A stretch of DNA of 64,000 nucleotides, taken from the IMG/VR virus record IMGVR_UViG_3300033066_001054. The stretch is one strand, 5' to 3'. Numbering within the stretch: the stretch's first letter is position 1; the number at the start of each line of letters is the position of its first letter. Shown here piece after piece: positions 1-64,000 of the stretch. A model generated the notes under the pieces. The model was not told where the DNA came from. It ran no database searches and worked only from the letters and a program-made list of their open reading frames with translations. A program made the translations under genes and the position numbers. Origin of the DNA: a virus. Taxonomy: Duplodnaviria > Caudoviricetes.

Positions 1-2
1 AC

Positions 3-674
3 CTGCTGGACTACTTTGCTGAAAGATATAAACAAGAGCTTGGAAAGCAATACCGAAAGGCTTTTCAGGCCGACCAACATGTCTTTCACCAGGTCACTGC
101 ATTTATGTCTTCAAACGGCTTAGACAAAATGGAATGGTCTAAGAAATTGGTCGACTGGGGTTTTGACAACCTAGAGCGCGTTATTCTGCATCAGAAGCAC
201 ATTTCTCCGCAATCGCTTTTGCGCATGGTGAACTACTTCATGCAAGAAGAGGTTATGCCATTGGTCGAAGACGAGAAGATTGAGCGAGACAAATATGACG
301 AGTCGCTGATTGATGAAATCAATGCGGCCGTTGAGGCTGGCAAGCGAATGGAAATCTTCAGCCGGCATGGCATCCCTGTTGGCATAACATATCTTGTAAA
401 CTGCAAGAAATACGACGAAGAGCAAACCGTTGAGTCATTCTCGAAGTTCCTGAAAGATTTGCAAAAGACCGAAGAGGGCAGAGTGAGAATCAGGCGCATG
501 ATTATGGCGTCAATTCTTGGCTCGCCATACCCAAAGGAGTTTCGATTACTAGATTGGCGCAAGCATTTTTCGTTTGTGTGCGATGCGTTCTATGCAGAAT
601 CGTGGTGGAGAGACATTGACTACAGCGGCAAGCCGATGAGCAAGTATTATGCGCTGCTCGAGGAGAACGAATGA
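3..674 (+). CDS. hypothetical protein, 5'-truncated by the window edge
   Basis: Frame is open from position 3 (LLDYFAERYKQ...) through the 105..674 ORF; ATGA overlap with the next gene. Confidence 0.7.
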   Translation: MLDYFAERYKQELGKQYRKAFQADQHVFHQVTAFMSSNGLDKMEWSKKLVDWGFDNLERVILHQKHISPQSLLRMVNYFMQEEVMPLVEDEKIERDKYDESLIDEINAAVEAGKRMEIFSRHGIPVGITYLVNCKKYDEEQTVESFSKFLKDLQKTEEGRVRIRRMIMASILGSPYPKEFRLLDWRKHFSFVCDAFYAESWWRDIDYSGKPMSKYYALLEENE

Positions 675-2296
675 GCCTTCATCAAGACGCGCAACACGAA
701 TTGGATTGTCAAATTTGTAGCAATCGACCTTTGATTTATGTTTGCACATACGAAGAGCAGCGTGTGGTTGACGCAATCAGAGAGGTCTGCACCTCCAGGT
801 CAGACTCAAAGAATTGGAATCTTGTTAGCTGGGACCTTGGGGCTCAGCTAAATGTCATTGCCGGAGATATTGCGTTGCCGAACGGCGGTGTACCAGACCA
901 ACTGTCGGTGCTCCAGTGGTTCAATGAATTAGACAGCACACAAACCTATACAGTTCTGATACTCAAGGACTTTCACAAGTTAATGGGCGCAGATGGACAC
1001 CCTGGCCAGGCCGAATATCGCGTTATACGATTGTTGAGAAACATGGTGCAGAGCATGATTGGTGAATACAAATGTATCGTTATCATGGCACCGGCTCTGT
1101 TCTTACCAAAAGAGCTTGAGCGAACTTGCGCTGTAATTGATTGGCCATTGCCAGAAGAAGAAGACATCAAAGATAAAGTTACTAATCTACTGAGTGCTGC
1201 AGGCGAAAAGCCAGAGATTGCATCTAGGTTCAAAACCGAGTACACCAACGAAGGCATGCAAGAGTCAGTACATGCATTCAAGGGCTTAACCCTTGAGCAA
1301 ATTCAACTGCTCTCAACATACTTGATGCTGACAACAGACGAACTGAATGCGACAAATATCTCTAGCCACAAGCGTGATGCAATACGCAAATCAACAGCAC
1401 TAGAATGGATTCCCACCAACGAAAACATGGACGCCATAGGCGGTATGAAAGGCATCAAAGAGTGGCTTAATCGGCGCAAAGAGGCATTCGGAGACGAAGC
1501 ACGACAATATGGTCTTCCGTATCCAAAAGGCGCATTACTGGTTGGAATTCAGGGTTGTGGAAAGAGTTCACTCGCCAAGGCTGTTGCAACCACGTTCAAG
1601 CAACCATTATTGAGGCTTGACTTTGGTCGCCTTTACAACAGCCTTCTCGGTTCTACAGAAGAGAACGTTCGTAATGCGATTAAGATTGCAGAATCTATCG
1701 CGCCTTGTGTTTTATGGGCAGACGAATTGGAAAAGGGTGTATCTGGCGCATCACACGGTATTAGTGACGGTGGCACAAGTTCGCGTGTTTTTGCAACATT
1801 TTTGACCTGGATGCAAGAAAAAACTGCGCCAGTGTTTCTTGTTGCCACAGCTAATGATGTGTCACAATTACCACCAGAAATGTTGCGCAAGGGGCGTTTC
1901 GATGAAATCTTCTTTGTGGACTTGCCGGATGTTAATGAGCGCGAAGAGATATTCAAGATTCATCTTCGACGGGCGGGAGTTTCGCTAGAAGACCTGGATA
2001 AGTCAGAACTGCTCGGTACCACAGAGGGCTTCACTGGTGCCGAAATTGAAGCGGTGATTATTGAGGCGATGCACGATGCGTTTCTTGACGGTCAACGAAA
2101 GGTGCAAACCAATGACCTGTTATTGGCCGCATCAGAAACTGTACCATTGTCTCAAACCATGAATGAGCGCATTACAGCCTTGAGAAATTGGGCGCAAACC
2201 AGAGCGCGTGCCGCCAATAGCGTGCGCAATACCAAATCTCGTGGTAAACTACAGAATGCCCCCATTGTGGTTATGGACGAAGACGATGAGTTGTGA
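671..2296 (+). CDS. AAA+ ATPase, Ycf46-like family
   Basis: Walker A GIQGCGKS, Walker B VLWADE, sensor ATAN, SRH LPPEMLRKGRFDEIFFVDLP; degenerate N-terminal AAA-like domain (ILKDFH). Confidence 0.88.
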   Translation: MSLHQDAQHELDCQICSNRPLIYVCTYEEQRVVDAIREVCTSRSDSKNWNLVSWDLGAQLNVIAGDIALPNGGVPDQLSVLQWFNELDSTQTYTVLILKDFHKLMGADGHPGQAEYRVIRLLRNMVQSMIGEYKCIVIMAPALFLPKELERTCAVIDWPLPEEEDIKDKVTNLLSAAGEKPEIASRFKTEYTNEGMQESVHAFKGLTLEQIQLLSTYLMLTTDELNATNISSHKRDAIRKSTALEWIPTNENMDAIGGMKGIKEWLNRRKEAFGDEARQYGLPYPKGALLVGIQGCGKSSLAKAVATTFKQPLLRLDFGRLYNSLLGSTEENVRNAIKIAESIAPCVLWADELEKGVSGASHGISDGGTSSRVFATFLTWMQEKTAPVFLVATANDVSQLPPEMLRKGRFDEIFFVDLPDVNEREEIFKIHLRRAGVSLEDLDKSELLGTTEGFTGAEIEAVIIEAMHDAFLDGQRKVQTNDLLLAASETVPLSQTMNERITALRNWAQTRARAANSVRNTKSRGKLQNAPIVVMDEDDEL

Positions 2297-2304
2297 GGTC
2301 AAAC

Positions 2305-3048
2305 ATGAGTGACGGATTAGACGGTTGGTTGTCAGAAGATATCGACATATCTCGCAGTAGGGTACAAGCACGTCCCGAAGCAGACCCTGATATGTCAGAA
2401 CGATGGCATCGTGACAGATACAAAGAGTGCCACCTCCCGGCAGAATTTTGGAACCTCACTCTGGACGACAACTGGATTTCCAAGCAAGATGTGCGTGGTC
2501 ATGACCTAACACCCCAACAGGCACGCAAGAAGCAGTTTGCTGTTGACTTTGTCAGAAAGTACATCAGTGTCATCGCATACGTTTGTCGTGGCAAGGTGCT
2601 GAAAATGCAAACCAGGGACGCACAACGCTCTCAAGGGTTTCATTCTGTGATAGTCGTTGGTGGTAGCAGCAGTGGCAAGAGTTTTCTTGCGGCCGAGATT
2701 GCCAAGGCCGCGATATTGCGCGGAGAAGATGTGCGATGGTATGACTATTGCGCACTAAGCAACTTGATGTTGAGTCGCAGCTATTCTGTTGAAGAAGAAC
2801 AACATCAAACGATTAAAGAATTCGAGTCAATGGCATTGATTGTGATTGATGCCGTAGAAACAGACAAGATTGATGACAAGGGGCGTTTGGCACTAAAAGC
2901 ACTGGCTCGGGCTCGGCGCAGTTCTGGTCTACCTTGGATTATCACATGCAAGCACGACGTATTGCAGGCTAACGACCACCCATTGTCAGAACTCATCAAT
3001 TCGCAATACGCGAAGCGATTGGTATTACCGACCAGCAATATCGCATAG
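2305..3048 (+). CDS. DnaC/IstB-like helicase loader ATPase
   Basis: P-loop GGSSSGKS, Walker B LIVIDA, IITC motif; directly upstream of dnaB; ATG 2305 preferred over GTG 2293. Confidence 0.65.
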   Translation: MSDGLDGWLSEDIDISRSRVQARPEADPDMSERWHRDRYKECHLPAEFWNLTLDDNWISKQDVRGHDLTPQQARKKQFAVDFVRKYISVIAYVCRGKVLKMQTRDAQRSQGFHSVIVVGGSSSGKSFLAAEIAKAAILRGEDVRWYDYCALSNLMLSRSYSVEEEQHQTIKEFESMALIVIDAVETDKIDDKGRLALKALARARRSSGLPWIITCKHDVLQANDHPLSELINSQYAKRLVLPTSNIA

Positions 3049-3077
3049 GACGATGCGATAACTAACATTGAGTCATT

Positions 3078-4676
3078 ATGGAACAAGGCAAATTAGAGAA
3101 AGAGTTTTTGTGTCAGCTTCTGAGTAGTTCAGAGGCGATGATTCGTGCGCAGTCTGCCAATGTTTCCAGCGAGTGGTTCACGTATGCAGAAGAGAACGAA
3201 GACCGGTCATATACCCAGGTTTTGTTCTTGTTGGCAGAAGAGTATTTCAAAGAAAGCGACGGGCTTTTGCTCACACTGAAGAATCTTGGAGAGAAAGCGG
3301 CCAAACACGGACTAAAAGAGAGTGTCAAGCGAAAGCTGTTTGCGCTTTTTGGCGAAGTCAAAGAGATTGACACTGACGAAAATGACTTTCACCTATTGCT
3401 CACAGAACTGAAAGAGCGATTGATGATGCGCATGTATGGCAGTGCCATTACAAAGGCGCACGAAACCATGACAGAGTCTGGTGTAGTAGATGCCAGAACC
3501 ATACTCCGAGAGCACTTAGACCGCATGGACGAGGTGGACAACGAGGGTTACTTAGGCATCACCGAAATCAATATCGCAGAGTCTTCTGAATTCTTCAAAG
3601 AAGAAATCAAGCGAAAGCGAGAAATGGGTGATGACGAGGGCATCTTCTGCGGAATGCACGAGATTGACGATATAACTCAGGGCTGGCGGCCTGGTCAATT
3701 CGTGGTCACAGTTGCGCGTTCGTCTGGTGGTAAGTCGATTCTATTGTTGAACTGGAGCGCACACGCACACTTGGTTCAGGGCAAAAACGTTCTGTATTTC
3801 TCGCTTGAAATGCCGGCTTGGCAGTGCTATCTCAGGCACCTTTCATATCTCACAAGGCCAAGCAACGAAGCAATAGAAGACGGTATCACACACAAGCAAC
3901 TCAAGTCAGCCAAGATTACTGATGCACAGATTGATGGTATTGCAGACAAGCTACAAAAGTTGTCTGGTGGTGCGTACTTCCTATATGCCGACATCATGGC
4001 AGAACCAACCGCAGCCGCAATTGAAAGAAAGATTCGAATGGTGACTCGAGAAATGGGTCGACCGGACTTGATTGTTGTGGACTATGTTGGTAAGATGACG
4101 TCCAACGATGTTCGCAGGAACGCGGCTTTGTGGGAGAGGTCTGCACATGCCGGTGTTGAACTTGACCGAATTGCTAAGAAATACCAAATTGCAATCCTTA
4201 CCGCAGCGCAGCTAAGTAAATCTAGTATCGGAGAGCACAGAAAGCAGAAACAAGAGGGCAAATCTGCGCTTGTTTCAATGGACCAGGACATGGTTGCTGG
4301 TTCACACCAATTGGTTTCAGATGCCTCGTATGTATTTGGATTCGACTCAAACCGAGAAGCAAGCACTATGACGTTCTTCTCTCTGAAGATGCGCGAAGGC
4401 GGCTGGTTGGTTCCGTTCCAGGCAAAGGTAAAACCAGAGTACAACTATATCTGTGACCCAACTCACGCAGAAATTCTTGACTTTAGAGAAACCAATGGGT
4501 TGTTCACTGGGCTTGCATCGCCAGATGCCGCCGCGGCCGGCGCACACAGCGATTATTCAGCAGAACCATATGTCAAACGCAATGATGACAATACGATTAC
4601 TGTTGGGGCGCCTGGTGGCAAACAGGACTTTACCGAAGATGACCTGATATTCCCATTTGGTGATGATGAGATATGA
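3078..4676 (+). CDS. dnaB: replicative DNA helicase DnaB
   Basis: SF4 motifs: H1 ARSSGGKS, H1a FSLEMP, H2 LIVVDY, H3 TAAQLS, K-x-R (KMREG). Confidence 0.92.
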   Translation: MEQGKLEKEFLCQLLSSSEAMIRAQSANVSSEWFTYAEENEDRSYTQVLFLLAEEYFKESDGLLLTLKNLGEKAAKHGLKESVKRKLFALFGEVKEIDTDENDFHLLLTELKERLMMRMYGSAITKAHETMTESGVVDARTILREHLDRMDEVDNEGYLGITEINIAESSEFFKEEIKRKREMGDDEGIFCGMHEIDDITQGWRPGQFVVTVARSSGGKSILLLNWSAHAHLVQGKNVLYFSLEMPAWQCYLRHLSYLTRPSNEAIEDGITHKQLKSAKITDAQIDGIADKLQKLSGGAYFLYADIMAEPTAAAIERKIRMVTREMGRPDLIVVDYVGKMTSNDVRRNAALWERSAHAGVELDRIAKKYQIAILTAAQLSKSSIGEHRKQKQEGKSALVSMDQDMVAGSHQLVSDASYVFGFDSNREASTMTFFSLKMREGGWLVPFQAKVKPEYNYICDPTHAEILDFRETNGLFTGLASPDAAAAGAHSDYSAEPYVKRNDDNTITVGAPGGKQDFTEDDLIFPFGDDEI

Positions 4677-5296
4677 CGGAAACACAAAGACTCATACTCT
4701 CAGACCTTAAGACAGAGATACTGTCGAGCATCAATATGGTTGAGTATATCGAAGATGAGTACGGTGTATACATGGAGCCGTCTTCAAATGGCTGGTATCA
4801 AACCAACTGCTTGATGCCCAAGCACAGAGACAACAATCCGAGTTTTGGCGTCAATCCAGACATAGGAAAGTTTAAGTGCCTGAGTTGCGGCAGCAAGGGT
4901 GATTTGATTGAATTAGTTCGAGCGGTTGAAGGCTTGTCGTTTTTTGAGGCACTACAGCGATTGGCAGAATACGCAGGCATCGCATTAGACCAGAGCACCG
5001 ATGCCCAACTCAACAGGGTAGTTCGCCAAATTACCAGAGATGTCAATGGGTATTTGACAGGAAGCCCGGATGCGATGTACCCAGCACAGATGAGCGAACC
5101 CGCATTTATGTGCGCGGTAGCCGCAAGACTTCGTAGATACGAAACAGAAACCCATGACACAACATGGGTAGATGAAAAGTATTCACAGCTTGACGCCATG
5201 ATAGAAGAACTGGACTATAATGGCTGTGAGAAGTTTTGGAATAGACTCAGTGACGACATTAAACTGCGCAAGCGAGAGCTGGCACAAGGAGCATAA
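4673..5296 (+). CDS. stand-alone primase CHC2 zinc-binding domain protein (N-terminal part of a split DnaG)
   Basis: CLMPKHRDNNPSFGVNPDIGKFKCLSCGSKGDLIELVRAVEGLSFFEALQRLA matches the DnaG zinc-binding domain; no Toprim domain. Confidence 0.85.
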   Translation: MTETQRLILSDLKTEILSSINMVEYIEDEYGVYMEPSSNGWYQTNCLMPKHRDNNPSFGVNPDIGKFKCLSCGSKGDLIELVRAVEGLSFFEALQRLAEYAGIALDQSTDAQLNRVVRQITRDVNGYLTGSPDAMYPAQMSEPAFMCAVAARLRRYETETHDTTWVDEKYSQLDAMIEELDYNGCEKFWNRLSDDIKLRKRELAQGA

Positions 5297-5302
5297 TAAC
5301 AC

Positions 5303-5554
5303 ATGGACGACAAGATTCAAACATCACTCAGGCAGGGCGCAGGCATTGTCGCTCAACAGATGTCTCAAGCATTCAACGAAACCGAAGATTTCGAATTCAA
5401 GGTAAATCTCAACGGAGAACTTGCAAAGCGCGTGGCTGCGTTGTGCAAGATGATGGAAGTCGCATATGGCACACCAGTGGAAGAGGTGTGCGAGTACATC
5501 GTTTCGGTTGGGGTTCAGAACATTCGACAAGGCACAGAACAAACCCAAGAATGA
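5303..5554 (+). CDS. hypothetical protein
   Basis: 83-aa ORF with upstream AGGAG, tightly packed between genes, ATGA overlap downstream. Confidence 0.65.
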   Translation: MDDKIQTSLRQGAGIVAQQMSQAFNETEDFEFKVNLNGELAKRVAALCKMMEVAYGTPVEEVCEYIVSVGVQNIRQGTEQTQE

Positions 5555-6315
5555 ACAAGCATTGGCCTGTTGTTATCTATCCAGAGGTCGCGGCATCTGC
5601 ACTAAAGGCTAAAGTGCATGCTGCGTATGCGGTGTTTGTAATTGTCAAAGTTTATGACTCGCGCCGAGGTGGCTCGGGGCTTGTCGCTATCAACGAACTT
5701 GTAGAGATAGCACAGAAAACCCTTGGTGTTAGTAAAAGCCAGGCATACCGGGTTATTTCAAGTGGAGTTGGTGTTTTTTGGAGGGAACCAAGGCACAAAA
5801 CTGTTGGACTGTTTTCTCATCTCAGGGCATATTACAATCTTGGCATTGAAATGTTTTCGTCCAAACCAGTTCGGCTCACTGTAGCACAGATTGGATACGA
5901 TTCAGACAATTACAGCGGCTCTTACATTAAGGATTTGATGGTGGGTTGCGTGGCTTCTTGGGATAGTGGTGGTTCAGCGATTGCAGTTGAAACCATTGCC
6001 GAGCTTACTGGTGTTTCAACCAGAACAGTTCGCCGGCAAATCAAGTATATGTCATGTCGTCCTAATGGAATTGTCCTTGATGTTTCAACATGCTACAAGG
6101 TAAAGTGCGATAATATCAATCAGATAGAGGCCAATGCGCGTGTTCAGCAATTGAACTCGAATGGCATGGTCAAATATCATTCGGCTCCAAAAGACGGTCA
6201 GTACGCGATACTGGAAAGGGTTGGAAACATATACAACCTGGCTGGTGTAGAGAGACTGGGAAGAAAGCGCAGGCATAGGCACTTGAAGCATGTGTCAAAC
6301 TGGAGAAGAGATTAA
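5551..6315 (+). CDS. helix-turn-helix DNA-binding protein
   Basis: Two HTH-like segments (LGVSKSQAYRVI; VETIAELTGVSTRTVRRQI); start ATG 5551 overlaps the previous stop. Confidence 0.6.
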   Translation: MNKHWPVVIYPEVAASALKAKVHAAYAVFVIVKVYDSRRGGSGLVAINELVEIAQKTLGVSKSQAYRVISSGVGVFWREPRHKTVGLFSHLRAYYNLGIEMFSSKPVRLTVAQIGYDSDNYSGSYIKDLMVGCVASWDSGGSAIAVETIAELTGVSTRTVRRQIKYMSCRPNGIVLDVSTCYKVKCDNINQIEANARVQQLNSNGMVKYHSAPKDGQYAILERVGNIYNLAGVERLGRKRRHRHLKHVSNWRRD

Positions 6316-6316
6316 C

Positions 6317-9300
6317 ATGTGTAATAGCAAACAGAATTTCGTACACCTGCACAACCACACTTGGTATTCAGTCCAAGACGCATTGCCGTCACCAACCGAC
6401 CTTGCTATGACTGCCAGAAAAGAGGGCTTTCCAGCAGTGGCTATCACAGACCACGGCCGAATGGGCGGGTGTATTGAGTTTTTTGAGGCATGCAACAAGC
6501 CGATTGACGGCCTTGACCCAATTAAGCCAATTCTTGGCTGTGAGATGTACGTTGTTCCAGACCGCTTTGACAAAGACATGGTCGTGTACGAATACGGCAA
6601 CAAGCGACGGAGAAAGACATGGCACTTGACCATGTTGGCTAAGAACCAAACTGGATACCGCAATCTGCTGGCACTAAGTCGCCTCGGAGCAGAACAGGAC
6701 GCATATCACTACTTCCCACGTATTGACTGGGATGTGATTACAAAGCACAGCGAAGGCGTCATATGTTTAAGTGGGTGCTTGGGTTCCGAGGTTAATCAAC
6801 AGTTGTCTAGAGAAGACGTTGACGGCGCAAGAGAAACCATGCGTCGATACAAAGAGGTCTTTGGTGAAGACTATTATGGTGAGTTGCAATACCATGGTAT
6901 TGATTTACAAAAGCACAACTTGCCATTGTTACTTGACTTATGCAAAGAACTAGACATTAAGACTGCGTGTTCTAATGACATCCACTATCTACAGAAAGAA
7001 CAGTGGGAGCTGCATGACGTTCTGATTCACATGCGCGAATCACTTACCAAGGATAGTGCAGAGGTAAAAGAGAGCGGCAAGCGCGAAGCATACGGCAGCC
7101 ACGAGTTCTACATGAAAACAGAAGCGCAAATGCGCAAGATGTTCGGTAAGGTCGAAGAGTGTGTCGACAACACTCTGGAAATCGCAGACAAGGTCGAGAA
7201 TTTCATGAAGGTCAATGTGCCACACATGTTGCCCAGTGCAGAGATTCCAACCAATGACCAGATGTTCAATGATTTCAAGTCAAAGCACTATCCATATCAC
7301 AAACCAAACGAAGCATACCTTGCCTATTTGGCTATTACTGGACTAAAAGCACTTGGTCTAGTAGACAATCCTGTTTACAAGGCCAGACTGAAGTATGAAT
7401 TAACTACAGTATGGAACATGGGTGTAACAGACTACTTCTTGATTCAGCGCGAGCTGGCTGAATTTATGAAGCAAGCGCATATTCGATTTGGTATTCGTGG
7501 TTCTGGAGTCGCCAGTTTAATCAATTACTGTCTTGGAATCAGTGACATTGACCCGGTGCGATGGAATCTGATGTTTGAGCGATTTTTGAACCCAGGTCGT
7601 GGCACCAAATACAAGCTGGAGTTCCCAGAGAAGCCAGCCAAAGAATGGTTTGACGAACATGGAAAACAGCCCCAGCAAGAAGCGTGTGAGCGGATTAAAA
7701 CCGTTGCAAAGCAAGCGATATCCGAAGACGCCGGCCTCAAGCCACTGCAACCGCAGATTCAAAAGGAAATCTGGGCACTAGAGGGTCAAAAACTTGCTTC
7801 ATATATCTGTGACTTGGCAGACTCGGGATTCAAAACCGACAAAAACGCCCCAAATCTCTGGAGTGCATACTTCTTGGGTATAACGCCAGAGAAGCCAAAG
7901 GGTGATATGGTTGTTGGTCAGGTCGCGACGCTACCAGACGTTGACACCGATATTGACGACCGATATCGAGACACTGCTATTGAGTGGGCAAGAAGAAGGT
8001 TCGGAGATGAGCATGTAGCAATCGTTGGCAACTGGGGCACATACGCAATCAAGGCCGCTGTTACTGCTTGTTTGAAGAGCTCCAAGAAGTTCCAACAACG
8101 ATATGGTGAAAAGTCTCATATTGTTGCGCAATCAATCTCAAAGTCTATTGCGGTTCAGCCGGCACACACAGAAGACCCTGAGGAACCGCTGGAGTTTGCA
8201 CTCAAACAAAATCCAGACTTGCAACAGTATGTTAAACAGTTCCCAGACGAGTTTGATGCCGCACGCAAGTTGATTGGCGTAGTGTCAAATCTTGGTGTTC
8301 ATGCCTCTGCCGTTGTTATTGCCAGCGAGCCAATCAATTGGCACACGCCTCTCGAGCGCTCAAACAAAGGCATGGTCACAGCATATGACATGAACGATGT
8401 TGAAAAGATAGGGATGGTCAAATATGACTTTCTCGGTCTGGCCATGCACCAAAAGATTGAACGTGCTCTGAAGTATATCAAGGAGCGCCATGGCAAAGAG
8501 ATTGACTTGCGTAACATTCCAATGGACGACAAGAAGGTCTTGAATCTATTCAATGAAAAAAAGACCACAACGCTGTTCCAGTTTGGAAGCGATGGTATGA
8601 AGGATTCTTTGAGCAAGGTGCAAGTTAGTGATGTCGAAGACCTGATTGCTGTTGTGTCTTTGTTCAGACCAGGCCCGCTTCAGTTCATTCCCGACTACGC
8701 ATCATACAAGCGAAACCCTAACACTGTACGTTATCCACATGAAATCATCAAGCGACACCTTGGTGTTACATATGGCATCCCGGTGTACCAGGAACAGGTC
8801 ATGCTTGTCTGTAGAGACATGGCTAACTTCGACCACGATGAGGTCGACAGCATGCGCAAAGCTGTGTCAAAGAAGAATCCTGTAGCTTTTGAGAAATGCT
8901 GTAAACTCTTCAAAGACAAAGCAACTAAGGCTGGCATTGACGGTAAAGTCGTTGACATGACGCTGGAAAGCTGGAAAGGATTTGCTGGATACGCTTTTAA
9001 CCGAGCGCATGCCGCATCATATGCTATTTTGGCTTACCGTGGTGCTTACTTGAGAGCGTACTACCCGGTTGAATGGCTTGCGGCGTGTATTCAGACAGAC
9101 ATTACAGGCAACAAACAAGACAGGGTTGGTGACCACATTCACGAGTGTGATTCAGAGCGGCCGCGAATTGTGGTGTCCGGACCAGATGTCAATACATCCA
9201 AACTTGAAGTGTCCATTACTGAAAAGGATATCATAGTGTTGCCACTTACGTATATTAAGGGCATTGGTGCCAATGGGTGTGAATTCATGGATGGCGCTCC

Positions 9301-9616
9301 GTATGCAGACATCAAGGATTTCATCATACGCGGCGAACCATCAAGGACGATGCTTCGAAACCTGGCTGAAGCCGGCGCACTTAGAAGTTTGCCTGATTAC
9401 AAGGGCGGCGACATTGACAGATTCATGGAGCGCGTTGAACCATACTATGCAGAACTCGACAGTATAAAACGAGAGGCAAAGAAGGCTGAGAAACAGCGAT
9501 ATACTTCAATGTCACCGTTGCAAAAGACAAGCACTGCGACTGCGCGACCTGTTCGTCCTGCCGGTAAGCCGTTTAGGCCAAAATCCAAGCCGTCAATCTT
9601 GGATAGTTTTGAGTGA
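6317..9616 (+). CDS. dnaE: DNA polymerase III alpha subunit (C family)
   Basis: PHP motifs HLHNHT, AITDHG, GCEMY, SNDIHY; RGSG, FERFLNP, catalytic PDVDTD, KYDFLGL, YAFNRAHAASY. Confidence 0.96.
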   Translation: MCNSKQNFVHLHNHTWYSVQDALPSPTDLAMTARKEGFPAVAITDHGRMGGCIEFFEACNKPIDGLDPIKPILGCEMYVVPDRFDKDMVVYEYGNKRRRKTWHLTMLAKNQTGYRNLLALSRLGAEQDAYHYFPRIDWDVITKHSEGVICLSGCLGSEVNQQLSREDVDGARETMRRYKEVFGEDYYGELQYHGIDLQKHNLPLLLDLCKELDIKTACSNDIHYLQKEQWELHDVLIHMRESLTKDSAEVKESGKREAYGSHEFYMKTEAQMRKMFGKVEECVDNTLEIADKVENFMKVNVPHMLPSAEIPTNDQMFNDFKSKHYPYHKPNEAYLAYLAITGLKALGLVDNPVYKARLKYELTTVWNMGVTDYFLIQRELAEFMKQAHIRFGIRGSGVASLINYCLGISDIDPVRWNLMFERFLNPGRGTKYKLEFPEKPAKEWFDEHGKQPQQEACERIKTVAKQAISEDAGLKPLQPQIQKEIWALEGQKLASYICDLADSGFKTDKNAPNLWSAYFLGITPEKPKGDMVVGQVATLPDVDTDIDDRYRDTAIEWARRRFGDEHVAIVGNWGTYAIKAAVTACLKSSKKFQQRYGEKSHIVAQSISKSIAVQPAHTEDPEEPLEFALKQNPDLQQYVKQFPDEFDAARKLIGVVSNLGVHASAVVIASEPINWHTPLERSNKGMVTAYDMNDVEKIGMVKYDFLGLAMHQKIERALKYIKERHGKEIDLRNIPMDDKKVLNLFNEKKTTTLFQFGSDGMKDSLSKVQVSDVEDLIAVVSLFRPGPLQFIPDYASYKRNPNTVRYPHEIIKRHLGVTYGIPVYQEQVMLVCRDMANFDHDEVDSMRKAVSKKNPVAFEKCCKLFKDKATKAGIDGKVVDMTLESWKGFAGYAFNRAHAASYAILAYRGAYLRAYYPVEWLAACIQTDITGNKQDRVGDHIHECDSERPRIVVSGPDVNTSKLEVSITEKDIIVLPLTYIKGIGANGCEFMDGAPYADIKDFIIRGEPSRTMLRNLAEAGALRSLPDYKGGDIDRFMERVEPYYAELDSIKREAKKAEKQRYTSMSPLQKTSTATARPVRPAGKPFRPKSKPSILDSFE

Positions 9617-9620
9617 TATT

Positions 9621-10298
9621 ATGAGCGAATCAGAAACCGAAGTCGTTATTGAAGTTGAAATCCCACAAGATTTCAAATCGTTGATTCATGTAGATTCAAC
9701 AGCTCTTATAGCCCACATCATGAGCCTGGATGGAGTTCACGACTTCAACGAAGAGTTTATGATGTGGCAAGAGTATTTGTCTCGTTTGGAACAATATGAC
9801 GACGATACAATTAGTGAAAAGCTACGGGACGTAGACCTTACCAATCTAATGCCGCCAGAACGAAGCAATAGCGCAGAAAACGCATATCAGGCATATTACC
9901 GCCTTGTTGAAACCCAGAGATACCTTTACAGTCTTCAAAAACCGGTGTCAAACAGGGTTGAAATGCTCAAAGACGCCATCAAATCATTAAGGTCTGCTGC
10001 GCGTGGAATGTTTAAGGGTACAGATAAAGACAAAGAAGCCCATTCCGACAGAATGGTGCGCAATTTCACAGCCGAACTTAGCAGAGCAAAGTGCCTGCTT
10101 GGTTCAATCAATGCATCTATTGAGACTGTTGAGTTTGCGGCCATGCAGGCTTCCAGAGTTATCAAGGAAAAAGAGTTTGAACTCAAGGTTAACGGCTCGT
10201 ATACTTCGCAGGGCCAGTCAAGCATCTACAACAGGCATTTACAAGCTGAAGAAGAAGATGATGACAGCCCAGTTCCATCAAAATATCGCAGACAATAG
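9621..10298 (+). CDS. helical/coiled-coil protein, possible recombination mediator
   Basis: Helical ORF directly upstream of ssb-recA; function inferred from position only. Confidence 0.45.
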   Translation: MSESETEVVIEVEIPQDFKSLIHVDSTALIAHIMSLDGVHDFNEEFMMWQEYLSRLEQYDDDTISEKLRDVDLTNLMPPERSNSAENAYQAYYRLVETQRYLYSLQKPVSNRVEMLKDAIKSLRSAARGMFKGTDKDKEAHSDRMVRNFTAELSRAKCLLGSINASIETVEFAAMQASRVIKEKEFELKVNGSYTSQGQSSIYNRHLQAEEEDDDSPVPSKYRRQ

Positions 10299-10479
10299 TG
10301 AATTTCCTGGCACGATGTGCGATAAGTAGATTGTAGGCGAAAAAAGTCTACAAAGTCGGCAAGTCGAAGGGATTTCTTCGGAAAATCTTGTATAAGACTA
10401 ACGGCACGAAATAGACAGACGAGGAAATGCGGATGAATTCCAAAAGCCATTTCCACACTGCACATAGCCAGGAGAAAAC

Positions 10480-11478
10480 ATGTCATACAGTAACACAAAC
10501 CAACGCATTGCCCAGGGTCAAATGGGCGGCAACAATCGCAACAGCCTGAAAGACGGCTACGTCGACCTTAAGGTCAGCAAGGATGCCACCGAAAAGGAAG
10601 TTTGCATCCGTCTCATTGGTCTCCCCTACGCATTTACTCAGCATCAAGCTAAGACATACAATGAGGAGCTCAAAAAGCGAGTGGATTTTCCATTCCCCGA
10701 CCACGAAGAGAAGCAGAAGTTCTCAAGAAACTGGCTCAGTCCTGACACCAAGGACGACCGTTATCCAGATGTCAACCCATGGGCTGAAGCCGGATATTCG
10801 GGTTCTCTTCGATATGCACAAAACGTGCTGGTGAGAAACCCTGACGGTTCGTTCAGTGTCAAGATTCTTGAGAAGGGCAAGATGCTCTTCGACCAATTCA
10901 CAGACATCGAGAAGATGAACATGCGTCGCAATGAGCAACGCAAGAACAACAACTTGGTGACATGTCTTGGTGGAGAAGTCACCCACGACATTTACGTGCT
11001 TGCTCAGTTCAACCCCAAGAAGCCGTTGATTCCAGACCTTAAGGTGTCTCTCGAGACTGAAACCTGTGAAATCACAGACGAAGAAATCGAGGCACTGAAG
11101 AAAATCGGATACCCAACCGAAGAGGAACTCGAAGAACTGTTTGCTCGCGAACCATTCCTCGAAGAATTGCCTCGCTGGTTCTGGTATGGATACCAGCTTC
11201 ATCGCATCTATAAGCCAGACCTGTTCCCAGGTTCTGAAGAGGTAACTGGTCGTGCAACCACATCTCGTGGTGAACTCGACATGAGCGATGCCACGAACGA
11301 TGATGATGAAGAGGAAGCGAAGCCAGCGGCACGTTCTACTCGTTCGTCTTCGACGGCAACTGCTGTGGCTACAAAGCCGGCTTCTAAGACCGCACCGGCC
11401 AAAGCAACAAAGGCTGAGGAAACAACAGAGGACGAGAGTGCCTTTGATTCCGAAGAACCCAGCGAAGAAGACTGGTAA
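10480..11478 (+). CDS. single-stranded DNA-binding protein (gp32-like)
   Basis: IRLIG..., YAQNVL...VKILEKGKMLF pattern; low-complexity linker and acidic tail ending EEDW; SD AGGAG; adjacent to recA. Confidence 0.65.
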   Translation: MSYSNTNQRIAQGQMGGNNRNSLKDGYVDLKVSKDATEKEVCIRLIGLPYAFTQHQAKTYNEELKKRVDFPFPDHEEKQKFSRNWLSPDTKDDRYPDVNPWAEAGYSGSLRYAQNVLVRNPDGSFSVKILEKGKMLFDQFTDIEKMNMRRNEQRKNNNLVTCLGGEVTHDIYVLAQFNPKKPLIPDLKVSLETETCEITDEEIEALKKIGYPTEEELEELFAREPFLEELPRWFWYGYQLHRIYKPDLFPGSEEVTGRATTSRGELDMSDATNDDDEEEAKPAARSTRSSSTATAVATKPASKTAPAKATKAEETTEDESAFDSEEPSEEDW

Positions 11479-11492
11479 TCTCGACACAAATC

Positions 11493-11523
11493 TAAGGGTG
11501 CCTGTTTCGACACGGCACCCTTA
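11493..11523 (+). terminator. stem-loop after ssb
   Basis: TAAGGGTGCC/GGCACCCTTA stem with inner TGT-TTCG-ACA; weak U tail. Confidence 0.55.
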
Positions 11524-11546
11524 CTTGCCCAAAATGCACCAAAATT

Positions 11547-12785
11547 ATGTCAAAAAATAACACAAAAACAGAAAGCCAAGACTTGGCAAAACGCATAGAG
11601 GAGCGGAGAAAGGTCGTTGAGGCTCGTCAGAAGAAATACGGAATCCCAAAGAGCACACTGTTAGTTGGCGGAGAGCACGAGAAATACGATTTCGTACCGC
11701 TTGGTATTTCAGAAATCGACTCTAAGCTCAAGACCAAATCTATTACCGGAGAAGAACACTTTGGACTCTTGCGCGGTACTATTGTAGAGTTTTGCGGACC
11801 ATCTATGTCTGGTAAAACCTATGCCGCATATCATTTAGCCAAAGAACATCAGAAACTCGGTCTTAGGGTGCTCTTTGTCGATATTGAGCGCGGTTACTAT
11901 GAGCCACGGGCAGTACAGCTCGGGGTAAATATTGAAGACCCAGACCTTTGGGAAGTCCAGAAAGTCACGTTTGCCGCAGGTACAGTTGGCGACTATGTCG
12001 TTGAGTGTGTCAACAGCGGTGACTACGGACTCATTATTGTTGACTCAATTGCCACTCTTATCCCAGATGCTGACTTTGACAAGTCGCTAGAAGACAACGC
12101 CAAAGTGGGTGCTCACGCCATGTTCATGGGTCAGTTTTTGAGAAAGCTGGTCTCGAGCAAAATGGAAGAGAACTTGACCACTGTGGTACTCATCAATCAG
12201 TTCAGAACAGGTTCTGGCGCAATGCCTAACAGTTTCACAGACAAATCGTCTGGTGGTAAAGCTGTGGAGTACTGGTCTCGTATCAGACTATGGTTTGCTC
12301 GAATTGGCGGAAAAGACGGATGGGTAATGGATGGCAAAGGCAACCGCGTTGGCGGTCGTTCTCGATGCACCATCTACAAAACCAAAACAGGTGGCCAAGA
12401 CGAAATCGCAGAATTCCCTGTGTATTTTGTTCCTGCTGACAATGACTTGGTAGGAGAGTTCCTGCACAGAACAATCAACAACAAGGACTTCGAGGGCATT
12501 GTAACACACACTGCGCCTCGTGGAAGCCGTGAGAAGCTATTCCGATATGTTGATGAGACTACTGGCGAGCTTATTGCCACTCCAGACAAGTATGAGTTCT
12601 GTATTGCAATGATGCACGCTGGTCCGCCTGAAAAGCGACCGCGCACTGATAAATCAGACACCATGTTTGAGTACATGTGCGCCAGGTTGAAACTCAAGGA
12701 AGACCAGATTGAGGCACTTGTAGAGCGCATCAAAAACCCACCTGCTGATGATAATGACTCAGGTCTTGAAAGTGAACCAGACTAA
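11547..12785 (+). CDS. recA: RecA/UvsX recombinase
   Basis: Walker A GPSMSGKT, FVDIE, IIVDSIA, LINQFR, SGGKAVEY. Confidence 0.92.
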   Translation: MSKNNTKTESQDLAKRIEERRKVVEARQKKYGIPKSTLLVGGEHEKYDFVPLGISEIDSKLKTKSITGEEHFGLLRGTIVEFCGPSMSGKTYAAYHLAKEHQKLGLRVLFVDIERGYYEPRAVQLGVNIEDPDLWEVQKVTFAAGTVGDYVVECVNSGDYGLIIVDSIATLIPDADFDKSLEDNAKVGAHAMFMGQFLRKLVSSKMEENLTTVVLINQFRTGSGAMPNSFTDKSSGGKAVEYWSRIRLWFARIGGKDGWVMDGKGNRVGGRSRCTIYKTKTGGQDEIAEFPVYFVPADNDLVGEFLHRTINNKDFEGIVTHTAPRGSREKLFRYVDETTGELIATPDKYEFCIAMMHAGPPEKRPRTDKSDTMFEYMCARLKLKEDQIEALVERIKNPPADDNDSGLESEPD

Positions 12786-12801
12786 TGTCAATGGACAATC
12801 A

Positions 12802-13533
12802 ATGATGGCGTCTTTCTGCCAGTCGCTGTCCCGTTCTCAGAGCGGGATGGCATATCTGGCAGAAAGAAACATCCCCGAGTCACTTGTTGAGCAAGGAATG
12901 CTCGGTTACATACCTCCCTATTCAAATCATTGGTTTCCATTGTTGAAGGGTAGACTAGTTACGCCTATTTGCGACGCCGCTGGTAACATCAAAGCACTAG
13001 CAGGAAGACAGTTGCCCTTTGCACGAGACTCTGTTGTTAAGGCATATCGAGAATATAACTCAAGCAAACAAGCACAAGAACTAATTGACAAATGGGACCG
13101 CGCAAAGTGGATAAACGAGCCATATCCAAAGCGCAAATTGCTTTACAACCTGCACCGCGCCAAAGAGTTTGCACGAGAGCGCGGATACATCAATCTGGTA
13201 GAGGGTTACCTAGACGCAGGAGTTTTGTCGTGCAAACACATGGAAAACACAGCAGCTTTGTGCGGAATCTCGTTAACAGAGCACCATGCTGCGATAATAT
13301 CTAGATACTGCGATACCGTCGTGCTTCTTTATGATGGCGACCAAGCGGGTGTAGACGCAGGGACTGAATCCAGACGGGTTGCAGAACAATATGACTTGAA
13401 ATGTCATGCAGTGTTGTTGCCAACTGGGTGGGACCCGGACGATTTTGTAGTGAAAAAGGGCGGCAAGAATTTGCGCCGAGCTATTGAGGGAATGATAGAA
13501 AGAAATGAGTACGAACTCGAAATCAAAATCTGA
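12802..13533 (+). CDS. dnaG: DNA primase catalytic core (Toprim), lacking the zinc-binding domain
   Basis: YLAERNI, GRLVTPI..GR, KWINEP, LVEGYLD, LLYDGDQAG, DPDD; ATG 12802 chosen to avoid overlap with recA. Confidence 0.88.
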   Translation: MMASFCQSLSRSQSGMAYLAERNIPESLVEQGMLGYIPPYSNHWFPLLKGRLVTPICDAAGNIKALAGRQLPFARDSVVKAYREYNSSKQAQELIDKWDRAKWINEPYPKRKLLYNLHRAKEFARERGYINLVEGYLDAGVLSCKHMENTAALCGISLTEHHAAIISRYCDTVVLLYDGDQAGVDAGTESRRVAEQYDLKCHAVLLPTGWDPDDFVVKKGGKNLRRAIEGMIERNEYELEIKI

Positions 13534-15247
13534 AGCAAAATTGCCGACTGAGTGGATTTACAAAGATGCCGACTACGGCACCACGTTGCGACTTGCACGA
13601 GACCTAAGAATGGTTCGGCCAGTTGCTGAAATCCTTGCCGGCAGGGGTTTTGAAGACGCACACCAGGTGCGTGAGTTCACCGAGTTTAACATCAGCCAGT
13701 TGCGCAATCCGATGTTATTACCGGATATGAAGCCAGCCTTGGAGCGACTTGAGGCGGCTCTAGATGCTGGAGAAAGCATATTTGTTTGGGGAGATTATGA
13801 TGTTGACGGAATCACCTCAACTGCCATTATCATCCACGGCATCAGAATGCTAGGCGGCGAGGTTCATTATTACATCCCGCATCGCATCAAGGACGGTTAT
13901 GATATCAAGCCAAAGGCGGTTGATATGGCATTAAGCAATAACTGCGGGTTGTTGATGTCTGTTGACTGTGGAATCAAGGCACTAGAAGTTGGTGAATACG
14001 CCAAAGAGAAAGGAATGGACTTGATTATCACAGACCACCACCATGCACGCACAGACGGACTTATTCCTGAGTGCATAGCTGTAATCAATCCAAACCGAAT
14101 TGACGCAACATATCCATTCAAAGGCATGGCTGGTTGCGGTATTGCGTTCAAGCTAATCGCACAGTTAGCAAAACGAAGAAAGTTTAGCGTACAGAAGATT
14201 TGCACTGAACTTCTAGAGTATGTTGCGCTTGGAACCATCGCAGACGTTGCACCAATGCTAGATGAGAACCGATACATGGTTCACACCGGGCTGACGCTCA
14301 TGGGCGATACTCAAAAGGCTGGTATGCGTGCGTTGTTGGATGAAGCCAATGTCAAGAACAGCGTAGACACCATGGCGGTTGGATTCAGACTTGGCCCGCG
14401 GCTCAATGCAATGGGTAGGATTGGCGATGCCACAGACTCACTGCATTTGATTCTTGAACAAAACCCACATCATGCCAGGCGGCTCGCAGAACAAGCCAGT
14501 CGTCTCAACAAGAATAGACAGGGTATGCAAGAGCAACAGTTGCGCGAAGCAATTGCGCTGGTAGAAGAATCACAATTGGACAATGACATTATTGTTGTGT
14601 CAAGCAATAATTGGCACCCTGGCGTTGTTGGTCTTATTGCAAGCCAATTAACACAGACATTTGGTCGACCAGCGATGGTTGGTGTTGATATGCCAAATGG
14701 AGAAACTAAAGGTTCATGTCGTTCATATAGAGATTTCCATATTCTCAATGCAATGGAGTCTGATGGTGTTCGCGAACTGTTTATCAAGTATGGCGGCCAC
14801 GCCATGGCCGCTGGGTTTGCAATCAAGACCGAAAAGATGCCAGAACTTATGGCTAATATCAATCAATACGCTAATGGTCAAATCCCAGAAGAGAAGGCCA
14901 GAGTGATTGAAATTGATGCCGAGGTTATGTTCAATGAAATCAACAACGCCTTGTATCTAGATTCCAAAAGACTGGAACCATATGGAAACGGGCATCCTTC
15001 TCCAATATTTGGCTGTGTTGAGGCATTGGTTCACAAGATTGATACCATTGGTGAAAAGCACCTTAAGCTGATATTCAAAGAGCCCAATGGAAACCAAACC
15101 ATTCAAGCAAGATGGTGGGGCAATGGTCCAAGGGTTAACGAGTTTCCAGTAGGCAGCAAGGTCACAATTGCATTCAAATTAGAGCATAGTGACTTCGGTG
15201 GTCAAGATTACTTACAAATGACTGTTGAAGACATGAAATTGTTGTAG
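13505..15247 (+). CDS. recJ: single-stranded DNA exonuclease RecJ (DHH family)
   Basis: GDYDVDGITS, VDCG, TDHH, GTIADV, PRLNAMGR, GGHAMAAG, LEPYGNGHP. Confidence 0.95.
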   Translation: MSTNSKSKSEAKLPTEWIYKDADYGTTLRLARDLRMVRPVAEILAGRGFEDAHQVREFTEFNISQLRNPMLLPDMKPALERLEAALDAGESIFVWGDYDVDGITSTAIIIHGIRMLGGEVHYYIPHRIKDGYDIKPKAVDMALSNNCGLLMSVDCGIKALEVGEYAKEKGMDLIITDHHHARTDGLIPECIAVINPNRIDATYPFKGMAGCGIAFKLIAQLAKRRKFSVQKICTELLEYVALGTIADVAPMLDENRYMVHTGLTLMGDTQKAGMRALLDEANVKNSVDTMAVGFRLGPRLNAMGRIGDATDSLHLILEQNPHHARRLAEQASRLNKNRQGMQEQQLREAIALVEESQLDNDIIVVSSNNWHPGVVGLIASQLTQTFGRPAMVGVDMPNGETKGSCRSYRDFHILNAMESDGVRELFIKYGGHAMAAGFAIKTEKMPELMANINQYANGQIPEEKARVIEIDAEVMFNEINNALYLDSKRLEPYGNGHPSPIFGCVEALVHKIDTIGEKHLKLIFKEPNGNQTIQARWWGNGPRVNEFPVGSKVTIAFKLEHSDFGGQDYLQMTVEDMKLL

Positions 15248-15314
15248 TTTTTTAGGTCTCTGTATAAGCTATCTCCGCAGACACTATTAAAGTGTAGGCG
15301 ACGCACGGTCGCGT

Positions 15315-16286
15315 TTGGAGATATCAGTGGCAACAAAAACAAAAAGCAACAAGGAGACTGTTGCTTCAGCATATTATGACCATGCTGAACTAGAGTCTGA
15401 AATCCTAGCATATCAGCAATCTCTTGTGGACAAAGACACGATGTCACAGGAGCGTCATTTCAAGAACATTTGTGAGATTTACAAGCCGCACGAGTACATA
15501 CCAAAGTGGTACTCCCACTACAAGCATCTTTATGACTCACTAGAAGACTTCGAACAAGATTATATGCGCGTGTTTTGCACCACGCTTGCGGCATGGAAGC
15601 CACGCCATTTGCGCAAGCCGTCAAGATACGGTGGTAAAGGCCACTTCCAGAATTTCTTCTGGGGCGCACTGTCTCATGCATACATTAACGGGGTCAAATC
15701 CGAGGCCGCTGCTAAACGAAATCTACAACAACAATGCCCAATATGCGGTGACTGGTGCAATCCTTTGTCGACCCACTTGCTCAATAACCACATCGACATT
15801 TTATGGGAGCGATTGAATGAAATGGGTTACTCGATGACAGAACTGACTGGATGCCCGTTCTGTCGCTCGTTTAAGTTACCAAAACGCCAGGGACTCAACG
15901 ACGCTGAGTACAGAGAAAAGATTACTACAACTCTACGAAAGCACATGTCATCAATGCACAGCTCTGTATTGTTCGAGACATTCCATGAAAAATTCCCAGA
16001 ACACCTTACAGTAAGTGCTAAGGCAGTATCTGTTTACATCCACGATTCAGATAACGAGGAAGACGCAAATGCATACGATGGATTTGAGTCTAAGCCAGGA
16101 ATGGACAATCTGATGTCACTTAATTTGACACCATTACAGATATTGATTATTGAGCGCATTCTAAATGAGGGGTTAGTGCATTTGCACTATGACGCGCATT
16201 ATGAATGTACAGAAGAAGAATTCCAAGATGCATTGAGTGGCCTGCAAGATGCGTTGGTTATCGCAGGCATTGACACGGGTGTATAA
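15315..16286 (+). CDS. divergent sigma-factor-like protein with C2H2-type zinc fingers
   Basis: Region-2-like EDFEQDYM..LAAWKP..FQNFFWGALSH; CPIC..HLLNNH and CPFC..HMSSMH; region-4-like LTPLQILII; start uncertain (TTG 15315 or GTG 15327). Confidence 0.45.
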   Translation: MEISVATKTKSNKETVASAYYDHAELESEILAYQQSLVDKDTMSQERHFKNICEIYKPHEYIPKWYSHYKHLYDSLEDFEQDYMRVFCTTLAAWKPRHLRKPSRYGGKGHFQNFFWGALSHAYINGVKSEAAAKRNLQQQCPICGDWCNPLSTHLLNNHIDILWERLNEMGYSMTELTGCPFCRSFKLPKRQGLNDAEYREKITTTLRKHMSSMHSSVLFETFHEKFPEHLTVSAKAVSVYIHDSDNEEDANAYDGFESKPGMDNLMSLNLTPLQILIIERILNEGLVHLHYDAHYECTEEEFQDALSGLQDALVIAGIDTGV

Positions 16287-16288
16287 AC

Positions 16289-16690
16289 ATGAAAACAATG
16301 ACAGAAAATCCTGAAGAAATCATTTCAGAAATTGAAGCAGCCACGGCAGTTGAGCCGGGGCCCGGAAAAGACCCACAGGTCATCAGAGTTCGCGCCGGCG
16401 ACCCAAGAAGTGATGACCCCGACAAGAGACCAACAAACCCAGAAGGCCTGTCTCGAAGTATATTGCACGTGCTGAAAAAGCATGACTACGTGCAGGTTTA
16501 CTCAGTAGGGCCTAAGGCACTGAACATTACTATGGCAGGATATCGCGGCGCCAAAGAACGATTTACCAAGGTCTTAGATGGCTGGGTTTTGGTTTGTTCA
16601 CAGTCAGAATATGTTGCTGACATTGGTGGCAAAACCACTCTTGGAATCTGTACTAGGATTTACCCAATTCCCATCAAATTTGCGCAATAA
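16289..16690 (+). CDS. spoVS: SpoVS-family (Alba-like) protein
   Basis: VIRV..TNPEGLSRSILHVL..VQVYSVGPKALN..LVC..ADIGGKTTLGI follows the SpoVS pattern (LKV..SNPNSVAGAL..EIQAIGAGALNQ..LIC..IDGEERTAI). Confidence 0.7.
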   Translation: MKTMTENPEEIISEIEAATAVEPGPGKDPQVIRVRAGDPRSDDPDKRPTNPEGLSRSILHVLKKHDYVQVYSVGPKALNITMAGYRGAKERFTKVLDGWVLVCSQSEYVADIGGKTTLGICTRIYPIPIKFAQ

Positions 16691-16784
16691 ATTGAGAGCA
16701 ATTAGAAGGACCACGTTGCCAAATCGGATAAAAAGACTGATAAGCCATTAGACCACTGAAGCTATGACCAAAAATCGGATATAG

Positions 16785-17075
16785 GTGGTCGAATATGGTG
16801 AAAAACGTATTCTTCAGCTAATAGCTGAGGGGTTATCGAGAGCACAAAAAATGCGCCAGCTACCCAAAGAACTTCAATCAATTGATTGCCCTGACTTGCA
16901 GCGAGCAATCAAGGAATGTGTCGAGGTAGCCGCTGCCAATTGGGGCATGGATGCAAGCGAGGCATCCGATATAGTGATTGACCGCCTCAAGAGCAACCTA
17001 GTGTCTCGAAAGTCCCTGGTTTCCGCACGTCGATATCTGAGAGAAATCCCAGAGCAAGACTACGGAGACTATTAA
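16785..17075 (+). CDS. hypothetical protein
   Basis: 96-aa ORF followed by a terminator. Confidence 0.55.
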   Translation: MVEYGEKRILQLIAEGLSRAQKMRQLPKELQSIDCPDLQRAIKECVEVAAANWGMDASEASDIVIDRLKSNLVSRKSLVSARRYLREIPEQDYGDY

Positions 17076-17079
17076 CCCG

Positions 17080-17118
17080 TGGTCCGAATTGCGCAAATAC
17101 GCGATTCGGACCATTTTT
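17080..17118 (+). terminator. intrinsic terminator
   Basis: TGGTCCGAATTGCG / CGCGATTCGGACCA stem followed by TTTTT. Confidence 0.8.
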
Positions 17119-17182
17119 CGTGTATCAACGCGGCTTTAGGTGCGATAAGTAAAAGAACACAACGCAATCTAACAGGCTCGCA

Positions 17183-19903
17183 ATGGAGCAAAAAGAAGTG
17201 ATAAAAACAATGCCTACAGAATCTGAATCGTCCACCCAGCCCGTCGCACAGCTACCTGTGCCGCAATTTACCGCAGCGCAAGTCATTGCTAGTAGCATCG
17301 AATATTTCGATGGAGACGAAATGGCCGCAACCACGTTTGCCAACAAATATGCGCTGCAAACAAGCCTCGGCGGCCTTACACCATATTGCGAACTAAATCC
17401 TAACGATATGCACGACCGCATAGCTCGCGAACTGCATCGTATAGAAAGCAAGTACCCCAATCCGAGAAAGTACAAAGAGTTTCGAGAAGCACTTCAGGGG
17501 TTTGAGAAAATTGTTCCCCAGGGCTCTCCAATGTACGGAATTGGCAATCCGTATGCTATTGTGTCGTTGTCAAACTGCGTTGTTGTCGAAAGTCCAGAAG
17601 ACAATATGTCGTCAATTTTTGAATCGGGAAAGGAACTAGCTAATCTCTACAAACGACGTGCTGGCGTGGGTTTGTCTCTTGATACGTTGCGCCCAGAGAA
17701 CGCGCCGGTTAGCAATGCGGCGAAGGCATCAACTGGTGCATGGTCATTTGCAGACTTCTATTCAAACGTTACTAGAATGGTTGGTCAAGCCGGCAGACGC
17801 GGCGCATTGATGCTAACCATGAACATGTTGCACCCAGACGTACACAAGTTCATTGGAATGAAGCAAGACATCAGCAATGTCACCGGAGCCAATGTTTCAG
17901 TAATGCTTGGCGACTCATTCATGAATGCGGCAACAACGCCGGGCGCCGAATGGATTACTAGGTGGTCTCAAGACAAGAATATTCAGATGACTGATGAAGA
18001 AGTTGAAGAATTGCTTGCGCTTGGTGGCGAGTGGGTTTATGCAGAAATCAACGTGCCGGTATTACGCGACACTGATGAATCACACCCAGTATTGAAAACA
18101 TGGACATGGAAATCATCTCACCCAGATTTTCCAAGGCTCACTTCATTTAGAAAGTTTGTGGCCGCTGAACTATGGGAGTTTCTTAATCGTTGTGCAAGGA
18201 ACACCGCAGAACCCGGATTGCTTTTCTGGGACAACTACGGCAGAGAACTTCCTGCTAACTATTACCCAGGGTTCAAGAGCACATCTACCAATCCTTGTAG
18301 CGAAATCGCATTGAGCCCATATGACTCTTGTCGATTGACTTCTTTGAACCTCAAGGGCTTCGTCAAGAATCCATTTACGCCAGATGCGTACTTTGATTTT
18401 GAAGAGTTTTCTCACTACGTTCGCCTTGGTATGAGGGTCATGGACAACATTGTTGACCTTGAAATCGAATGCCTGAAGAATATCATTAACATGATTGCCG
18501 AAGAGGATGAGAAAATCCTTTGGGGTAAATTGCTCAATGCGGCTCAGAGTGGTCGTAGAACCGGTCTTGGAACCCATGCACTTGGTGACGCATTGGCGTG
18601 CCTATGCTTAAGATATGACAGTGATGAAGCAATTGCGCAAGTCAACAGCATTTACAACTGCTTGAGAGACAGTGCTTATCGAGAAAGTGTCAATCTTGCC
18701 AAAGAACGCGGTTGCTTCCCGGTTTATGACTGGGAAACAGAGAAGAGTTGTCCGTTTATTCAAAGACTGCCAAGTGATATCACTGAAGAAATGAAGCAAT
18801 TCGGCCGCCGAAACATTAGTTTGTTGACTAATGCACCAACTGGCAGTGTGTCCATTGTGTCGCGCACGAGCTCAGGTATTGAGCCAACATTTAGGCACTT
18901 CTATGTACGACGACAGAAAATCAATCCAAACGACGCTGATGCTCGAGTTGATTTCAAGGATGCAAGCGGTGATTCGTGGCAGCACTTTGATGTGTTTGAG
19001 CGCAATATGCGAGAATTCTTTGAGTTCAATCCAGATATCAAGGCTCAGTGGGATGAGATTTATCACAAGTCGCCACACAAGGAGTTTTCTGACAACATGC
19101 AATTCTGGACAGATGAGTTGAACAAAATCTTGCCAGATTACTTTGTCTATGCAGAAATGATTGACCCACTTCAGAGAGTTAGATTGCAGGGTGTACTTCA
19201 GTCATACATTGACCATGGTGTTTCATCCACAATCAACATGAACAAAGATGTCACATCGGATTACGTTCGTCAAATCTATGAAGAGGCATGGCGATGTGGT
19301 CTAAAAGGCGTTACCGTCTACAGAGATAAGTCACGAAGTGGAGTTTTGGTTACAAGTACTGATTCCAAGGCTCCGACTGGCATTATTGAACATGATGCGC
19401 CTAAGCGGCCGGAAATCCTTCCGTGTCACATTGAGCGTGCTACGGTCGAGGGTGAAAAGTGGACTATCTTTGTTGGACTGCTTGATGGTAAGCCCTATGA
19501 GATTTTTGGCGGGCTGGCTGAGAATATTGAGATTCCAAAGAAGTACACCACTGGGTACATCCGTAAGCGAAAGTGTGAAAAGCGCGAAAACACTGACGAA
19601 ACCTCAAAGAGAAAAGCGTGTTATGACCTTATCGCCGGCGATGATGACGACCCGCTGATTGTCAAGGATGTTGTTATCAACTTCAATGATGACAAATACG
19701 GATGGGGAACCAGGATGCTTTCAACAATGTTGCGTCACGGCGTGCCACTTAGGTACATTGTCGAGCAACTTCGCCGTAGCTATGCCACTTCACTGCACTC
19801 ATTTAACAAAGCCATGGCTAGAGTTTTGGCAAAATACGATGAATCAGATGGTACTGGCGAAATTGAAAAACCAGACAATTGCAGAACAGGAAACTGTGAG
19901 TAA
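17183..19903 (+). CDS. nrdJ: class II (adenosylcobalamin-dependent) ribonucleotide reductase
   Basis: LSNC, GRRGALM, TNPCSE, RRTGLG, NAPTGS, GVSSTIN, GLKGVTVYRD; C-terminal KRPEIL..PYEIF domain; no beta subunit gene nearby. Confidence 0.92.
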   Translation: MEQKEVIKTMPTESESSTQPVAQLPVPQFTAAQVIASSIEYFDGDEMAATTFANKYALQTSLGGLTPYCELNPNDMHDRIARELHRIESKYPNPRKYKEFREALQGFEKIVPQGSPMYGIGNPYAIVSLSNCVVVESPEDNMSSIFESGKELANLYKRRAGVGLSLDTLRPENAPVSNAAKASTGAWSFADFYSNVTRMVGQAGRRGALMLTMNMLHPDVHKFIGMKQDISNVTGANVSVMLGDSFMNAATTPGAEWITRWSQDKNIQMTDEEVEELLALGGEWVYAEINVPVLRDTDESHPVLKTWTWKSSHPDFPRLTSFRKFVAAELWEFLNRCARNTAEPGLLFWDNYGRELPANYYPGFKSTSTNPCSEIALSPYDSCRLTSLNLKGFVKNPFTPDAYFDFEEFSHYVRLGMRVMDNIVDLEIECLKNIINMIAEEDEKILWGKLLNAAQSGRRTGLGTHALGDALACLCLRYDSDEAIAQVNSIYNCLRDSAYRESVNLAKERGCFPVYDWETEKSCPFIQRLPSDITEEMKQFGRRNISLLTNAPTGSVSIVSRTSSGIEPTFRHFYVRRQKINPNDADARVDFKDASGDSWQHFDVFERNMREFFEFNPDIKAQWDEIYHKSPHKEFSDNMQFWTDELNKILPDYFVYAEMIDPLQRVRLQGVLQSYIDHGVSSTINMNKDVTSDYVRQIYEEAWRCGLKGVTVYRDKSRSGVLVTSTDSKAPTGIIEHDAPKRPEILPCHIERATVEGEKWTIFVGLLDGKPYEIFGGLAENIEIPKKYTTGYIRKRKCEKRENTDETSKRKACYDLIAGDDDDPLIVKDVVINFNDDKYGWGTRMLSTMLRHGVPLRYIVEQLRRSYATSLHSFNKAMARVLAKYDESDGTGEIEKPDNCRTGNCE

Positions 19904-19905
19904 CC

Positions 19906-19941
19906 AACAAGAGTGCCGGAGCAATCCGGCACTCTTGTTTT
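19906..19941 (+). terminator. intrinsic terminator
   Basis: 15-bp perfect stem AACAAGAGTGCCGGA-GCAA-TCCGGCACTCTTGTT plus T run. Confidence 0.85.
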
Positions 19942-19960
19942 GAACTTGTATAAACGCACC

Positions 19961-20401
19961 ATGGCTCACAAAACAATCAAAGCAGTCATTGTAGACGCTA
20001 TGTTCGCAGAAGCGTATGTAGACACACCGAGGGGCGAACAATTTGTAGGTTCTATCGAACTGCAAATCAGAGACATCGCATCAGACGACATCTATATCAA
20101 GAAGCTCACCGAAGCGGATTTGTGTGAAATCTCTGGTATTGACAAGGCATTCTCACCACTTGAAATCATCAAAGTTGCCGAGCACTTGCGAAGGTTCACT
20201 CAACCAATTGAATTGGATGTAGATGACAGGACTCATTTGATTAGCAATGCGATGATTAAGGGCGGCGTTGCAACAGAAGAGGCACCCCCAACACCCGTGC
20301 GTAAAAAGCCACCTGTAACAAAACCGAATTTTGGATTCAACCCAGAAAAGGCAGGTGAGGCAATGGCATCTCGCAAACGAAAACCAAAACCTCAGGCATA
20401 A
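19961..20401 (+). CDS. hypothetical protein
   Basis: ATG 19961 lies downstream of the terminator and 6 nt after TATAAA. Confidence 0.65.
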   Translation: MAHKTIKAVIVDAMFAEAYVDTPRGEQFVGSIELQIRDIASDDIYIKKLTEADLCEISGIDKAFSPLEIIKVAEHLRRFTQPIELDVDDRTHLISNAMIKGGVATEEAPPTPVRKKPPVTKPNFGFNPEKAGEAMASRKRKPKPQA

Positions 20402-20407
20402 TAATGC

Positions 20408-20899
20408 ATGCCCAAATCTGAAACCACATATCGAGAGTCTGTTAACCTATACGCACTTGCGCGTCAATTGCAAGAACGGTATTACATGCATCTCGGGTAC
20501 ATCGACATGGATGCGATATATTTCGCTGACAAAATTGGAGATAAGCCTCAAAAGTCTCCGGTGATTGACGTAAGCGGAGTTCGAAGCCAGTGGGTGCGCC
20601 AAATTCTTAGCCACACATCAAACAACAAGCTGTACTGTATTGCGGCCTGGTTCACCGAATGGAGCGAACTGCCGTACAATCAGCAAGAGTGGTTGATGTT
20701 TGACACGCTGTATTCTATCGGTGTGGAAAATGACGGTAAGATGCGCGGCAAAGATGTATTTGAGCACGGAATCATTGCAGATTTTCTTGGCGTATATTGG
20801 CGCAAAGACCTCGAAGTTCCGTCATTGCTCAACTCTCCAGACCCGTTGCCGATTCCACCCCCTCCGTCACTCCACGAAGACGAAGGCAGCACTCTCTAA
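20408..20899 (+). CDS. phage metallopeptidase-like protein, probably inactive
   Basis: HLGYIDMDAIYF..YCI..WSELPYNQQEWLMF..DVFEH..G pattern, but DTLYS replaces HExxH. Confidence 0.5.
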   Translation: MPKSETTYRESVNLYALARQLQERYYMHLGYIDMDAIYFADKIGDKPQKSPVIDVSGVRSQWVRQILSHTSNNKLYCIAAWFTEWSELPYNQQEWLMFDTLYSIGVENDGKMRGKDVFEHGIIADFLGVYWRKDLEVPSLLNSPDPLPIPPPPSLHEDEGSTL

Positions 20900-20932
20900 T
20901 CAAGAAGACACAAATCGCTCAAGACATCGGGT

Positions 20933-22072
20933 ATGATATACACAGACCGGTGTCTTGAGTTTTTCAATATGTCTACCACATCACTTTACAACAAATACAG
21001 ACCGTATCAGTTCGGTCAAGTCAAGCAAGCCTTCGCGTCGCGCGTATTGCGCTCACAAGTACTGGCGGACAAGTATCCTAATGCATACTTGCTTCAGGGA
21101 CCCGCAGGTACTGGAAAAACCACCCTGGCCAGGATTATGGCGGCCGCGATGTTGTGCGACAACCGGAATAATGATGGTGAACCCTGCGGTGAATGTCAGT
21201 CATGCAAGCTCACTCGTGGCGGTAAGAACCGCGATGTCATGGAAGAGAACTGTGCAGACAATAGTGGTATTGATGACATTCGCTCAATTATTGACGAGCG
21301 TTTACGCATTGCGCCTTCGATTGGCAAGTACAGAATCTTCATCTTAGATGAGGTACAGCGACTGTCTCGGGACGCACAAGGCGCAATGCTTAAGCACCTA
21401 GAAGAACCTCCGGCATACGTCAAGTTCTTCTTATGCACAACAGACCCAGAAAAACTGCTACCTGCCTTACAAACTCGTTGTCAGCGACATGTGCTCAAGC
21501 CGGTCTCTGAGGATGACCTGGTTGATTTGCTCAAAGATGTGAGCGACCAAGAAGGGATTGTGTATGACAATGATGGCCTGCGCATGATTGCTGAATCGTC
21601 TCAGGGCAGTGCTAGACAGGCTTTAGTGTATCTAGAACACGCTGCGACCATTGAGTCTGCTACAACCGAAGCAGTAGGTCAGGTTCTCGGACGCGGGCCA
21701 GTTGGATTTTGCCGAGACCTGTTGAATCATGTGATTGATTGTGAAGATGTCGCTATTCTGCAAATGCTAGATGTAGTCAAGACAGAAGGTTTAGACCGCG
21801 TTGCAATTGCATCTGAGTGCTTGAGATTGTTAATGTCGGTGCAACGTGCCAAAACACTTGGTGAGTCGCTGGACAGTAACCCCATTCTTGAGCCACTGGC
21901 CCAGAAGTACAAAAAGGGCTCAATTAACGCCGTGGCTCAATACCTGGTCGAGTCTTTGACGCACATGCGCGGTGGTGGTGTTATTGATGACGCCGTGTTG
22001 CAGATGAACCTGTTGCGTGCGTCTGAGTTTGTGCGCGTTAAACGCGCTGAAGCCGCCACAAAGAACAAATAG
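20933..22072 (+). CDS. dnaX: DNA polymerase III gamma/tau clamp-loader subunit
   Basis: LYNKYRP, GPAGTGKTT, C..PCGECQSC, ILDEV, LEEPP, TRCQ; alternative start ATG 20969. Confidence 0.92.
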   Translation: MIYTDRCLEFFNMSTTSLYNKYRPYQFGQVKQAFASRVLRSQVLADKYPNAYLLQGPAGTGKTTLARIMAAAMLCDNRNNDGEPCGECQSCKLTRGGKNRDVMEENCADNSGIDDIRSIIDERLRIAPSIGKYRIFILDEVQRLSRDAQGAMLKHLEEPPAYVKFFLCTTDPEKLLPALQTRCQRHVLKPVSEDDLVDLLKDVSDQEGIVYDNDGLRMIAESSQGSARQALVYLEHAATIESATTEAVGQVLGRGPVGFCRDLLNHVIDCEDVAILQMLDVVKTEGLDRVAIASECLRLLMSVQRAKTLGESLDSNPILEPLAQKYKKGSINAVAQYLVESLTHMRGGGVIDDAVLQMNLLRASEFVRVKRAEAATKNK

Positions 22073-22089
22073 TCCCCCATAGATAGGAC

Positions 22090-22136
22090 GCAGGCACTCA
22101 TGTTGAGAAAAACTCATCATGAGTGCCTGCGATTTT
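22090..22136 (+). terminator. long stem-loop after dnaX
   Basis: GCAGGCACTCATG / CATGAGTGCCTGC 13-bp stem with inner TGAG/CTCA, then GATTTT. Confidence 0.6.
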
Positions 22137-22529
22137 ATGAGCGACCTGGGCAAATCATACAACGTTACTAAAGCATATGAGCAAACAGTTGTATGGATGA
22201 ATTCAGTTGAGATTAGCTTTCTTTATGGTCGAACACCCAATGTTGTTTACATTGACAGCATTGTGGCCAAACAGCCTGGTCAGAAAATGGGCACCATGGC
22301 AATCAAAGAACTCACATACTACGCAGACAAACACAACGTAGTGCTTTGGCTTGAGGTCAAACCAATTCCGCATATGTATGGCAATCGGCCGGCATTGACC
22401 GAAGACAAGCTGGTTGAAATATACAAGCGATTTGGCTTCCATCAGATTAGTTTCGGAAATCGAACCGAACTAGGCGGATTTATAGACATGCTCAGGCAAC
22501 CAAAATCCGCGAAAACCCCCAACTTTTGA
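22137..22529 (+). CDS. GNAT-fold acetyltransferase-like protein
   Basis: VYIDSI..QPGQKMGT (Q/RxxGxG-like), LVEIYKRFGF. Confidence 0.6.
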   Translation: MSDLGKSYNVTKAYEQTVVWMNSVEISFLYGRTPNVVYIDSIVAKQPGQKMGTMAIKELTYYADKHNVVLWLEVKPIPHMYGNRPALTEDKLVEIYKRFGFHQISFGNRTELGGFIDMLRQPKSAKTPNF

Positions 22530-22619
22530 AGTTTTGTGTACAAGTGTTATTACGCAGTAATGCGTATGGCCCGAAAAACACAGACGATGCCGCCTGCCCT
22601 GCGCAGCCGAAGATAAATA

Positions 22620-23321
22620 TTGACGACACTCCGGGCCAAGAGTGGGGTTTATTTGAATTACGACGAAACGCGTCTGATGTTATTGGTCAATAGAGCTCGT
22701 GGTGGCGACGAAAGTGCGTTCAACGAGTTGATGCGCATTTTTGAACCTGAATTGCGCATGATTGCACAGCGACTTTATATTGCTGGCTCGGATATCAATG
22801 ACGTATTGCAAGAAACATACATAGGACTTTGGCGTGCGGTAGTGGATTATCGAGACGACGCAGGAACGTCATTCCACAACTTCGCCATAAATGTTTGTTG
22901 CAAACGCAGGGTTTACACTGCTATTAAGGCGAGTAATGGCAAGAAGTTCAAAATTCACAATACGGCCGAAAGTCTTGACAGACCCATAGTCACAGATGAT
23001 GACGACGGTAGCCAGACATTAGCAGATTTCATTGTTGACCACAATCCGTCTCCGTTAGACATGATTATCAACAAGTCAGAGTACATGGATAATGTTTCAG
23101 AACTCCACTCCAAGATGACAAGCATGGAGCAAACCGTATTTGACAGCTTTACCAAAGACAACACCTACGAAGAGATTGGCAAAGAACTGGACATCAAGCC
23201 AAAAGCCGCAGACAATGCACTTATGCGCATCAGAAAGAAGGCCACCAAAATTTACACAGAGTACAATTCAGAAGAACCCAAGGCTACAAAAAAGCCGAGA
23301 CGAAAAAACAAGTCGAAATAG
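22620..23321 (+). CDS. RNA polymerase sigma factor, SigH-like (sigma70 family)
   Basis: YIAGSDINDVLQETYIGLWRAVVDY..SFHNFA..C.KRRVYTAIK..SLD; region 4 TYEEIGKEL..KAADNALMRIRKK. Confidence 0.88.
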   Translation: MTTLRAKSGVYLNYDETRLMLLVNRARGGDESAFNELMRIFEPELRMIAQRLYIAGSDINDVLQETYIGLWRAVVDYRDDAGTSFHNFAINVCCKRRVYTAIKASNGKKFKIHNTAESLDRPIVTDDDDGSQTLADFIVDHNPSPLDMIINKSEYMDNVSELHSKMTSMEQTVFDSFTKDNTYEEIGKELDIKPKAADNALMRIRKKATKIYTEYNSEEPKATKKPRRKNKSK

Positions 23322-23383
23322 CCACCCGAGATGCGATAATCCATATTGGATATCAGGTATATTGAATCTCGGAGAAATCATCA

Positions 23384-24535
23384 GTGAAGTTTTTCATTCA
23401 ACGTAGCATCGTTTTACCACTACTGGCCCAGGCACTTGAAACATGCAGTGCCGCAAGCAAACAACACTCTTACACCGACTTCCTTATTGAACTTGGCGAA
23501 GGAAAGTTGCGTGTAACCAGCATCAACAACTATGCACAGCAATCAATTGTTGTTGACGTCAAAAACATGGACGGAGATGCAACCGCGTCTTTCACTGTTA
23601 CTGGCAAGAATCTGGTCGACCTACTTCGACAGACACACGACGAAGAACTCGAGTGTACGTACAGCGAAAAGAAACACGCTCTGAAAATTGCCTCTACCAC
23701 ACGCAAAATGGAGTATGTGTTTGTAACTGGAAACCCAGAAGAGTTTCAACCAATCACATTTCAGCCCGGAAAGAAAACATTCTCTATACCAGGCGTTGTT
23801 CTTGCCCAAGCATTTGGGTACACATACCCATCAACTAACAAAGAGAGTTCACAACGACCATTTACAGCAGTCAAGCTCATTATCAACAGTGATAAGCTCG
23901 TTGCTGAGTCAACAGACCGTAACCGAATCGCTATCTATGATTGCGAAATCCAAGACACCGGGACAGAAAACTTTGAGGTTCTTATCCCCAGAGAGGTTGC
24001 AGAGTCGGTATCAAAGATTGTTTCGGGTATCGAGAGCGTAACCGTTCGTCCATGCAACCGACATGTAGTGTTTGAATGGGAAGACACCGAGTTCGTAACA
24101 TCACTTGAGACCGACGAACAAAATGAATTCATTTCACTGAAAGATTTCTTCGATAACCCAGTTGTCGCCTCGTGCCACATCAGTCGCGAAGACCTGATTC
24201 GCTCAATGAAGCTGGCCGCGCTATTAGACTCAGACGCTGAAATCTATGTTTCGTGTGGTCCCGACGGTCTTGAACTCAGGACTGTCGAGAACGAAATCGG
24301 AGCCGGCGTTGATACCTTGCCTGCCAAGGATATTGAGGGAGAGTCAATGTGCTGTCTACCGCTCAAACATCTGCAAAAGGCGGTAGAATCATGTGATGAA
24401 GCGTGGATTACCGTTCATTGGTCTCAGCTTGAGAATGGTGAAATTGGTTGTGGAATCGAAGATGGCAATGGTTCTTTGAGGTTCTACGTATTTCCTGTTA
24501 GAAGCAAGGATTATGAAGAAGAAATCGAAAACTGA
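23384..24535 (+). CDS. dnaN: DNA polymerase III beta sliding clamp
   Basis: About 380 aa, MKFFIQRS start, STDRNRIA (ATDGHRL-like), LIPR, C-terminal YVFPVR. Confidence 0.8.
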   Translation: MKFFIQRSIVLPLLAQALETCSAASKQHSYTDFLIELGEGKLRVTSINNYAQQSIVVDVKNMDGDATASFTVTGKNLVDLLRQTHDEELECTYSEKKHALKIASTTRKMEYVFVTGNPEEFQPITFQPGKKTFSIPGVVLAQAFGYTYPSTNKESSQRPFTAVKLIINSDKLVAESTDRNRIAIYDCEIQDTGTENFEVLIPREVAESVSKIVSGIESVTVRPCNRHVVFEWEDTEFVTSLETDEQNEFISLKDFFDNPVVASCHISREDLIRSMKLAALLDSDAEIYVSCGPDGLELRTVENEIGAGVDTLPAKDIEGESMCCLPLKHLQKAVESCDEAWITVHWSQLENGEIGCGIEDGNGSLRFYVFPVRSKDYEEEIEN

Positions 24536-25601
24536 TGCCATTGGCATATGGTCTAAAGTCTACGTTATTGAGGGCGAACCCACTGGGTGCGCCCTCGCTT
24601 TAGAAGAACTCAAAGACACTCTCAAAAGCAAAGTGGCGCGAGTGTCTGACGTGGACACACTTAAGTCTACTTGTCAGGCATTTCAGTTTGGCGGAACTGG
24701 CACTATTGTATTGGTACAATCTCCCAAGGCCGAAATGCTTGCGGCAATGCTGGACATTGCCAACTCGCCAGGTGCGCGGTGTACCGCATTGATAGCGTAC
24801 TATCCTGGCGCATATGCTGACCGTCGAACATCGTTCATCTCTGAAGCCAATAAACGAAATCGTACTTATGAATACGCATATCACATTGTTAATGAACCAG
24901 AAGAACTTCGCAAACAACTGACAGACTGGGAGTCTCGGTCTGGTGTTAAGATTGCTGTAAAGGCCAAGCCATGGCTTGTAGAACATGCACCGGTTAAGAA
25001 AGCAGACGTCAGAGGTCCAAAAGGCGCAAAAGAAGAGCTTGTATATGACATACCATCGCTAGAGTCAGACCTCAATAAGCTGGCAGCGCTGGCAACCGCA
25101 GAGGGCAGGGACATCTTGTCGGTTGATGACTTAGAGATGGGTATTTACACCGCATCAATAGATAGTCAATGGGATTATTGTGATGCCTTTATTCTAGGTA
25201 ACGAGGGTATCTTGAAGATGGAACTCCCAGAACAAAATTACGTTGGTGCCACAAGAATGCTTGCGTCACAGTGTCAATTTGCGGCTCAGGTAAAGGCGTA
25301 TGGAGATAGGGCGATTGACAATTCTGACGCCGTGGCAATGCACATTGGTGGTGCAGAAATGGCAGCAAAATATACTTTCCTTGGTGGAACAAGCGAAGGG
25401 TACAAGAAAGCACACCCATTTAGGGTCAAAATGGCCGCACGCAAGTTCAAAAATGTTTCGTTACAGCGCATAGTAAGTTTGATAGAATTGTGTGATGCCG
25501 CAACCAAAGACATGCTTAGTGGTCACGCCCACCAAACGGTATACAATATGATGATACTGGCATCGTTGAATCAAATGCAATACTGCAAGTTCGCCAAATA
25601 A
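24513..25601 (+). CDS. clamp-loader delta subunit (HolA)-like protein
   Basis: VYVIEGE start, ADRRT, LESDLNKLA, HPFRVK..L..CDAATK pattern; follows dnaN. Confidence 0.6.
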   Translation: MKKKSKTDAIGIWSKVYVIEGEPTGCALALEELKDTLKSKVARVSDVDTLKSTCQAFQFGGTGTIVLVQSPKAEMLAAMLDIANSPGARCTALIAYYPGAYADRRTSFISEANKRNRTYEYAYHIVNEPEELRKQLTDWESRSGVKIAVKAKPWLVEHAPVKKADVRGPKGAKEELVYDIPSLESDLNKLAALATAEGRDILSVDDLEMGIYTASIDSQWDYCDAFILGNEGILKMELPEQNYVGATRMLASQCQFAAQVKAYGDRAIDNSDAVAMHIGGAEMAAKYTFLGGTSEGYKKAHPFRVKMAARKFKNVSLQRIVSLIELCDAATKDMLSGHAHQTVYNMMILASLNQMQYCKFAK

Positions 25602-25625
25602 TGTATAAACTCACTGAGGCTTTCA

Positions 25626-26237
25626 GTGAGAACAAGGCACTACGAATACATAGACGAGTTGGTTGTACGCGCAAAAAATGGCGACGATAATGCCTTGTTG
25701 TTGATTATTGACTTCTATCAACCACTACTCAAAACATCAATCAAGTACTGCGTCTCAAGATATCCTGTTGCCGCATGCTATACCGAAGACATTGAGGCTG
25801 ACTTGTATCTCATCATGCGCGAATTAGTTAGGCAATATGATGCCGAACTGTCGTTCTTTTCGTATTTTCTGTCAACTCGTATTGACTTCGTTCTGCAAAC
25901 CCATGTGCGCAAAAGCTATCTCGACAGTAGTGTTGGAGGGAGAAGACCAAAGGAAATCTTCATTGAAGATATGCCAGAAGACTGGGAACCATTCGTAGAC
26001 CAAGACCCTGTTGGTAAAATCATTGCAAGTGCAGACCTTTCTTCTGCGCTTTTGAAACTCGAAGACAAGTATAGGACAGCAGTGCAGTTGTACTTTTTTG
26101 AGGGTATGAATCAACAACAAGCGGCCGATTATCTGTCCATAACACAGTCTTCGTTTTCCAAAAGGCTCAACAAGGCCATAGAGCAACTGAGAGATTTTAT
26201 GTCTGATTTCGAAAAAACCCTTATCACAAAGGAATAA
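25626..26237 (+). CDS. RNA polymerase sigma factor (sigma70 family)
   Basis: LVVRAKNGDDNA..YQPLL..EDI..YD..FFSYF; region 4 LEDKYRTAVQLYFFEGMNQQQAADYLSITQSSFSKRL. Confidence 0.85.
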   Translation: MRTRHYEYIDELVVRAKNGDDNALLLIIDFYQPLLKTSIKYCVSRYPVAACYTEDIEADLYLIMRELVRQYDAELSFFSYFLSTRIDFVLQTHVRKSYLDSSVGGRRPKEIFIEDMPEDWEPFVDQDPVGKIIASADLSSALLKLEDKYRTAVQLYFFEGMNQQQAADYLSITQSSFSKRLNKAIEQLRDFMSDFEKTLITKE

Positions 26238-26326
26238 TATCGGTCTCGGCATAATACTATAGAATTAGGCTTCTCATATGTGTCATTATCGGCACTGCTT
26301 AGTACGCGCGTGTATTAGGTCATTTT

Positions 26327-27070
26327 GTGATGGAGCCACACGAGGACAATACAGTGGCCACTCAGTCTGAAGAATTTCTTTACAATTGGAACAACCAACT
26401 AGCTTCGGGTACTCAGCGCGAGCGACAAACCCTATTGATACGCGAGGCACAATCATTACGAAAGGCAGGCTATGAGCAACGAGAAGCCCTTGATATGCTC
26501 TTGGCAGACCATCAAGATGTTGTCGCCGTCGAAGGTGCAATTGGATATGTATTTGCCGACGCAAAACCCGAAAATGTGAAAGAGGTGTCCGCAGAGGCGG
26601 TCGTACCAACTTCATACAAAGATATCGCGCCAATCATCGAAAACCGATTGGCAGAAATGGGCCCAGAAAAGTTCATTAGCGCATTGTGCGATGCTGCATA
26701 CCCAATCGTCCGTACTTCACAGCGCGGTCGAGAATCACTGGTTCGCCTGGCTGATTCGGCACTAAGCATGCGTCACGCAATGAGTTCGCTGCATGACACA
26801 CTGGCTCCTTATTTTGAGACCGCCATGCTTGACTCTGTCTTATTGGCAAACAAGCTGGAAACCCGAGTCGCTGAAAAGCAAACGGGTGTCTACGATTGTG
26901 AAACCAAGAAAGGTTCAGTAACAGTAGACATTCGACAAGCCTCTAGCACTAGCGACAGATTCGTAGGTGGAAATTTCTCTGAATTTGGATTAGCCTGCGA
27001 ATACATGGTCAAGGTAGCTGACCATATTTCTCCGCACGAAAGGCTGAGAAAAGCTGTAAATTCAAAGTAA
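26327..27070 (+). CDS. hypothetical protein
   Basis: 247-aa ORF at the start of the packaging region. Confidence 0.65.
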   Translation: MMEPHEDNTVATQSEEFLYNWNNQLASGTQRERQTLLIREAQSLRKAGYEQREALDMLLADHQDVVAVEGAIGYVFADAKPENVKEVSAEAVVPTSYKDIAPIIENRLAEMGPEKFISALCDAAYPIVRTSQRGRESLVRLADSALSMRHAMSSLHDTLAPYFETAMLDSVLLANKLETRVAEKQTGVYDCETKKGSVTVDIRQASSTSDRFVGGNFSEFGLACEYMVKVADHISPHERLRKAVNSK

Positions 27071-27100
27071 GCTGCTACCAGCTTACTTTACAAGTAACGT

Positions 27101-27808
27101 ATGGCCGAAAACAAAGACAAAAAGGTCGTTAGTTCAATAGTAGTACCGGGGATGCGAAAAGCATTTCGTGACTTGCCGGTCGAACAGCGAAAATATATTC
27201 AAGATTTGAAGGGAGACGAGCAACCCTTTCATCCTTTGCCGCCCGACCCATATGAGGGTGTCACCTATGTTACATTTCATGAACCCAAGTGTTCGATTTG
27301 CTCATCGCCGTACAAAACCCAGCTTGAACACGTGTTTCTCGCCAATGGCGAAAGTCCAAGTGCGGTTTCACAGTATTTCTGGCATTACTACGGCGTGATG
27401 GTTAACCCCGCTGCAATCAAGCAGCACATGAATAAGCACTGTGTGCTCAACGAGATAACCACCTCTGGTTTGGCACAGCTTCAGAAACGAGCCGAGGAAT
27501 TTGACTGGTGGCGCTTGCGTAGAAGCGAACTGGTAATTACAGGGTTATTGTCGCAGATTGACCGTATTGAAGGCATACGTACAAAGGGCAATCCGGACCT
27601 AGAACTGAAGAAATCAGCAGAAATGCGTGCGCTGCTTGCATCGTATTCAACAGCGCAAAAACAATTTGAAGAAGAAGCCAATGAGGTCATTAGTGTTCGC
27701 CATGTCTTAGCAGACATCATGAATCTATTGACTGATGAATCTAGTAAAGAAATCATTCGCAAATACGTAAATGACCTCAGAACCAAAATTAGAGGTGATA
27801 TGTCGTAA
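27101..27808 (+). CDS. putative terminase small subunit
   Basis: Directly upstream of TerL with TAATG overlap; CSIC..HMNKH Zn/HTH-like N-terminal half and coiled C-terminal half. Confidence 0.5.
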   Translation: MAENKDKKVVSSIVVPGMRKAFRDLPVEQRKYIQDLKGDEQPFHPLPPDPYEGVTYVTFHEPKCSICSSPYKTQLEHVFLANGESPSAVSQYFWHYYGVMVNPAAIKQHMNKHCVLNEITTSGLAQLQKRAEEFDWWRLRRSELVITGLLSQIDRIEGIRTKGNPDLELKKSAEMRALLASYSTAQKQFEEEANEVISVRHVLADIMNLLTDESSKEIIRKYVNDLRTKIRGDMS

Positions 27809-29916
27809 TGGCAAAAGACAAAAAACAAGACAGTTTACAGCAGAAAGAAGACTTGTTGCGAGAACTTACAGAGTTCAGCCAAGTTTTTAACACCGATGCT
27901 GAGATTGCAGAAGAAGAAACACTCTTTACGTTTACTTCTCAGGCGCGTAGTGAAACGCCGGCACCACCAGAGCCGGCCAAGTCCCCAAAAAACCCGTATG
28001 GGCTTCATGACATTATTACGTTCTGTGAGCATCCATATTTTCTTGGGCAGACCCTTACACCAATGCAGAAAATCATTCTGAAGGCATGGTGCATGGGTTC
28101 AGAGGGCAACCAGCACTTGCACCTAACCAATGAAATCACGTCTGATTGTTCTGGGTGTGCATGGGATTATGTTCGAGCCAAAGAAGAGGAGCTTTCAAAG
28201 ATTACACTGGGCGAAGGTGTTTACAAACTGCCGCCCGGCAAGGTTCCATCAGAGAACTCACCATGCTTGAGCTGTATTCGGTTTTGCGCTGTGGCACGCG
28301 CCAAGCGATTTGAGCAACTGAAATACGAGGCGATTAACGATTTTGAACTCGAGGACGTAAAACAACGAGAAGAGGCTGAACTGGTCGACCGGTTTGAAAG
28401 TGAAATGATGCTCCTTGAAAGAGAAGGCATTCCACAAAAGACCAGAGACCAAATTGTCAGAAAACTCGGTAGAACATTTACTGAAATGATTCTTGTTATG
28501 GGCCGACGAAGTGGTAAGAGCTATCTGGTTGCCATTCTGGCACTGTATGCCGTTTATCGCTTGATTAAAATGGAGCACCCACAAAAAGCCTACGGATTGA
28601 TGGACTTCGACATTATCACTGTTCTAAACGTCGCTAAGTCAGAAGACCAGGCCAAGGGTGCCGTATTTGAGAAAATCTTCTCACTGGTCCTTACGTCTCC
28701 GTTTTTCGGACCGTTTGTCGCCCACTACACGCAAACTACACTGCACTTTATGACACCAAGAGACTTGGAAGAGCACGAGCGCAGAAAGCGTCGTGGTATT
28801 ACCGAAAAGAAGGGAACCATACACCTGATATCGGGTCACTCTAACTCAAGTTCGCTTGTTGGTAAAACCGTTGTCGTTCTGATTATTGACGAGATGGCCG
28901 AAATGGCCGGCAAGAAGGGCGATGATGGCAAGGACAAGGAACTGTATGAAAAGCTCAAGAAATCGCTTGCTACATTTGGCTCAGATGGCAAAACCATTCT
29001 ACTGTCCAACCCTCTGTATGAAACCGGTGAGTTCTATCGTTTGTATGAAACATCTTTCTCTCGAGACCACGTTTTGATGTTTCAGGTACCGACAGAGATA
29101 TGCAACCCGACTGTTGAAAAGTCTTATCTTGAACAAGAACGCAAGGACAGCCCGGAATCATACTCAATGCACTTCGAGGCACAGTTCGCATCAAGTAGTA
29201 AAGACCCGTTCTTACCACCAGATGTTGTCGCCGCTTCATTCTTTAGGCTCGATAACATAGGTCGTACAGAAATAGGTAAACCTGGTGTGAGTTATTTTGC
29301 ACATCTTGACCCGGCATATAACTCAGATATGTATGTTCTGGCGCTAGTACACGCAGAACCAATGAAGGATGAGAAAGACAAAGACGGTCGACCACTTATG
29401 GAGGTTATAGTAGACCATATTCATATTTGGCGGCCAAAAGATAAACATAACCCAATCAATCCAGAGACAGTAAATCAGTATGTTGTTGACCTTTCGAAGC
29501 GATTTAACATAGTTCAGGTTACATACGACCATTGGAATAGTGAGTCGTCTATTTGGGTACTTAAAAGCCACGGAATCAATGCCGATAAGCGTGTCTTCTC
29601 ACCAGGATACCAAGACATGATTTTCCAAAACCTCAAAGACTTAATGATGGGAGAGCGAATACACTTTTACGGCCTGGATACTTGGACACAAGATAAAGAA
29701 GGCGTTCTGTGCTTGCAAGAAATCACCGAAGCGAAAAAGCAATTCACCTATCTCGAAAAAGTCATTAAGCACAATCGACCGAAGATACAAGCCCCCTATG
29801 GAATCAACGATGACATTGTAGATGCTGTCAGCGCGGCCGCGTTTGAGTGCATTAACACCAAGCAATATAAGTCAATCGCGAGACCTCGCGGTGTTAGAAT
29901 GCCAAGAGCATTTTAA
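27808..29916 (+). CDS. terminase large subunit
   Basis: Walker A MGRRSGKS, Walker B LIIDEMA, motif C LLSNP, nuclease HLDPA..D, YDHWNS, DDIVDA. Confidence 0.93.
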   Translation: MAKDKKQDSLQQKEDLLRELTEFSQVFNTDAEIAEEETLFTFTSQARSETPAPPEPAKSPKNPYGLHDIITFCEHPYFLGQTLTPMQKIILKAWCMGSEGNQHLHLTNEITSDCSGCAWDYVRAKEEELSKITLGEGVYKLPPGKVPSENSPCLSCIRFCAVARAKRFEQLKYEAINDFELEDVKQREEAELVDRFESEMMLLEREGIPQKTRDQIVRKLGRTFTEMILVMGRRSGKSYLVAILALYAVYRLIKMEHPQKAYGLMDFDIITVLNVAKSEDQAKGAVFEKIFSLVLTSPFFGPFVAHYTQTTLHFMTPRDLEEHERRKRRGITEKKGTIHLISGHSNSSSLVGKTVVVLIIDEMAEMAGKKGDDGKDKELYEKLKKSLATFGSDGKTILLSNPLYETGEFYRLYETSFSRDHVLMFQVPTEICNPTVEKSYLEQERKDSPESYSMHFEAQFASSSKDPFLPPDVVAASFFRLDNIGRTEIGKPGVSYFAHLDPAYNSDMYVLALVHAEPMKDEKDKDGRPLMEVIVDHIHIWRPKDKHNPINPETVNQYVVDLSKRFNIVQVTYDHWNSESSIWVLKSHGINADKRVFSPGYQDMIFQNLKDLMMGERIHFYGLDTWTQDKEGVLCLQEITEAKKQFTYLEKVIKHNRPKIQAPYGINDDIVDAVSAAAFECINTKQYKSIARPRGVRMPRAF

Positions 29917-29918
29917 TC

Positions 29919-29945
29919 GTAGGTGCATCACAGTGTATTGCTTAA
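29919..29945 (+). promoter_or_regulatory. putative late promoter GTAGGT-N18-TAA
   Basis: Same motif and spacing recur upstream of several structural genes. Confidence 0.55.
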
Positions 29946-29956
29946 ATTAGACTCTG

Positions 29957-31186
29957 ATGAGTGAGTTTGCTCGATATCTGGATGCCGAACTAAATCGTTT
30001 CTTGTCACGAGAAGCGCAATTTGGTGGGCGAGGCGGTCATCCACAGTCATGGATGACTGGGTTTGGCAATACATCATTGGGTCACGAGCGACGCACTGGT
30101 CCAGGCGGACAAAACAATTTTGCGCCCAATATGAGTCTAGACAGTATTATGGGCAGGACTCGTCGCAACACAGAAGACGCAGACCTACCAGATATTAACA
30201 TGGAAAGGTGGCTAGAAGGCTCACACACGGATGTAGAGGGCGATAGGCGAGGATATGACCTGAGTCCAGAAGAAAGACAGCTACAAAGCCTGAGAGAAAA
30301 GATTCGAAGACGAGAACTGTTTTTGCAATCCGAAAGAAACCCAGAAGCCAAGTTGGATGTTCCAAAGAAATTCAAGGATGGTAGCAATCAAGAGCAACAT
30401 CAAACGATTGAGTCTACGCTTGAACATAGGCACGAAAACGACGGAAAAGAATACAGCGACCAAGCCGCGCCGCAAATACAGCCCACGCGGACGTTTGGTT
30501 ATGCCAACACGTATCAACGCATGTTGAGGCTTGCAACCAAGTCGATATTTGACCAGAACAACAACACTCGCGAAGTAAAGCGCACGCACACCAGCACAGA
30601 GGCCACGCCGGTTATCACATCAAATGAAGAGGGCGACCCAATGAGTGCAGAAGAGGTGTCTAAAAAGATGCCCGCGCTTGGCAAAATGACCACCACTGTA
30701 AACCCAGGAGGAATCCCAACATCTAAGTCTGATTTTGAGCGTGCATTAGATGAATTGGCTCTCGATGATGCTGGAAAAGCAGATTTGGGTATGCAAAACA
30801 AGGACAATACATGGGGCGAGCGAACCTTGACATTCGACTTGCCGGCAGCAGATGAAGTTGGCGACCACTCAGGAAGCAAACTGCTAAACAAGGATATGTT
30901 CAAGGATGACAACGGCGCATTTGATGAAGATGGGTTCGATGGAGACCTAGATGCATTTCTTGATAAAGAACCCGATGAGGCGGTTACCACACTCGAGGAA
31001 CAACTGGAAAAAACCAGACCAAAACGCAAGTTCCGACCGCAAGACTCAGACCAGGTTGATGGATTCAGTGAAACGGAAGCCAAGCATTTGACAAATCCGA
31101 ATTTCCCGAATGTTCCGTGGGGATTGTCAGACTACTATAATGGCGGAGCATTTGCCGACCACGGCGTTCCGCTTCCTAAAATCTAG
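29957..31186 (+). CDS. hypothetical acidic protein, probable internal head protein
   Basis: Head module location; carries REAQ and TLEEQLEKTR motifs shared with neighbours. Confidence 0.55.
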   Translation: MSEFARYLDAELNRFLSREAQFGGRGGHPQSWMTGFGNTSLGHERRTGPGGQNNFAPNMSLDSIMGRTRRNTEDADLPDINMERWLEGSHTDVEGDRRGYDLSPEERQLQSLREKIRRRELFLQSERNPEAKLDVPKKFKDGSNQEQHQTIESTLEHRHENDGKEYSDQAAPQIQPTRTFGYANTYQRMLRLATKSIFDQNNNTREVKRTHTSTEATPVITSNEEGDPMSAEEVSKKMPALGKMTTTVNPGGIPTSKSDFERALDELALDDAGKADLGMQNKDNTWGERTLTFDLPAADEVGDHSGSKLLNKDMFKDDNGAFDEDGFDGDLDAFLDKEPDEAVTTLEEQLEKTRPKRKFRPQDSDQVDGFSETEAKHLTNPNFPNVPWGLSDYYNGGAFADHGVPLPKI

Positions 31187-31203
31187 CGTGTATAACCCGC
31201 CAT

Positions 31204-32331
31204 ATGGAGCCAAGAAAGTATGACTTTCTGATTGTTGGCGCAGGGTTATTCGGTTCTACATTTGCGCGACATGCAACAGATAGCGGAAAAAAGGTTCTCG
31301 TTATAGATAAACGAGAACACATTGCTGGCAATTGTTACGATGAAGATGTCGATGGCATATATGTGGGCAAATACGGCCCCCACTTTTTTCACACACCAGA
31401 AAGCTCAACATGGGCTTTCGTCAATAGGTTCAGCGATTTCAACAATGTACGCGCTAAACCGAAAGTCAATTACCAAGGCAAGATTTACAGCTTTCCAATC
31501 AATCTGATGACATTTTGTCAAGTATGGGGTGTCACTACTCCTGCTGAAGCCAGAGCGAGAATTGAGGCAGAACGAGTTCAAATTGAAAACCCGTCAAATT
31601 TCGAAGAGTTCGTGTTGTCGAAAGTTGGTCGACAAATCTACGAAATGTTCTTCGAGGGATACACCACAAAACAATGGGGCAGGCACCCATCAGAACTCCC
31701 GGCATCTATTGCAAAAAGAATTCCCATTCGATTTACCTACGATGACAACTACTTTCCAGACAGCCATGTGTATCAGGGGATTCCGTCCTTAGGATACACT
31801 AATATGTTCAAAAACATGCTAGATGGAATTGAGGTCGAACTTGGGGTTGATTATCTTGCCAACAGAAAATCATTGAGTAAAATGGCAAAACAGGTCCTAT
31901 ACACTGGACCGTTGGATGCCTTGTATCACTACAGATTTGGTAAGCTCGAATACCGTAGTTTGAGATTTGAAACCGAAAGGGTTATTGGTGATTTTCAAGG
32001 GAACACTGTAATTAACTACACTGACGTTAATACGCCATACACAAGAATCACTGAGTGGAAGCATAAATATGACATTCAGTGCGAGCATTCATATATCACT
32101 CGAGAGTATCCAGCAACATATGAAGAGACAGGCGAGGCTTACTATCCAATCAACGATGATACAAATAATGAACTGCACAAGAGATATCAACAATTGGCAG
32201 ATGCGGATTTGTTGCTGACTGGTGGACGAAATGCAGATTACCGATATTATGATATGAACATGGTTATTCCAGCAGCCAGTCGACTGGCTGAAAAGGTAAT
32301 TGGTGTAGGTAAACACGGATTCGGTGTGTAA
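31204..32331 (+). CDS. glf: UDP-galactopyranose mutase
   Basis: FAD motif GAGLFG, HIAGNCYD, YGPHFFHT, YTTKQWG, YQGIP..GY, LEYRSL, YTRITEWKH, YYPI, GRNADYRYYDM. Confidence 0.95.
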   Translation: MEPRKYDFLIVGAGLFGSTFARHATDSGKKVLVIDKREHIAGNCYDEDVDGIYVGKYGPHFFHTPESSTWAFVNRFSDFNNVRAKPKVNYQGKIYSFPINLMTFCQVWGVTTPAEARARIEAERVQIENPSNFEEFVLSKVGRQIYEMFFEGYTTKQWGRHPSELPASIAKRIPIRFTYDDNYFPDSHVYQGIPSLGYTNMFKNMLDGIEVELGVDYLANRKSLSKMAKQVLYTGPLDALYHYRFGKLEYRSLRFETERVIGDFQGNTVINYTDVNTPYTRITEWKHKYDIQCEHSYITREYPATYEETGEAYYPINDDTNNELHKRYQQLADADLLLTGGRNADYRYYDMNMVIPAASRLAEKVIGVGKHGFGV

Positions 32332-32334
32332 GTA

Positions 32335-32883
32335 ATGATTGTGGACGCTGAAACCCTGTCACAAATGACCAGGCTTGCCAGTGCATATGACATGCACGGT
32401 CAATACGAGGCTGCAGATATTTTGGATGCAGTTCTTGTTCGCGTTGCACAGGCCACTGGGCCATTCAATATGAACACACCGATGGAGGGTCGTATGCAAA
32501 AATATGACCGCTACCACGAAAAAGAACTGGATGGTGTTGAGCAAGACCGTCAAAAACACCCCAGATTAAGACCAACAGACTACGTTGACGATGGCACCAC
32601 AGATGAAGACATCGGCAAAGATGAAGCAGTACCAACTGTGCCCCAGCGCAAGAAATTCAAAAAACCAGACAGTGACACCATTTTTAGCATGGACGACACC
32701 GACCCCAAGAAGGGTGGCAATCCATTCCGAATGCACGATAAAGGCACTGCTGGATGGGGATTTATCACCTATGCACCGGATAGTGCTGGCATGTCTGGAC
32801 TAGACAAATTCACCTGGGAAAACAAGCGCGGCATCTACGACAATGCATCGGATAGATACAAACTCTTGTTGCCGCAGACTTAA
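32335..32883 (+). CDS. hypothetical protein with an N-terminal LD-x-x-G-x-Y/F-x-EAD-type motif
   Basis: RLASAYDMHGQYEAADILD. Confidence 0.65.
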   Translation: MIVDAETLSQMTRLASAYDMHGQYEAADILDAVLVRVAQATGPFNMNTPMEGRMQKYDRYHEKELDGVEQDRQKHPRLRPTDYVDDGTTDEDIGKDEAVPTVPQRKKFKKPDSDTIFSMDDTDPKKGGNPFRMHDKGTAGWGFITYAPDSAGMSGLDKFTWENKRGIYDNASDRYKLLLPQT

Positions 32884-32904
32884 TGTGGAAACTTTCAAAA
32901 AATC

Positions 32905-32931
32905 GTAGGTGCTGCGAATACAAATTCCTAA
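32905..32931 (+). promoter_or_regulatory. putative late promoter GTAGGT-N18-TAA
   Basis: Motif copy upstream of 32964. Confidence 0.55.
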
Positions 32932-32963
32932 GGGCATAACAGCACCCCGCGAGGTAAAACATT

Positions 32964-33485
32964 ATGCCCACACCAATTGGTCTAGTATCACAACAATCAG
33001 CTTGGAATTACTTGACTCAAGGCGACGACAACTTTAGTCTTTCTGACATTCAAAAGAATCTGCTTGAAATGAGCGGTATTCCTGTTCGCGAAGCGTCTAA
33101 GACTGACCCAAGAATTGTTGTTGCGCTTGAGATGATTCTCAAGAACGAATCACAAGATTTAACTGCGCTTGCAGAAGCAGTCGGCAAACCACGACACGTA
33201 TACAACGTGCCTAGCGAAATAAGTGACTATGAATTGATTGGTCTCAAGACTGCTGGATTAGTCCAAGGTCATGGTCGAGCCGTCAGCATCACTGACAAAG
33301 GCAAGGAAGCCATTCGCATGTATTGGTTGAACTCAAGCAACAAGTACAAGGACTCTAAGTCAGCCGAGTTCGTACATCCATGGAACAAGCAAGCATCGGA
33401 TAGCGCAGACAACATCAGGACCGCGTCTATTAACCGACGAAAGTTTGCCGATAGCAACTATCGCAAATTCCAAAGCGAGGAATAA
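32964..33485 (+). CDS. hypothetical protein, winged-helix-like
   Basis: LIGLKTAGLV..VSITDKGKEAI resembles a wHTH wing. Confidence 0.55.
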   Translation: MPTPIGLVSQQSAWNYLTQGDDNFSLSDIQKNLLEMSGIPVREASKTDPRIVVALEMILKNESQDLTALAEAVGKPRHVYNVPSEISDYELIGLKTAGLVQGHGRAVSITDKGKEAIRMYWLNSSNKYKDSKSAEFVHPWNKQASDSADNIRTASINRRKFADSNYRKFQSEE

Positions 33486-33486
33486 C

Positions 33487-34260
33487 ATGAAGTCTACACT
33501 CCACGCACAGGCAAAAGAAATTGCTAAGGTAATGCATCGCATTGCCGCGTGGAGCAACGACTACCCAGAGCTCAAAAAGAAGAGCGCGAACCTTATCAAG
33601 TTGCCACCAGTGTTTCTTGGCGGAGACAATGGTTCACCTGCCGATGGCAGAAAGAACCTTGAGGCAATGATAAAGGTCTTGGCAGATTATCAGCTTAGCG
33701 GGTTGACGCTCAACGAATTGCCCCAAAGATACGCGTCTTATGGCGGGACTGTCAAAGGCGACGAAATAGGAACCAGACGAATTCATAACTGGATGCACCA
33801 AGTTGCATTCGGGATTCGCGCGGCGATGATTGAAATGAACGATGACGAAGGTGACGAGGCCATAAGAGTGGCATCAAACGTTGCTGAGGTTCTCGACCAA
33901 TCTCCGCTTGTCTTTGTAGCAAGAGAGGGCAATGAATACCGGCCGCTGCGATACGCTTCTCGAGACGCCAAAGAACGATGGCTATGCGAAGAAGTAGTGC
34001 AGCAAAGACTCGGTACAAACTACAACAGTTATGGCGCACAAATCACCGATGATGAATGGTGCCAAAACGGAGTTGGTATGCAGTATCGAGTGGCACACTC
34101 GTCACTCAAAAGCAGCATCGAAAAATTGGTGAAACAGGCTCAAAAACTAGACCAACTTGGTCAATACACAGAGGCCGACACCATAGATGAGGCTTTGTCT
34201 AAGATTCAACGAGGAAGCAATGTCTTAGACACATTCAACGACACACAGGAAGCAAATTAA
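33487..34260 (+). CDS. hypothetical protein with a C-terminal LD-x-x-G-x-Y-x-EAD motif
   Basis: LVKQAQKLDQLGQYTEADTID; ATG 33487 follows the previous stop. Confidence 0.65.
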   Translation: MKSTLHAQAKEIAKVMHRIAAWSNDYPELKKKSANLIKLPPVFLGGDNGSPADGRKNLEAMIKVLADYQLSGLTLNELPQRYASYGGTVKGDEIGTRRIHNWMHQVAFGIRAAMIEMNDDEGDEAIRVASNVAEVLDQSPLVFVAREGNEYRPLRYASRDAKERWLCEEVVQQRLGTNYNSYGAQITDDEWCQNGVGMQYRVAHSSLKSSIEKLVKQAQKLDQLGQYTEADTIDEALSKIQRGSNVLDTFNDTQEAN

Positions 34261-34261
34261 C

Positions 34262-37200
34262 GTGAACATTAAGAATCTGCTTGGTAAGTTAAGCATTGGT
34301 CGCGCCGGAGTATCCACCGGTGCTGGTAACATTGTGCGCACAGGTGCGCCAGAAGACGCATTTCGTTCTGGCGTCGCAGAGTTTGTTCGCAAGGCACAAA
34401 CCGAAGAACCAATCGCGGCTGGAATGGGTGCTCAAACAAGCCCCAAGCGACGCATGACACATCCAGTCATGTTGGTGTCTCGTTTTAAGTATCCATACGT
34501 CAAGACCAAATCTGTACCAGGTGAAGAAGGTGAAAAACCAACCAAGGTTGAAACCGGTGAATTAGGGTGGAAAACGACCCCAAACAAAGATGTTGCTGAC
34601 GAAGCCGTTAATGGCCTTTATGCCTATGTGTTGTATCTTTATGAAGACACGGCAACTGGTCAAGATTTAGTCCTTGGTCAGCCAATTGAAGAGCAACTTG
34701 CAAAATCTAAAGCAACACAACAGCCATTGCTGGACGCTAGTATCCAACCCACTCACGTGGATACTCCAGATTGGTACAAAGCTCAAAAATCTCAAAAGGC
34801 TAAGCCAAAGCGAGTCAAGAAGTCAGGACCAGAAGATACCCTGAAAAGATTTGCCGCCGCTGGTGAAGCCGGCGATATTGATGCGCAGACCAACGATTAT
34901 TCTTCAGACCGCGAAATTGAATCTGCTGAATCGCGATACAAATTCAAGGGCAAGATTGTTCGATTTACCACCGACCCATCGAATCCAGAAGGCCAGGCTG
35001 CTAAATTTGGGGCCCATGTTGTCCCTGCGTCTAGCATGGGATATCGTGCGTATGAAGTCATGCCAAGTGCAGTGGCTGAAGATTTGTATGTAGAGCCAGA
35101 CGGAGAAGACCCATCCAAGGTACCAACCTGGACTAAGTCCATTAAAATTCCGACAGAAGAATCGCCATCCGCATATGGAACAAGTTTTAGGTACCGATTC
35201 TCCAATGGAGAACCCATTCCAACACTTAATGGCAACAAACATGTTTTGTCAGAACTGTTAAGCGTTAATGGTGAAAAAGCACCCAAAGACCCAGGCATGA
35301 ATGCCGATTTCAACATCTATGAATTCATGACTGCAAATGACCTTTGGGGGCAAATGGATAACTCAGGTCGACTGCCATCAGCAATCAAAACACAAATCGC
35401 AGATGCCGAATCAGAAATTCAATCAGCACCAGAACTTGAGCACTTCACTCTTGGCGGCGGCTCGCTTATTAATCTTGGTGGCAAAAAGGATTCTATCATG
35501 TCAGAAGAGAACCTTCTGGCTAGGGCACTGTATCATTTGCGCAATCCATCAATGTTCACTTATGTTAACACAGATGGAACCGAAGCATTTCGCCCTCGCG
35601 TAGCTGATGAACCAAACATTGCGCCATTAGCAACCCTAGACAAGCAATTACACGCCGCGCGACAGGCATATCGAGAACTATACGAACAACTCAGTCCAGC
35701 AGAAAGAAAAGCCAGTCCAGAACTTGCGGAGGCCGCAGAGCGAGCTAATCAAATCGGCATCAAGTTTGTTGATTTGATGGCGGCTAAATATCCGTCCAAA
35801 TTGCGCGAATTCGCACTCAAACAACCATATGTTGGTCACGCGCCTTCCGGCGAGCACAATAAACCTGGAGGAAAACACGAAAGTGCATATTCTCTAAGTC
35901 CAACATCTCATTTGTCAGACCAGGGCAAAACACTTGCGACTTATGAATCAGGTGGAGGATTGCAAAAACTCAATGACGACGACAGAAAGCTGTATGCACT
36001 TGTCAAGTCATTCGAACGCAATGCCGACAATGCGCTTAATAACCAGGCAAAAACACTACACAACCAGAAGCATGCCAAGCTGGTTGAGTCACCATCCGAA
36101 TCTGGTGAACCATACAAAATTCCCACTCCGCGCGACGCCGGTGGGGAATGGTCTGAAGCTGCCGGAAAGTCTATCGACTTCATGGAGAATCACTGGTTGC
36201 AAAACCATTTCTTGAGCGCAGAAGACAGGACTGCAATTTCAGAATTGCAAAACAAACTTGCGGCCGAAGGAAAGCAGTATACATGGGGTCAGGTAGCTAT
36301 TGCATATCTGAAGAACCAAGATAGGCTTAAGGTCAAAAAGTTCACCGAGCGCATTGGGATGCTTCATTCACCAGAGCACTTCTCGATAGAGGGGCCGTTC
36401 ACATTCAAATTGTCAGTAGACAATGCAGAAGACAGCAATGATAGCAATGACACTGAGTCATTCACGTTGTACAACTACATCCCAATTTCAGAGGCCGGCC
36501 AAAAACTAAAGAACGATGTAATCAAACAGCATCTTTTTAACAGTAAAGAAGTTGAACTAGCCGAACGTGTTTTTGACAGAAAACCATTCAATAATGGTGA
36601 CGGCACAGAGGAGGAGCATGAAAACAATGCTTTGTTTTCCATTTGGGCTAGTTGGGCAATAAAAGCCAAGCGGGCACAAGTCGCAGAGCGCACCAAAAAG
36701 GCATTGGCATTGCAAGAAGCCAAGGAGAAATCCAAGACTGAAAATGCCAGGGGCAAGCCTAATGGCTGGCCATATGCTCTAACATCTCAAAAGTTTAGTG
36801 ACGAGGAGCGAGCAGAATTTGCTGGCAACCTTGAGGAATTTGTCAATGATATTAAGTACAAAGCCGGAGCGGTAATTGACCATGAGCGCAAAGTAGTCTA
36901 TATCAATCCAGATGGTTCTCAGGTCAAACTGCCAAACTCATTGCCTGTGCAACTGCCGGCTGGTGCCAAAATGCCAATGCCGACATCGAGGCTAAAAAGA
37001 ATCAAGGACAAAGATGTACTAGCGCAATACGGCATCGTGTCAATTAAAAATGTGCTATACAGTACTGCAAACAGTCAGCCTGTTGCAGTACAAGATGATG
37101 CGTTAGTCATTGGCGACGATATAGTCCCGTTGGAATCCTTGCGCGAAATGACCGATAGTGAAATTTTAGACAACTATCGACTGTTTCAGCGCAACGGCAA

Positions 37201-40200
37201 GTATTATTCTGTTGCTGAAAAAGACAGGGTGACTGGTCCCATTACAGAAGTTTTGGCCCGGGGCGGAGAGAAAATTGCGTTACCGACTGAAACACTTGAT
37301 GAAAACGGACTACAATTGCTTATCAAATACACTGAGCAAACTACGGGGCAAAAACTTCGTGGCGGGCAAGTACACACATATGAATCTGATGATGATAAAA
37401 TCAAGATGAGTGGCGTGTACTCCGAAATGCTTAACAACGGTGCTTCGCCAAAAAATGCATACGAGCAGGCCAAAAAGGCTGTTATGCGTGAAAAGCTCAA
37501 TAGCGTTGCTGTGCAATGTCTTTCTGGTAGAGAACAAGCAAATCCAACATACATGCACGCAGCTAAGCACTGGGCTCCAAGAATGATTGAAACAATACAA
37601 TCACTAGGAGACAAGGACGAATTAGAGCTTATAGCCGAAAACTACGGCGGGTTTGATAACTTATTGATGGCAGCAAAATCTGGCGAACTTGACGCCGATG
37701 ACGCTAAAAGTCTTGTAGATACGTACAATGTTGTTACCGGAACAACACCACAACAAGGTGCGTACATCAAGCCGATAATGCAAGATGCTTTACTGCATGG
37801 ATATCAAAAAGATTCAACGCCTGGATTGCCCAACAACAAGTTCTGGCATATGATGATGTCTAATGCAGGTCGTAGATTCCTAGACAGAAAGATTGACAGC
37901 GAATCTGGTAATGATTTGGCAAGCCAAGCAATGCTTCATTTGATTGAAAAGCCAGAATCACCACTTGAAGGGTATGATTTGCATAGGATTTTACCAAAGT
38001 CATCGGTGGCATTGTTAGAAAAAACACTTAAGCCAGAAGAACGGTTAATGCAACGTGCAAACGCGCGATATAAAACAGGAAAGCGCACAGTTGTTGAAGA
38101 ATGGCAGGCAAAACCTTTGCCAAGATTGTTATTCGACCACATTGATTGGATGGTAACGCCTGGTATTTTCCCCCAAGAAATAATTGACCAGGCCCGAGAG
38201 CTGGCGGGTACTGAATTGGTTAAACAAGAACGTCTCAAGATGTTTCCTGATGATATCAGTAAGATGTTCCCTGGGGCAACTGATGAAGAGGATTCTCAAA
38301 AGACTCTCGAGGAAAAGGCTGCCCAAGACCCAGTAAAACGAAGGTTCCTAAATCAGCTCAATTATGCCACTGCTGTGGCTATTGTTCTACAACGCCAGGC
38401 GTCACAATCAGAGAAGCACCCGCAACAAGATATCTGGGATATCATCATGGATGAACCAGGTCTTGACCCGGCTTCTCCACAGTGGAATGCCAAGCATAAA
38501 CTCGCACAGCACGAAGCACAAATACAAAAAACCTCTGATGCTGTGCAAGAACAAGCAAAATTGAGAGAGCAACTTTCAATCAAGAGCATGTTCGATGTGC
38601 CAGATGATGTGCCAGTTGTCCAAATTAGCAATGAAGAAGCAGACGCGATTATTGACCAACCAATGGTTAATGCGCTCACTACATCATTGTTGCAGTCAGA
38701 AGACAGAGACAAGATTAGTGTTTTGGGCAAAGCAAATCGCGCCATGTATAACGAGGCCACTAGTTCAAAGAGTGGTCATGCCAGGGGCGTTGTATATCCC
38801 AAGAATTCAGTGGCTGTTACAAGCACAACGCCATTGATGATAACAGACGAAGAAGGCAGAGAGCGCGATGTTACTGGATACACACCAGAAGAGTATGAGG
38901 GTGTTCACAACGAGGGTGAGGCACCGCTCTATAGTGATGAAAAGGGATTGCCAAAAGAACTTTTGGCAATGATTAACAAAAACACCAAAAACATACTTCA
39001 GGGCACTGACAACGAAGAGGGTCTGACATTTTTGGGTGAGTTTAGACAAAAACTCAACAAAGACTTGATGGGTGAAAACCAGGGTCACATCAATCGTGCT
39101 CAAAGGGCTGAGGCAATGTACACCATGATATACAACCTGGTGTCTAAGTCAAAGAAAAGCCTGTCTGACAATGAAAAGAGGTTGGCGAGGGCCGAGGCAA
39201 ACAACGCCAATAGAACCACTATCAACTCGCTCAAAGCCGAGATTGAAAATGACACAAATATCTTGTCTATGATTGAGTCATACGATGTGTTTGAGCATCT
39301 GTCCAAGATGGTTCATTGGGGTCGAGAGTTCAGCAAAGTCGTCAACAAACTTGAGGATTTGGGTCTACAGGAGAGAGAAATTACATCTCATCTTCTTGAC
39401 AGATACCCAAGCGCTCAGCAAAACATGATGGCTGCGGCAAGGATGTATGAACCAGATAGTGCAGACGAGCTTGTTAGTATAGGTCGAGCAAAAACCAAAT
39501 ATCACCAAGAGATAAAGGACGCGGCACTGGCGTATGACCAATCTGCTAAGGAATTGTGGAACTTTCTCACGAGGACGACATACATGGACAAGCGCAATAT
39601 CGCAAAGCTCGAAGCCATGGGCATGGGTCTGAACATTAGCCAATCCGGTGCAGAGCAAGAATCAAGGCTGACTCAAGATGACCGCGATGAAGTCTCGAAT
39701 ATGGTATTTGACAAACTTGACAAAGAAGCCAGGTGGTTTGAGAACCCAAGCAATAGAATCCCAGCATATCAAGGGTCTGCACTCGGTGTTGAACAACCCA
39801 AAAAGGGTGAAGCAACAGTACCAATTGACTCATTGACACTGCCAGGTGACAAGAAAGAAATACCTAACGGAATTAACCCCATAGACCTGTACAAATTCTT
39901 GTCGCGTCGAGGTGTGCTTTTTGCACTTGAAATGAGCAAACTGGATAAAATTTCCGGCAGACAAAAAACTGCTGGTGCGCAAGGAAAATACACTCAAGAC
40001 TTTACTCAGCCAAAAGATATGGCGTGGTTTGTGCATAACTGGTTGCAAAACACACACATTCCAGACGGGGTTCTGGTGCCTGGGGCCAATGGTCTCAACA
40101 CACTTGACACCGCAATTGGTGAGATAGAACGCAGATTCGCCAAGCCTGGTGGTATTTATTGGAGTAATGCTGGTGAATATAACCCATTGCTTGAGCACGC

Positions 40201-41881
40201 AGATGTGACCGCAATGGGTTATAGCCTGCTTGCAAAATATGTAGACCAATTCGCGAAAAATAGCGCGGACAAATCCAGGGTTAATGAGTTTATTAGCGCC
40301 GCATGTGATATGATTCCAAAAGATGTTGAAAACATTCACAACAGCGTTGGTTACGACAAACTCTCGGATGATATCAAGAACAAGGTAGATGACGCCATTA
40401 AAGTGGCGGCCAACGCAGGCAAGAACCCTGGGTTGGTGGATAGGCTGAAACAGGAATACGTAAACAAGAAAAATCAATACGTGGGCACTGACAAAGACAA
40501 CTTCTCTGAAGCCAAAACTGCTGTGTCAATGCAAATCGCAAATCATAATGTCATCAATGAATTAGTCCATATGTCGCCAGATAATCAACTATTTGTCAAC
40601 AATGGTTCTGAATGGGCGTTTGGTGGTGATTTTGAGACCATCTCGGCTTATATTGCGCACACTATTGCACAAGAAGTTATTGCATCAATTAAACACCTTG
40701 AGCGGCCTGGTAACTGGGAATTGGTAGGATTGTCACCAATTCAAATTTACACAAGAATGAAGCCTGGTGATAGGCTTGATGTCAATGATATTGACGCTTA
40801 CATGTCTCAGAGATTGTCAGAGTTCCAAAAGCTGTTAACATCGCAATGGAAAGTTGAGTCTATCAGCGATATGAACGAAGATGGTGAGCAATCAGGATTT
40901 CATCGAGACATCAAGAAAATCATCAACGATGCCGCAGGAACACTTCATAATTTGCTTTACGACAGTATGGGTGGTGGTGGCCAGGATATTCAAGTGCCTT
41001 TGTCACATGCTATGCGTGAGTTGCAATCTGACGCACAGTTGGTTAATACAAAATTCCAAGAAGACCTGTATGAAAAAATCAATGACCCAAGCAAAGACTT
41101 GCGAGGCGTACATGATGAACACATATTACCGGCACTAAGGGCGGCTAATAAAGACGGTGTCGACTTGGCAACTGCCAAGGCTATACGTAAATGGTCGGCA
41201 GGAGAACTGGAGTGGCCGTTGGTTACGCTTGGTGTCAAAAACAATGTGCGTGAGCCAGCAAAGGGCGAGACCCCAGAGGCATATGCACAATATCTGGCAA
41301 GTTTGGCCAACGAAGGTAAGAAGAGTGCAGAATCATTGATTGGATATGGTCCGTCATCTGTCAAGCGCATTTCAGCATCTGCACTTCGTAATGATGAGCT
41401 TGCGGGCAAAATACACCCCATGCTTTCTCACCAGATTGCACACCGGCTAGATTATTTGAGAAACAGCGATGACTACAACGCCGCCGTCAAAAACAGCGAA
41501 AAAGCCCACTTCCAAAATATGAAGAAAAAGGGTCAATATGGTCAATATGCTGACGTACCGCCAGGCAGCAACAAGTTCGTAAATGGAAACATTGGCGTAC
41601 TTAGCCTAGACGGCTTGCACCCATTGCATTCGTACATATCTGGCGGCTACCAGGTTGGGCGACATGGCAACGCAAAGGACAAAAGGGGTCTAAGACAAGT
41701 TGCGCCCGAACCACAACAAGTACCAAATGTACCTGTTCAGGTTCCTGTTGATGACGCAGAAAAGCAGGCTGCAGTCATTGATAAACTTGTGCGATATGCG
41801 CTCAAGCTAGATGCAAAGGGTAGATTCGCAGAAGCAGACTTGGTTGACTCGTTAATTCATAAGCTAGAGGTGATGGTGTGA
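34262..41881 (+). CDS. very large (2539 aa) protein, probable internal virion protein
   Basis: Uninterrupted 7.6-kb ORF in the head module; C-terminal LVRYALKLDAKGRFAEADLVD motif; no catalytic motif recognised. Confidence 0.75.
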   Translation: MNIKNLLGKLSIGRAGVSTGAGNIVRTGAPEDAFRSGVAEFVRKAQTEEPIAAGMGAQTSPKRRMTHPVMLVSRFKYPYVKTKSVPGEEGEKPTKVETGELGWKTTPNKDVADEAVNGLYAYVLYLYEDTATGQDLVLGQPIEEQLAKSKATQQPLLDASIQPTHVDTPDWYKAQKSQKAKPKRVKKSGPEDTLKRFAAAGEAGDIDAQTNDYSSDREIESAESRYKFKGKIVRFTTDPSNPEGQAAKFGAHVVPASSMGYRAYEVMPSAVAEDLYVEPDGEDPSKVPTWTKSIKIPTEESPSAYGTSFRYRFSNGEPIPTLNGNKHVLSELLSVNGEKAPKDPGMNADFNIYEFMTANDLWGQMDNSGRLPSAIKTQIADAESEIQSAPELEHFTLGGGSLINLGGKKDSIMSEENLLARALYHLRNPSMFTYVNTDGTEAFRPRVADEPNIAPLATLDKQLHAARQAYRELYEQLSPAERKASPELAEAAERANQIGIKFVDLMAAKYPSKLREFALKQPYVGHAPSGEHNKPGGKHESAYSLSPTSHLSDQGKTLATYESGGGLQKLNDDDRKLYALVKSFERNADNALNNQAKTLHNQKHAKLVESPSESGEPYKIPTPRDAGGEWSEAAGKSIDFMENHWLQNHFLSAEDRTAISELQNKLAAEGKQYTWGQVAIAYLKNQDRLKVKKFTERIGMLHSPEHFSIEGPFTFKLSVDNAEDSNDSNDTESFTLYNYIPISEAGQKLKNDVIKQHLFNSKEVELAERVFDRKPFNNGDGTEEEHENNALFSIWASWAIKAKRAQVAERTKKALALQEAKEKSKTENARGKPNGWPYALTSQKFSDEERAEFAGNLEEFVNDIKYKAGAVIDHERKVVYINPDGSQVKLPNSLPVQLPAGAKMPMPTSRLKRIKDKDVLAQYGIVSIKNVLYSTANSQPVAVQDDALVIGDDIVPLESLREMTDSEILDNYRLFQRNGKYYSVAEKDRVTGPITEVLARGGEKIALPTETLDENGLQLLIKYTEQTTGQKLRGGQVHTYESDDDKIKMSGVYSEMLNNGASPKNAYEQAKKAVMREKLNSVAVQCLSGREQANPTYMHAAKHWAPRMIETIQSLGDKDELELIAENYGGFDNLLMAAKSGELDADDAKSLVDTYNVVTGTTPQQGAYIKPIMQDALLHGYQKDSTPGLPNNKFWHMMMSNAGRRFLDRKIDSESGNDLASQAMLHLIEKPESPLEGYDLHRILPKSSVALLEKTLKPEERLMQRANARYKTGKRTVVEEWQAKPLPRLLFDHIDWMVTPGIFPQEIIDQARELAGTELVKQERLKMFPDDISKMFPGATDEEDSQKTLEEKAAQDPVKRRFLNQLNYATAVAIVLQRQASQSEKHPQQDIWDIIMDEPGLDPASPQWNAKHKLAQHEAQIQKTSDAVQEQAKLREQLSIKSMFDVPDDVPVVQISNEEADAIIDQPMVNALTTSLLQSEDRDKISVLGKANRAMYNEATSSKSGHARGVVYPKNSVAVTSTTPLMITDEEGRERDVTGYTPEEYEGVHNEGEAPLYSDEKGLPKELLAMINKNTKNILQGTDNEEGLTFLGEFRQKLNKDLMGENQGHINRAQRAEAMYTMIYNLVSKSKKSLSDNEKRLARAEANNANRTTINSLKAEIENDTNILSMIESYDVFEHLSKMVHWGREFSKVVNKLEDLGLQEREITSHLLDRYPSAQQNMMAAARMYEPDSADELVSIGRAKTKYHQEIKDAALAYDQSAKELWNFLTRTTYMDKRNIAKLEAMGMGLNISQSGAEQESRLTQDDRDEVSNMVFDKLDKEARWFENPSNRIPAYQGSALGVEQPKKGEATVPIDSLTLPGDKKEIPNGINPIDLYKFLSRRGVLFALEMSKLDKISGRQKTAGAQGKYTQDFTQPKDMAWFVHNWLQNTHIPDGVLVPGANGLNTLDTAIGEIERRFAKPGGIYWSNAGEYNPLLEHADVTAMGYSLLAKYVDQFAKNSADKSRVNEFISAACDMIPKDVENIHNSVGYDKLSDDIKNKVDDAIKVAANAGKNPGLVDRLKQEYVNKKNQYVGTDKDNFSEAKTAVSMQIANHNVINELVHMSPDNQLFVNNGSEWAFGGDFETISAYIAHTIAQEVIASIKHLERPGNWELVGLSPIQIYTRMKPGDRLDVNDIDAYMSQRLSEFQKLLTSQWKVESISDMNEDGEQSGFHRDIKKIINDAAGTLHNLLYDSMGGGGQDIQVPLSHAMRELQSDAQLVNTKFQEDLYEKINDPSKDLRGVHDEHILPALRAANKDGVDLATAKAIRKWSAGELEWPLVTLGVKNNVREPAKGETPEAYAQYLASLANEGKKSAESLIGYGPSSVKRISASALRNDELAGKIHPMLSHQIAHRLDYLRNSDDYNAAVKNSEKAHFQNMKKKGQYGQYADVPPGSNKFVNGNIGVLSLDGLHPLHSYISGGYQVGRHGNAKDKRGLRQVAPEPQQVPNVPVQVPVDDAEKQAAVIDKLVRYALKLDAKGRFAEADLVDSLIHKLEVMV

Positions 41882-42279
41882 ACCAGCGACTAGCAGTTAG
41901 ATTTGTCGCAGATTGCGATAAAACACGGACTCGCGGACTAATGTTCGCGAGTCCACTTGACCAAAACGAAATTGCACTATTCGTGTTCCCGCGAGCTGAG
42001 CGACATGCGTTTTGGAACAAGAACGTCGAGTTCCCATTGGACTTGGCGTTCCTCGATGAGAATGGTAAGGTTGTAGACTTCAAACATTTGGACGCACAGT
42101 CCGAATCAAGTGTCAGACCTGATAGCCCGGCACGCTTCGTAGTAGAGGCTGCAAAGGGCACATTCGACCGTTTGAACGTCGCGATGGGCGACTATCTTCT
42201 CTATGAAGGTTCAAACATGACAGTTGTGCGCACGAATCAGCAGGTGAATGCTAGGCATGCGTATAAGATAATCAATTAG
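41878..42279 (+). CDS. DUF192 family protein
   Basis: VAD...RTRGLMF...LFVF..FWNKNVEFPLDLAFLDENGKVV..RFVVEAAKG. Confidence 0.85.
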   Translation: MNQRLAVRFVADCDKTRTRGLMFASPLDQNEIALFVFPRAERHAFWNKNVEFPLDLAFLDENGKVVDFKHLDAQSESSVRPDSPARFVVEAAKGTFDRLNVAMGDYLLYEGSNMTVVRTNQQVNARHAYKIIN

Positions 42280-42304
42280 GCATCCGTGGAGGATACACAG
42301 AAAA

Positions 42305-43543
42305 ATGGCAGACCGCATATTTATCAACAAAGACTCAGGTCAATACAGTGAGCGAGAGCTCAATCGTATTGACTGGAGCCAGGTTCGAGACGGCATGCTC
42401 GAGGCTCGAAAGGCTGCGAATGCTGGCAAGAACCTAAACCCGTTCGGTATGGTTACCGGACTACTTGACACTAGACTGGCACAGTTTGAGGGAGATGAGA
42501 GTTTCGAATCTCCTGCAATGGGCATGCCAGAAGAGCCAAGCGACGAATCACGCATTCAAATGATTGCTGATGCAGTTGCAAGTGGACAAGACCTTGACAC
42601 AAAGGACGCACAGTTTGGTCTCGATAATGTTGAGGCCGTTGCAGCTAAAGCTGGCATGGAACCAGAAGCAGTTGCAAATACGCTTCAAGATTATGTTGGA
42701 CTCAACATGGACGAGGCTCCGATGGAAGAAGGCGGCGTAGATGAGTTCGCATCGGAAGATGGCGAGCCGGCTATGGAAACCTTCGCCTCTCGTATAGCTA
42801 AGAAGAAGTTGCCTGCTGCTTTGGAGAAATTCAAATTCAAGCAAAAGGGCGGCGATAATCCTGAAAAGCACGAGGACAAAGACAAAGAGGAAAAGGAAGA
42901 AGAGGACGACGAAGGTGCAGAAGCTATGCTTCGCAAGGGTGACGAGCGCAAGGCTGGTCGCAAAATCGTCTTCACAAACCCCGCTCAATTGAGCGCGGCC
43001 GCTGTTGAAGCTGCACGCGCCGCTGGTGACGAAGAGTTGGTTCGTGCAACATTGGCTGCACGTGCCGAACGACGAGTTGCCATTGGTCAACTTGCCGCTG
43101 AAGCAACCCTTGAGCAAATCACTCGAGAGGCAAAAAGCAAGCGCCGAGCCGCCACCGCAACCAAGGTGGAAAAACCAAAAGAGGTAAAAGCTAACGTGAA
43201 AACAGACAAAACAACAACCGGCGAAGACTTTGTCAAGCCCACAGAACTTAGCACTGGTCAAAAATCGGCGTTCGCAAGCAAGGCTCGTGAACTCGGTTTT
43301 CCTGAGAAGTACATCACCGCCTTGCTAGGCACCCGCAACGCAAACACCGTCACCGAAGATGACGTTCGACGCATTGCAGAAGGTCCTGGCAAATACCAAG
43401 AAAAGGTAGAGCGCGTGGCTTCTATGATTCGTGAAGCAAAGCTCGATGACGCTAATCGAAGCCGAATCGTCAAGTTCTGGGTTGAAGAACTCGGATACCC
43501 GGCTGACTACATCAGCAAGATGGTTGAAGATTACCAAGCGTAA
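42305..43543 (+). CDS. hypothetical acidic head-associated protein
   Basis: SD GGAGG; AGGT-N18-TAA at 42242-42266; RLAQ and REAK motifs. Confidence 0.65.
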   Translation: MADRIFINKDSGQYSERELNRIDWSQVRDGMLEARKAANAGKNLNPFGMVTGLLDTRLAQFEGDESFESPAMGMPEEPSDESRIQMIADAVASGQDLDTKDAQFGLDNVEAVAAKAGMEPEAVANTLQDYVGLNMDEAPMEEGGVDEFASEDGEPAMETFASRIAKKKLPAALEKFKFKQKGGDNPEKHEDKDKEEKEEEDDEGAEAMLRKGDERKAGRKIVFTNPAQLSAAAVEAARAAGDEELVRATLAARAERRVAIGQLAAEATLEQITREAKSKRRAATATKVEKPKEVKANVKTDKTTTGEDFVKPTELSTGQKSAFASKARELGFPEKYITALLGTRNANTVTEDDVRRIAEGPGKYQEKVERVASMIREAKLDDANRSRIVKFWVEELGYPADYISKMVEDYQA

Positions 43544-43563
43544 CCTTTAACTCCACGATGCTA

Positions 43564-43595
43564 TCTGGGCACAGATTCTGTCAACTGTGCCCAGA
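43564..43595 (+). terminator. stem-loop
   Basis: TCTGGGCACAG / CTGTGCCCAGA inverted repeat after the 43543 stop; no U tract. Confidence 0.45.
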
Positions 43596-43622
43596 ACCAA
43601 ACCAGACAGGCAGGAAAAACAA

Positions 43623-43838
43623 ATGTTGAAAACAAACAGAGTACAAAGGGTTGATGCAGGCAATATGAGTGCATTGGTTGAGGCTGTTAAAAAGCAGATG
43701 AGCAACCAAGGCGATGCTTTGAGCAAGGATGCCTCTAAACTATTAGACGGGCGCAATGGCTGTAATGGCTATAGTGCCGATGGCACGGCGCAACCCGCCA
43801 CAATGACTGGTAACGGCATTGTAATCTCAGAATTGTAA
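43623..43838 (+). CDS. small hypothetical protein
   Basis: ORF with AGGA upstream of ATG 43623; start uncertain. Confidence 0.5.
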   Translation: MLKTNRVQRVDAGNMSALVEAVKKQMSNQGDALSKDASKLLDGRNGCNGYSADGTAQPATMTGNGIVISEL

Positions 43839-43850
43839 GAGGACAGAACA

Positions 43851-44720
43851 ATGAGAAGAGCATTCCAAAAAGTATCGGAGCAAAATCAAGCACCTGATTA
43901 TGTGTTGAAGCGTTTTGCTGCCACTGAAGATAGTCTTGAAGTAGACCCATATGAGGGTCTGCGACAACGAGCTGCCGAGAACCAACAAAGAATTGCACAT
44001 GATGAATTGGTGTACGGTCGACCCGAGGCGCCAAAGCCAACACGAGAGTGGGAGCAGGAAAGAATTGCAGACACGTATCGGCCACGGCAAATGAGCCGAA
44101 ACGCAGACAGCTTTGAACCAGAAGACCTTAGCCGTCGTTCTGTCAGGCGTGTTGAAACCGCAGAAACACACAATCCGGGCTATCGCCCAATGGAAAGTTA
44201 CAACAGTGGCGGCAACGAACTTTATGTTACCCGCATGGACGCTGAGCGAATGCTATACAACGGCGAATCGTTCTTCGACCCACAGTTGGCAGAAATTACG
44301 TCAACAATTGCCGAGCGAGATATGCGAAGGAAAGCCGAACAAGCAATGCGTGACAAGCAGTCATTGGTTGGTAGCCAGTGGGAGAAGCAGGCCACTGGCC
44401 GGGCTCGTCGCGAGCACAAGCGTGTACTTGACCGATGGAGCAATTTTGACGCAGTTAATGGTGGTTTTACCAGGGTGGCTAACGAACGAGAGGCCGCAGG
44501 CCGATTTGGTATGGCGGACCCAACTGCTGCACTACAACGAGATATGCTTCGACAAGAGGCTGTTCAAGAGCGAATGCAACGAAAAGCAGCTATCAAGGGC
44601 ATCGACCATGCCACACCAGCACAACGAAATTCATGGGAAGACGAAGTGCAATTGATGGCCGGCACAATGCAACAAGACCACTCAATGTCTTGGATTAGCG
44701 ACTTCTTCAAAGGTAAGTAA
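43851..44720 (+). CDS. hypothetical Arg/Glu-rich protein
   Basis: SD GAGGA; in operon. Confidence 0.7.
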   Translation: MRRAFQKVSEQNQAPDYVLKRFAATEDSLEVDPYEGLRQRAAENQQRIAHDELVYGRPEAPKPTREWEQERIADTYRPRQMSRNADSFEPEDLSRRSVRRVETAETHNPGYRPMESYNSGGNELYVTRMDAERMLYNGESFFDPQLAEITSTIAERDMRRKAEQAMRDKQSLVGSQWEKQATGRARREHKRVLDRWSNFDAVNGGFTRVANEREAAGRFGMADPTAALQRDMLRQEAVQERMQRKAAIKGIDHATPAQRNSWEDEVQLMAGTMQQDHSMSWISDFFKGK

Positions 44721-44722
44721 TT

Positions 44723-45661
44723 ATGGACGGGATGCTTTTGAATTCGCCTGGTGGTTCTGATGGGCTTGTTGATTACGACAAGCTCAAAACCACGTTGCGC
44801 GACATACAAAATGCACCCAGTGAGAAGGCTGCGGTTTTCATCCAGCAACTTCCGCAAAGTACCGGAGATGAATTCCTTGATTCCAAAATTGAGGCAGTCA
44901 AATATTTGGCGGGACCTACCGGAAACGTTAAGAGTGAGGGAGACGGCAACATGAGCGATGTTATCAATGAAATACAGATGTACATTGACAACAAATCCAA
45001 AGAGCCAAAACCACAAAATGGAGTAGCTATGGCAGACAATACGTTTAACTGGGTTCGATATTGCCAACAGAAACAAGAGACTGAGACAAGTCCTTCTTCT
45101 AAGAAGACGAAGAAGACCAAGGCAAACCCATTTCGAGTTTTGATGGGGATGGTCGGAAAACTTCTTGACCACGGTGTGCCCAAGCCCACTGTTGTCCGAC
45201 ACGTAACCAAAAACACTAGCTTTGATGAACCAACAGTCGACCGTGCTGTAGACATTGTGCGCGAATACAATCGAAAACAACAACGACACGACCATGTTGA
45301 ACCAGAAATTGACATGGAAGAAGGTAAGCAGCCAGAAAAGCGCGATGTTGACGCCACGTTCAACTATGTAAAATACATCGAGGCGCAAAAAGCGGCAAGT
45401 GCCGGTGAAAGCCGAGAGCTGTACAACGCAGAACCACAATGGGAGAAGCGTTCGACTGCCGAGTTGTTCTCTCGTCTTGGATGGTTAAACTCACTTATGG
45501 GCTATGACAGCAATTCTCCGCTTGGAGACGGCAAAAAAGCAGCAGATAAGCAGGGTGCTAACGCTCAAATGGACAAAATTACATCAGAACTGCAACGTCG
45601 TGGGTTTAATCGAGAAGAGATTGACTCCTTGTTGCAAGTTAGAGGCGCAACCAAGGGATAG
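44723..45661 (+). CDS. hypothetical protein
   Basis: Tightly packed; internal repeat FNWVRYCQ / FNYVKYIEAQ. Confidence 0.7.
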   Translation: MDGMLLNSPGGSDGLVDYDKLKTTLRDIQNAPSEKAAVFIQQLPQSTGDEFLDSKIEAVKYLAGPTGNVKSEGDGNMSDVINEIQMYIDNKSKEPKPQNGVAMADNTFNWVRYCQQKQETETSPSSKKTKKTKANPFRVLMGMVGKLLDHGVPKPTVVRHVTKNTSFDEPTVDRAVDIVREYNRKQQRHDHVEPEIDMEEGKQPEKRDVDATFNYVKYIEAQKAASAGESRELYNAEPQWEKRSTAELFSRLGWLNSLMGYDSNSPLGDGKKAADKQGANAQMDKITSELQRRGFNREEIDSLLQVRGATKG

Positions 45662-45663
45662 TC

Positions 45664-46815
45664 ATGAGCAAAGAACACAAGAAGACCGACAAGGAAAAAG
45701 CACCAAAGAAAACAAACATTGAAGAGTTTGTTTGTCAGATGCTGGAAAGACTCAATGGCGCACTGAAGCAAATGCAAAAGTCGGTTGAGCATGAACCACT
45801 GGATTTGCCCGATGCTATCGGGCCGGCCACTGATGATGTACTTAAGGATGCCGCCGACAGCGCACCAGTAACCAAGGTGCGTAAGCTCATTGTAATTCCG
45901 GGTGGTGACAAGGGCAAGGTAGAAGAACTCATGGACAAATTGATGTCAGCACGAGAGGCAGATATCAATAACGGATTGCGCACCGTATTTGCACAAGTAC
46001 ACAAGGCAAAAACCAGTGGAGATGTTGCATATCAAATGCAAGCTGTTCGCTCACTTGACACATTGATTAGAGAAGCAAGCAGTGATACTAAAGAAGCATT
46101 ATCCAAAGTACGAAGCCTCGTCTTATCAGGCGACCAAGCGCAACTTGATGCCGCAAATTTCAGATTGCGAAATGTATTCGCGTCTCGTGTTAGCACAGAG
46201 TCAAATACTCGACTCGCGTACACCTCATTATCGACTCAATTTGGAGAAGGTTATCAGCTATGCCCTAAGTCTGTACATCAGATTGGCAAGGCGATTCCTA
46301 TGGAGATTTCTAAGTGCCGCGACAACTGTATAGACTGTCGTGTGACACGTGACGGCGCAGTAACTTGCGCATATGCCGATTGGCTCAGAAAGTCTGCGGA
46401 CAATCACGAATTGGTTGAGGCACGATTGGAGCGCGTCAAGCACAATCTAAACGGAACAACACTGAACAAAATTGGTGCTCCGGACCCAATTAAGAACTGG
46501 GAAGGGCAATTAGAAGAAATTCGAGATAAGTACCCCGAGGCCAAAGAAAAGTCAATGGAAACCACGCTTGGCGACACAGACAAAGGTTTGTTTGGTCACC
46601 AGGGCGAAGCTATCAAGCGAATTCAAGAGCTACTCGAATCCAAGAAAGATTCAGGCAAGACACGAGAAGAGGCACTTGAGACTGACCACACAAACGAAGA
46701 TTATGATGACGAGACGCTTGAGCAGATGCTCGAGGACGAGCGAGAACCGTTCAACGAACAAGAACTCGACATGATGATTGAAGAGTTACTGTCAGACTCA
46801 AGAAACAAGGAGTAA
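45664..46815 (+). CDS. hypothetical protein with a Cys cluster and repeated E-x-x-L-E motifs
   Basis: LCPK..CRDNCIDC..CAYADW; C-terminal WEGQLEEIR, TREEALETDH, TLEQMLEDER. Confidence 0.7.
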   Translation: MSKEHKKTDKEKAPKKTNIEEFVCQMLERLNGALKQMQKSVEHEPLDLPDAIGPATDDVLKDAADSAPVTKVRKLIVIPGGDKGKVEELMDKLMSAREADINNGLRTVFAQVHKAKTSGDVAYQMQAVRSLDTLIREASSDTKEALSKVRSLVLSGDQAQLDAANFRLRNVFASRVSTESNTRLAYTSLSTQFGEGYQLCPKSVHQIGKAIPMEISKCRDNCIDCRVTRDGAVTCAYADWLRKSADNHELVEARLERVKHNLNGTTLNKIGAPDPIKNWEGQLEEIRDKYPEAKEKSMETTLGDTDKGLFGHQGEAIKRIQELLESKKDSGKTREEALETDHTNEDYDDETLEQMLEDEREPFNEQELDMMIEELLSDSRNKE

Positions 46816-46820
46816 GAGCA

Positions 46821-47159
46821 GTGTGGTACAAATTCGCCAACCAATACGGTGAACCCACACCATTTATTCCAGAACCGACTCGCTCTTTGGGTTCTAATGA
46901 ACAAGAGGCACTTGCTGACGCCATGGACATGCCTGCGCTAGAGAAGCGAATCAAAGAACTGGCAAATCCCAAGAAAGACCCGTACAAGCAAACACTTGAA
47001 GGTCAACTCGCAGACCTTCACCATGAAAACAAAAACATGCTGGACCCCAATGGCGAAGAGGCAGATGCTTTGTGGCGAGGCTGGGGTATCAAAGCGCAAA
47101 GCGATGCAACATCACCAGATAAGAACTGGCCAGCGTCGTTAAGCAAGGTACAAGTTTAA
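46821..47159 (+). CDS. hypothetical protein
   Basis: SD AAGGAG; MWYKFA start; TLEGQLADLH. Confidence 0.65.
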   Translation: MWYKFANQYGEPTPFIPEPTRSLGSNEQEALADAMDMPALEKRIKELANPKKDPYKQTLEGQLADLHHENKNMLDPNGEEADALWRGWGIKAQSDATSPDKNWPASLSKVQV

Positions 47160-47180
47160 TATTGCTGTACAAGTTGTATC

Positions 47181-49562
47181 ATGAGGAAAGACGGACAAAA
47201 TGCACCGCGCCTACAGAGTGTTATTACTGAAGCTGTAGAACGAGTCAGTAACATACAACCGAGAAACACCATTGGTGCTCGAGAACACCCTACTATTCGC
47301 AGTGCTCGCTCATCATCAGATGTAAAGAGAGACATTCGCGCTCGATACGCATTTGTTAACGGTGGTCAAAACACCATTACAACCGCGCCCAATTTTTACA
47401 CCCCGTTCACGACACCAAGCTCTTTTCAGATTCCAACAAACAGAATCGAAGAGTATTTATGGGCACAATGGTTCTTTGATAACGAACCTGCTGTTGCGGC
47501 CTCAATTGAGTTCTATACAGATTTTCCGCTTTCTGGTTTTCAGCTAGAGTGCGGAAACTCTAAGGTTCTTGAGTTCTATCAGCAGATGGTCAAAGATTTG
47601 GATTTTGCCAGATTACTTCCGCTGATTAGCCAAGAATACCATCTCCGAGGCGACGTATTTGTATATGCATCGCTTGATTGTGAGCATTGTGGCGGCACAG
47701 GCGTCGACCAAGATACACATGAACCATGCGAACACCTTGGTGCCAAATGGAAAAGCATCACACTGTTGAACCCCACTCAAGTAGAACTTAGTCCATCCAT
47801 GATGGACATGCAACCAATCTACTATTACATGCCAGATGAAGGCATGAAAAAGGTCGTTCAAGAAAGAAAGCCAATTGCAACATATAAGTCAATTCCAGAT
47901 GCAATCAAGGCTTATATCATGAAGAATGAGCCAATTCCTTTAGACCCAGTGTGTATCCACCACTTTAAGAGAGGTGCGGCACCTTGGCAACCATTCGGCC
48001 GCAGTATGGTGCGAAGGCTATTCCCCACACTGGTATACAAAGACAAGCTGCGACAAGCACAGTATCTTGTTGCGGAAAGACATATTTTGCCGTTCAAGAT
48101 TGCCAAGTTGGGCAATGACGACCGACCAGCCAGCGAGCAAGACCTTGAAATGATTGCAGAGGAAATTGCCAATGTTGCCAACGACCCGTTGATGACAATG
48201 ATTGCACCTCACACATTTGAACTCGATTATGTCGGAGCAAGTGGCAAAGTACTACAGCTTACAAATGAATTCGAACTTATCAATCAAGATATTTTCGATG
48301 GGTTTATGCTTAACAAGGCCCTGCTTAATGGAGAAGGTCCTTCGTATGCCAACGCACAAGTTGGTCTGCTCAGTATGGGTCAAAGACTCAATAAGCTGCG
48401 CGGAGAAATCGCGCACTGGATTGAAGAAAACCTGTTCAAGCCAGTTGCAGAGTGGAATGGATTTGAAGTTGACAACAAGCGCGGTGGAACCAAGCTGGTT
48501 TACCCCACAGTAAAGTGGGATGATTTGCAGCTACGAGACAACACCAATCTGCTTCAGATTGCTATGCAGGCACGGCAAGCCGGCGACCTGTCTTCGCAGA
48601 CAATGCTTGGGCTCATGGATATTAACTATGACCAAGAAATTGAAAGACTGCGTATGGAAAACAGCTATTCAGTCTCTACATCTCCAATGTTGCCTGCCGG
48701 CGAAATGGGTAATGGATACCGAGGTCCAATGGGTGGAGGAATGCCACCAATGGGTGGAGGAATGCCACCAATGGGCGGTGGAATGCCGCCGATGGATGGA
48801 GGTATGGGTATGCCACCGGCTGCGCCTGGTGGAATGCCACAAATGCCAATGGCGTCAAGCAATACTCCAGAAGAGAACTATCGAGAGGCTGTGTCATTCA
48901 CTAATGCAATACACGATAGCGTTCGCACCAGCTTCTACAATCATACACGCGAAGTTTACGCCAACAAGTACAAGTCTGAAGCGCATCGACACTTTATTGA
49001 ATCGCAATGTCCAATTGATGGCACCGGATTCAGAGGTGCATTAGCCACAGAACTCAGTCCGTTGATTGACCCCCTAGATGACCATGGTCAATATCATGGT
49101 GGAGACGAATCGGTTCCTATGAATCCTCTTGCAATGCAAGAACGACAAAGCGATGTATCAAACGGTTGGATTCGCGAGGCCAGAAAACCATCCAAAGATG
49201 AAGAGTTCAGACCAAGTCCGTATCAGAAATTCACAAGCTGGGAAAACAAACTATACGGAATCGTTTTGAGCATCAATCCTCCACTACCGTTCTATGCACA
49301 ATACGCTGCTGGTCCGGATGACCAGTATAGGCTTGATGGCGCGTTCCCTGATATTCAATTGGGCGTTGAGGCCGATAGTGAAACCTATCATTCAACTCCA
49401 GAATATATTGAAAGAGACCGCTACCGAGATTCACAATTGGCAGCACAGGGCTGGACCTTGTTGCGATTTACAGAGAACGAGCTTAAGGAAAGACCAGACG
49501 AGGTTCAGGCGTTAATTATGCGCACCATCCAGCATCTAATCAAGCGCAAGCTCGGAAACTAA
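47181..49562 (+). CDS. portal protein with a C-terminal DUF559/Vsr-like endonuclease domain
   Basis: WFFDNEPAVAASIEFYTDFP, GDVF, IHHFKR..PWQPFGRS, YANAQV, WDDLQL portal-like motifs; upstream of protease-scaffold-MCP; C-terminal YRLDGAFP..GVEADS..YH..RDRYRD..GWTLLRF. Confidence 0.8.
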   Translation: MRKDGQNAPRLQSVITEAVERVSNIQPRNTIGAREHPTIRSARSSSDVKRDIRARYAFVNGGQNTITTAPNFYTPFTTPSSFQIPTNRIEEYLWAQWFFDNEPAVAASIEFYTDFPLSGFQLECGNSKVLEFYQQMVKDLDFARLLPLISQEYHLRGDVFVYASLDCEHCGGTGVDQDTHEPCEHLGAKWKSITLLNPTQVELSPSMMDMQPIYYYMPDEGMKKVVQERKPIATYKSIPDAIKAYIMKNEPIPLDPVCIHHFKRGAAPWQPFGRSMVRRLFPTLVYKDKLRQAQYLVAERHILPFKIAKLGNDDRPASEQDLEMIAEEIANVANDPLMTMIAPHTFELDYVGASGKVLQLTNEFELINQDIFDGFMLNKALLNGEGPSYANAQVGLLSMGQRLNKLRGEIAHWIEENLFKPVAEWNGFEVDNKRGGTKLVYPTVKWDDLQLRDNTNLLQIAMQARQAGDLSSQTMLGLMDINYDQEIERLRMENSYSVSTSPMLPAGEMGNGYRGPMGGGMPPMGGGMPPMGGGMPPMDGGMGMPPAAPGGMPQMPMASSNTPEENYREAVSFTNAIHDSVRTSFYNHTREVYANKYKSEAHRHFIESQCPIDGTGFRGALATELSPLIDPLDDHGQYHGGDESVPMNPLAMQERQSDVSNGWIREARKPSKDEEFRPSPYQKFTSWENKLYGIVLSINPPLPFYAQYAAGPDDQYRLDGAFPDIQLGVEADSETYHSTPEYIERDRYRDSQLAAQGWTLLRFTENELKERPDEVQALIMRTIQHLIKRKLGN
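48729..48812 (+). repeat. 21-bp coding tandem repeat (MGGGMPP, 3-4 copies)
   Basis: atgggtggaggaatgccacca twice exact, then two degenerate copies. Confidence 0.85.
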
Positions 49563-49563
49563 C

Positions 49564-49590
49564 AAATTGGCGGCTTTCGCCGCCAATTTT
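49564..49590 (+). terminator. intrinsic terminator, possibly bidirectional
   Basis: AAATTGGCGGC-TTTC-GCCGCCAATTT-T. Confidence 0.8.
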
Positions 49591-49692
49591 ACTTATTCCA
49601 GACGATTTTTTGAAAACAAGTAGGTCTAACACCAAACATTACCGAACGCACATATAGACGGTAACTTTTCAAAAAGTTGTTTTGGAGCAAGC

Positions 49693-52600
49693 ATGTTACG
49701 AAAGGGCATATCAGGAAGCCTCATTGGGCGCAATCAAATAGAATTCATTGACCCTGCCGAGGCTCGGCGGGTAATCATTGCTGCCAAAAAGGGTAAACAA
49801 AGCCTGTACGCAGACCCATCAGATGTACTGAATCGAGACGTTGACGGCGATTTCGATTTGTTGAAAGAAATGAACGACCGCCAGGGATACAATCTCTTGT
49901 GGGTCAGATGCCGTGCAATTGACGCAGACACAGTCAACGCAAACGGCGATTACTTCTCAGCAGAAGAACTTCTTAAAGAAGTCATTCACAACGGCAAAAA
50001 GGTCCCGGCCTACAAAACATTTGAAGGCTGCCCAATCCACACCAATCATGATAACAAAGACATCATGAAGGCCAAGGGTGAGGTCGTCTATGCAGAGTGG
50101 GACGATAAAAACCAGTGCGTGTGGTGTACGTTCTACATCTCAGAAGACGCATACCCAGAGATTGCCAATGGTATTCGTATTGGTATGATGAGCGATGTCT
50201 CAATGGGATGCACGGTCGAAAGCGGCTTGTGTTCTGTTTGTGGCAAAGAAGCCGTTCGTGTTGATGACTACTGCGAGCACCTTAAGAAATACAAAGGCAA
50301 GAGATTGCCTGGCACGAACACTAAGGTATACGAAAAGAACAAGGGTATCAAGTTTATTGAACTTTCGCTGGTCAATGATGGCGCATTTGACAGTTGTGCA
50401 ATTAGCGAACTATACGACCAAGACGAGCTAACCCAAAAAGCGCTTGAACTCAATCGCAGAGTTGCAGAAATTCGAAATCATGTTTTGACCGCTGGTCATC
50501 TTACGGCCGGAATGACGCCATCTGTGCGCAACGCATATGAAGGCATGTTGAGAACTGTCGTCAGTACAACAACAACTGCTGTCAGAGTAGCACAGACGCA
50601 AGTAGACAATCCGCAATTGCTGGCCACTAATGGCGCAAATGCCAATTCTACCGTTGCTGGAATTTTGAAAGCACTGGGAATGGATGCTAGGCAACAACTC
50701 AATGTACTTGACTTGCTTAATGTTGCGCTTAACTTCCTAGAAGTGGCAATTATGCAAATGTTCACACGCAAAGACAATGTTGATTTGCAACATGTGTCAA
50801 AGATTGCCAAAGCGATGTCTGACCTTCAAGGCACAATGCAAGACCTGATTGATGACGGTGTTGATTCACCGGTCGGAGCAACAGCGGGTACTGGTGGTGC
50901 CGCAGGCACATTACTTAATCCAGGTGGTGGTCAAACAGGACAAGCACCTGCTGGTCAAACACCGGGGCAGCCAGCACAACCATATAGCCCGGCAGAAGGT
51001 GGTGTCGGACAAATGATGTCACCTGTTCAAGTGAGTGAAAGGTCATTCACTACTGAAAAACCACTCAACCCCTTACTTGGTGCAAGCAATAAACACCAAT
51101 TGGTATGGGCAAACAAGGATGGTTCAGAGGAGCGCGAAGTATACGCATCGCGAAAATCTGGCACCGATAATATAGAACGATTTGGTCAAAGTCTATTGGC
51201 TTTGGCCGAAAGCGTTGGGGCTGGCCCACTGGCGGCACCAATGTCCACACGTGCCGCTAATAACGAGCAACCAGTGAGAAGCACCAAGAAAGTGCAAAAC
51301 AACGGAGACACAACCAAGATGAAAAACCCATTCCAGAGAATCGCAAGCAAATTGCGTGAAAGGAAGCCACTCGAAGTCTCGTTCTCAGCAGAGGCTCACA
51401 GTCCTGATACCAACCACAGAATTGTAGTTTCAACGAGAGGAGATATTGAAGGCTACTATATGAACCGGCTCGCCAATTGGAAGCCGCAACTCAGCGACGA
51501 CATCATTAGTGCAATTGAACAAGAGAATCTTGATTTTGCGCTTCCTGTTTTAATGGAAGACTTCCAGAATCATGTTCGAACTGCACAAGCCAAAAACATT
51601 GACATTTGGTCAGATATTGACCTTGAGCCAGAAGGCGAAAAGGATGTCAAAGAAAACGCACTTGAGGGTGAACGACACCCAGTAAAGGGCGAAGGCGAAA
51701 TCATTGATAGCTATGTCAAGACAAAGCGAACAGAACCCGCTGGTGACAGAACCAGAGAGGATGAACTTGAAGCCAAAAGAACAGGCACGGATTCTAAGGT
51801 CAAAGAAGAGTTGCTCGAAAACGCTGGTCTGTATGCACGTCGAGACAATGGCCAGGAAGTACACGACTTCCTAGTTGACGACGCACGCTGTGGATGCCCC
51901 GACGAACATATTGAAGAGAGACTCAAGGGTCGACATGGTCGCAATGACAAGGTGGAAACACGCAAACTCGCAAGCAATATCGCTACCGAACTCGGTCGCG
52001 CCGCTTATGCTGCTCGCGTAACACCAGAAGAGATTATCGAAGTCTCTACAAAGATTGCACAACGAGAAGACCTTGAGGAACTAATCGCATTAGCATCTCT
52101 GGGTACAGATACTCGAGAGCGAACTGCTCAACGACACGCATTCTTTAACAACTCATCTGTAATGCTGGGTGCAGAGAACGCTATCTATCACGGTCTCGGC
52201 AAGATTGTCAGTGATGACATCAAAGCCGGCGACGTTGTCGATGGTCTTCGTGCAGTGATTAGTGAGCGAGAACTCGCTGGCAAATTGATTACTCGAATTG
52301 CCAAAACAATGGTTGAAAACTCACCAACAACTTATGCCGATGTTGTGGTCAAAGCATCTCGTGAAGAACAACTGCGAACTGCTTTGAATTCTCTTGCAGA
52401 TGGCGAGACTGAAACTAGTCGAGGTCATCTCAAGGCCGTGCTTTGCGCTCTAGCAGGAGCTGCAGACGAGTGCCAAGCCGCACCTGAAGAAGTTATCAAT
52501 GTGATTGCATCACGCAATCCTGGTGAAATCTTCGAAACACTCGGCATGTACAACAGCGCAAGTGCCCGAGAGGCACGCAAGACCCTTCGACAAAGAGAAG

Positions 52601-53949
52601 AGTTCTACGGCAAGCGAATGGCATCAAAGAAAGATGTCGAGAACACAGTGTTCGGCTGGATGTCAGATTTTGTCCACGATGGTCGAATCGACAGCTACGC
52701 ACTTGCTGAAGCCGCAAGCCTTCTTGGAGCACGACCTGTTGCTGCAACCAATTTGCTTGGTCGACTACTCGAGCGACAAGCAGCTATTTCGGTTACGGAT
52801 GAAAAATGCACAACCAAGAGGCTTACAGCCACTGTGAGTGACTTCGAAGACCTAGACCCCAAGTCAAGCGACTTCGACCAGCAGTTCAGAATGCGTGCAA
52901 TGGACATCTTCCGACAAGCTGGTTATGATGTTGACGATGGCACATTCAATCTTACGAGTTTGAGCGTTGACCAGTCTGGAAACATTCAAGCCGAGGTTTC
53001 TGCACGACTCACCAAGACATTCTGTGTCGAGGGAAGCACAGCAGGCGCAGGCATGGGCGTAGTAGACGACTTGCCAGTTGAGGCCACTATTGCAGAAAAT
53101 GCACCAATGGAAGACGAATCTGGCAATCTCTATACTGTTTCAGCCATGGATGTGCTTGGAATGGAGCGAACTGCTCAAGCCGCACCAGGAATGGGCGGTG
53201 CAATGGGCGGCGGAATGGGAATGCCACCAGCAGCACCAGCAGGCGGTGGTGTTGACCCATTAGCCGGCGCTGCTGACCCAATGGGTGGAGGTTTTGCCTC
53301 AATGACAGTGCCTAGCGAATCTGGGGCACCAGGAACCGAGGCTGTTGATAACCCTGCAAATGCAGACGATATGTCAGAGCCAGGCACCAAACAACCATGG
53401 GGAACCGTGTGTCCTGTTTGTGGTTCGAAGAATGTCAGCATTGCTAACGGCGAAGGCGAATGCCAGAGCTGTGGCACACAACTGAAGTTCAAGCTGATGG
53501 TCGAAGCCGCACCAAGCACAGATGATGCTGGTGGTGATGGTGAAGGCGCAGATGCTGGAATGGGCGATATGGGTGCAGATGCTGGAATGGGTGATATGGG
53601 CGCAATGCCTGGTGGCGATATGGGCGCAGCACCTCCAATGCCTGCAGGTGGAGCACCAACCGACCCAATGATGATGCAAGCAAGTTGGACAAGTTCGCCA
53701 TTGGTATGGCAACGATTTGCCTCGGCTGGACAAGGCGTTTCTGAAAAAGAAGCAGCTAAGGCCAGACAAGCAATGAAACAATTGCCAGTTGGCCATGTTT
53801 GCCCAGGTTGTGGCGACCGCGAACAAATCGAAAAGATTCGAAACAAGACCATTTGTACTGCTTGCGGTACGGTGGCTGTTTCCAAGGTCGCAGCAGTAGA
53901 AGGACAACCAAATCTGCTGTCCAACACCATCTACTGGATACTCGAATAA
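49693..53949 (+). CDS. prohead maturation protease with a long scaffold-like C-terminal extension
   Basis: VNANGDYF..EEL..YKTFEG.P.HTNH..KG.V, VSMGC.V...CSVCG..CEHL, FIELSLV..GA; C-terminal CxxC zinc ribbons; lies between portal and MCP. Confidence 0.8.
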   Translation: MLRKGISGSLIGRNQIEFIDPAEARRVIIAAKKGKQSLYADPSDVLNRDVDGDFDLLKEMNDRQGYNLLWVRCRAIDADTVNANGDYFSAEELLKEVIHNGKKVPAYKTFEGCPIHTNHDNKDIMKAKGEVVYAEWDDKNQCVWCTFYISEDAYPEIANGIRIGMMSDVSMGCTVESGLCSVCGKEAVRVDDYCEHLKKYKGKRLPGTNTKVYEKNKGIKFIELSLVNDGAFDSCAISELYDQDELTQKALELNRRVAEIRNHVLTAGHLTAGMTPSVRNAYEGMLRTVVSTTTTAVRVAQTQVDNPQLLATNGANANSTVAGILKALGMDARQQLNVLDLLNVALNFLEVAIMQMFTRKDNVDLQHVSKIAKAMSDLQGTMQDLIDDGVDSPVGATAGTGGAAGTLLNPGGGQTGQAPAGQTPGQPAQPYSPAEGGVGQMMSPVQVSERSFTTEKPLNPLLGASNKHQLVWANKDGSEEREVYASRKSGTDNIERFGQSLLALAESVGAGPLAAPMSTRAANNEQPVRSTKKVQNNGDTTKMKNPFQRIASKLRERKPLEVSFSAEAHSPDTNHRIVVSTRGDIEGYYMNRLANWKPQLSDDIISAIEQENLDFALPVLMEDFQNHVRTAQAKNIDIWSDIDLEPEGEKDVKENALEGERHPVKGEGEIIDSYVKTKRTEPAGDRTREDELEAKRTGTDSKVKEELLENAGLYARRDNGQEVHDFLVDDARCGCPDEHIEERLKGRHGRNDKVETRKLASNIATELGRAAYAARVTPEEIIEVSTKIAQREDLEELIALASLGTDTRERTAQRHAFFNNSSVMLGAENAIYHGLGKIVSDDIKAGDVVDGLRAVISERELAGKLITRIAKTMVENSPTTYADVVVKASREEQLRTALNSLADGETETSRGHLKAVLCALAGAADECQAAPEEVINVIASRNPGEIFETLGMYNSASAREARKTLRQREEFYGKRMASKKDVENTVFGWMSDFVHDGRIDSYALAEAASLLGARPVAATNLLGRLLERQAAISVTDEKCTTKRLTATVSDFEDLDPKSSDFDQQFRMRAMDIFRQAGYDVDDGTFNLTSLSVDQSGNIQAEVSARLTKTFCVEGSTAGAGMGVVDDLPVEATIAENAPMEDESGNLYTVSAMDVLGMERTAQAAPGMGGAMGGGMGMPPAAPAGGGVDPLAGAADPMGGGFASMTVPSESGAPGTEAVDNPANADDMSEPGTKQPWGTVCPVCGSKNVSIANGEGECQSCGTQLKFKLMVEAAPSTDDAGGDGEGADAGMGDMGADAGMGDMGAMPGGDMGAAPPMPAGGAPTDPMMMQASWTSSPLVWQRFASAGQGVSEKEAAKARQAMKQLPVGHVCPGCGDREQIEKIRNKTICTACGTVAVSKVAAVEGQPNLLSNTIYWILE
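53545..53598 (+). repeat. 27-bp coding tandem repeat (GADAGMGDM twice)
   Basis: ggcgcagatgctggaatgggcgatatg / ggtgcagatgctggaatgggtgatatg. Confidence 0.75.
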
Positions 53950-53951
53950 GG

Positions 53952-54043
53952 TTTGCCGCGAACCTATCGCGGCAAATTATTCCCTCTCGAGGGGACTTTT
54001 TTAAGAATCTCGCTCACTTTCGTAGGTGAGCGAGATTCTTTTT
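53952..54043 (+). terminator. three tandem stem-loops (terminator or structured leader)
   Basis: TTTGCCGCGA/TCGCGGCAAA; TCCC..GGGA plus T6; AAGAATCTCGCTCAC/GTGAGCGAGATTCTT plus TTT. Confidence 0.7.
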
Positions 54044-54121
54044 CATAAGAAGCCAGATAGACGAAGTGTTGGCAAGCGCCGATACCCCACCCAAATCATA
54101 AATTAGGGAGCAAATCTGACT

Positions 54122-56038
54122 ATGGCTACAACAAAACAAGAAGGAGGACTGGACGCACGCACCAAAGCGGTTCGCTTGGCAATGCTACAGGAATCCGACG
54201 CGGACGATTTTCGACAATGCGTTCGCGAAGTGCAAGCCAGTACAGGACTTTCCGAAGCGGAAGCTCGGATTGTTGCTGGAGCACTTAGAAGTGAAATGCT
54301 TCCCAAGGTCGCTCAATCTCTCGGACTAGAGGAGGATGACATTGCAGACTTTGCAAACAAACTCCCAGGTGACGAAGATGATGCAGACGGGGAGCAACCG
54401 ACCACAGATTTCGCTGACGACAAGGTTGAAGACGAAGATGACTTCGTTGAAGAACCACAAGATGATACAGCCGCCATTCGAGGGGATGCTCTCGATATGG
54501 GTGGTGAAGACGCCATCGAAGACGACATGAGCGATGTAGACGACTTGGGTACAGAACAGACCCTTGAGATTCAAGTGCCTGCGGGCAAAGTAGACGAGGT
54601 TCAAGAAGCGATTCGTTCGATTCTTGGAACCGATGCTTTTGGCCTTGGCGGAGATTCTGAATTCAATTTCAAAGACGACGAAGAAGGAGATTTTGGAGAT
54701 GAAAATTTCGAAGATATGCCTTTGGAAGACGATGACGAAGATTTGAATTTCGAAGATGAAAACATTGGGGAAGACGCCCCGAACACAGGAAAACAGGTGA
54801 TTAGCATGTCCAACAAGCAAAAGGCTGGCCGTGAAGTCAGGGCTGCTGATGAGCAGGTGAAACCAAAAGACCGAGGTCTTGGAAGTGACACTAGCCACGG
54901 AGGCAAACCTTTCCAATATGCGGCAGATGCCCAATATCAGGGTGAAGACAAACGACCTGGCATGACCCTTGAGGACAGTGCAGGCAATTCACTCCGCGAC
55001 CAAAACCCGACTTTCGCAGACGCGACAGTCCCCGCCAAAAACCCCGAGAAACTTCAGTTGAAGAACTCGTACAAGACCTTCAAATACGAAGGTGCCGATG
55101 GTGACATCGAGTACGACATGAGCAGCGAAGTTTTCGAAGTCCCCTCTGCCGGTGAAAAGGCCGGAGGCGAATTTGAAGTTCCAACTCAAATGACCAGTAC
55201 TCTTGACCGCAAGACTACTGTGGCCACTTTGAATAGTAACGTCGAAAGAGTCGCTGGGGAAAAAGCAACCGACGACAGTGATTATGTCACTGCAAACAAC
55301 GAAGAGCTTTATGTTACTTCTGACAATCGCACCGTAGGTCGCGATGAGTTCGAAGAGCATGTCATTGACACCTTGGTGGCAAGCGGCATGACAGAGAAGG
55401 AAGTACTTGCGATGTCATTCGCAGAAGGGCTCGAGCTATACGGCAATATTGTCGAACAGCGCACTGCTGCAAGCAATGCAATGGGCGACATTACCCGCGC
55501 ACATGCTGAAAGGCAGGCTCGCATCAATAAACTGGCAGCCGACATTAAGGTCGAGATTGCTGGTGGAACTGAAGAGCCAGATGGCACAGACGAGACAATT
55601 GAGGAAGCCCTTAAGGAATCTCGAGAAGCCATGAGAGACACATTCATCCGCGAGGCTGAATTGTTCAAAAAGCGCGTTAAGGCCGCTTATGGCGTAACTA
55701 CTCGACTCGTAATCGCTGGAATTATCAACGATAACGAAGTTGACAATCACGTAGACACTTGGCTCAAGGATAACCTGAGCGTGGGTGCCATGCTTAAGCA
55801 AGGCAACTTCATGCTTCGGGCTGCGTCCAAGACGACCGACCGCACCGTACAAGCCGGCAACAACAGTGGCAACACTCGAACTGCTGGAGTATCGGTAAAC
55901 CCTGCCCTTGTAACACCGAATCTCGGTAGCACACAGGAGGTTAAGGACCGTCTCGCCAATCTTTTCACTGTTGGTGGAATCCCACGTAACGCATTTGATG
56001 CTTACAAAGATAACGACAACAACAGCAGGGACTTTTAA
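54122..56038 (+). CDS. putative capsid scaffold protein
   Basis: Very acidic with a helical C-terminus; positioned between the protease and decoration/MCP genes. Confidence 0.6.
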   Translation: MATTKQEGGLDARTKAVRLAMLQESDADDFRQCVREVQASTGLSEAEARIVAGALRSEMLPKVAQSLGLEEDDIADFANKLPGDEDDADGEQPTTDFADDKVEDEDDFVEEPQDDTAAIRGDALDMGGEDAIEDDMSDVDDLGTEQTLEIQVPAGKVDEVQEAIRSILGTDAFGLGGDSEFNFKDDEEGDFGDENFEDMPLEDDDEDLNFEDENIGEDAPNTGKQVISMSNKQKAGREVRAADEQVKPKDRGLGSDTSHGGKPFQYAADAQYQGEDKRPGMTLEDSAGNSLRDQNPTFADATVPAKNPEKLQLKNSYKTFKYEGADGDIEYDMSSEVFEVPSAGEKAGGEFEVPTQMTSTLDRKTTVATLNSNVERVAGEKATDDSDYVTANNEELYVTSDNRTVGRDEFEEHVIDTLVASGMTEKEVLAMSFAEGLELYGNIVEQRTAASNAMGDITRAHAERQARINKLAADIKVEIAGGTEEPDGTDETIEEALKESREAMRDTFIREAELFKKRVKAAYGVTTRLVIAGIINDNEVDNHVDTWLKDNLSVGAMLKQGNFMLRAASKTTDRTVQAGNNSGNTRTAGVSVNPALVTPNLGSTQEVKDRLANLFTVGGIPRNAFDAYKDNDNNSRDF

Positions 56039-56059
56039 GGAAACACAGGAGAAATAGCA

Positions 56060-56806
56060 ATGGCAATTCGCGAGCTTCAAAGCGTAGTCCACCTTCAATA
56101 CGAAAGCAAGGCCGATTCAAACGTCCAGAACCTCTGGCACGCAGGTCAGGTTCTCGCTATGGAATGGCAGGCAAGCGCTAACAATACAACACAAGGTTTG
56201 GTCCGCCTCGCAAACCGTGGTGACAGTTGGACGACAACTTCGTCTGGTGTCCTCGACAACCCCGGTACAGAGGTACGAGCAAACATCGTAGGTCTTTCTG
56301 CCGACGACACGGCGCGAACTGGCAACACCGGCATTTATGTCGACCCAGTCGGTTCCACCTATGTTGGCACAGGTGTAGGTTCTTCCGCATCGTTTACCGA
56401 CAACACAAATGGTTTCTATTCAGCGACCAAGCGTGCTCTCGGTGACTATCAGGATGAGCGCATCACCAACGTCACAAACTTGACTGATTCGAACTCCGGT
56501 TACGCCGGTCCTCGACGCTCAGTCGCCGTTTATGCAACACCATCTGCGCAGTTCCTCGTGGACAGCACAGCATTCGTGTCAGCACAGACAGCCACAACTA
56601 ACGGTACGTATCTGGACCAATCTCTTGGTACAGCGTTCGCCCCTGGCGACATTCTTACTGTTGGTGCAGGTGTGTTTGCGAGCGCAAACAACTTCGGTTG
56701 CTTGGTTCGACGCACAGCGGCTGCCGATGGTACTGCTATCGCCCGATTGGACGAGTACAACAGCACCAGCGGCCTTATGAAAATTACACTCTTGATGAGT
56801 CTGTAA
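56060..56806 (+). CDS. putative head decoration/cement protein
   Basis: Directly upstream of MCP, SD AGGAGA, beta-rich G/T/S composition, AGQVL..VGLSADD..FAPGDILTV pattern. Confidence 0.6.
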   Translation: MAIRELQSVVHLQYESKADSNVQNLWHAGQVLAMEWQASANNTTQGLVRLANRGDSWTTTSSGVLDNPGTEVRANIVGLSADDTARTGNTGIYVDPVGSTYVGTGVGSSASFTDNTNGFYSATKRALGDYQDERITNVTNLTDSNSGYAGPRRSVAVYATPSAQFLVDSTAFVSAQTATTNGTYLDQSLGTAFAPGDILTVGAGVFASANNFGCLVRRTAAADGTAIARLDEYNSTSGLMKITLLMSL

Positions 56807-56830
56807 GCAGGGGTATAGGAGATAACTAAC

Positions 56831-57691
56831 ATGAGCAACATCCGAAACGTATATGGCATTGACGAGCAAAACGAAGAGTTTCTCGCCGCCGCTATGGACA
56901 CCCCCGAAGGTCGCGTCGCATTAGCGCAAGCTATGGTTGAACCCATTAAGACATCTTTGATGTACCAAGGTGTAGGCCGCAAGCTGCTGATGGTTGACGA
57001 ACTGCCGCAGGGTGCCCTTCCTCGCTACGAGCGAGACATCGCAGTTAAGTCTTACGTAATGAGTAAGCGTGGTTCAGTTCCAACGTCTATCGTTGAAGCT
57101 GAAGAGTTGATGGTTCCGGTTCTTGAAATCGCTTGTAACCCAACCGTCAAGCTCAACGAAATCCGTGCCCGACGATTCTATATTGTCGACCGCGCACAGG
57201 TGAGGGCCAAGGACTCATTGCAGCGACAAGAGGACGCCGAAGTCTTCCGCGTTATCAACGCGGCTGTACCTTCAGCACACAACATCACGGTTACTGGTTC
57301 ACTCCAGCCCGAGAACATCAACCTCGCTCTGTCTCTCATTGAAGAGCACGAGTTGATTGGTGCCAAAATTGTTGTGCATCCTCAGCGCTACAAAGACATC
57401 CGAACATGGGGCAAGGAGTTCTATGATGAAGCGACAACTCGCGACATCTTGATGACCGGACTTTTCGGTCACTTGTACTCCGCTGACATTCACGTCAGCA
57501 CCATCGTTCCAAAGAACGCTGTCTACGTATTGGCACCGGCCGCCTTCGTTGGCGCCATGCCAGTCCGCCAGGACATCACCGTTCTTCCGAGCGACGACCC
57601 TCGACGACTCCGCCTCGGCTGGGTCATCTTCGAGGAACTTGGCTTCGCCGTTATCAACGACTACGCCACCGCTCGAATCATCGTTAGCTAA
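56831..57691 (+). CDS. major capsid protein (HK97 fold)
   Basis: Canonical position, SD AGGAGA, C-ending codon bias, downstream terminator; GRKLLMVDELPQGALP.YE.D, EIACNPTV, GWVIFEELGFAV motifs. Confidence 0.88.
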   Translation: MSNIRNVYGIDEQNEEFLAAAMDTPEGRVALAQAMVEPIKTSLMYQGVGRKLLMVDELPQGALPRYERDIAVKSYVMSKRGSVPTSIVEAEELMVPVLEIACNPTVKLNEIRARRFYIVDRAQVRAKDSLQRQEDAEVFRVINAAVPSAHNITVTGSLQPENINLALSLIEEHELIGAKIVVHPQRYKDIRTWGKEFYDEATTRDILMTGLFGHLYSADIHVSTIVPKNAVYVLAPAAFVGAMPVRQDITVLPSDDPRRLRLGWVIFEELGFAVINDYATARIIVS

Positions 57692-57709
57692 CGCTACGGT
57701 GAACGACTT

Positions 57710-57739
57710 ACAGGCCCCGCCATAGGCGGGGCCTGTTTT
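57710..57739 (+). terminator. intrinsic terminator of the capsid operon
   Basis: ACAGGCCCCGCC-ATA-GGCGGGGCCTGT followed by TTTGTTTG. Confidence 0.88.
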
Positions 57740-57756
57740 GTTTGTATAAGGCTGAA

Positions 57757-57981
57757 GTGGTCGAAAAACAACATAATACAGAGTTGAATAATGGATTCTA
57801 TGACGCAGCGACACAGCGCGATATATTGAAGACAGGTTACTACGGTCATTTGTATTCAGCAAGTATACATGTTAGCACAATGGTTCCTAGAAACACTGTG
57901 GAAACTATGGATAGGGTGTTGCAATCAGAAGAACAGCGTAAGCAACTTTCTGATTACATGCGGTCGTGGTTGAAGAAATGA
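57757..57981 (+). CDS. MCP-fragment mini-protein 1 (MCP aa 197-231 plus shared tail)
   Basis: FYDAATQRDILKTGYYGHLYSASIHVSTMVPRNTV vs MCP FYDEATTRDILMTGLFGHLYSADIHVSTIVPKNAV (26/35 identical); tail LSDYMRSW; start GTG 57757 (alternative TTG 57742). Confidence 0.85.
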   Translation: MVEKQHNTELNNGFYDAATQRDILKTGYYGHLYSASIHVSTMVPRNTVETMDRVLQSEEQRKQLSDYMRSWLKK

Positions 57982-58223
57982 GCAACGGCGAAATTATACT
58001 ACCAGGTGCCTTCGATGGCGCATTGCCGATGAGAGAAGACATAACGATTTTGCCAGCCACACCTGTGCCACGAGATAAACAGGGACTTGGCTGGGTGGTT
58101 TTTGAAGAAGTTGGTGAAGCAATAATCAACAACTATGCTATTGATAGAATAGTGGTCAGTAATCAAACTCAAGAAGATATCAAACGAGCGCTGGAAGAAT
58201 ACATGAGGAAATATGCAAGGTAG
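57978..58223 (+). CDS. MCP-fragment mini-protein 2 (MCP aa ~234-286 plus shared tail)
   Basis: PGAFDGALPMREDITILP..LGWVVFEEVGEAIINNYAIDRIVVS vs MCP PAAFVGAMPVRQDITVLP..LGWVIFEELGFAVINDYATARIIVS; tail LEEYMRKY; ATGA overlap. Confidence 0.85.
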   Translation: MSNGEIILPGAFDGALPMREDITILPATPVPRDKQGLGWVVFEEVGEAIINNYAIDRIVVSNQTQEDIKRALEEYMRKYAR

Positions 58224-58434
58224 CAGTGAATCAAAACCATATAAGGCGTTTGGGCGCAAGCTGTTAATGGTTGACGAATTACCTCAGGGTGCATTAGCAA
58301 AATACGAGCGTGACGTACAAGTGAAATCGTATGTCATACCACGTCGTGGTGGTGTGCCCGGAGCTGTTTCAGAACCTTATGCACCAATTGACACACTCAA
58401 GGAATATATTAGGAAGTGGATGAGTAGTGGCTAA
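58213..58434 (+). CDS. MCP-fragment mini-protein 3 (MCP aa ~45-84 plus shared tail)
   Basis: GRKLLMVDELPQGALAKYERDVQVKSYVIPRRGGVP vs MCP aa 49-84 (28/36 identical); tail LKEYIRKW; SD GAGGA. Confidence 0.88.
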   Translation: MQGSSESKPYKAFGRKLLMVDELPQGALAKYERDVQVKSYVIPRRGGVPGAVSEPYAPIDTLKEYIRKWMSSG

Positions 58435-58660
58435 AAACACAAATCAACAAAGAGAGGACCAAATAACAGCGGCGCTTAGCACCCCAGAAGGCAAGGCAGC
58501 ACTTCGTGCCGCGATGTCCGCGCCAATACAGACTTCGATAATGTATCAGAACATCGGCGCGAAACTGCTAATGGTAGATTCATTGCCAGACCCTTATGAC
58601 GAATATCCGAATGCCCGTGACGCTGTTAGCGATTACATGAAAAAATGGGTGCAAAAATGA
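58427..58660 (+). CDS. MCP-fragment mini-protein 4 (MCP aa ~11-59 plus shared tail)
   Basis: AALSTPEGKAALRAAMSAPIQTSIMYQNIGAKLLMVDSLP vs MCP AAMDTPEGRVALAQAMVEPIKTSLMYQGVGRKLLMVDELP; tail VSDYMKKW. Confidence 0.85.
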   Translation: MAKNTNQQREDQITAALSTPEGKAALRAAMSAPIQTSIMYQNIGAKLLMVDSLPDPYDEYPNARDAVSDYMKKWVQK

Positions 58661-58851
58661 CCGCGAACCCACTGGCTAACATCAATGCAGCTCTCGAGGC
58701 ATTGGAACAACACGAATTGGCCGGCGCAAAAATCATCATTCATCCGAGCAGGTATGCCGATATTGAGCGATGGAGAAGAGAAGATGACGCCACAATACGC
58801 GAGCAGTTTAGCAAGTACATGCGAGGATATTTGGGTCAAGACATCAAGTAA
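58657..58851 (+). CDS. MCP-fragment mini-protein 5 (MCP aa ~160-193 plus shared tail)
   Basis: NINAALEALEQHELAGAKIIIHPSRYADIERW vs MCP NINLALSLIEEHELIGAKIVVHPQRYKDIRTW; tail FSKYMRGY; ATGA overlap. Confidence 0.85.
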   Translation: MTANPLANINAALEALEQHELAGAKIIIHPSRYADIERWRREDDATIREQFSKYMRGYLGQDIK

Positions 58852-59393
58852 TATTCAGAGACATCTTGACCCATGGCTGCTTCACATTTGTCAACAATTT
58901 TGACAATGTAGTCTGATATTCCTTTATGTTGCAATGAACTGAGTTTCGACATTTCACTGAGTGTGTATGTCATTTCTTTGAATGATTCCATACGTCGCTC
59001 ATCTTGTGCCAACATTTGTTGACCAATCAAAACACCGAACATCTGCGGGTCTTGGACCCCAAAATCCTTGCTGTGGTATTTGATTGTGTGAATAGACCTG
59101 ATTGCGTGTTCTGCATGCTCGAATTCTGTTAAACAACGAATTAAAGAGGTGTACAGTGCTGCCAATTCTCCAGTCATCTGCACTTCGCCAGACACCAACA
59201 CTGGCAATAGACTGTATTGGATTGTTCGAATACAGGCACTCATTTCAGCGTTGGGCTCGAATGCCATGTTCGATGGCATTTCGTCCGGGGACTCATTGAG
59301 TTGTTGCTGAATGGTCGACGTGTTATTGTCGATTCTCTCTTGCTCAATTCCCTGGATGTCGTCTGGAATACTTGCCTTTCTAAATCGTTTCAT
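58836..59393 (-). CDS. hypothetical helical protein
   Basis: 185-aa ORF coupled to the upstream minus-strand gene by ATGA overlap. Confidence 0.6.
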   Translation of the reverse strand: MKRFRKASIPDDIQGIEQERIDNNTSTIQQQLNESPDEMPSNMAFEPNAEMSACIRTIQYSLLPVLVSGEVQMTGELAALYTSLIRCLTEFEHAEHAIRSIHTIKYHSKDFGVQDPQMFGVLIGQQMLAQDERRMESFKEMTYTLSEMSKLSSLQHKGISDYIVKIVDKCEAAMGQDVSEYYLMS

Positions 59394-59746
59394 TGTAGCG
59401 TCAATAGATACTTGAGTTTGTTCATTGCAGCAAGCATCTCATCCCTGAGATTAAGTAAGTCCGAATCTGATTGTTCAAACACATTGTTAAACTCTATCAG
59501 ATATTCAATGCAGTGACCGATGAACTCAATAGGTTCAACATTTACAGAAAGCGATATGCTCAATTTATCTTCGCGGATTCTGCTTTGGGATTTGCCCAAG
59601 TACACTTCGACAAATTCATCAACAAGTCCATCAAGTGCTTCGTAGGTTTTTCCAAACGCCTCGTGTTGCGCGAAACTTTTGGTCTGCCAGTGGAACACAC
59701 GAATTTGTTGTTGAATCGTGATGAGGTTTCCAATTAGCTGACTCAT
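59390..59746 (-). CDS. ferritin/Dps-like four-helix protein (DUF5856-like)
   Basis: FHWQTKSFAQHEAFGKTYEALDGLVDEFVEVYLG...LLNLRDEM...KLKYLLTL. Confidence 0.75.
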   Translation of the reverse strand: MSQLIGNLITIQQQIRVFHWQTKSFAQHEAFGKTYEALDGLVDEFVEVYLGKSQSRIREDKLSISLSVNVEPIEFIGHCIEYLIEFNNVFEQSDSDLLNLRDEMLAAMNKLKYLLTLQ

Positions 59747-59781
59747 AGTGTATTATTCGCCATGAATCAAACACCGCCCTT

Positions 59782-60699
59782 TCAGACCATCGCAAGTTCT
59801 TTTGAATTCGGCAACGGCGTGTTCAAGGCTGATACGATTTCATCAGCGAAATTCTCTTTCGGTCTACACCAAGATGTGTGCTCGTAGTTGACCTTATTTG
59901 CGCTTGATTCGTATTTCTTTGGATTGTGCCTGAGCAAAAGTTTCTGTGCTAATAGTGTATCTGCTATTGGGATATTGGTTCCCATGTGTCCGCAAAATGC
60001 TTGTTCAACCTTATTCTTATCACCGAGGCGCAAAACGTTGCCATGAAGTGTATACAAAAGCCGGTATTTGATGCCGCATTTTGATACAACATCAAACCAT
60101 CCTTGCTTCTTCAGTGAACGCTTTTGCACTGGCGACAAGTGTTCCCAAAGCAAATGAATTGCTCGGTGAGTAGCCTTGGCCCGGAGCATTGCATTTCGCT
60201 CAATCTCTGCTTCACGTGCCCGACGTTGCTCTTCGAGTAATTCTCTCTCTTCCTCAGTGAGTTCTCGAGATGTAATCCCACCCAGCATTGCGCCGAAATA
60301 GTTCGATGTATCACTTGATGCAATGTACTGAAGCACCTGGCCCGAAGCAGTACACCCCTCAGCGGTACTGAGTATCAGATTTTGCAGTTCGGTATTTGAA
60401 CTGCCTGGCGTCATTGCCAGCCTCACTGACCAATATGGATAAGACCCTTCAGTGGCGGTGGCGGTTATGTTTTGAACTACATAATTGCAATTTGAACCAG
60501 TGATAACTCTTGTGTTAGCCAAAAGTTCAATTGCCGCAGTGTCGTCTACTTCAAATTCATATACAGCACTTAGGGTTGTATCGGTTCGATACGCGGTAAT
60601 TGCCGTGTTGCTCATAGTCGAAAGATGCACGCTATGGCTGGTTCCAGAAGTAGCGCAACCTGACCAATACAACCCAAGAGAGTTGTTTGTCGAGGGCAT
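59782..60699 (-). CDS. hypothetical protein with a coiled coil and a conserved-looking C-terminal domain
   Basis: C-terminal RAIHLLWEHLSPVQ..GWFDVV..KYRL..FCGH..PIADTLLAQKLLL..AN; TAATG coupling with the upstream gene. Confidence 0.65.
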   Translation of the reverse strand: MPSTNNSLGLYWSGCATSGTSHSVHLSTMSNTAITAYRTDTTLSAVYEFEVDDTAAIELLANTRVITGSNCNYVVQNITATATEGSYPYWSVRLAMTPGSSNTELQNLILSTAEGCTASGQVLQYIASSDTSNYFGAMLGGITSRELTEEERELLEEQRRAREAEIERNAMLRAKATHRAIHLLWEHLSPVQKRSLKKQGWFDVVSKCGIKYRLLYTLHGNVLRLGDKNKVEQAFCGHMGTNIPIADTLLAQKLLLRHNPKKYESSANKVNYEHTSWCRPKENFADEIVSALNTPLPNSKELAMV

Positions 60700-60968
60700 T
60701 ATCCTTCTGGCGGACTTGGATACCCGGCCTTTACTGGCGGAGCAAAGATGATTTTCCCAGCATGGGGGTCAAACTCTGACATCTCGCCTTCTTCTATGCC
60801 AAACGGGTCTACGTAATATGCCATGAATCCTTCGGTTAGCTTTTTCTCGAAGAGCTGTTTGGCTCGGTCTACGTCATATTCATCATTAACGTTGAACTCA
60901 AAAGGCGTGTCTCCAGTCTCGTTCAATTCATGCATGATTAGCCTGCCGGCTGCTTGTGTAGCTTGCAT
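60699..60968 (-). CDS. small hypothetical protein
   Basis: LNETGDT..AKQLFE..GFMAY..EFDPHAGKIIFAPPVKAG; ATG 6 nt after TGCTATAAT. Confidence 0.65.
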   Translation of the reverse strand: MQATQAAGRLIMHELNETGDTPFEFNVNDEYDVDRAKQLFEKKLTEGFMAYYVDPFGIEEGEMSEFDPHAGKIIFAPPVKAGYPSPPEG

Positions 60969-60975
60969 ACTCATA

Positions 60976-61536
60976 TTATAGCACAAGTTTGCGCCAATCT
61001 GATGTTAGCATTGCACCAAGCAAGCCGGCTGTGTTCCATGCGTCCCAATCCGCACTGTGCTCCTGACCTTCCCACGTGAGTCCAAATGCCTCAACAGCAC
61101 GGCGCAATCCAACGTTTTTGTAGCTATTGAATGCCAATTTTGTTAATGTGGCAACATCAATACACTCGTCAGACAAGAACATGTCGCAATTGGCGAATTC
61201 ACACTCTTTTTTCACGCAATCCCAGTCGTCACCATAGACAGCAGTAGCGTACTGCTTCATCCCCATGTTGGTCATTCGTGCGCTAGTAATAGCCAGAGAT
61301 TGGCCTCGACGCACATCCGCAGGCGTAATTCCTGTTAGGTCTGTACAGTATGTGCTGATTGTCGAGTTTTCTGGCTTGACATACAGCATGTCACGACCAG
61401 AGCGTTCGCCTGTTTTTGGGTTCAGAAAACACCAACCAATTTGAATGATTTCAGGAAACATTCCGTCTGGAGGTGTTCCGTCCCAGCAGGTGAGCTCGAG
61501 GTCGAAGACCAATATCTTATCAGCGCGACGAATCAT
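60976..61536 (-). CDS. DEDDh 3'-5' exonuclease (ERI-1/KapD-like)
   Basis: ExoI VFDLELTCW, EIIQIG, CTDLTGIT, ExoII YGDDW, ExoIII HSADWDA; likely start ATG 61536. Confidence 0.88.
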   Translation of the reverse strand: MIRRADKILVFDLELTCWDGTPPDGMFPEIIQIGWCFLNPKTGERSGRDMLYVKPENSTISTYCTDLTGITPADVRRGQSLAITSARMTNMGMKQYATAVYGDDWDCVKKECEFANCDMFLSDECIDVATLTKLAFNSYKNVGLRRAVEAFGLTWEGQEHSADWDAWNTAGLLGAMLTSDWRKLVL

Positions 61537-61551
61537 TTTCTTATGATACCC

Positions 61552-61578
61552 GTAGGTAAGCGCACAATACAACCCTAA
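61552..61578 (+). promoter_or_regulatory. putative late promoter GTAGGT-N18-TAA, divergent from a TATCAT -10 box on the minus strand
   Basis: Motif copy upstream of the tail/virion genes. Confidence 0.55.
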
Positions 61579-61614
61579 ATGAAAATATAGGGCTTGCGCT
61601 CGAGGCAATACAAT

Positions 61615-62010
61615 ATGGCAAACACATTATACGACAAAGGGAGAGAGGCATTCTTAGCTGGTGACGCTGATTGGGACGCAAACACCATTAAGGTAAGTCT
61701 GCTTAGTGCATCTTACACTTTTTCACAAACACATGACTTTTTCAACGACATCACAGGCGTTGTGGCTACGTCATCTGCTCTTGGAAGCAAAACGGTCACC
61801 GATGGTGTTGCTGATGCCGCTGATGTAACTTTCTCTGCTGTAAGTGGTTCGCAGGTAACACAGTTTATCATTTGGGCAGATACGGGTGTGGCTGGAACCA
61901 GCCGATTGTTGGTTTACTTTGACTCAGCAACAAACTTGCCGGTGACGCCAAACGGTGGTGACATCACTATTCAGTGGTCAAACGGTTCAGACAAAATATT
62001 CAAACTTTAA
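61615..62010 (+). CDS. virion structural protein (tail/baseplate-associated type)
   Basis: MANTLYDKGREAFLAG..W..TIKV.L..DGVADAADVTF..LPVTPNGGDITIQW resembles a common phage structural family. Confidence 0.6.
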   Translation: MANTLYDKGREAFLAGDADWDANTIKVSLLSASYTFSQTHDFFNDITGVVATSSALGSKTVTDGVADAADVTFSAVSGSQVTQFIIWADTGVAGTSRLLVYFDSATNLPVTPNGGDITIQWSNGSDKIFKL

Positions 62011-62019
62011 GGTGTAAAA

Positions 62020-62295
62020 ATGGCAGATTATAGCAATTGGACAATGGAACAAATTCTCGAGCTAAAGCGCAGCAAAGAGGTCGAATGGCAATCATTGCGA
62101 GAAGAAATTCGCGCACTGGCAAGGGCAGAAGAGCGACTGGTAAGATTTGACGAACTTAAGCGACGCATGGGTGACAGTGTAACCATTGAAGACCTTGAGA
62201 TGCTTTCGGATATTCTTAACACTCCGTCTGGACAAAGCGTAAGCGTCGATGGTATTGATGCTTCTGGAAATGTCGGTGAGCCGGGCAAAGACTAA
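62020..62295 (+). CDS. small coiled-coil protein
   Basis: SD AAGGTG; in operon. Confidence 0.6.
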   Translation: MADYSNWTMEQILELKRSKEVEWQSLREEIRALARAEERLVRFDELKRRMGDSVTIEDLEMLSDILNTPSGQSVSVDGIDASGNVGEPGKD

Positions 62296-62297
62296 AC

Positions 62298-62492
62298 ATG
62301 TTGACAATTGAGGCAGAAACATTGGTTGAGACTGGTGGTGTTCGGTATCGAACTATCACCGGAGGAGATTATGAAGAGTCAGGATTGGTAGAAGTCTACC
62401 GAGAAGGTGACGAACAGAAAAACTCAATTGGTGCCTTTCAGGCACATTACATTGTCCACGGATATCATGTTGGAGAACCACCTCCAAACTAA
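62298..62492 (+). CDS. small hypothetical protein
   Basis: Fills the gap between operon genes. Confidence 0.5.
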   Translation: MLTIEAETLVETGGVRYRTITGGDYEESGLVEVYREGDEQKNSIGAFQAHYIVHGYHVGEPPPN

Positions 62493-62504
62493 AGAGAGAA
62501 CAAT

Positions 62505-64000
62505 ATGGCAAGAGTTTCAGTAGAACACAGATTCACCGGAACAACAGGCCCAATTGATAGTCTTTCAGCACCTACAGTTAGCGTTACAAACATCGGTGCC
62601 ACCGGTGCCACGACATATGGATATCGAGTATCGGCTATCAACAGTGTTGGGGAAACATTGGCCTCGAGTACGGTAACCACCGCGACGGGCAACTCGTCAT
62701 TGACAGGGTCTAACTACAACAGAATTAGCTGGACTAGGGTAATTGGCGCGACAGGATACAAGGTTTACGGACGAACTTCTGGTTCCGAGTTGCTTATGGC
62801 AACCGTTACAACAGCAAATCATTATGATGACACAGGCGCGGTAACGCCATCTGGGGCATTGCCAAGTACAAACACCACAGGGTATTCGTCGTCTAGAACA
62901 TCTATTGGCACCCTGATGCGACAACAAACTGGCACTGCCGATATTGATAAATGGGTTGGCCCATTCCCTGTTGGAATCAGTCGACCCATGGAAGGCAGCA
63001 CTCAGATTCCAGGCATTATGCCGCATGTTATTAGGTGGAGTGGTGATATTGATTGGATTTTCTTGGCCGATAACGCCACCGCAACGACAAGTCGTAGAAT
63101 AGTATTCTACACATACACTCGGTCAACTAATACACTTGCATGGGAGGGCTTTGTCACAATTACCCATCCAAGCGGCACCAACGCCACTATACGTGGATTT
63201 AGAATGGTGTACGACACCTACACTACTGGAACAGTGAGCGTGACCGGAACATCGGTAACCGGAAGTGGTTCAGCTTGGTCAACAAACAGAATTGCTGTTG
63301 GTAGTCGGATTGGATTTGGTTCAACAGACCCAAACTATATTACAAGATGGTATGAAATCTCGGCTATTGGTTCTGACACGGGTATAACACTCGCCGTAGC
63401 GGTTGACGCAAGCGTTGCCGCAAACACACCATATGTCATAGAAGAACTTAGAGTAGTTATGGCTCAAACCAATAACACCGCAACTTCTGGTGGTTTGTTC
63501 GTAGCAAAGGGATTAAGGCCAGAGTTGTTTATCACCTCTGGCACTGCAATTGCGGCTGCTACAACCACCGACAATCAAAGAGCGTGTTATTGGCTTGCAG
63601 ACGCCTCTACTGTTACAAATACAACCTCTCTGGGATTTGGTCTCCAGGCTAAGACCTCATATACAGCACAAAACGTATATGTTTTGGATGGAACATCTGC
63701 ATGTAAGGTGTTTGTTTACAATATCAGGGCGTCATTAACTGGTTTAGCGTCTGGAAAATCAACTTCTGCTCTGTCTTTCTCAACTGGAACACAAACGCTT
63801 ACTGGAACGGCCGGCCAGGTAAATAATGGAAGAATGGGCACGCTGTCTCATGGCCCGGGTTCAGGTATTGAGTGCCTATATTTCTGCACTGGTACTCGTG
63901 TGTATCGAGCCAAAATTACAGATATTGTCAGCGGTTCAACTGTATGGATTTCAGACTGTATGGTTGAGATACCTACGGGTAGCGCAAGTACATATGCCGC
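62505..64000 (+). CDS. tail fiber/virion protein with an N-terminal fibronectin-III-like domain, 3'-truncated
   Basis: Not in the ORF track because it has no stop in the window. MARVSVEHRFTG..TYGYRVSAINSVGETLAS..ISWTRVIGATGYKVYGR..YDDTG; later YTTGTVSVTGTSVTGSGSAW; T/G/S-rich. Confidence 0.75.
   Translation, partial: MARVSVEHRFTGTTGPIDSLSAPTVSVTNIGATGATTYGYRVSAINSVGETLASSTVTTATGNSSLTGSNYNRISWTRVIGATGYKVYGRTSGSELLMATVTTANHYDDTGAVTPSGALPSTNTTGYSSSRTSIGTLMRQQTGTADIDKWVGPFPVGISRPMEGSTQIPGIMPHVIRWSGDIDWIFLADNATATTSRRIVFYTYTRSTNTLAWEGFVTITHPSGTNATIRGFRMVYDTYTTGTVSVTGTSVTGSGSAWSTNRIAVGSRIGFGSTDPNYITRWYEISAIGSDTGITLAVAVDASVAANTPYVIEELRVVMAQTNNTATSGGLFVAKGLRPELFITSGTAIAAATTTDNQRACYWLADASTVTNTTSLGFGLQAKTSYTAQNVYVLDGTSACKVFVYNIRASLTGLASGKSTSALSFSTGTQTLTGTAGQVNNGRMGTLSHGPGSGIECLYFCTGTRVYRAKITDIVSGSTVWISDCMVEIPTGSASTYA

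What the first reader, a model, noticed from the sequence alone, without database searches (positions are those of the whole stretch)
57757..58851. Operon of five mini-genes, each carrying a different shuffled fragment of the phage's own major capsid protein
Seen: immediately after the MCP terminator, five overlapping ORFs of about 64-81 aa each contain one MCP-homologous segment. The order is aa 197-231, ~234-286, ~45-84, ~11-59, ~160-193, and identity is high (26/35 and 28/36 for fragments 1 and 3). Each has its own start, stop and unrelated flanks, and two junctions are ATGA overlaps. A decayed duplicate would stay collinear and would not gain matching new tails. Established: several anti-phage systems are triggered by capsid proteins or peptides (CapRel-SJ46, Lit by the T4 gp23 Gol peptide, PifA by T7 gp10), and satellites use capsid paralogs to interfere with assembly (PICI Ccm). 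Inference: this is a modular capsid-epitope library. It could act as decoys or inhibitors of host capsid sensors, as dominant-negative poisons of competing related phages, or as assembly modulators. I know of no described system with this architecture.
Basis: partly seen in the sequence, partly recalled or inferred. Interest (0 to 1): 0.96.

Follow-up and report, generated by a model that had tools for sequence, protein, structure and literature searches.

The report
Capsid-piece mini-protein array in megaphage
Right behind its major capsid gene, a giant uncultured phage carries five small genes under selection, each pairing a different piece of that capsid protein with one shared tail helix; I found no published description of such genes, and their job is still unknown.

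Summary
Window 57757-58851 holds five overlapping ORFs (m1-m5). Each matches one segment of the adjacent HK97-fold major capsid protein (MCP residues 197-231, 233-286, 45-89, 11-59, 162-199; E 1e-16 to 1e-19). Each ends in the same amphipathic, cationic tail, h-x-x-Y-[MI]-x-x-[WYH]-h.

The array is not an artefact or decay. The same five genes, in the same order and with intact frames, occur in at least six independent assemblies. dN/dS is 0.11-0.34, and 0.08 in the tail. The fragments keep 81% of MCP-invariant residues against 54% of variable ones.

The array is accessory. One complete close relative has deleted it, sister clades lack it, and another relative has an IS605 transposase at the site. 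It is also a local divergence hot spot: the MCP stays 99-100% identical while the mini-proteins differ by 4-46% (most by 10-37%).

It belongs to a wider undescribed phenomenon. Hundreds of protein clusters join the N-arm/E-loop piece of this MCP family to foreign heads, often twin-arginine leaders. This scan had already noted Tat-tagged capsid pieces on other DNA.

Function is untested. My best guess is that these are MCP-mimicking microproteins that bind capsid protein, or something that binds it, in a conflict role.

The parts
56831..57691 (+). Major capsid protein (286 aa, HK97 fold), the source family of the fragments
   Evidence: 48.6% identical to phage G gp27. Matches PDB 6wkk at E 1.5e-89. 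AF2 model pLDDT 82.5; best fold matches are HK97 gp5 and encapsulins.
57710..57746 (+). Intrinsic terminator after the MCP (12-bp stem, 10 GC pairs, T run); conserved in relatives
   Evidence: inverted repeat I1.
57757..57981 (+). m1: MCP 197-231 piece (A-domain helices 200-215 plus strand 219-222), linker and tail QLSDYMRSWLKK. GTG start 6 nt after AAGG; alternative TTG at 57742.
57978..58223 (+). m2: MCP 233-286 piece (P-domain beta-hairpin 241-270 plus C-terminal strand), linker and tail ALEEYMRKYAR. ATGA overlap with m1.
58213..58434 (+). m3: MCP 45-89 piece (strand 54-58 plus outgoing E-loop), linker and tail LKEYIRKWMSSG
58427..58660 (+). m4: MCP 11-59 piece (N-arm helices plus strand 54-58), linker and tail VSDYMKKWVQK
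58645..58851 (+). m5: MCP 162-199 piece (A-domain helix 160-171, strand 179-182, helix 184-191) and tail FSKYMRGYLGQDIK. Second ATG at 58657 makes an ATGA overlap with m4. The 3' end overlaps the convergent 185-aa gene by 16 nt.
57946..57978 (+). Tail helix of m1 (shared C-terminal motif)
58188..58220 (+). Tail helix of m2
58393..58431 (+). Tail helix of m3
58625..58657 (+). Tail helix of m4
58807..58848 (+). Tail helix of m5 (the most divergent copy)

Best explanation
The five ORFs are functional accessory genes that encode MCP-derived microproteins.

Anatomy (shown): each is about 65-80 aa. Each consists of one native structural element of the HK97-fold capsid protein, a short linker, and a common C-terminal amphipathic, net-positive helix. 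The elements are N-arm, E-loop, two A-domain pieces and the P-domain hairpin with C-terminus.

Origin and status (shown): the genes arose from an old duplicate of this phage lineage's own MCP. They are kept by purifying selection, are dispensable for the virion, and evolve far faster than the MCP and the flanking genes.

Mechanism (inferred): the fragments keep the residues that are invariant in the MCP family, and m2 at least does not model as a confident fold on its own. They therefore most likely act by mimicry. Each would occupy the contact that its parent segment normally makes on capsid protein subunits or capsomers. The shared tail would dock all five to one common site, either the membrane surface or a common partner.

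Likely effect (inferred): sequestering or capping capsid protein, that is, dominant-negative interference with head assembly. The probable target is related co-infecting phages. Fine control of the phage's own assembly is a secondary possibility.
For: Real and selected:
- The same five genes, in the same order and at the same site, are intact in L046, L047, L048, L052 and L054, and in part in L049-51 and L053. These come from independent datasets.
- Concatenated dN/dS is 0.11-0.34, Fisher p 6e-9 to 1e-31.
- dN/dS by region: tail 0.08, MCP piece 0.18, linker 0.31, head 0.45.

Mimicry is plausible:
- The fragments retain 57/70 MCP-invariant positions against 81/151 variable ones, p 5e-5.
- The ESM Atlas model of m2 alone has pLDDT 0.43.
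- The pieces map to discrete HK97 elements in a pLDDT 82.5 model.

Tail:
- Its hydrophobic moment is 0.57-0.81, and four of five tails lie above the 90th percentile of C-termini in the window. The best 11-residue helix windows carry +1 or +2 there; counting the whole tails by hand from the sequences gives +2 for each.
- R/K codons differ between copies (CGG, AGG, AAA, CGA), so conservation is at the protein level.
- m5 keeps the tail although no gene follows it on that strand.

Accessory or conflict signature:
- The complete DTR genome G001/L003 has deleted m1 to mid-m5 and keeps only a relic of the m5 tail.
- Complete genomes of sister clades have no fragments.
- L067 carries IS605 OrfB plus a pyrophosphatase at the site.
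- The array has dN 0.08-0.095 and dS 0.45-0.61. The flanks have dN 0.007-0.02 and dS 0.04-0.28, and the MCP has dN 0.002-0.005.
- GC3 is about 0.43 for the array against 0.60 for the MCP.

Wider pattern:
- 607 protein clusters carry the MCP 11-89 piece. Most of the best 150 are small proteins with foreign heads, many of them twin-arginine leaders.

Precedent:
- Phage-encoded blocking of a rival's virion assembly is known: Tab, PMC10884400.
Against: - No binding, localisation or expression data exist.
- A dominant-negative set should also poison the phage's own head unless timing, dose or resistance protects it. None of these is shown.
- The genes sit about 20 nt behind a strong terminator with no recognisable promoter, so expression may be low.
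- A-domain pieces (m1, m5) are core elements rather than obvious interface elements.
- Rapid evolution against an invariant resident MCP fits any outside target, including host sensors.
- The role of the tail (membrane or protein partner) is only inferred from its composition.
Confidence: 0.4

Rival explanations
1. Anti-defence decoys or inhibitors. Each mini-protein would present an MCP epitope to a host immune sensor that recognises capsid protein, and would block or titrate it without triggering it. The tail would supply a shared anchoring or inactivating function.
For: - MCP-sensing defences are established: Avs7 and Dsr1 bind newly made MCP monomers (PMC13581612), and a capsid trigger for type I Thoeris is cited. 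CapRel and Lit/Gol are from my own knowledge.
- The locus behaves like an arms-race accessory island: dispensable, a divergence hot spot, and changing while the MCP stays invariant.
- The fragments keep the most conserved MCP residues, which are the features sensors would target.
Against: - A fragment that carries the trigger epitope could activate rather than block a sensor.
- Placement behind the MCP terminator suggests no more protein than MCP, which is poor for competition.
- Many related capsid-piece proteins carry export-type twin-arginine leaders. That fits badly with decoys for cytoplasmic sensors.
- No defence or anti-defence homology was found.
Confidence: 0.25
2. Helpers or minor components of the phage's own head. 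The tail would be a capsid-targeting peptide like the C-termini of scaffolding proteins or encapsulin cargo. The fragments would fill or cap special lattice positions (portal vertex, seams of the very large shell), or chaperone MCP before assembly.
For: - The position is immediately after the decoration and MCP genes, on the same strand, possibly expressed by terminator read-through at sub-stoichiometric level.
- Short shared C-terminal helices are how scaffolds and cargo proteins dock to HK97-fold shells (my own knowledge).
- The fragments keep MCP contact residues.
Against: - The array is deleted in a complete close relative, and absent from sister clades and phage G, which have similar MCPs.
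- It evolves about 20-40 times faster at non-synonymous sites than its supposed partner.
- Its codon usage is unlike that of the structural genes.
- The tail motif was not found elsewhere in related genomes.
Confidence: 0.15
3. The pieces reassemble non-covalently. The shared tails would bundle the five chains so that the fragments rebuild a partial, split MCP-like module with a function of its own.
For: - Together the pieces tile MCP 11-89 and 162-286 with overlaps.
- All five are co-inherited in fixed order with translational coupling.
- Single-chain permuted MCP relatives exist elsewhere, such as P0062.
Against: - The spine helix and E-loop return strand (residues 90-161), the core of the fold, are missing from the whole window.
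- Some lineages have damaged m1 or m2 while the other genes stay intact.
- No modelling of the set was possible.
Confidence: 0.07
4. The fragments have no protein function. They would be decaying remnants of a duplicated MCP, silent donor cassettes for gene conversion of the MCP, or an assembly artefact.
For: - Partial gene copies next to an expressed gene resemble vls or pilS cassette arrays (my own knowledge).
- The DNA similarity to the MCP is 70-85% over short stretches.
Against: - All frames are intact across lineages with up to 46% amino-acid divergence.
- dN/dS is far below 1.
- The non-MCP tail is the most conserved part.
- The MCP shows no variation that conversion would create: it is 99-100% identical.
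- The array was recovered in independent assemblies.
- There are no long exact repeats.
Confidence: 0.03

Closest known systems
HK97-fold major capsid protein of Bacillus phage G (gp27, PDB 6wkk; PHROG 2522)
   Same: Each mini-protein carries a segment clearly homologous to this family and keeps its invariant residues.
   Different: Each covers only 35-56 residues of a 286-residue fold, so none can form the fold. All add a non-MCP tail. Phage G itself has no such genes after gp27.
Capsid paralogues used to alter assembly: PICI Ccm, T4 gp24 vertex protein (my own knowledge)
   Same: An extra capsid-derived gene beside the main MCP that acts on head assembly.
   Different: Those are full-length folds that join the lattice. 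Ccm is encoded by a satellite, not by the phage. Here there are five sub-domain pieces encoded by the phage itself.
Tab, tail assembly blocker of Pseudomonas prophage JBD26 (Patel et al. 2024, PMC10884400)
   Same: A small phage-encoded accessory protein that stops rival phages by blocking virion assembly. The producer needs a way to spare itself.
   Different: Tab targets tail assembly (the tape measure), is not derived from the structural protein it blocks, and is expressed from a prophage. No anti-factor is identified here, and the effect here is unproven.
Tat-leader plus capsid-piece mini-proteins
   Same: Small phage accessory proteins built from a short piece of the phage's MCP family plus a constant address-like tag. 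The N-arm/E-loop module, about residues 11-80, is the same one carried by m3 and m4.
   Different: In those proteins the tag is an N-terminal twin-arginine leader, usually one or two genes, placed away from the MCP. Here the tag is a C-terminal amphipathic helix, five different pieces include A-domain and C-terminal ones, and the array lies directly behind the MCP.
Eukaryotic microProteins (for example LITTLE ZIPPER, Id proteins; my own knowledge)
   Same: Short proteins derived from a larger protein. They keep only an interaction element and act as dominant-negative regulators of the parent's complexes.
   Different: Different kingdom and targets (transcription factors). The analogy is one of concept only.
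Silent cassette arrays for gene conversion (Borrelia vls, Neisseria pilS; my own knowledge)
   Same: A row of partial copies next to the expressed gene.
   Different: The cassettes here have their own starts, stops, coupling and a conserved added tail under purifying selection. The expressed MCP does not vary.

Membership tests
HK97-fold major capsid protein (phage G gp27-like, PHROG 2522) | Significant sequence homology to the family | tested here: met
   BLASTP E 1e-16 to 1e-19 for all five. PHROG 2522 hits for m2, m4 and m5.
HK97-fold major capsid protein (phage G gp27-like, PHROG 2522) | Complete fold in one chain: N-arm, E-loop, P-domain with spine helix, and A-domain | tested here: not met
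   Each ORF covers one element of 35-56 residues. Residues 90-161, which include the spine helix, are absent from the window.
Pseudogene or decaying duplicate | Disrupted frames, or loss in most relatives without constraint | tested here: not met
   All five frames are open wherever the contig covers them, in L046, L047, L048 and L052 and, over the parts present, L049-L051 and L053. The one exception is L054, where m1 is frame-shifted at its N-terminal end and restarts from an internal ATG.
Pseudogene or decaying duplicate | dN/dS near 1 | tested here: not met
   Concatenated dN/dS 0.11-0.34, p 6e-9 to 1e-31. Tail 0.08.
Silent donor cassettes for gene conversion (vls/pilS type) | Cassettes lack their own translation signals, and the expressed gene is variable | tested here: not met
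   Own starts, SD-like purine runs and ATGA coupling. The MCP is 99-100% identical across array-bearing genomes.
Tat-leader capsid-piece family | N-terminal twin-arginine leader (RR-x-F-L plus hydrophobic stretch) | tested here: not met
   None of m1-m5 has it (sequences). About 23-35 of the related clusters do.
Tat-leader capsid-piece family | Short MCP-derived piece as the passenger | tested here: met
   m3 and m4 carry the same MCP 11-89 module as that family.
C-terminal membrane-targeting amphipathic helix (MinD/FtsA type) | C-terminal, strongly amphipathic, net positive | tested here: met
   Hydrophobic moment 0.57-0.81; four of five above the 90th percentile of window C-termini; the best 11-mers carry +1 or +2. 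Counting each whole tail by hand gives +2.
C-terminal membrane-targeting amphipathic helix (MinD/FtsA type) | Binds the membrane | not testable with these tools
   Needs localisation of tail fusions.
Scaffold or cargo-type C-terminal capsid-docking peptide | Docks to the inner face of the HK97-fold shell protein | not testable with these tools
   Needs binding assays or reliable multimer models. The tail does not resemble the encapsulin GSL-type consensus as I recall it.
microProtein (dominant-negative derivative of a larger protein) | Small protein derived from, and retaining one interaction element of, a larger protein | tested here: met
microProtein (dominant-negative derivative of a larger protein) | Acts by binding the parent protein or its partners | not testable with these tools
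   Needs co-expression and pull-down experiments.

The most novel reading that the evidence does not exclude
Large phages of several capsid lineages routinely recycle short pieces of their own capsid protein into tagged microproteins. The tags include Tat-type leaders, 'MIIDI' heads and, here, a C-terminal amphipathic helix. The microproteins would serve as weapons against capsid assembly of rival phages, or against host capsid sensors. This window would hold the most elaborate example known: a co-inherited five-piece set that tiles three quarters of the MCP.
Probability: 0.35. Interest if true: 0.95.

Novelty: categorically new. Interest (0 to 1): 0.85.

Why it matters
If these mini-proteins act on capsid protein or on capsid sensors, they define a new class of viral conflict genes built by cutting up the virus's own structural protein. 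They would be a natural, evolution-tested set of peptides that mark the functionally critical surfaces of an HK97-fold capsid.

That would give direct handles on three questions:
- how very large capsids (phage G builds a T=52 shell) are assembled and controlled;
- how phages compete inside one cell;
- how phages might blunt immune systems that sense capsid protein.

The related families (607 clusters for one MCP piece alone) suggest the strategy is common yet unannotated. Many 'hypothetical' small phage genes could therefore be explained at once.

Tried and rejected
- Complex prediction of the MCP with m3 (alignments A1 and A2): no verdict, score 0.00. I do not use it either way.
- The first AF2 model of the MCP, from a 14-sequence alignment, was unusable at pLDDT 40. 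A 27-sequence alignment fixed this.
- Megablast against cultured phages found nothing. tblastn of m4 against cultured phages found only phage G's MCP.
- Pfam gave nothing for the mini-proteins or for the MCP itself.
- ESM Atlas look-alikes of m2 were uninformative.
- I tested whether the tail derives from MCP helix 200-215, which BLAST suggests for m5. A tail HMM built from m1-m4 scores m5 only 3.3 bits and does not hit the MCP, so this is unsupported.
- A search for the tail as a generic tag in related complete genomes, using a degenerate DNA pattern, found none.
It is not significant, and the other two sites are not at gene starts.
- I considered whether tail conservation merely reflects the next gene's ribosome-binding site. 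I rejected this because m5 has no downstream gene on its strand and the R/K codons vary.
- Literature searches for capsid-fragment genes, decoys or dominant-negative capsid pieces found no description.
Full report
**The object.**
The window comes from an uncultured megaphage related to Bacillus phage G.
- ORF 56831-57691 encodes a 286-aa major capsid protein (MCP). It is 48.6% identical to phage G gp27 and matches the solved gp27 chain 6wkk at E 1.5e-89.
- With a 27-sequence alignment, AlphaFold2 gives a confident model (pLDDT 82.5). Its best structural matches are HK97 gp5, the Pyrococcus virus-like particle and encapsulins.
- A 12-bp GC-rich hairpin with a T run follows the MCP (57710-57736).
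- About 20 nt later, five overlapping ORFs run to 58851, where they meet a convergent gene.

**Check of the observation.**
- BLASTP of each ORF against the MCP gives one strong local match each: m1 to 197-231, m2 to 233-286, m3 to 45-89, m4 to 11-59, and m5 to 162-199 (extendable to 215). E-values are 1e-16 to 1e-19 and identities 50-74%.
- The PHROG 'major head protein' profile independently hits m2, m4 and m5 at the expected profile positions.
- Two junctions are ATGA overlaps. The other two overlap by 11 and 8 nt.
- On the model, the pieces are discrete HK97 elements:
  - m4: N-arm helices plus the first strand.
  - m3: that strand plus the outgoing E-loop.
  - m5: A-domain helix, strand and helix.
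  - m1: the next A-domain helices and strand.
  - m2: the long P-domain hairpin with the C-terminal strand.
- Residues 90-161 (E-loop return strand and spine helix) are represented nowhere in the window.
- All five proteins end in the same motif, h-x-x-Y-[MI]-x-x-[WYH]-h. A six-frame scan of the 64 kb window for this motif near a stop finds exactly these five. An HMM of the m1-m4 tails finds nothing else.

**The array is real and under selection.**
- A word-indexed search of 5.8 billion proteins found full-length homologues of m3.
- Their contigs show the same m1-m5 array, in the same order, between the MCP and the same convergent 185-aa gene. They come from independent JGI and SRA assemblies: L046, L047, L048, L052, L054, and in part L049-51 and L053.
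- All frames stay open apart from a frameshift at the start of m1 in L054, at 54-96% amino-acid identity to the window.
- Nei-Gojobori dN/dS for the concatenated genes is 0.11-0.34. Non-synonymous change is depleted at p 6e-9 to 1e-31.
- By region, the tail is the most constrained (0.08), then the MCP piece (0.18), the linkers (0.31) and the N-terminal heads (0.45).
- The fragments retain 57 of 70 positions that are invariant across MCP clades, but only 81 of 151 variable positions (p 5e-5). The constraints that shape the MCP therefore still act on the pieces.
- No long exact repeats are present.
- Misassembly, pseudogenes and silent cassettes are thus excluded as far as sequence data can exclude them.

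**Origin.**
- A maximum-likelihood tree of the concatenated pieces with MCPs places all arrays in one clade (support 100). That clade lies inside the group formed by the window's MCP lineage and its 70-78% relatives (support 100). It is weakly sister to the resident MCP (support 42).
- At sites where the resident MCP is derived, the pieces carry the ancestral residue 11 times, the derived one 4 times and neither 7 times.
- The array is therefore an old offshoot of this lineage's own MCP and has evolved separately since. GC3 is about 0.43 for the array against 0.60 for the MCP.

**The array is accessory and fast-moving.**
- The complete, terminally redundant genome G001 (locus L003) is about 92% identical in DNA upstream. 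It lacks window 57752-58747 and keeps only a relic of the m5 C-terminal half. That is a deletion, so the array is dispensable.
- Complete genomes of sister clades, and phage G, have no MCP pieces outside the MCP.
- A relative with a 96% identical MCP carries an IS605 OrfB transposase and a pyrophosphatase at the site.
- Between the window and L046, L052 or L054, flanking genes differ by dN 0.007-0.02 and dS 0.04-0.28. The MCP differs by dN 0.002-0.005. The array differs by dN 0.08-0.095 and dS 0.45-0.61.
- The locus is thus a divergence hot spot in otherwise near-identical genomes. This is the pattern of conflict-related accessory genes, not of a core assembly factor.

**A wider phenomenon.**
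- An exhaustive phmmer search with MCP residues 11-89 found 607 clusters at E up to 1e-3.
- Of the best 150, only 5 are ordinary full-length MCPs.
- 129 are 260 aa or shorter, and 81 of those have at least 24 foreign residues in front of the piece. About 23-35 of them carry a twin-arginine leader with a hydrophobic stretch. Another group shares an 'MIIDI' head. In most, the homology starts at MCP 10-19 and ends at 60-89.
- Examples sit among small accessory genes of large phage contigs.
- L039 has MCP pieces in two of its proteins by search and apparently in two more by eye. L061 has two pieces with a common head.
- One 428-aa protein strings permuted MCP pieces into a single chain.
- Earlier notes of this scan describe Tat-tagged capsid pieces in other phage groups on other DNA.
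- I found no paper on any of this.

**Mechanism.**
What is shown:
- The five genes encode small, selected, dispensable proteins built from native MCP elements plus a common tail.
- If helical, the tail is strongly amphipathic and net positive.
- m2 does not model as a confident fold on its own.

What I infer:
- The pieces act by mimicry, occupying the contacts their parent segments make. The tail docks all five to one site, either the membrane (by analogy with C-terminal membrane-targeting helices and with the leader-tagged relatives) or a common partner.
- The most economical target is capsid protein itself. That would give dominant-negative interference with head assembly, for which Tab is a precedent in kind (PMC10884400).
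- The resident MCP is invariant while the mini-proteins change. This argues that the selective partner lies outside the phage's own head, in rival phages or in host sensors.

What remains open:
- The host-sensor decoy reading cannot be excluded, because MCP sensors are real (Avs7 and Dsr1, PMC13581612). However, decoys must avoid triggering, the genes lie behind a terminator, and export-type tags in relatives fit it poorly.
- A structural or assembly-helper role is weakened by dispensability and by the rate of change.
- One attempt to model MCP-m3 binding gave no verdict, and read data were not available.

**Verdict.**
The architecture has no described counterpart that I could find, and it belongs to a large unannotated class of capsid-derived mini-proteins.

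Noticed in passing
L067 (contig JAFDWS010000002.1, 1.36 Mb, Armatimonadota MAG), locus 3968-7642; also L068 (Fimbriimonas MAG): A bacterial MAG contig of 1.36 Mb carries an MCP 96% identical to the window's. Between that MCP and the homologue of the 185-aa gene lie an IS605 OrfB/TnpB transposase and an inorganic pyrophosphatase instead of the array. This hints at Armatimonadota as host, or at an integrated or mis-binned megaphage.
   Followed up: partly
G001 (IMGVR_UViG_3300044957_000763) 304593-305012; locus L060: The complete close relative has a second, distant MCP-like stretch inside a 356-aa ORF far from the head genes. It is 26% identical over MCP 108-245, E 2e-13.
   Followed up: no
Proteins P0062 (428 aa) and P0074 (352 aa): These single polypeptides contain MCP pieces in permuted order (for example 9-80, a second N-arm, 246-283, an A-domain piece, 91-137) behind a shared N-terminal head. 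They are a one-chain counterpart of the shuffled array.
   Followed up: partly
L061 2585-2827 and 6001-6366; proteins P0034, P0069, P0084, P0104, P0107: A second recurring tag, an N-terminal 'MI(I/V)DI..' head, is joined to different MCP pieces: the C-terminal hairpin in one gene and the N-arm/E-loop in another, in the same contig.
   Followed up: partly
window 54122-56038 (638-aa acidic protein upstream of the decoration-like and MCP genes): This very acidic, probably scaffold- or core-like protein has no family match. Its C-terminal 'LFTVGGIP' stretch loosely recalls encapsulin cargo-loading peptides. The resemblance is from memory only.
   Followed up: no
window 54000-61000: There is a sharp composition step at the MCP terminator. 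Head genes have GC 50-55% (MCP GC3 0.60). The array and the convergent non-structural genes have GC 41-48% (GC3 0.37-0.54).
   Followed up: yes
Proteins P0089 (2754 aa) and P0147 (1565 aa; MBG and dockerin domains): These giant, probably bacterial surface proteins show 7-9 weak repeated matches (about 30% identity) to the MCP N-arm/E-loop query. Whether this is homology or compositional bias was not resolved.
   Followed up: no
L039 (IMGVR_UViG_3300025018_002598, 83 kb) 8979-12356: A much smaller relative (MCP 63% identical) carries MCP pieces 3-6 kb downstream of its MCP. Two ORFs (64 aa, and the C-terminus of a 210-aa protein) are confirmed by search and hold stretches identical to its own MCP. 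Two more (108 and 151 aa) look N-arm-like by eye only. None has the tail motif.
   Followed up: partly

Follow-up and report, generated by a model that had tools for sequence, protein, structure and literature searches.

Why would a phage place, directly behind its major capsid protein (MCP) gene, five tiny genes that each carry a different stretch of capsid protein and then end in much the same way? The genes, F1-F5, overlap one another on the + strand (57757-58851) downstream of the MCP gene and its terminator, in a 64,000-nucleotide stretch of DNA (the window) from a giant phage akin to Bacillus phage G. A sequence-only reading of this locus had proposed an adaptor in which the capsid-derived part varies and the amphipathic helix stays constant. 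Here we ask what the pieces and the shared ending are, whether they are maintained in relatives, and what they might do.

Results

Five genes encode different pieces of the capsid protein

The window MCP matches phrog_2522 (E 3e-68) and PDB 6wkk, the phage G protein gp27 (E 1.5e-89), and is 48.6% identical to gp27. Each F protein contains 35-56 consecutive MCP residues at 50-74% identity, followed by an unrelated linker and a tail (Table 1). BLASTP E values of F1-F5 against the resident MCP range from 4e-16 to 2e-19. F2, F4 and F5 also match phrog_2522 on their MCP-like part. This was the only family found when the F proteins were searched against PHROGs, leaving linker and tail unmatched, and a Pfam search returned nothing above the cut-off.

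Table 1. Features of the capsid-piece cassette in the window. Percentages are identities to the resident MCP by BLASTP.
Feature	Coordinates	Strand	Description
MCP gene	56831..57691	+	286 aa; source family of the five pieces; without the tail
Intrinsic-terminator-like hairpin and T-run	57710..57736	+	between MCP gene and F1
F1	57757..57981	+	MCP 197-231 piece (74%), linker, tail ...LSDYMRSWLKK
F2	57978..58223	+	MCP 233-286 piece (54%), linker, tail ...LEEYMRKYAR
F3	58213..58434	+	MCP 45-89 piece (67%), linker, tail ...LKEYIRKWMSSG
F4	58427..58660	+	MCP 11-59 piece (57%), linker, tail ...VSDYMKKWVQK
F5	58657..58851	+	MCP 162 to about 205 piece (50%), linker, tail ...FSKYMRGYLGQDIK
F1 tail helix	57931..57978	+	Y codon 57955-57957
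F2 tail helix	58176..58220	+	Y codon 58200-58202
F3 tail helix	58381..58431	+	Y codon 58405-58407
F4 tail helix	58610..58657	+	Y codon 58634-58636
F5 tail helix	58792..58848	+	Y codon 58816-58818

The five pieces overlap and tile MCP residues 11-89 and 162-286. Residues 90-161, which include the predicted spine helix, occur in no F protein, and none of the five has a full-length HK97 fold with N-arm, E-loop, P and A domains in one chain. Pieces were assigned to these domains from general HK97 topology rather than from a model, because the AF2 prediction of the MCP was unusable (pLDDT 37.5, from a 15-row alignment). Of the columns that are conserved in the MCP family the pieces retain 74%, compared with 45% of the variable ones. 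F1-F5 form an operon of mini-proteins, each displaying a different, mostly family-invariant piece of an HK97-type capsid protein.

The F genes are not a recent copy of the resident MCP gene, an origin ruled out by nucleotide identities of 54-70% and saturated synonymous sites (pS 0.79-0.95, with pN 0.15-0.35). F1, F3, F4 and most F2 alleles resemble sister-clade MCPs more closely than they do the resident one.

Gene layout and expression

F1 probably starts at GTG 57757, preceded by AAGG, with TTG 57742 as an alternative, and its N-terminus differs from cassette to cassette. The likely F2 start, ATG 57978, overlaps the F1 stop (ATGA). F3 overlaps F2 by 11 nt, F4 overlaps F3 by 8 nt, and F5 likely begins at ATG 58657 in another ATGA overlap, ATG 58645 being the alternative. 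Junction overlaps of 4-38 nt are kept in every cassette. No + strand gene lies downstream of F5, whose last 16 nt are overlapped by a convergent - strand gene (58836-59393). The N-termini of F1-F5 are mutually unrelated, and the module they share is C-terminal. The cassette sits in a variable low-GC island.

The terminator hairpin upstream of F1 has a 12-bp stem with 10 G-C pairs and is conserved in all cassettes (W, L044, L046, L058, L061 and L001). No sigma-70-like promoter was found between it and F1. With the MCP terminator directly in front of it and no promoter of its own, the operon is probably expressed by read-through. F1-F5 would then appear late, alongside the head proteins and at a lower level.

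The shared tail is a conserved helix with one hydrophobic face

The five C-termini and five DNA strings quoted in the sequence-only reading are all present in the window as written, and the tail core reads phi-x-x-Y-[MI]-x-x-[WY]-phi in F1-F5. Across all stop-to-stop frames of the window, in six frames, Y[MI][RK]x[WY] has exactly five matches, each 2-6 residues from the stop of one of F1-F5. Block shuffles gave a mean of 0.34 and a maximum of 3 near-terminal matches, versus the five observed. The motif scan and a tail-profile search bear out the claim that the motif is absent from the MCP. Neither the linker nor the tail is significantly similar to any MCP region (shuffle p 0.2-0.9). A derivation of the tail from the MCP, for example from the E-loop strand AVKSYVM, was rejected because no tail aligns above shuffles. 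Comparison with the C-termini of the putative scaffold, the decoration protein and other window ORFs likewise gave no match.

Among 42 distinct tails from the window and its relatives, the hydrophobic residue at -3, the Tyr at 0, the Met or Ile at +1 and the aliphatic residue or Ala at +5 are kept in 42/42. The aromatic residue (W/Y) at +4 is kept in 41/42, the single exception being His. Position +2 is R/K in only 32/42 (76%). Of the consensus first proposed, the Tyr, the [MI], the [WY] and the hydrophobic core stand, whereas the basic +2 residue lies outside the invariant core. An acidic residue occupies -1 in 79% of tails, and the polar positions vary. The window's tails carry a net charge of +1 to +2. 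Those of the relative L061 are about neutral, three or four of them without basic residues, and retain the hydrophobic face.

The hydrophobic moment exceeds that of shuffles in four of the five window tails. AF2 predicts a helix at residues 65-79 of the 81 in F2 with moderate confidence (pLDDT about 60-67). This helix is the only usable part of the model, as F2 alone is predicted to be largely disordered (pLDDT 50.7 for the whole protein). The tail is a genuine, selected C-terminal element, predicted as an amphipathic helix of ~12-18 residues with an end of 2-6 residues behind it, and what it conserves is one hydrophobic face.

Searches find the tail only in the F family

Among the ORFs of the 64-kb window, the tail profile picks out F1-F5 alone. 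No other carrier was found in the closest complete genome or in four other related giant-phage genomes. Searches of 5.8 billion proteins (word index, 25-84 aa) and of 1.84 billion representative proteins recovered the F family only. Two further hits of the tail profile, P0044 and P0045, are internal tandem repeats rather than C-terminal tails and were set aside. Within a cassette-bearing genome, the exclusion of the tail elsewhere covers this 64-kb window only. The broader proposal of a general adaptor with other baits, such as pieces of portal, terminase or tail proteins, found no support in the window, five genomes and two libraries.

Other nucleotide and profile searches gave no match. They covered GenBank phages (blastn with 6 kb of sequence), IMG/VR (an exact 39-mer and the F2 and F5 profiles) and JGI metagenome contigs (the F2 profile).

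The cassette is under purifying selection and accessory

The same five genes, in the same order and with overlapping junctions, occur in 11 further metagenomic contigs. All five are present in three of the 11 (L046, L058 and L061), and L044 has F1 and F4 frames that were left uncalled. The other cassette contigs are incomplete where contig ends cut them. Gene callers missed two of the five F genes in the relatives examined. F-protein identity to the window ranges from about 96% down to 42-62%, and some cassettes have diverged to saturated synonymous sites with all five frames still open.

Pooled dN/dS is 0.07-0.27 in the tail and 0.14-0.33 in the body, and tail dS is about equal to body dS. 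RBS and overlap constraints therefore do not explain the motif. The sequence-only reading had itself raised this caveat, and correctly so. An AGGA within the tail codons precedes the F3 start by 3 nt and the F4 start by 12 nt, serving the next gene, and F5 keeps the motif with no + strand gene behind it. The reading had named two outcomes that would refute it, absence of the motif from homologous cassettes and a full explanation by RBS or overlap constraints; both were checked and neither was observed. The conserved cassettes and the purifying selection at the peptide level support the core of the proposal, a variable capsid-derived part joined to a constant amphipathic helix.

Cassette alleles that are ~42-62% identical coexist with MCPs of identical amino-acid sequence, so fine co-adaptation to the resident MCP is not required. 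Such a pattern would suit whatever reads the conserved features of the MCP, host sensors among them. F1-F4 have been deleted from the closest complete genome; in the relative L001 the deletion takes out F1-F4 and half of F5. The cassette is accordingly accessory. Phage G itself carries no further MCP piece at distances of up to 8 kb from gp27.

Discussion

Candidate functions

Our best guess, tentatively held, is that F1-F5 are capsid mimics that act on head assembly through a docking helix. The tail would bring all five pieces to one common hydrophobic groove, and once docked the pieces would compete by mimicking conserved elements of the capsid protein. The likeliest target would be the family's head-assembly machinery, either the capsid protein or the scaffold, whether the phage's own or that of a co-infecting relative. 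The retained capsid likeness, the affinity to sister-clade MCPs, the position behind the MCP terminator and the accessory status all speak for this reading. A precedent for such docking comes from the 80alpha scaffolding protein SP and SaPI1 CpmB (PMC5644958). Both end in an amphipathic helix of 11 residues and a hook, by which they dock on the capsid protein. Because they occupy one and the same site on this HK97-type protein, they compete. Like them, the F tails are a short C-terminal amphipathic helix and then a few residues, on otherwise different proteins. However, RIIK or a similar hook occurs in 0/42 F tails and there is no sequence similarity, which counts against the head-assembly reading. 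The carriers also differ, being capsid-protein pieces instead of scaffolds, and their capsid docking is putative.

Eukaryotic microProteins are short protein pieces able to titrate their partners. Engineered tiling of E. coli essential proteins has shown that fragments can inhibit their parent by titrating native contacts (PMC9245647). The F pieces resemble both in keeping conserved contact elements, and they tile the MCP as a fragment library does. Unlike the engineered fragments, the F genes are natural and selected, and each has an extra constant tail; inhibition by them is putative. Against the head-assembly reading, the tail also lacks any likeness to the C-termini of the putative scaffold and decoration protein, F2 alone is predicted to be largely disordered, and fine co-adaptation to the resident MCP is not required. 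The phage's own MCP, moreover, shares 50-74% identity with the pieces, so that a protein poisoning assembly would need some way to leave its producer unharmed. We looked for a feature that would let the producer escape such poisoning and found none.

Somewhat less probably, the pieces may be bait for host immunity, occupying capsid-reading sensors without activating them, while the tail keeps the sensor from being activated or links it to a shared phage partner. The preferential retention of MCP-family-invariant residues, the placement of the genes for co-expression with the MCP, and the accessory character of the cassette in its low-GC island would all suit this role. Several bacterial STAND sensors read major capsid proteins (PMC13581612). 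In the Gol/EF-Tu/Lit system, a 29-residue conserved region of T4 gp23 (Gol) binds EF-Tu and triggers Lit (PMC3014915), which shows that a host can recognise even a short stretch of capsid protein. Gol resembles the F pieces as a short, highly conserved MCP stretch and is read by a non-capsid partner, but it lies inside a full-length T4-type capsid protein, has no tail and activates defence. In Gol/Lit, the known case, the free capsid stretch turns defence on, not off. Moreover, described Avs sensors recognise folds, whereas F2 alone is predicted to be largely disordered.

It is unlikely, though compatible with either a head-assembly or a sensor target, that the five tails pack as a helical bundle and so join the five co-translated proteins into one multivalent particle presenting all the capsid pieces. 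The overlapping junctions would be expected of equimolar subunits, the number and order of the genes are fixed, and a single hydrophobic face is conserved. That face spans only about nine residues, however, rather few for a stable bundle. The polar face also changes freely, and the loss of basic residues from three or four tails in L061 has no visible compensation. Complex prediction for F1, F5 and F3 with F2 as partner, using their own family alignments, gave a score of 0.05 (mark 0.32) and weighs neither way. More doubtful still is a specific form of this idea, in which the tails would join the five co-translated proteins into a multivalent 'pseudo-capsomer' showing every conserved MCP surface. 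Such a particle might poison the shells of co-infecting related phages or soak up capsid-sensing host receptors.

The tail could also be a packaging signal that targets the mini-proteins into the prohead for delivery with the DNA, although we consider this improbable. Short terminal address labels are familiar from encapsulin and microcompartment targeting peptides. The T4 internal proteins share one capsid targeting sequence and have nothing else in common (PMC3012670). The F tail is comparable in being one short terminal peptide on several small proteins of one phage, separated by a linker, amphipathic and encoded beside head genes. The T4 signal, however, sits at the N-terminus, spans ~10 residues and is cleaved off by the prohead protease, and the proteins that carry it have no relation to the capsid protein, whereas the F tail is limited to the C-termini of five capsid-derived proteins. 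The window's phage has another shared terminal motif on three head-region proteins; this counts for the packaging reading, but that motif is also a better candidate for packaging than the F tail.

Very improbably, the tail would tether the capsid pieces to the inner membrane. It resembles the C-terminal amphipathic membrane-targeting helices of the MinD/FtsA type in having aromatic and basic residues, and the positive charge of the window's tails agrees with this. The basic residues are not conserved, though, the near-neutral L061 tails keep their hydrophobic face, and the frequent acidic residue at -1 also speaks against an anchor.

Least credible is that the ORFs are debris of recombination or homing endonucleases without protein function, their common ending reflecting RBS and start-codon constraint: in the relative L003 a LAGLIDADG endonuclease gene does follow the MCP gene directly, and a C-terminal remnant of the MCP has been displaced, two tails lend their AGGA to the next gene and the +4 aromatic codon supplies the next ATG at 5/16 junctions examined, but this reading is already contradicted by dN/dS well below 1 in body and tail with ordinary tail dS, by five frames that stay open across saturated synonymous divergence, by the motif in F5, behind which no gene follows on the + strand, and the F1 W codon that is not used as a start, and by Y0, M+1, phi-3 and phi+5, for which no overlap accounts.

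Significance

We found no published description of genes that combine capsid pieces with a shared tail, and the design of capsid piece plus constant helix matches nothing described. Function aside, the F family is a clear case of tiny overlapping genes under purifying selection. The invariant Tyr, the Trp/Tyr face and the natural deletion variant make the docking idea directly testable. If it is true, capsid excerpts that all end in one docking helix would represent a previously unseen class of small viral effector, and phages would use a fragment mimicry so far demonstrated with engineered fragments. The cassette would then offer a handle on competition among giant phages or on their escape from capsid-sensing immunity.

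A five-gene cassette of capsid pieces follows the capsid gene

The source of the window is a giant relative of Bacillus phage G. The major capsid protein (MCP) of this phage matches phrog_2522 and has 48.6% identity to phage G gp27, whose solved chain 6wkk it also matches (E 1.5e-89); the capsid family is of the phage G type. The closest public genome (L001/G001), a 478,840-bp IMG/VR contig with terminal repeats, shares ~92% DNA identity over the head genes, and the two MCPs differ at one residue. The head module also encodes a 1418-aa protein with two pairs of CxxC zinc-ribbon-like motifs and long Gly/Ala/Met/Pro-rich stretches near its C-terminus.

Five mini-protein genes (F1-F5) lie behind the MCP gene and a strong terminator-like hairpin. 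No promoter-like site was found between the hairpin and F1, which has AAGG 5 nt upstream of its start. At its end, F5 shares 16 nt with a convergent gene. Each F protein starts with a different MCP segment (the body), followed by a linker that bears no relation to the MCP and, last, a common C-terminal helix (the tail). The five common tails pointed out by the sequence-only reading are confirmed: counting all six frames, the motif Y[MI][RK]x[WY] has five occurrences in the 64 kb, always 2-6 residues from an F1-F5 stop, and shuffled sequence gives 0.34 near-terminal matches on average. A tail profile scores F1-F5 at 26-42 bits and everything else in the window at no more than about 1 bit. When aligned to the MCP, linker and tail score no higher than their shuffled counterparts, so the tail is not detectably capsid-derived. 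None of the curated families in Pfam and PHROGs covers the tail or the mini-proteins, and we found no description of such capsid-piece-plus-tail genes in the literature.

A second, different terminal motif, A-x-x-[LY]-D-x-x-G-x-[YF]-x-[EA]-A-D-x-[ILV]-D, is common to three head-region proteins of the window. It is N-terminal in a 182-aa protein and C-terminal in proteins of 271 and 2539 aa.

Features of the window and of related contigs
Feature	Position	Strand	Details
Head-region proteins with second motif	32335-32883; 33445-34260; 34262-41881		
1418-aa head-module protein	49693-53949		
MCP gene	56831-57691		286 aa
Terminator-like hairpin	57710-57736		3' of MCP stop
F1	57757-57981	+	MCP 197-231, 74% identity; directly 3' of terminator
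F2	57978-58223	+	MCP 233-286, 54%; 4-nt overlap with F1 (ATGA)
F3	58213-58434	+	MCP 45-89, 67%; 11-nt overlap with F2
F4	58427-58660	+	MCP 11-59, 57%; 8-nt overlap with F3
F5	58657-58851	+	MCP 162 to about 205, 50%; 4-nt overlap with F4 (ATGA)
Other island genes (five)	about 57700-61600	-	185 aa, DUF5856, 305 aa, 95 aa, RNase_T-type exonuclease
L003 homing endonuclease gene	6977-8443		488 aa
L003 MCP remnant	8650-8715		22 residues
L037 ORFs with MCP pieces	8979-9305; 10187-10381; 11091-11723; 11901-12356		N-arm region, 42-79, 229-270
L061 mini-ORF	7214-7251		9 codons
L064 Endonuclease_7 gene	3640-4074		PF02945

The tail is conserved in homologous cassettes

Searches with F2 and with a tail-anchored profile reached homologous cassettes on 11 more contigs of the Logan, ENA and JGI assemblies (L044-L048, L058, L059, L061, L062, L063, L064). 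Three of these (L046, L058, L061) carry all five genes in the order F1-F5, and the remainder keep this order as far as the contig ends reach. The junctions overlap in all four cassettes examined (window, L046, L061, L062). F1 and F4 of L044, overlooked by the gene caller, are open frames with tails and non-ATG starts. The five-gene operon is fixed. Wherever the adjoining MCP is on the contig, its amino-acid sequence is identical to that of the window; F-protein identity to the window runs from about 96% down to 42-62%. In L061, F1 is preceded by a mini-ORF (MSELYIIKK) whose stop codon overlaps the start of F1 (ATGA).

The motif is kept across these cassettes. Counted from the tyrosine (Y0), which is invariant in 42 distinct tails, position -3 is L/V/I/F, +1 is M/I and +5 is aliphatic or Ala in every tail, +4 is W/Y in 41, and -1 is acidic in 79%. 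A basic residue at +2, part of the consensus first proposed, is present in only 76%. The conserved positions fall at i, i+3, i+4, i+7 and i+8 and thus form a single helix face. AF2 structure prediction places a helix at residues 65-79 of F2, in a model otherwise of low confidence, and for four of the five tails the helical hydrophobic moment is greater than in shuffles.

Selection acts on the peptide

Comparison of cassette alleles gave a pooled dN/dS of 0.14-0.33 in the MCP-like bodies and 0.07-0.27 over the final 20 codons, and synonymous divergence of the tail (e.g. 0.59) equals that of the body (0.62). Constraint therefore acts on the peptide and not on the DNA. AGGA does lie inside tail codons upstream of the F3 and F4 starts, as the sequence-only reading had cautioned, and the +4 aromatic codon contributes the next gene's ATG (xxA-TGG or TAT-G) in 5 of 16 junctions examined. 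Such overlap with ribosome-binding sites and start codons cannot account for the Y0, M+1, -3 or +5 residues. Nor does it explain F5, which keeps its tail although no gene lies downstream, or F1, where the Trp codon provides no start, so nucleotide constraints do not fully explain the motif.

The tail was found on capsid pieces only

The tail was also proposed to be a module that other baits might carry, of which we found no sign. The profile found no carrier besides F1-F5 in the window and nothing beyond the F family in five related genomes of 350-500 kb, G001 among them. All matches in a 5.8-billion-protein collection (word index, 25-84 aa) were F1-F5 relatives, and the sole extras among 1.84 billion cluster representatives of any length were two proteins with internal tandem repeats. 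The profile has 28 positions and limited sensitivity, and of a cassette-bearing genome the scan covered the 64-kb window. Within this scope the tag is confined to the five capsid pieces.

Among more distant relatives, some accessory genes contain capsid pieces that lack the tail. In L037 (MCP 63% identical), three or four MCP pieces lie in otherwise unrelated small ORFs downstream of its MCP gene, and the Y-M-x-x-W tail is absent from these ORFs. One of them ends in ...KKINEYR, faintly like a truncated F2 tail. In L003 (MCP 77% identical), a LAGLIDADG-type homing endonuclease gene sits directly 3' of the MCP gene and is followed by a displaced remnant of the MCP C-terminus, which shows one way that capsid pieces can arise.

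A diverged, dispensable cassette in an island of mosaic history

The pieces have diverged from the resident MCP gene to saturation at synonymous sites (pS 0.79-0.95, pN 0.15-0.35) and retain 74% of the conserved columns of the MCP family versus 45% of the variable ones. Sister-clade MCPs outscore the resident MCP for F1, F3, F4 and most F2 alleles, but not for F5. These pS values, which reach 0.95 (57757-58848 versus 56831-57688), lie above the roughly 0.75 that saturation would give, so pieces and MCP gene differ systematically in codon choice. The difference could follow from the island's base composition or serve to avoid recombination with the MCP gene.

The cassette begins a lower-GC island (about 57.7-61.6 kb; about 43-47% GC versus 51-57% in the MCP gene). 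When the window is compared with L061, dS is saturated throughout the island (the F genes and four of the five minus-strand genes were compared), whereas the flanking MCP and decoration genes have a dS of about 0.22. The divergence of the F genes thus reflects a mosaic island history and is no evidence of unusually fast F-gene evolution. In L064, an Endonuclease_7 gene adjoins the exonuclease gene; the window has none at the corresponding position.

That the cassette is dispensable is seen in L001, where a deletion of about 1 kb runs from the F1 start to mid-F5; the short open frame left behind still has an F5-type tail at its end. No tail-bearing ORF was found in any of 42 other IMG/VR relatives (MCPs 48-78% identical), in the available DNA of up to 6 kb to either side of the MCP gene.

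Possible roles of the F proteins

These data show five small overlapping genes that form one family under selection, in which a conserved capsid excerpt is always joined to one amphipathic C-terminal helix with an invariant hydrophobic face. The adaptor proposed earlier is partly supported, in its design and conservation but not as a general module. We tentatively favor head assembly of phages of the window's family as the target because of the cassette position, the retained assembly-invariant residues and two precedents: a helix-and-hook common to the 80alpha scaffold and CpmB (PMC5644958), and fragments that inhibit by titrating native contacts (PMC9245647).

The F proteins could instead be bait for host sensors of capsid protein, comparable to known capsid-protein sensors (PMC13581612) and Gol/Lit (PMC3014915), which we regard as rather unlikely. 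Somewhat less likely still is tail-driven self-assembly of the F proteins, which is compatible with either a head-assembly or a host-sensor target. It is improbable that the tail is a packaging signal like the T4 targeting sequence (PMC3012670), and more so that it is a membrane anchor, a reading weakened because its basic residues vary. That F1-F5 are debris or products of nucleotide constraint is contradicted by the selection data and hardly credible.

Terminator read-through would give late, sub-stoichiometric expression of F1-F5. The tail would be a helix that docks all five pieces on a single hydrophobic groove, and the capsid excerpts may act as competitive mimics.
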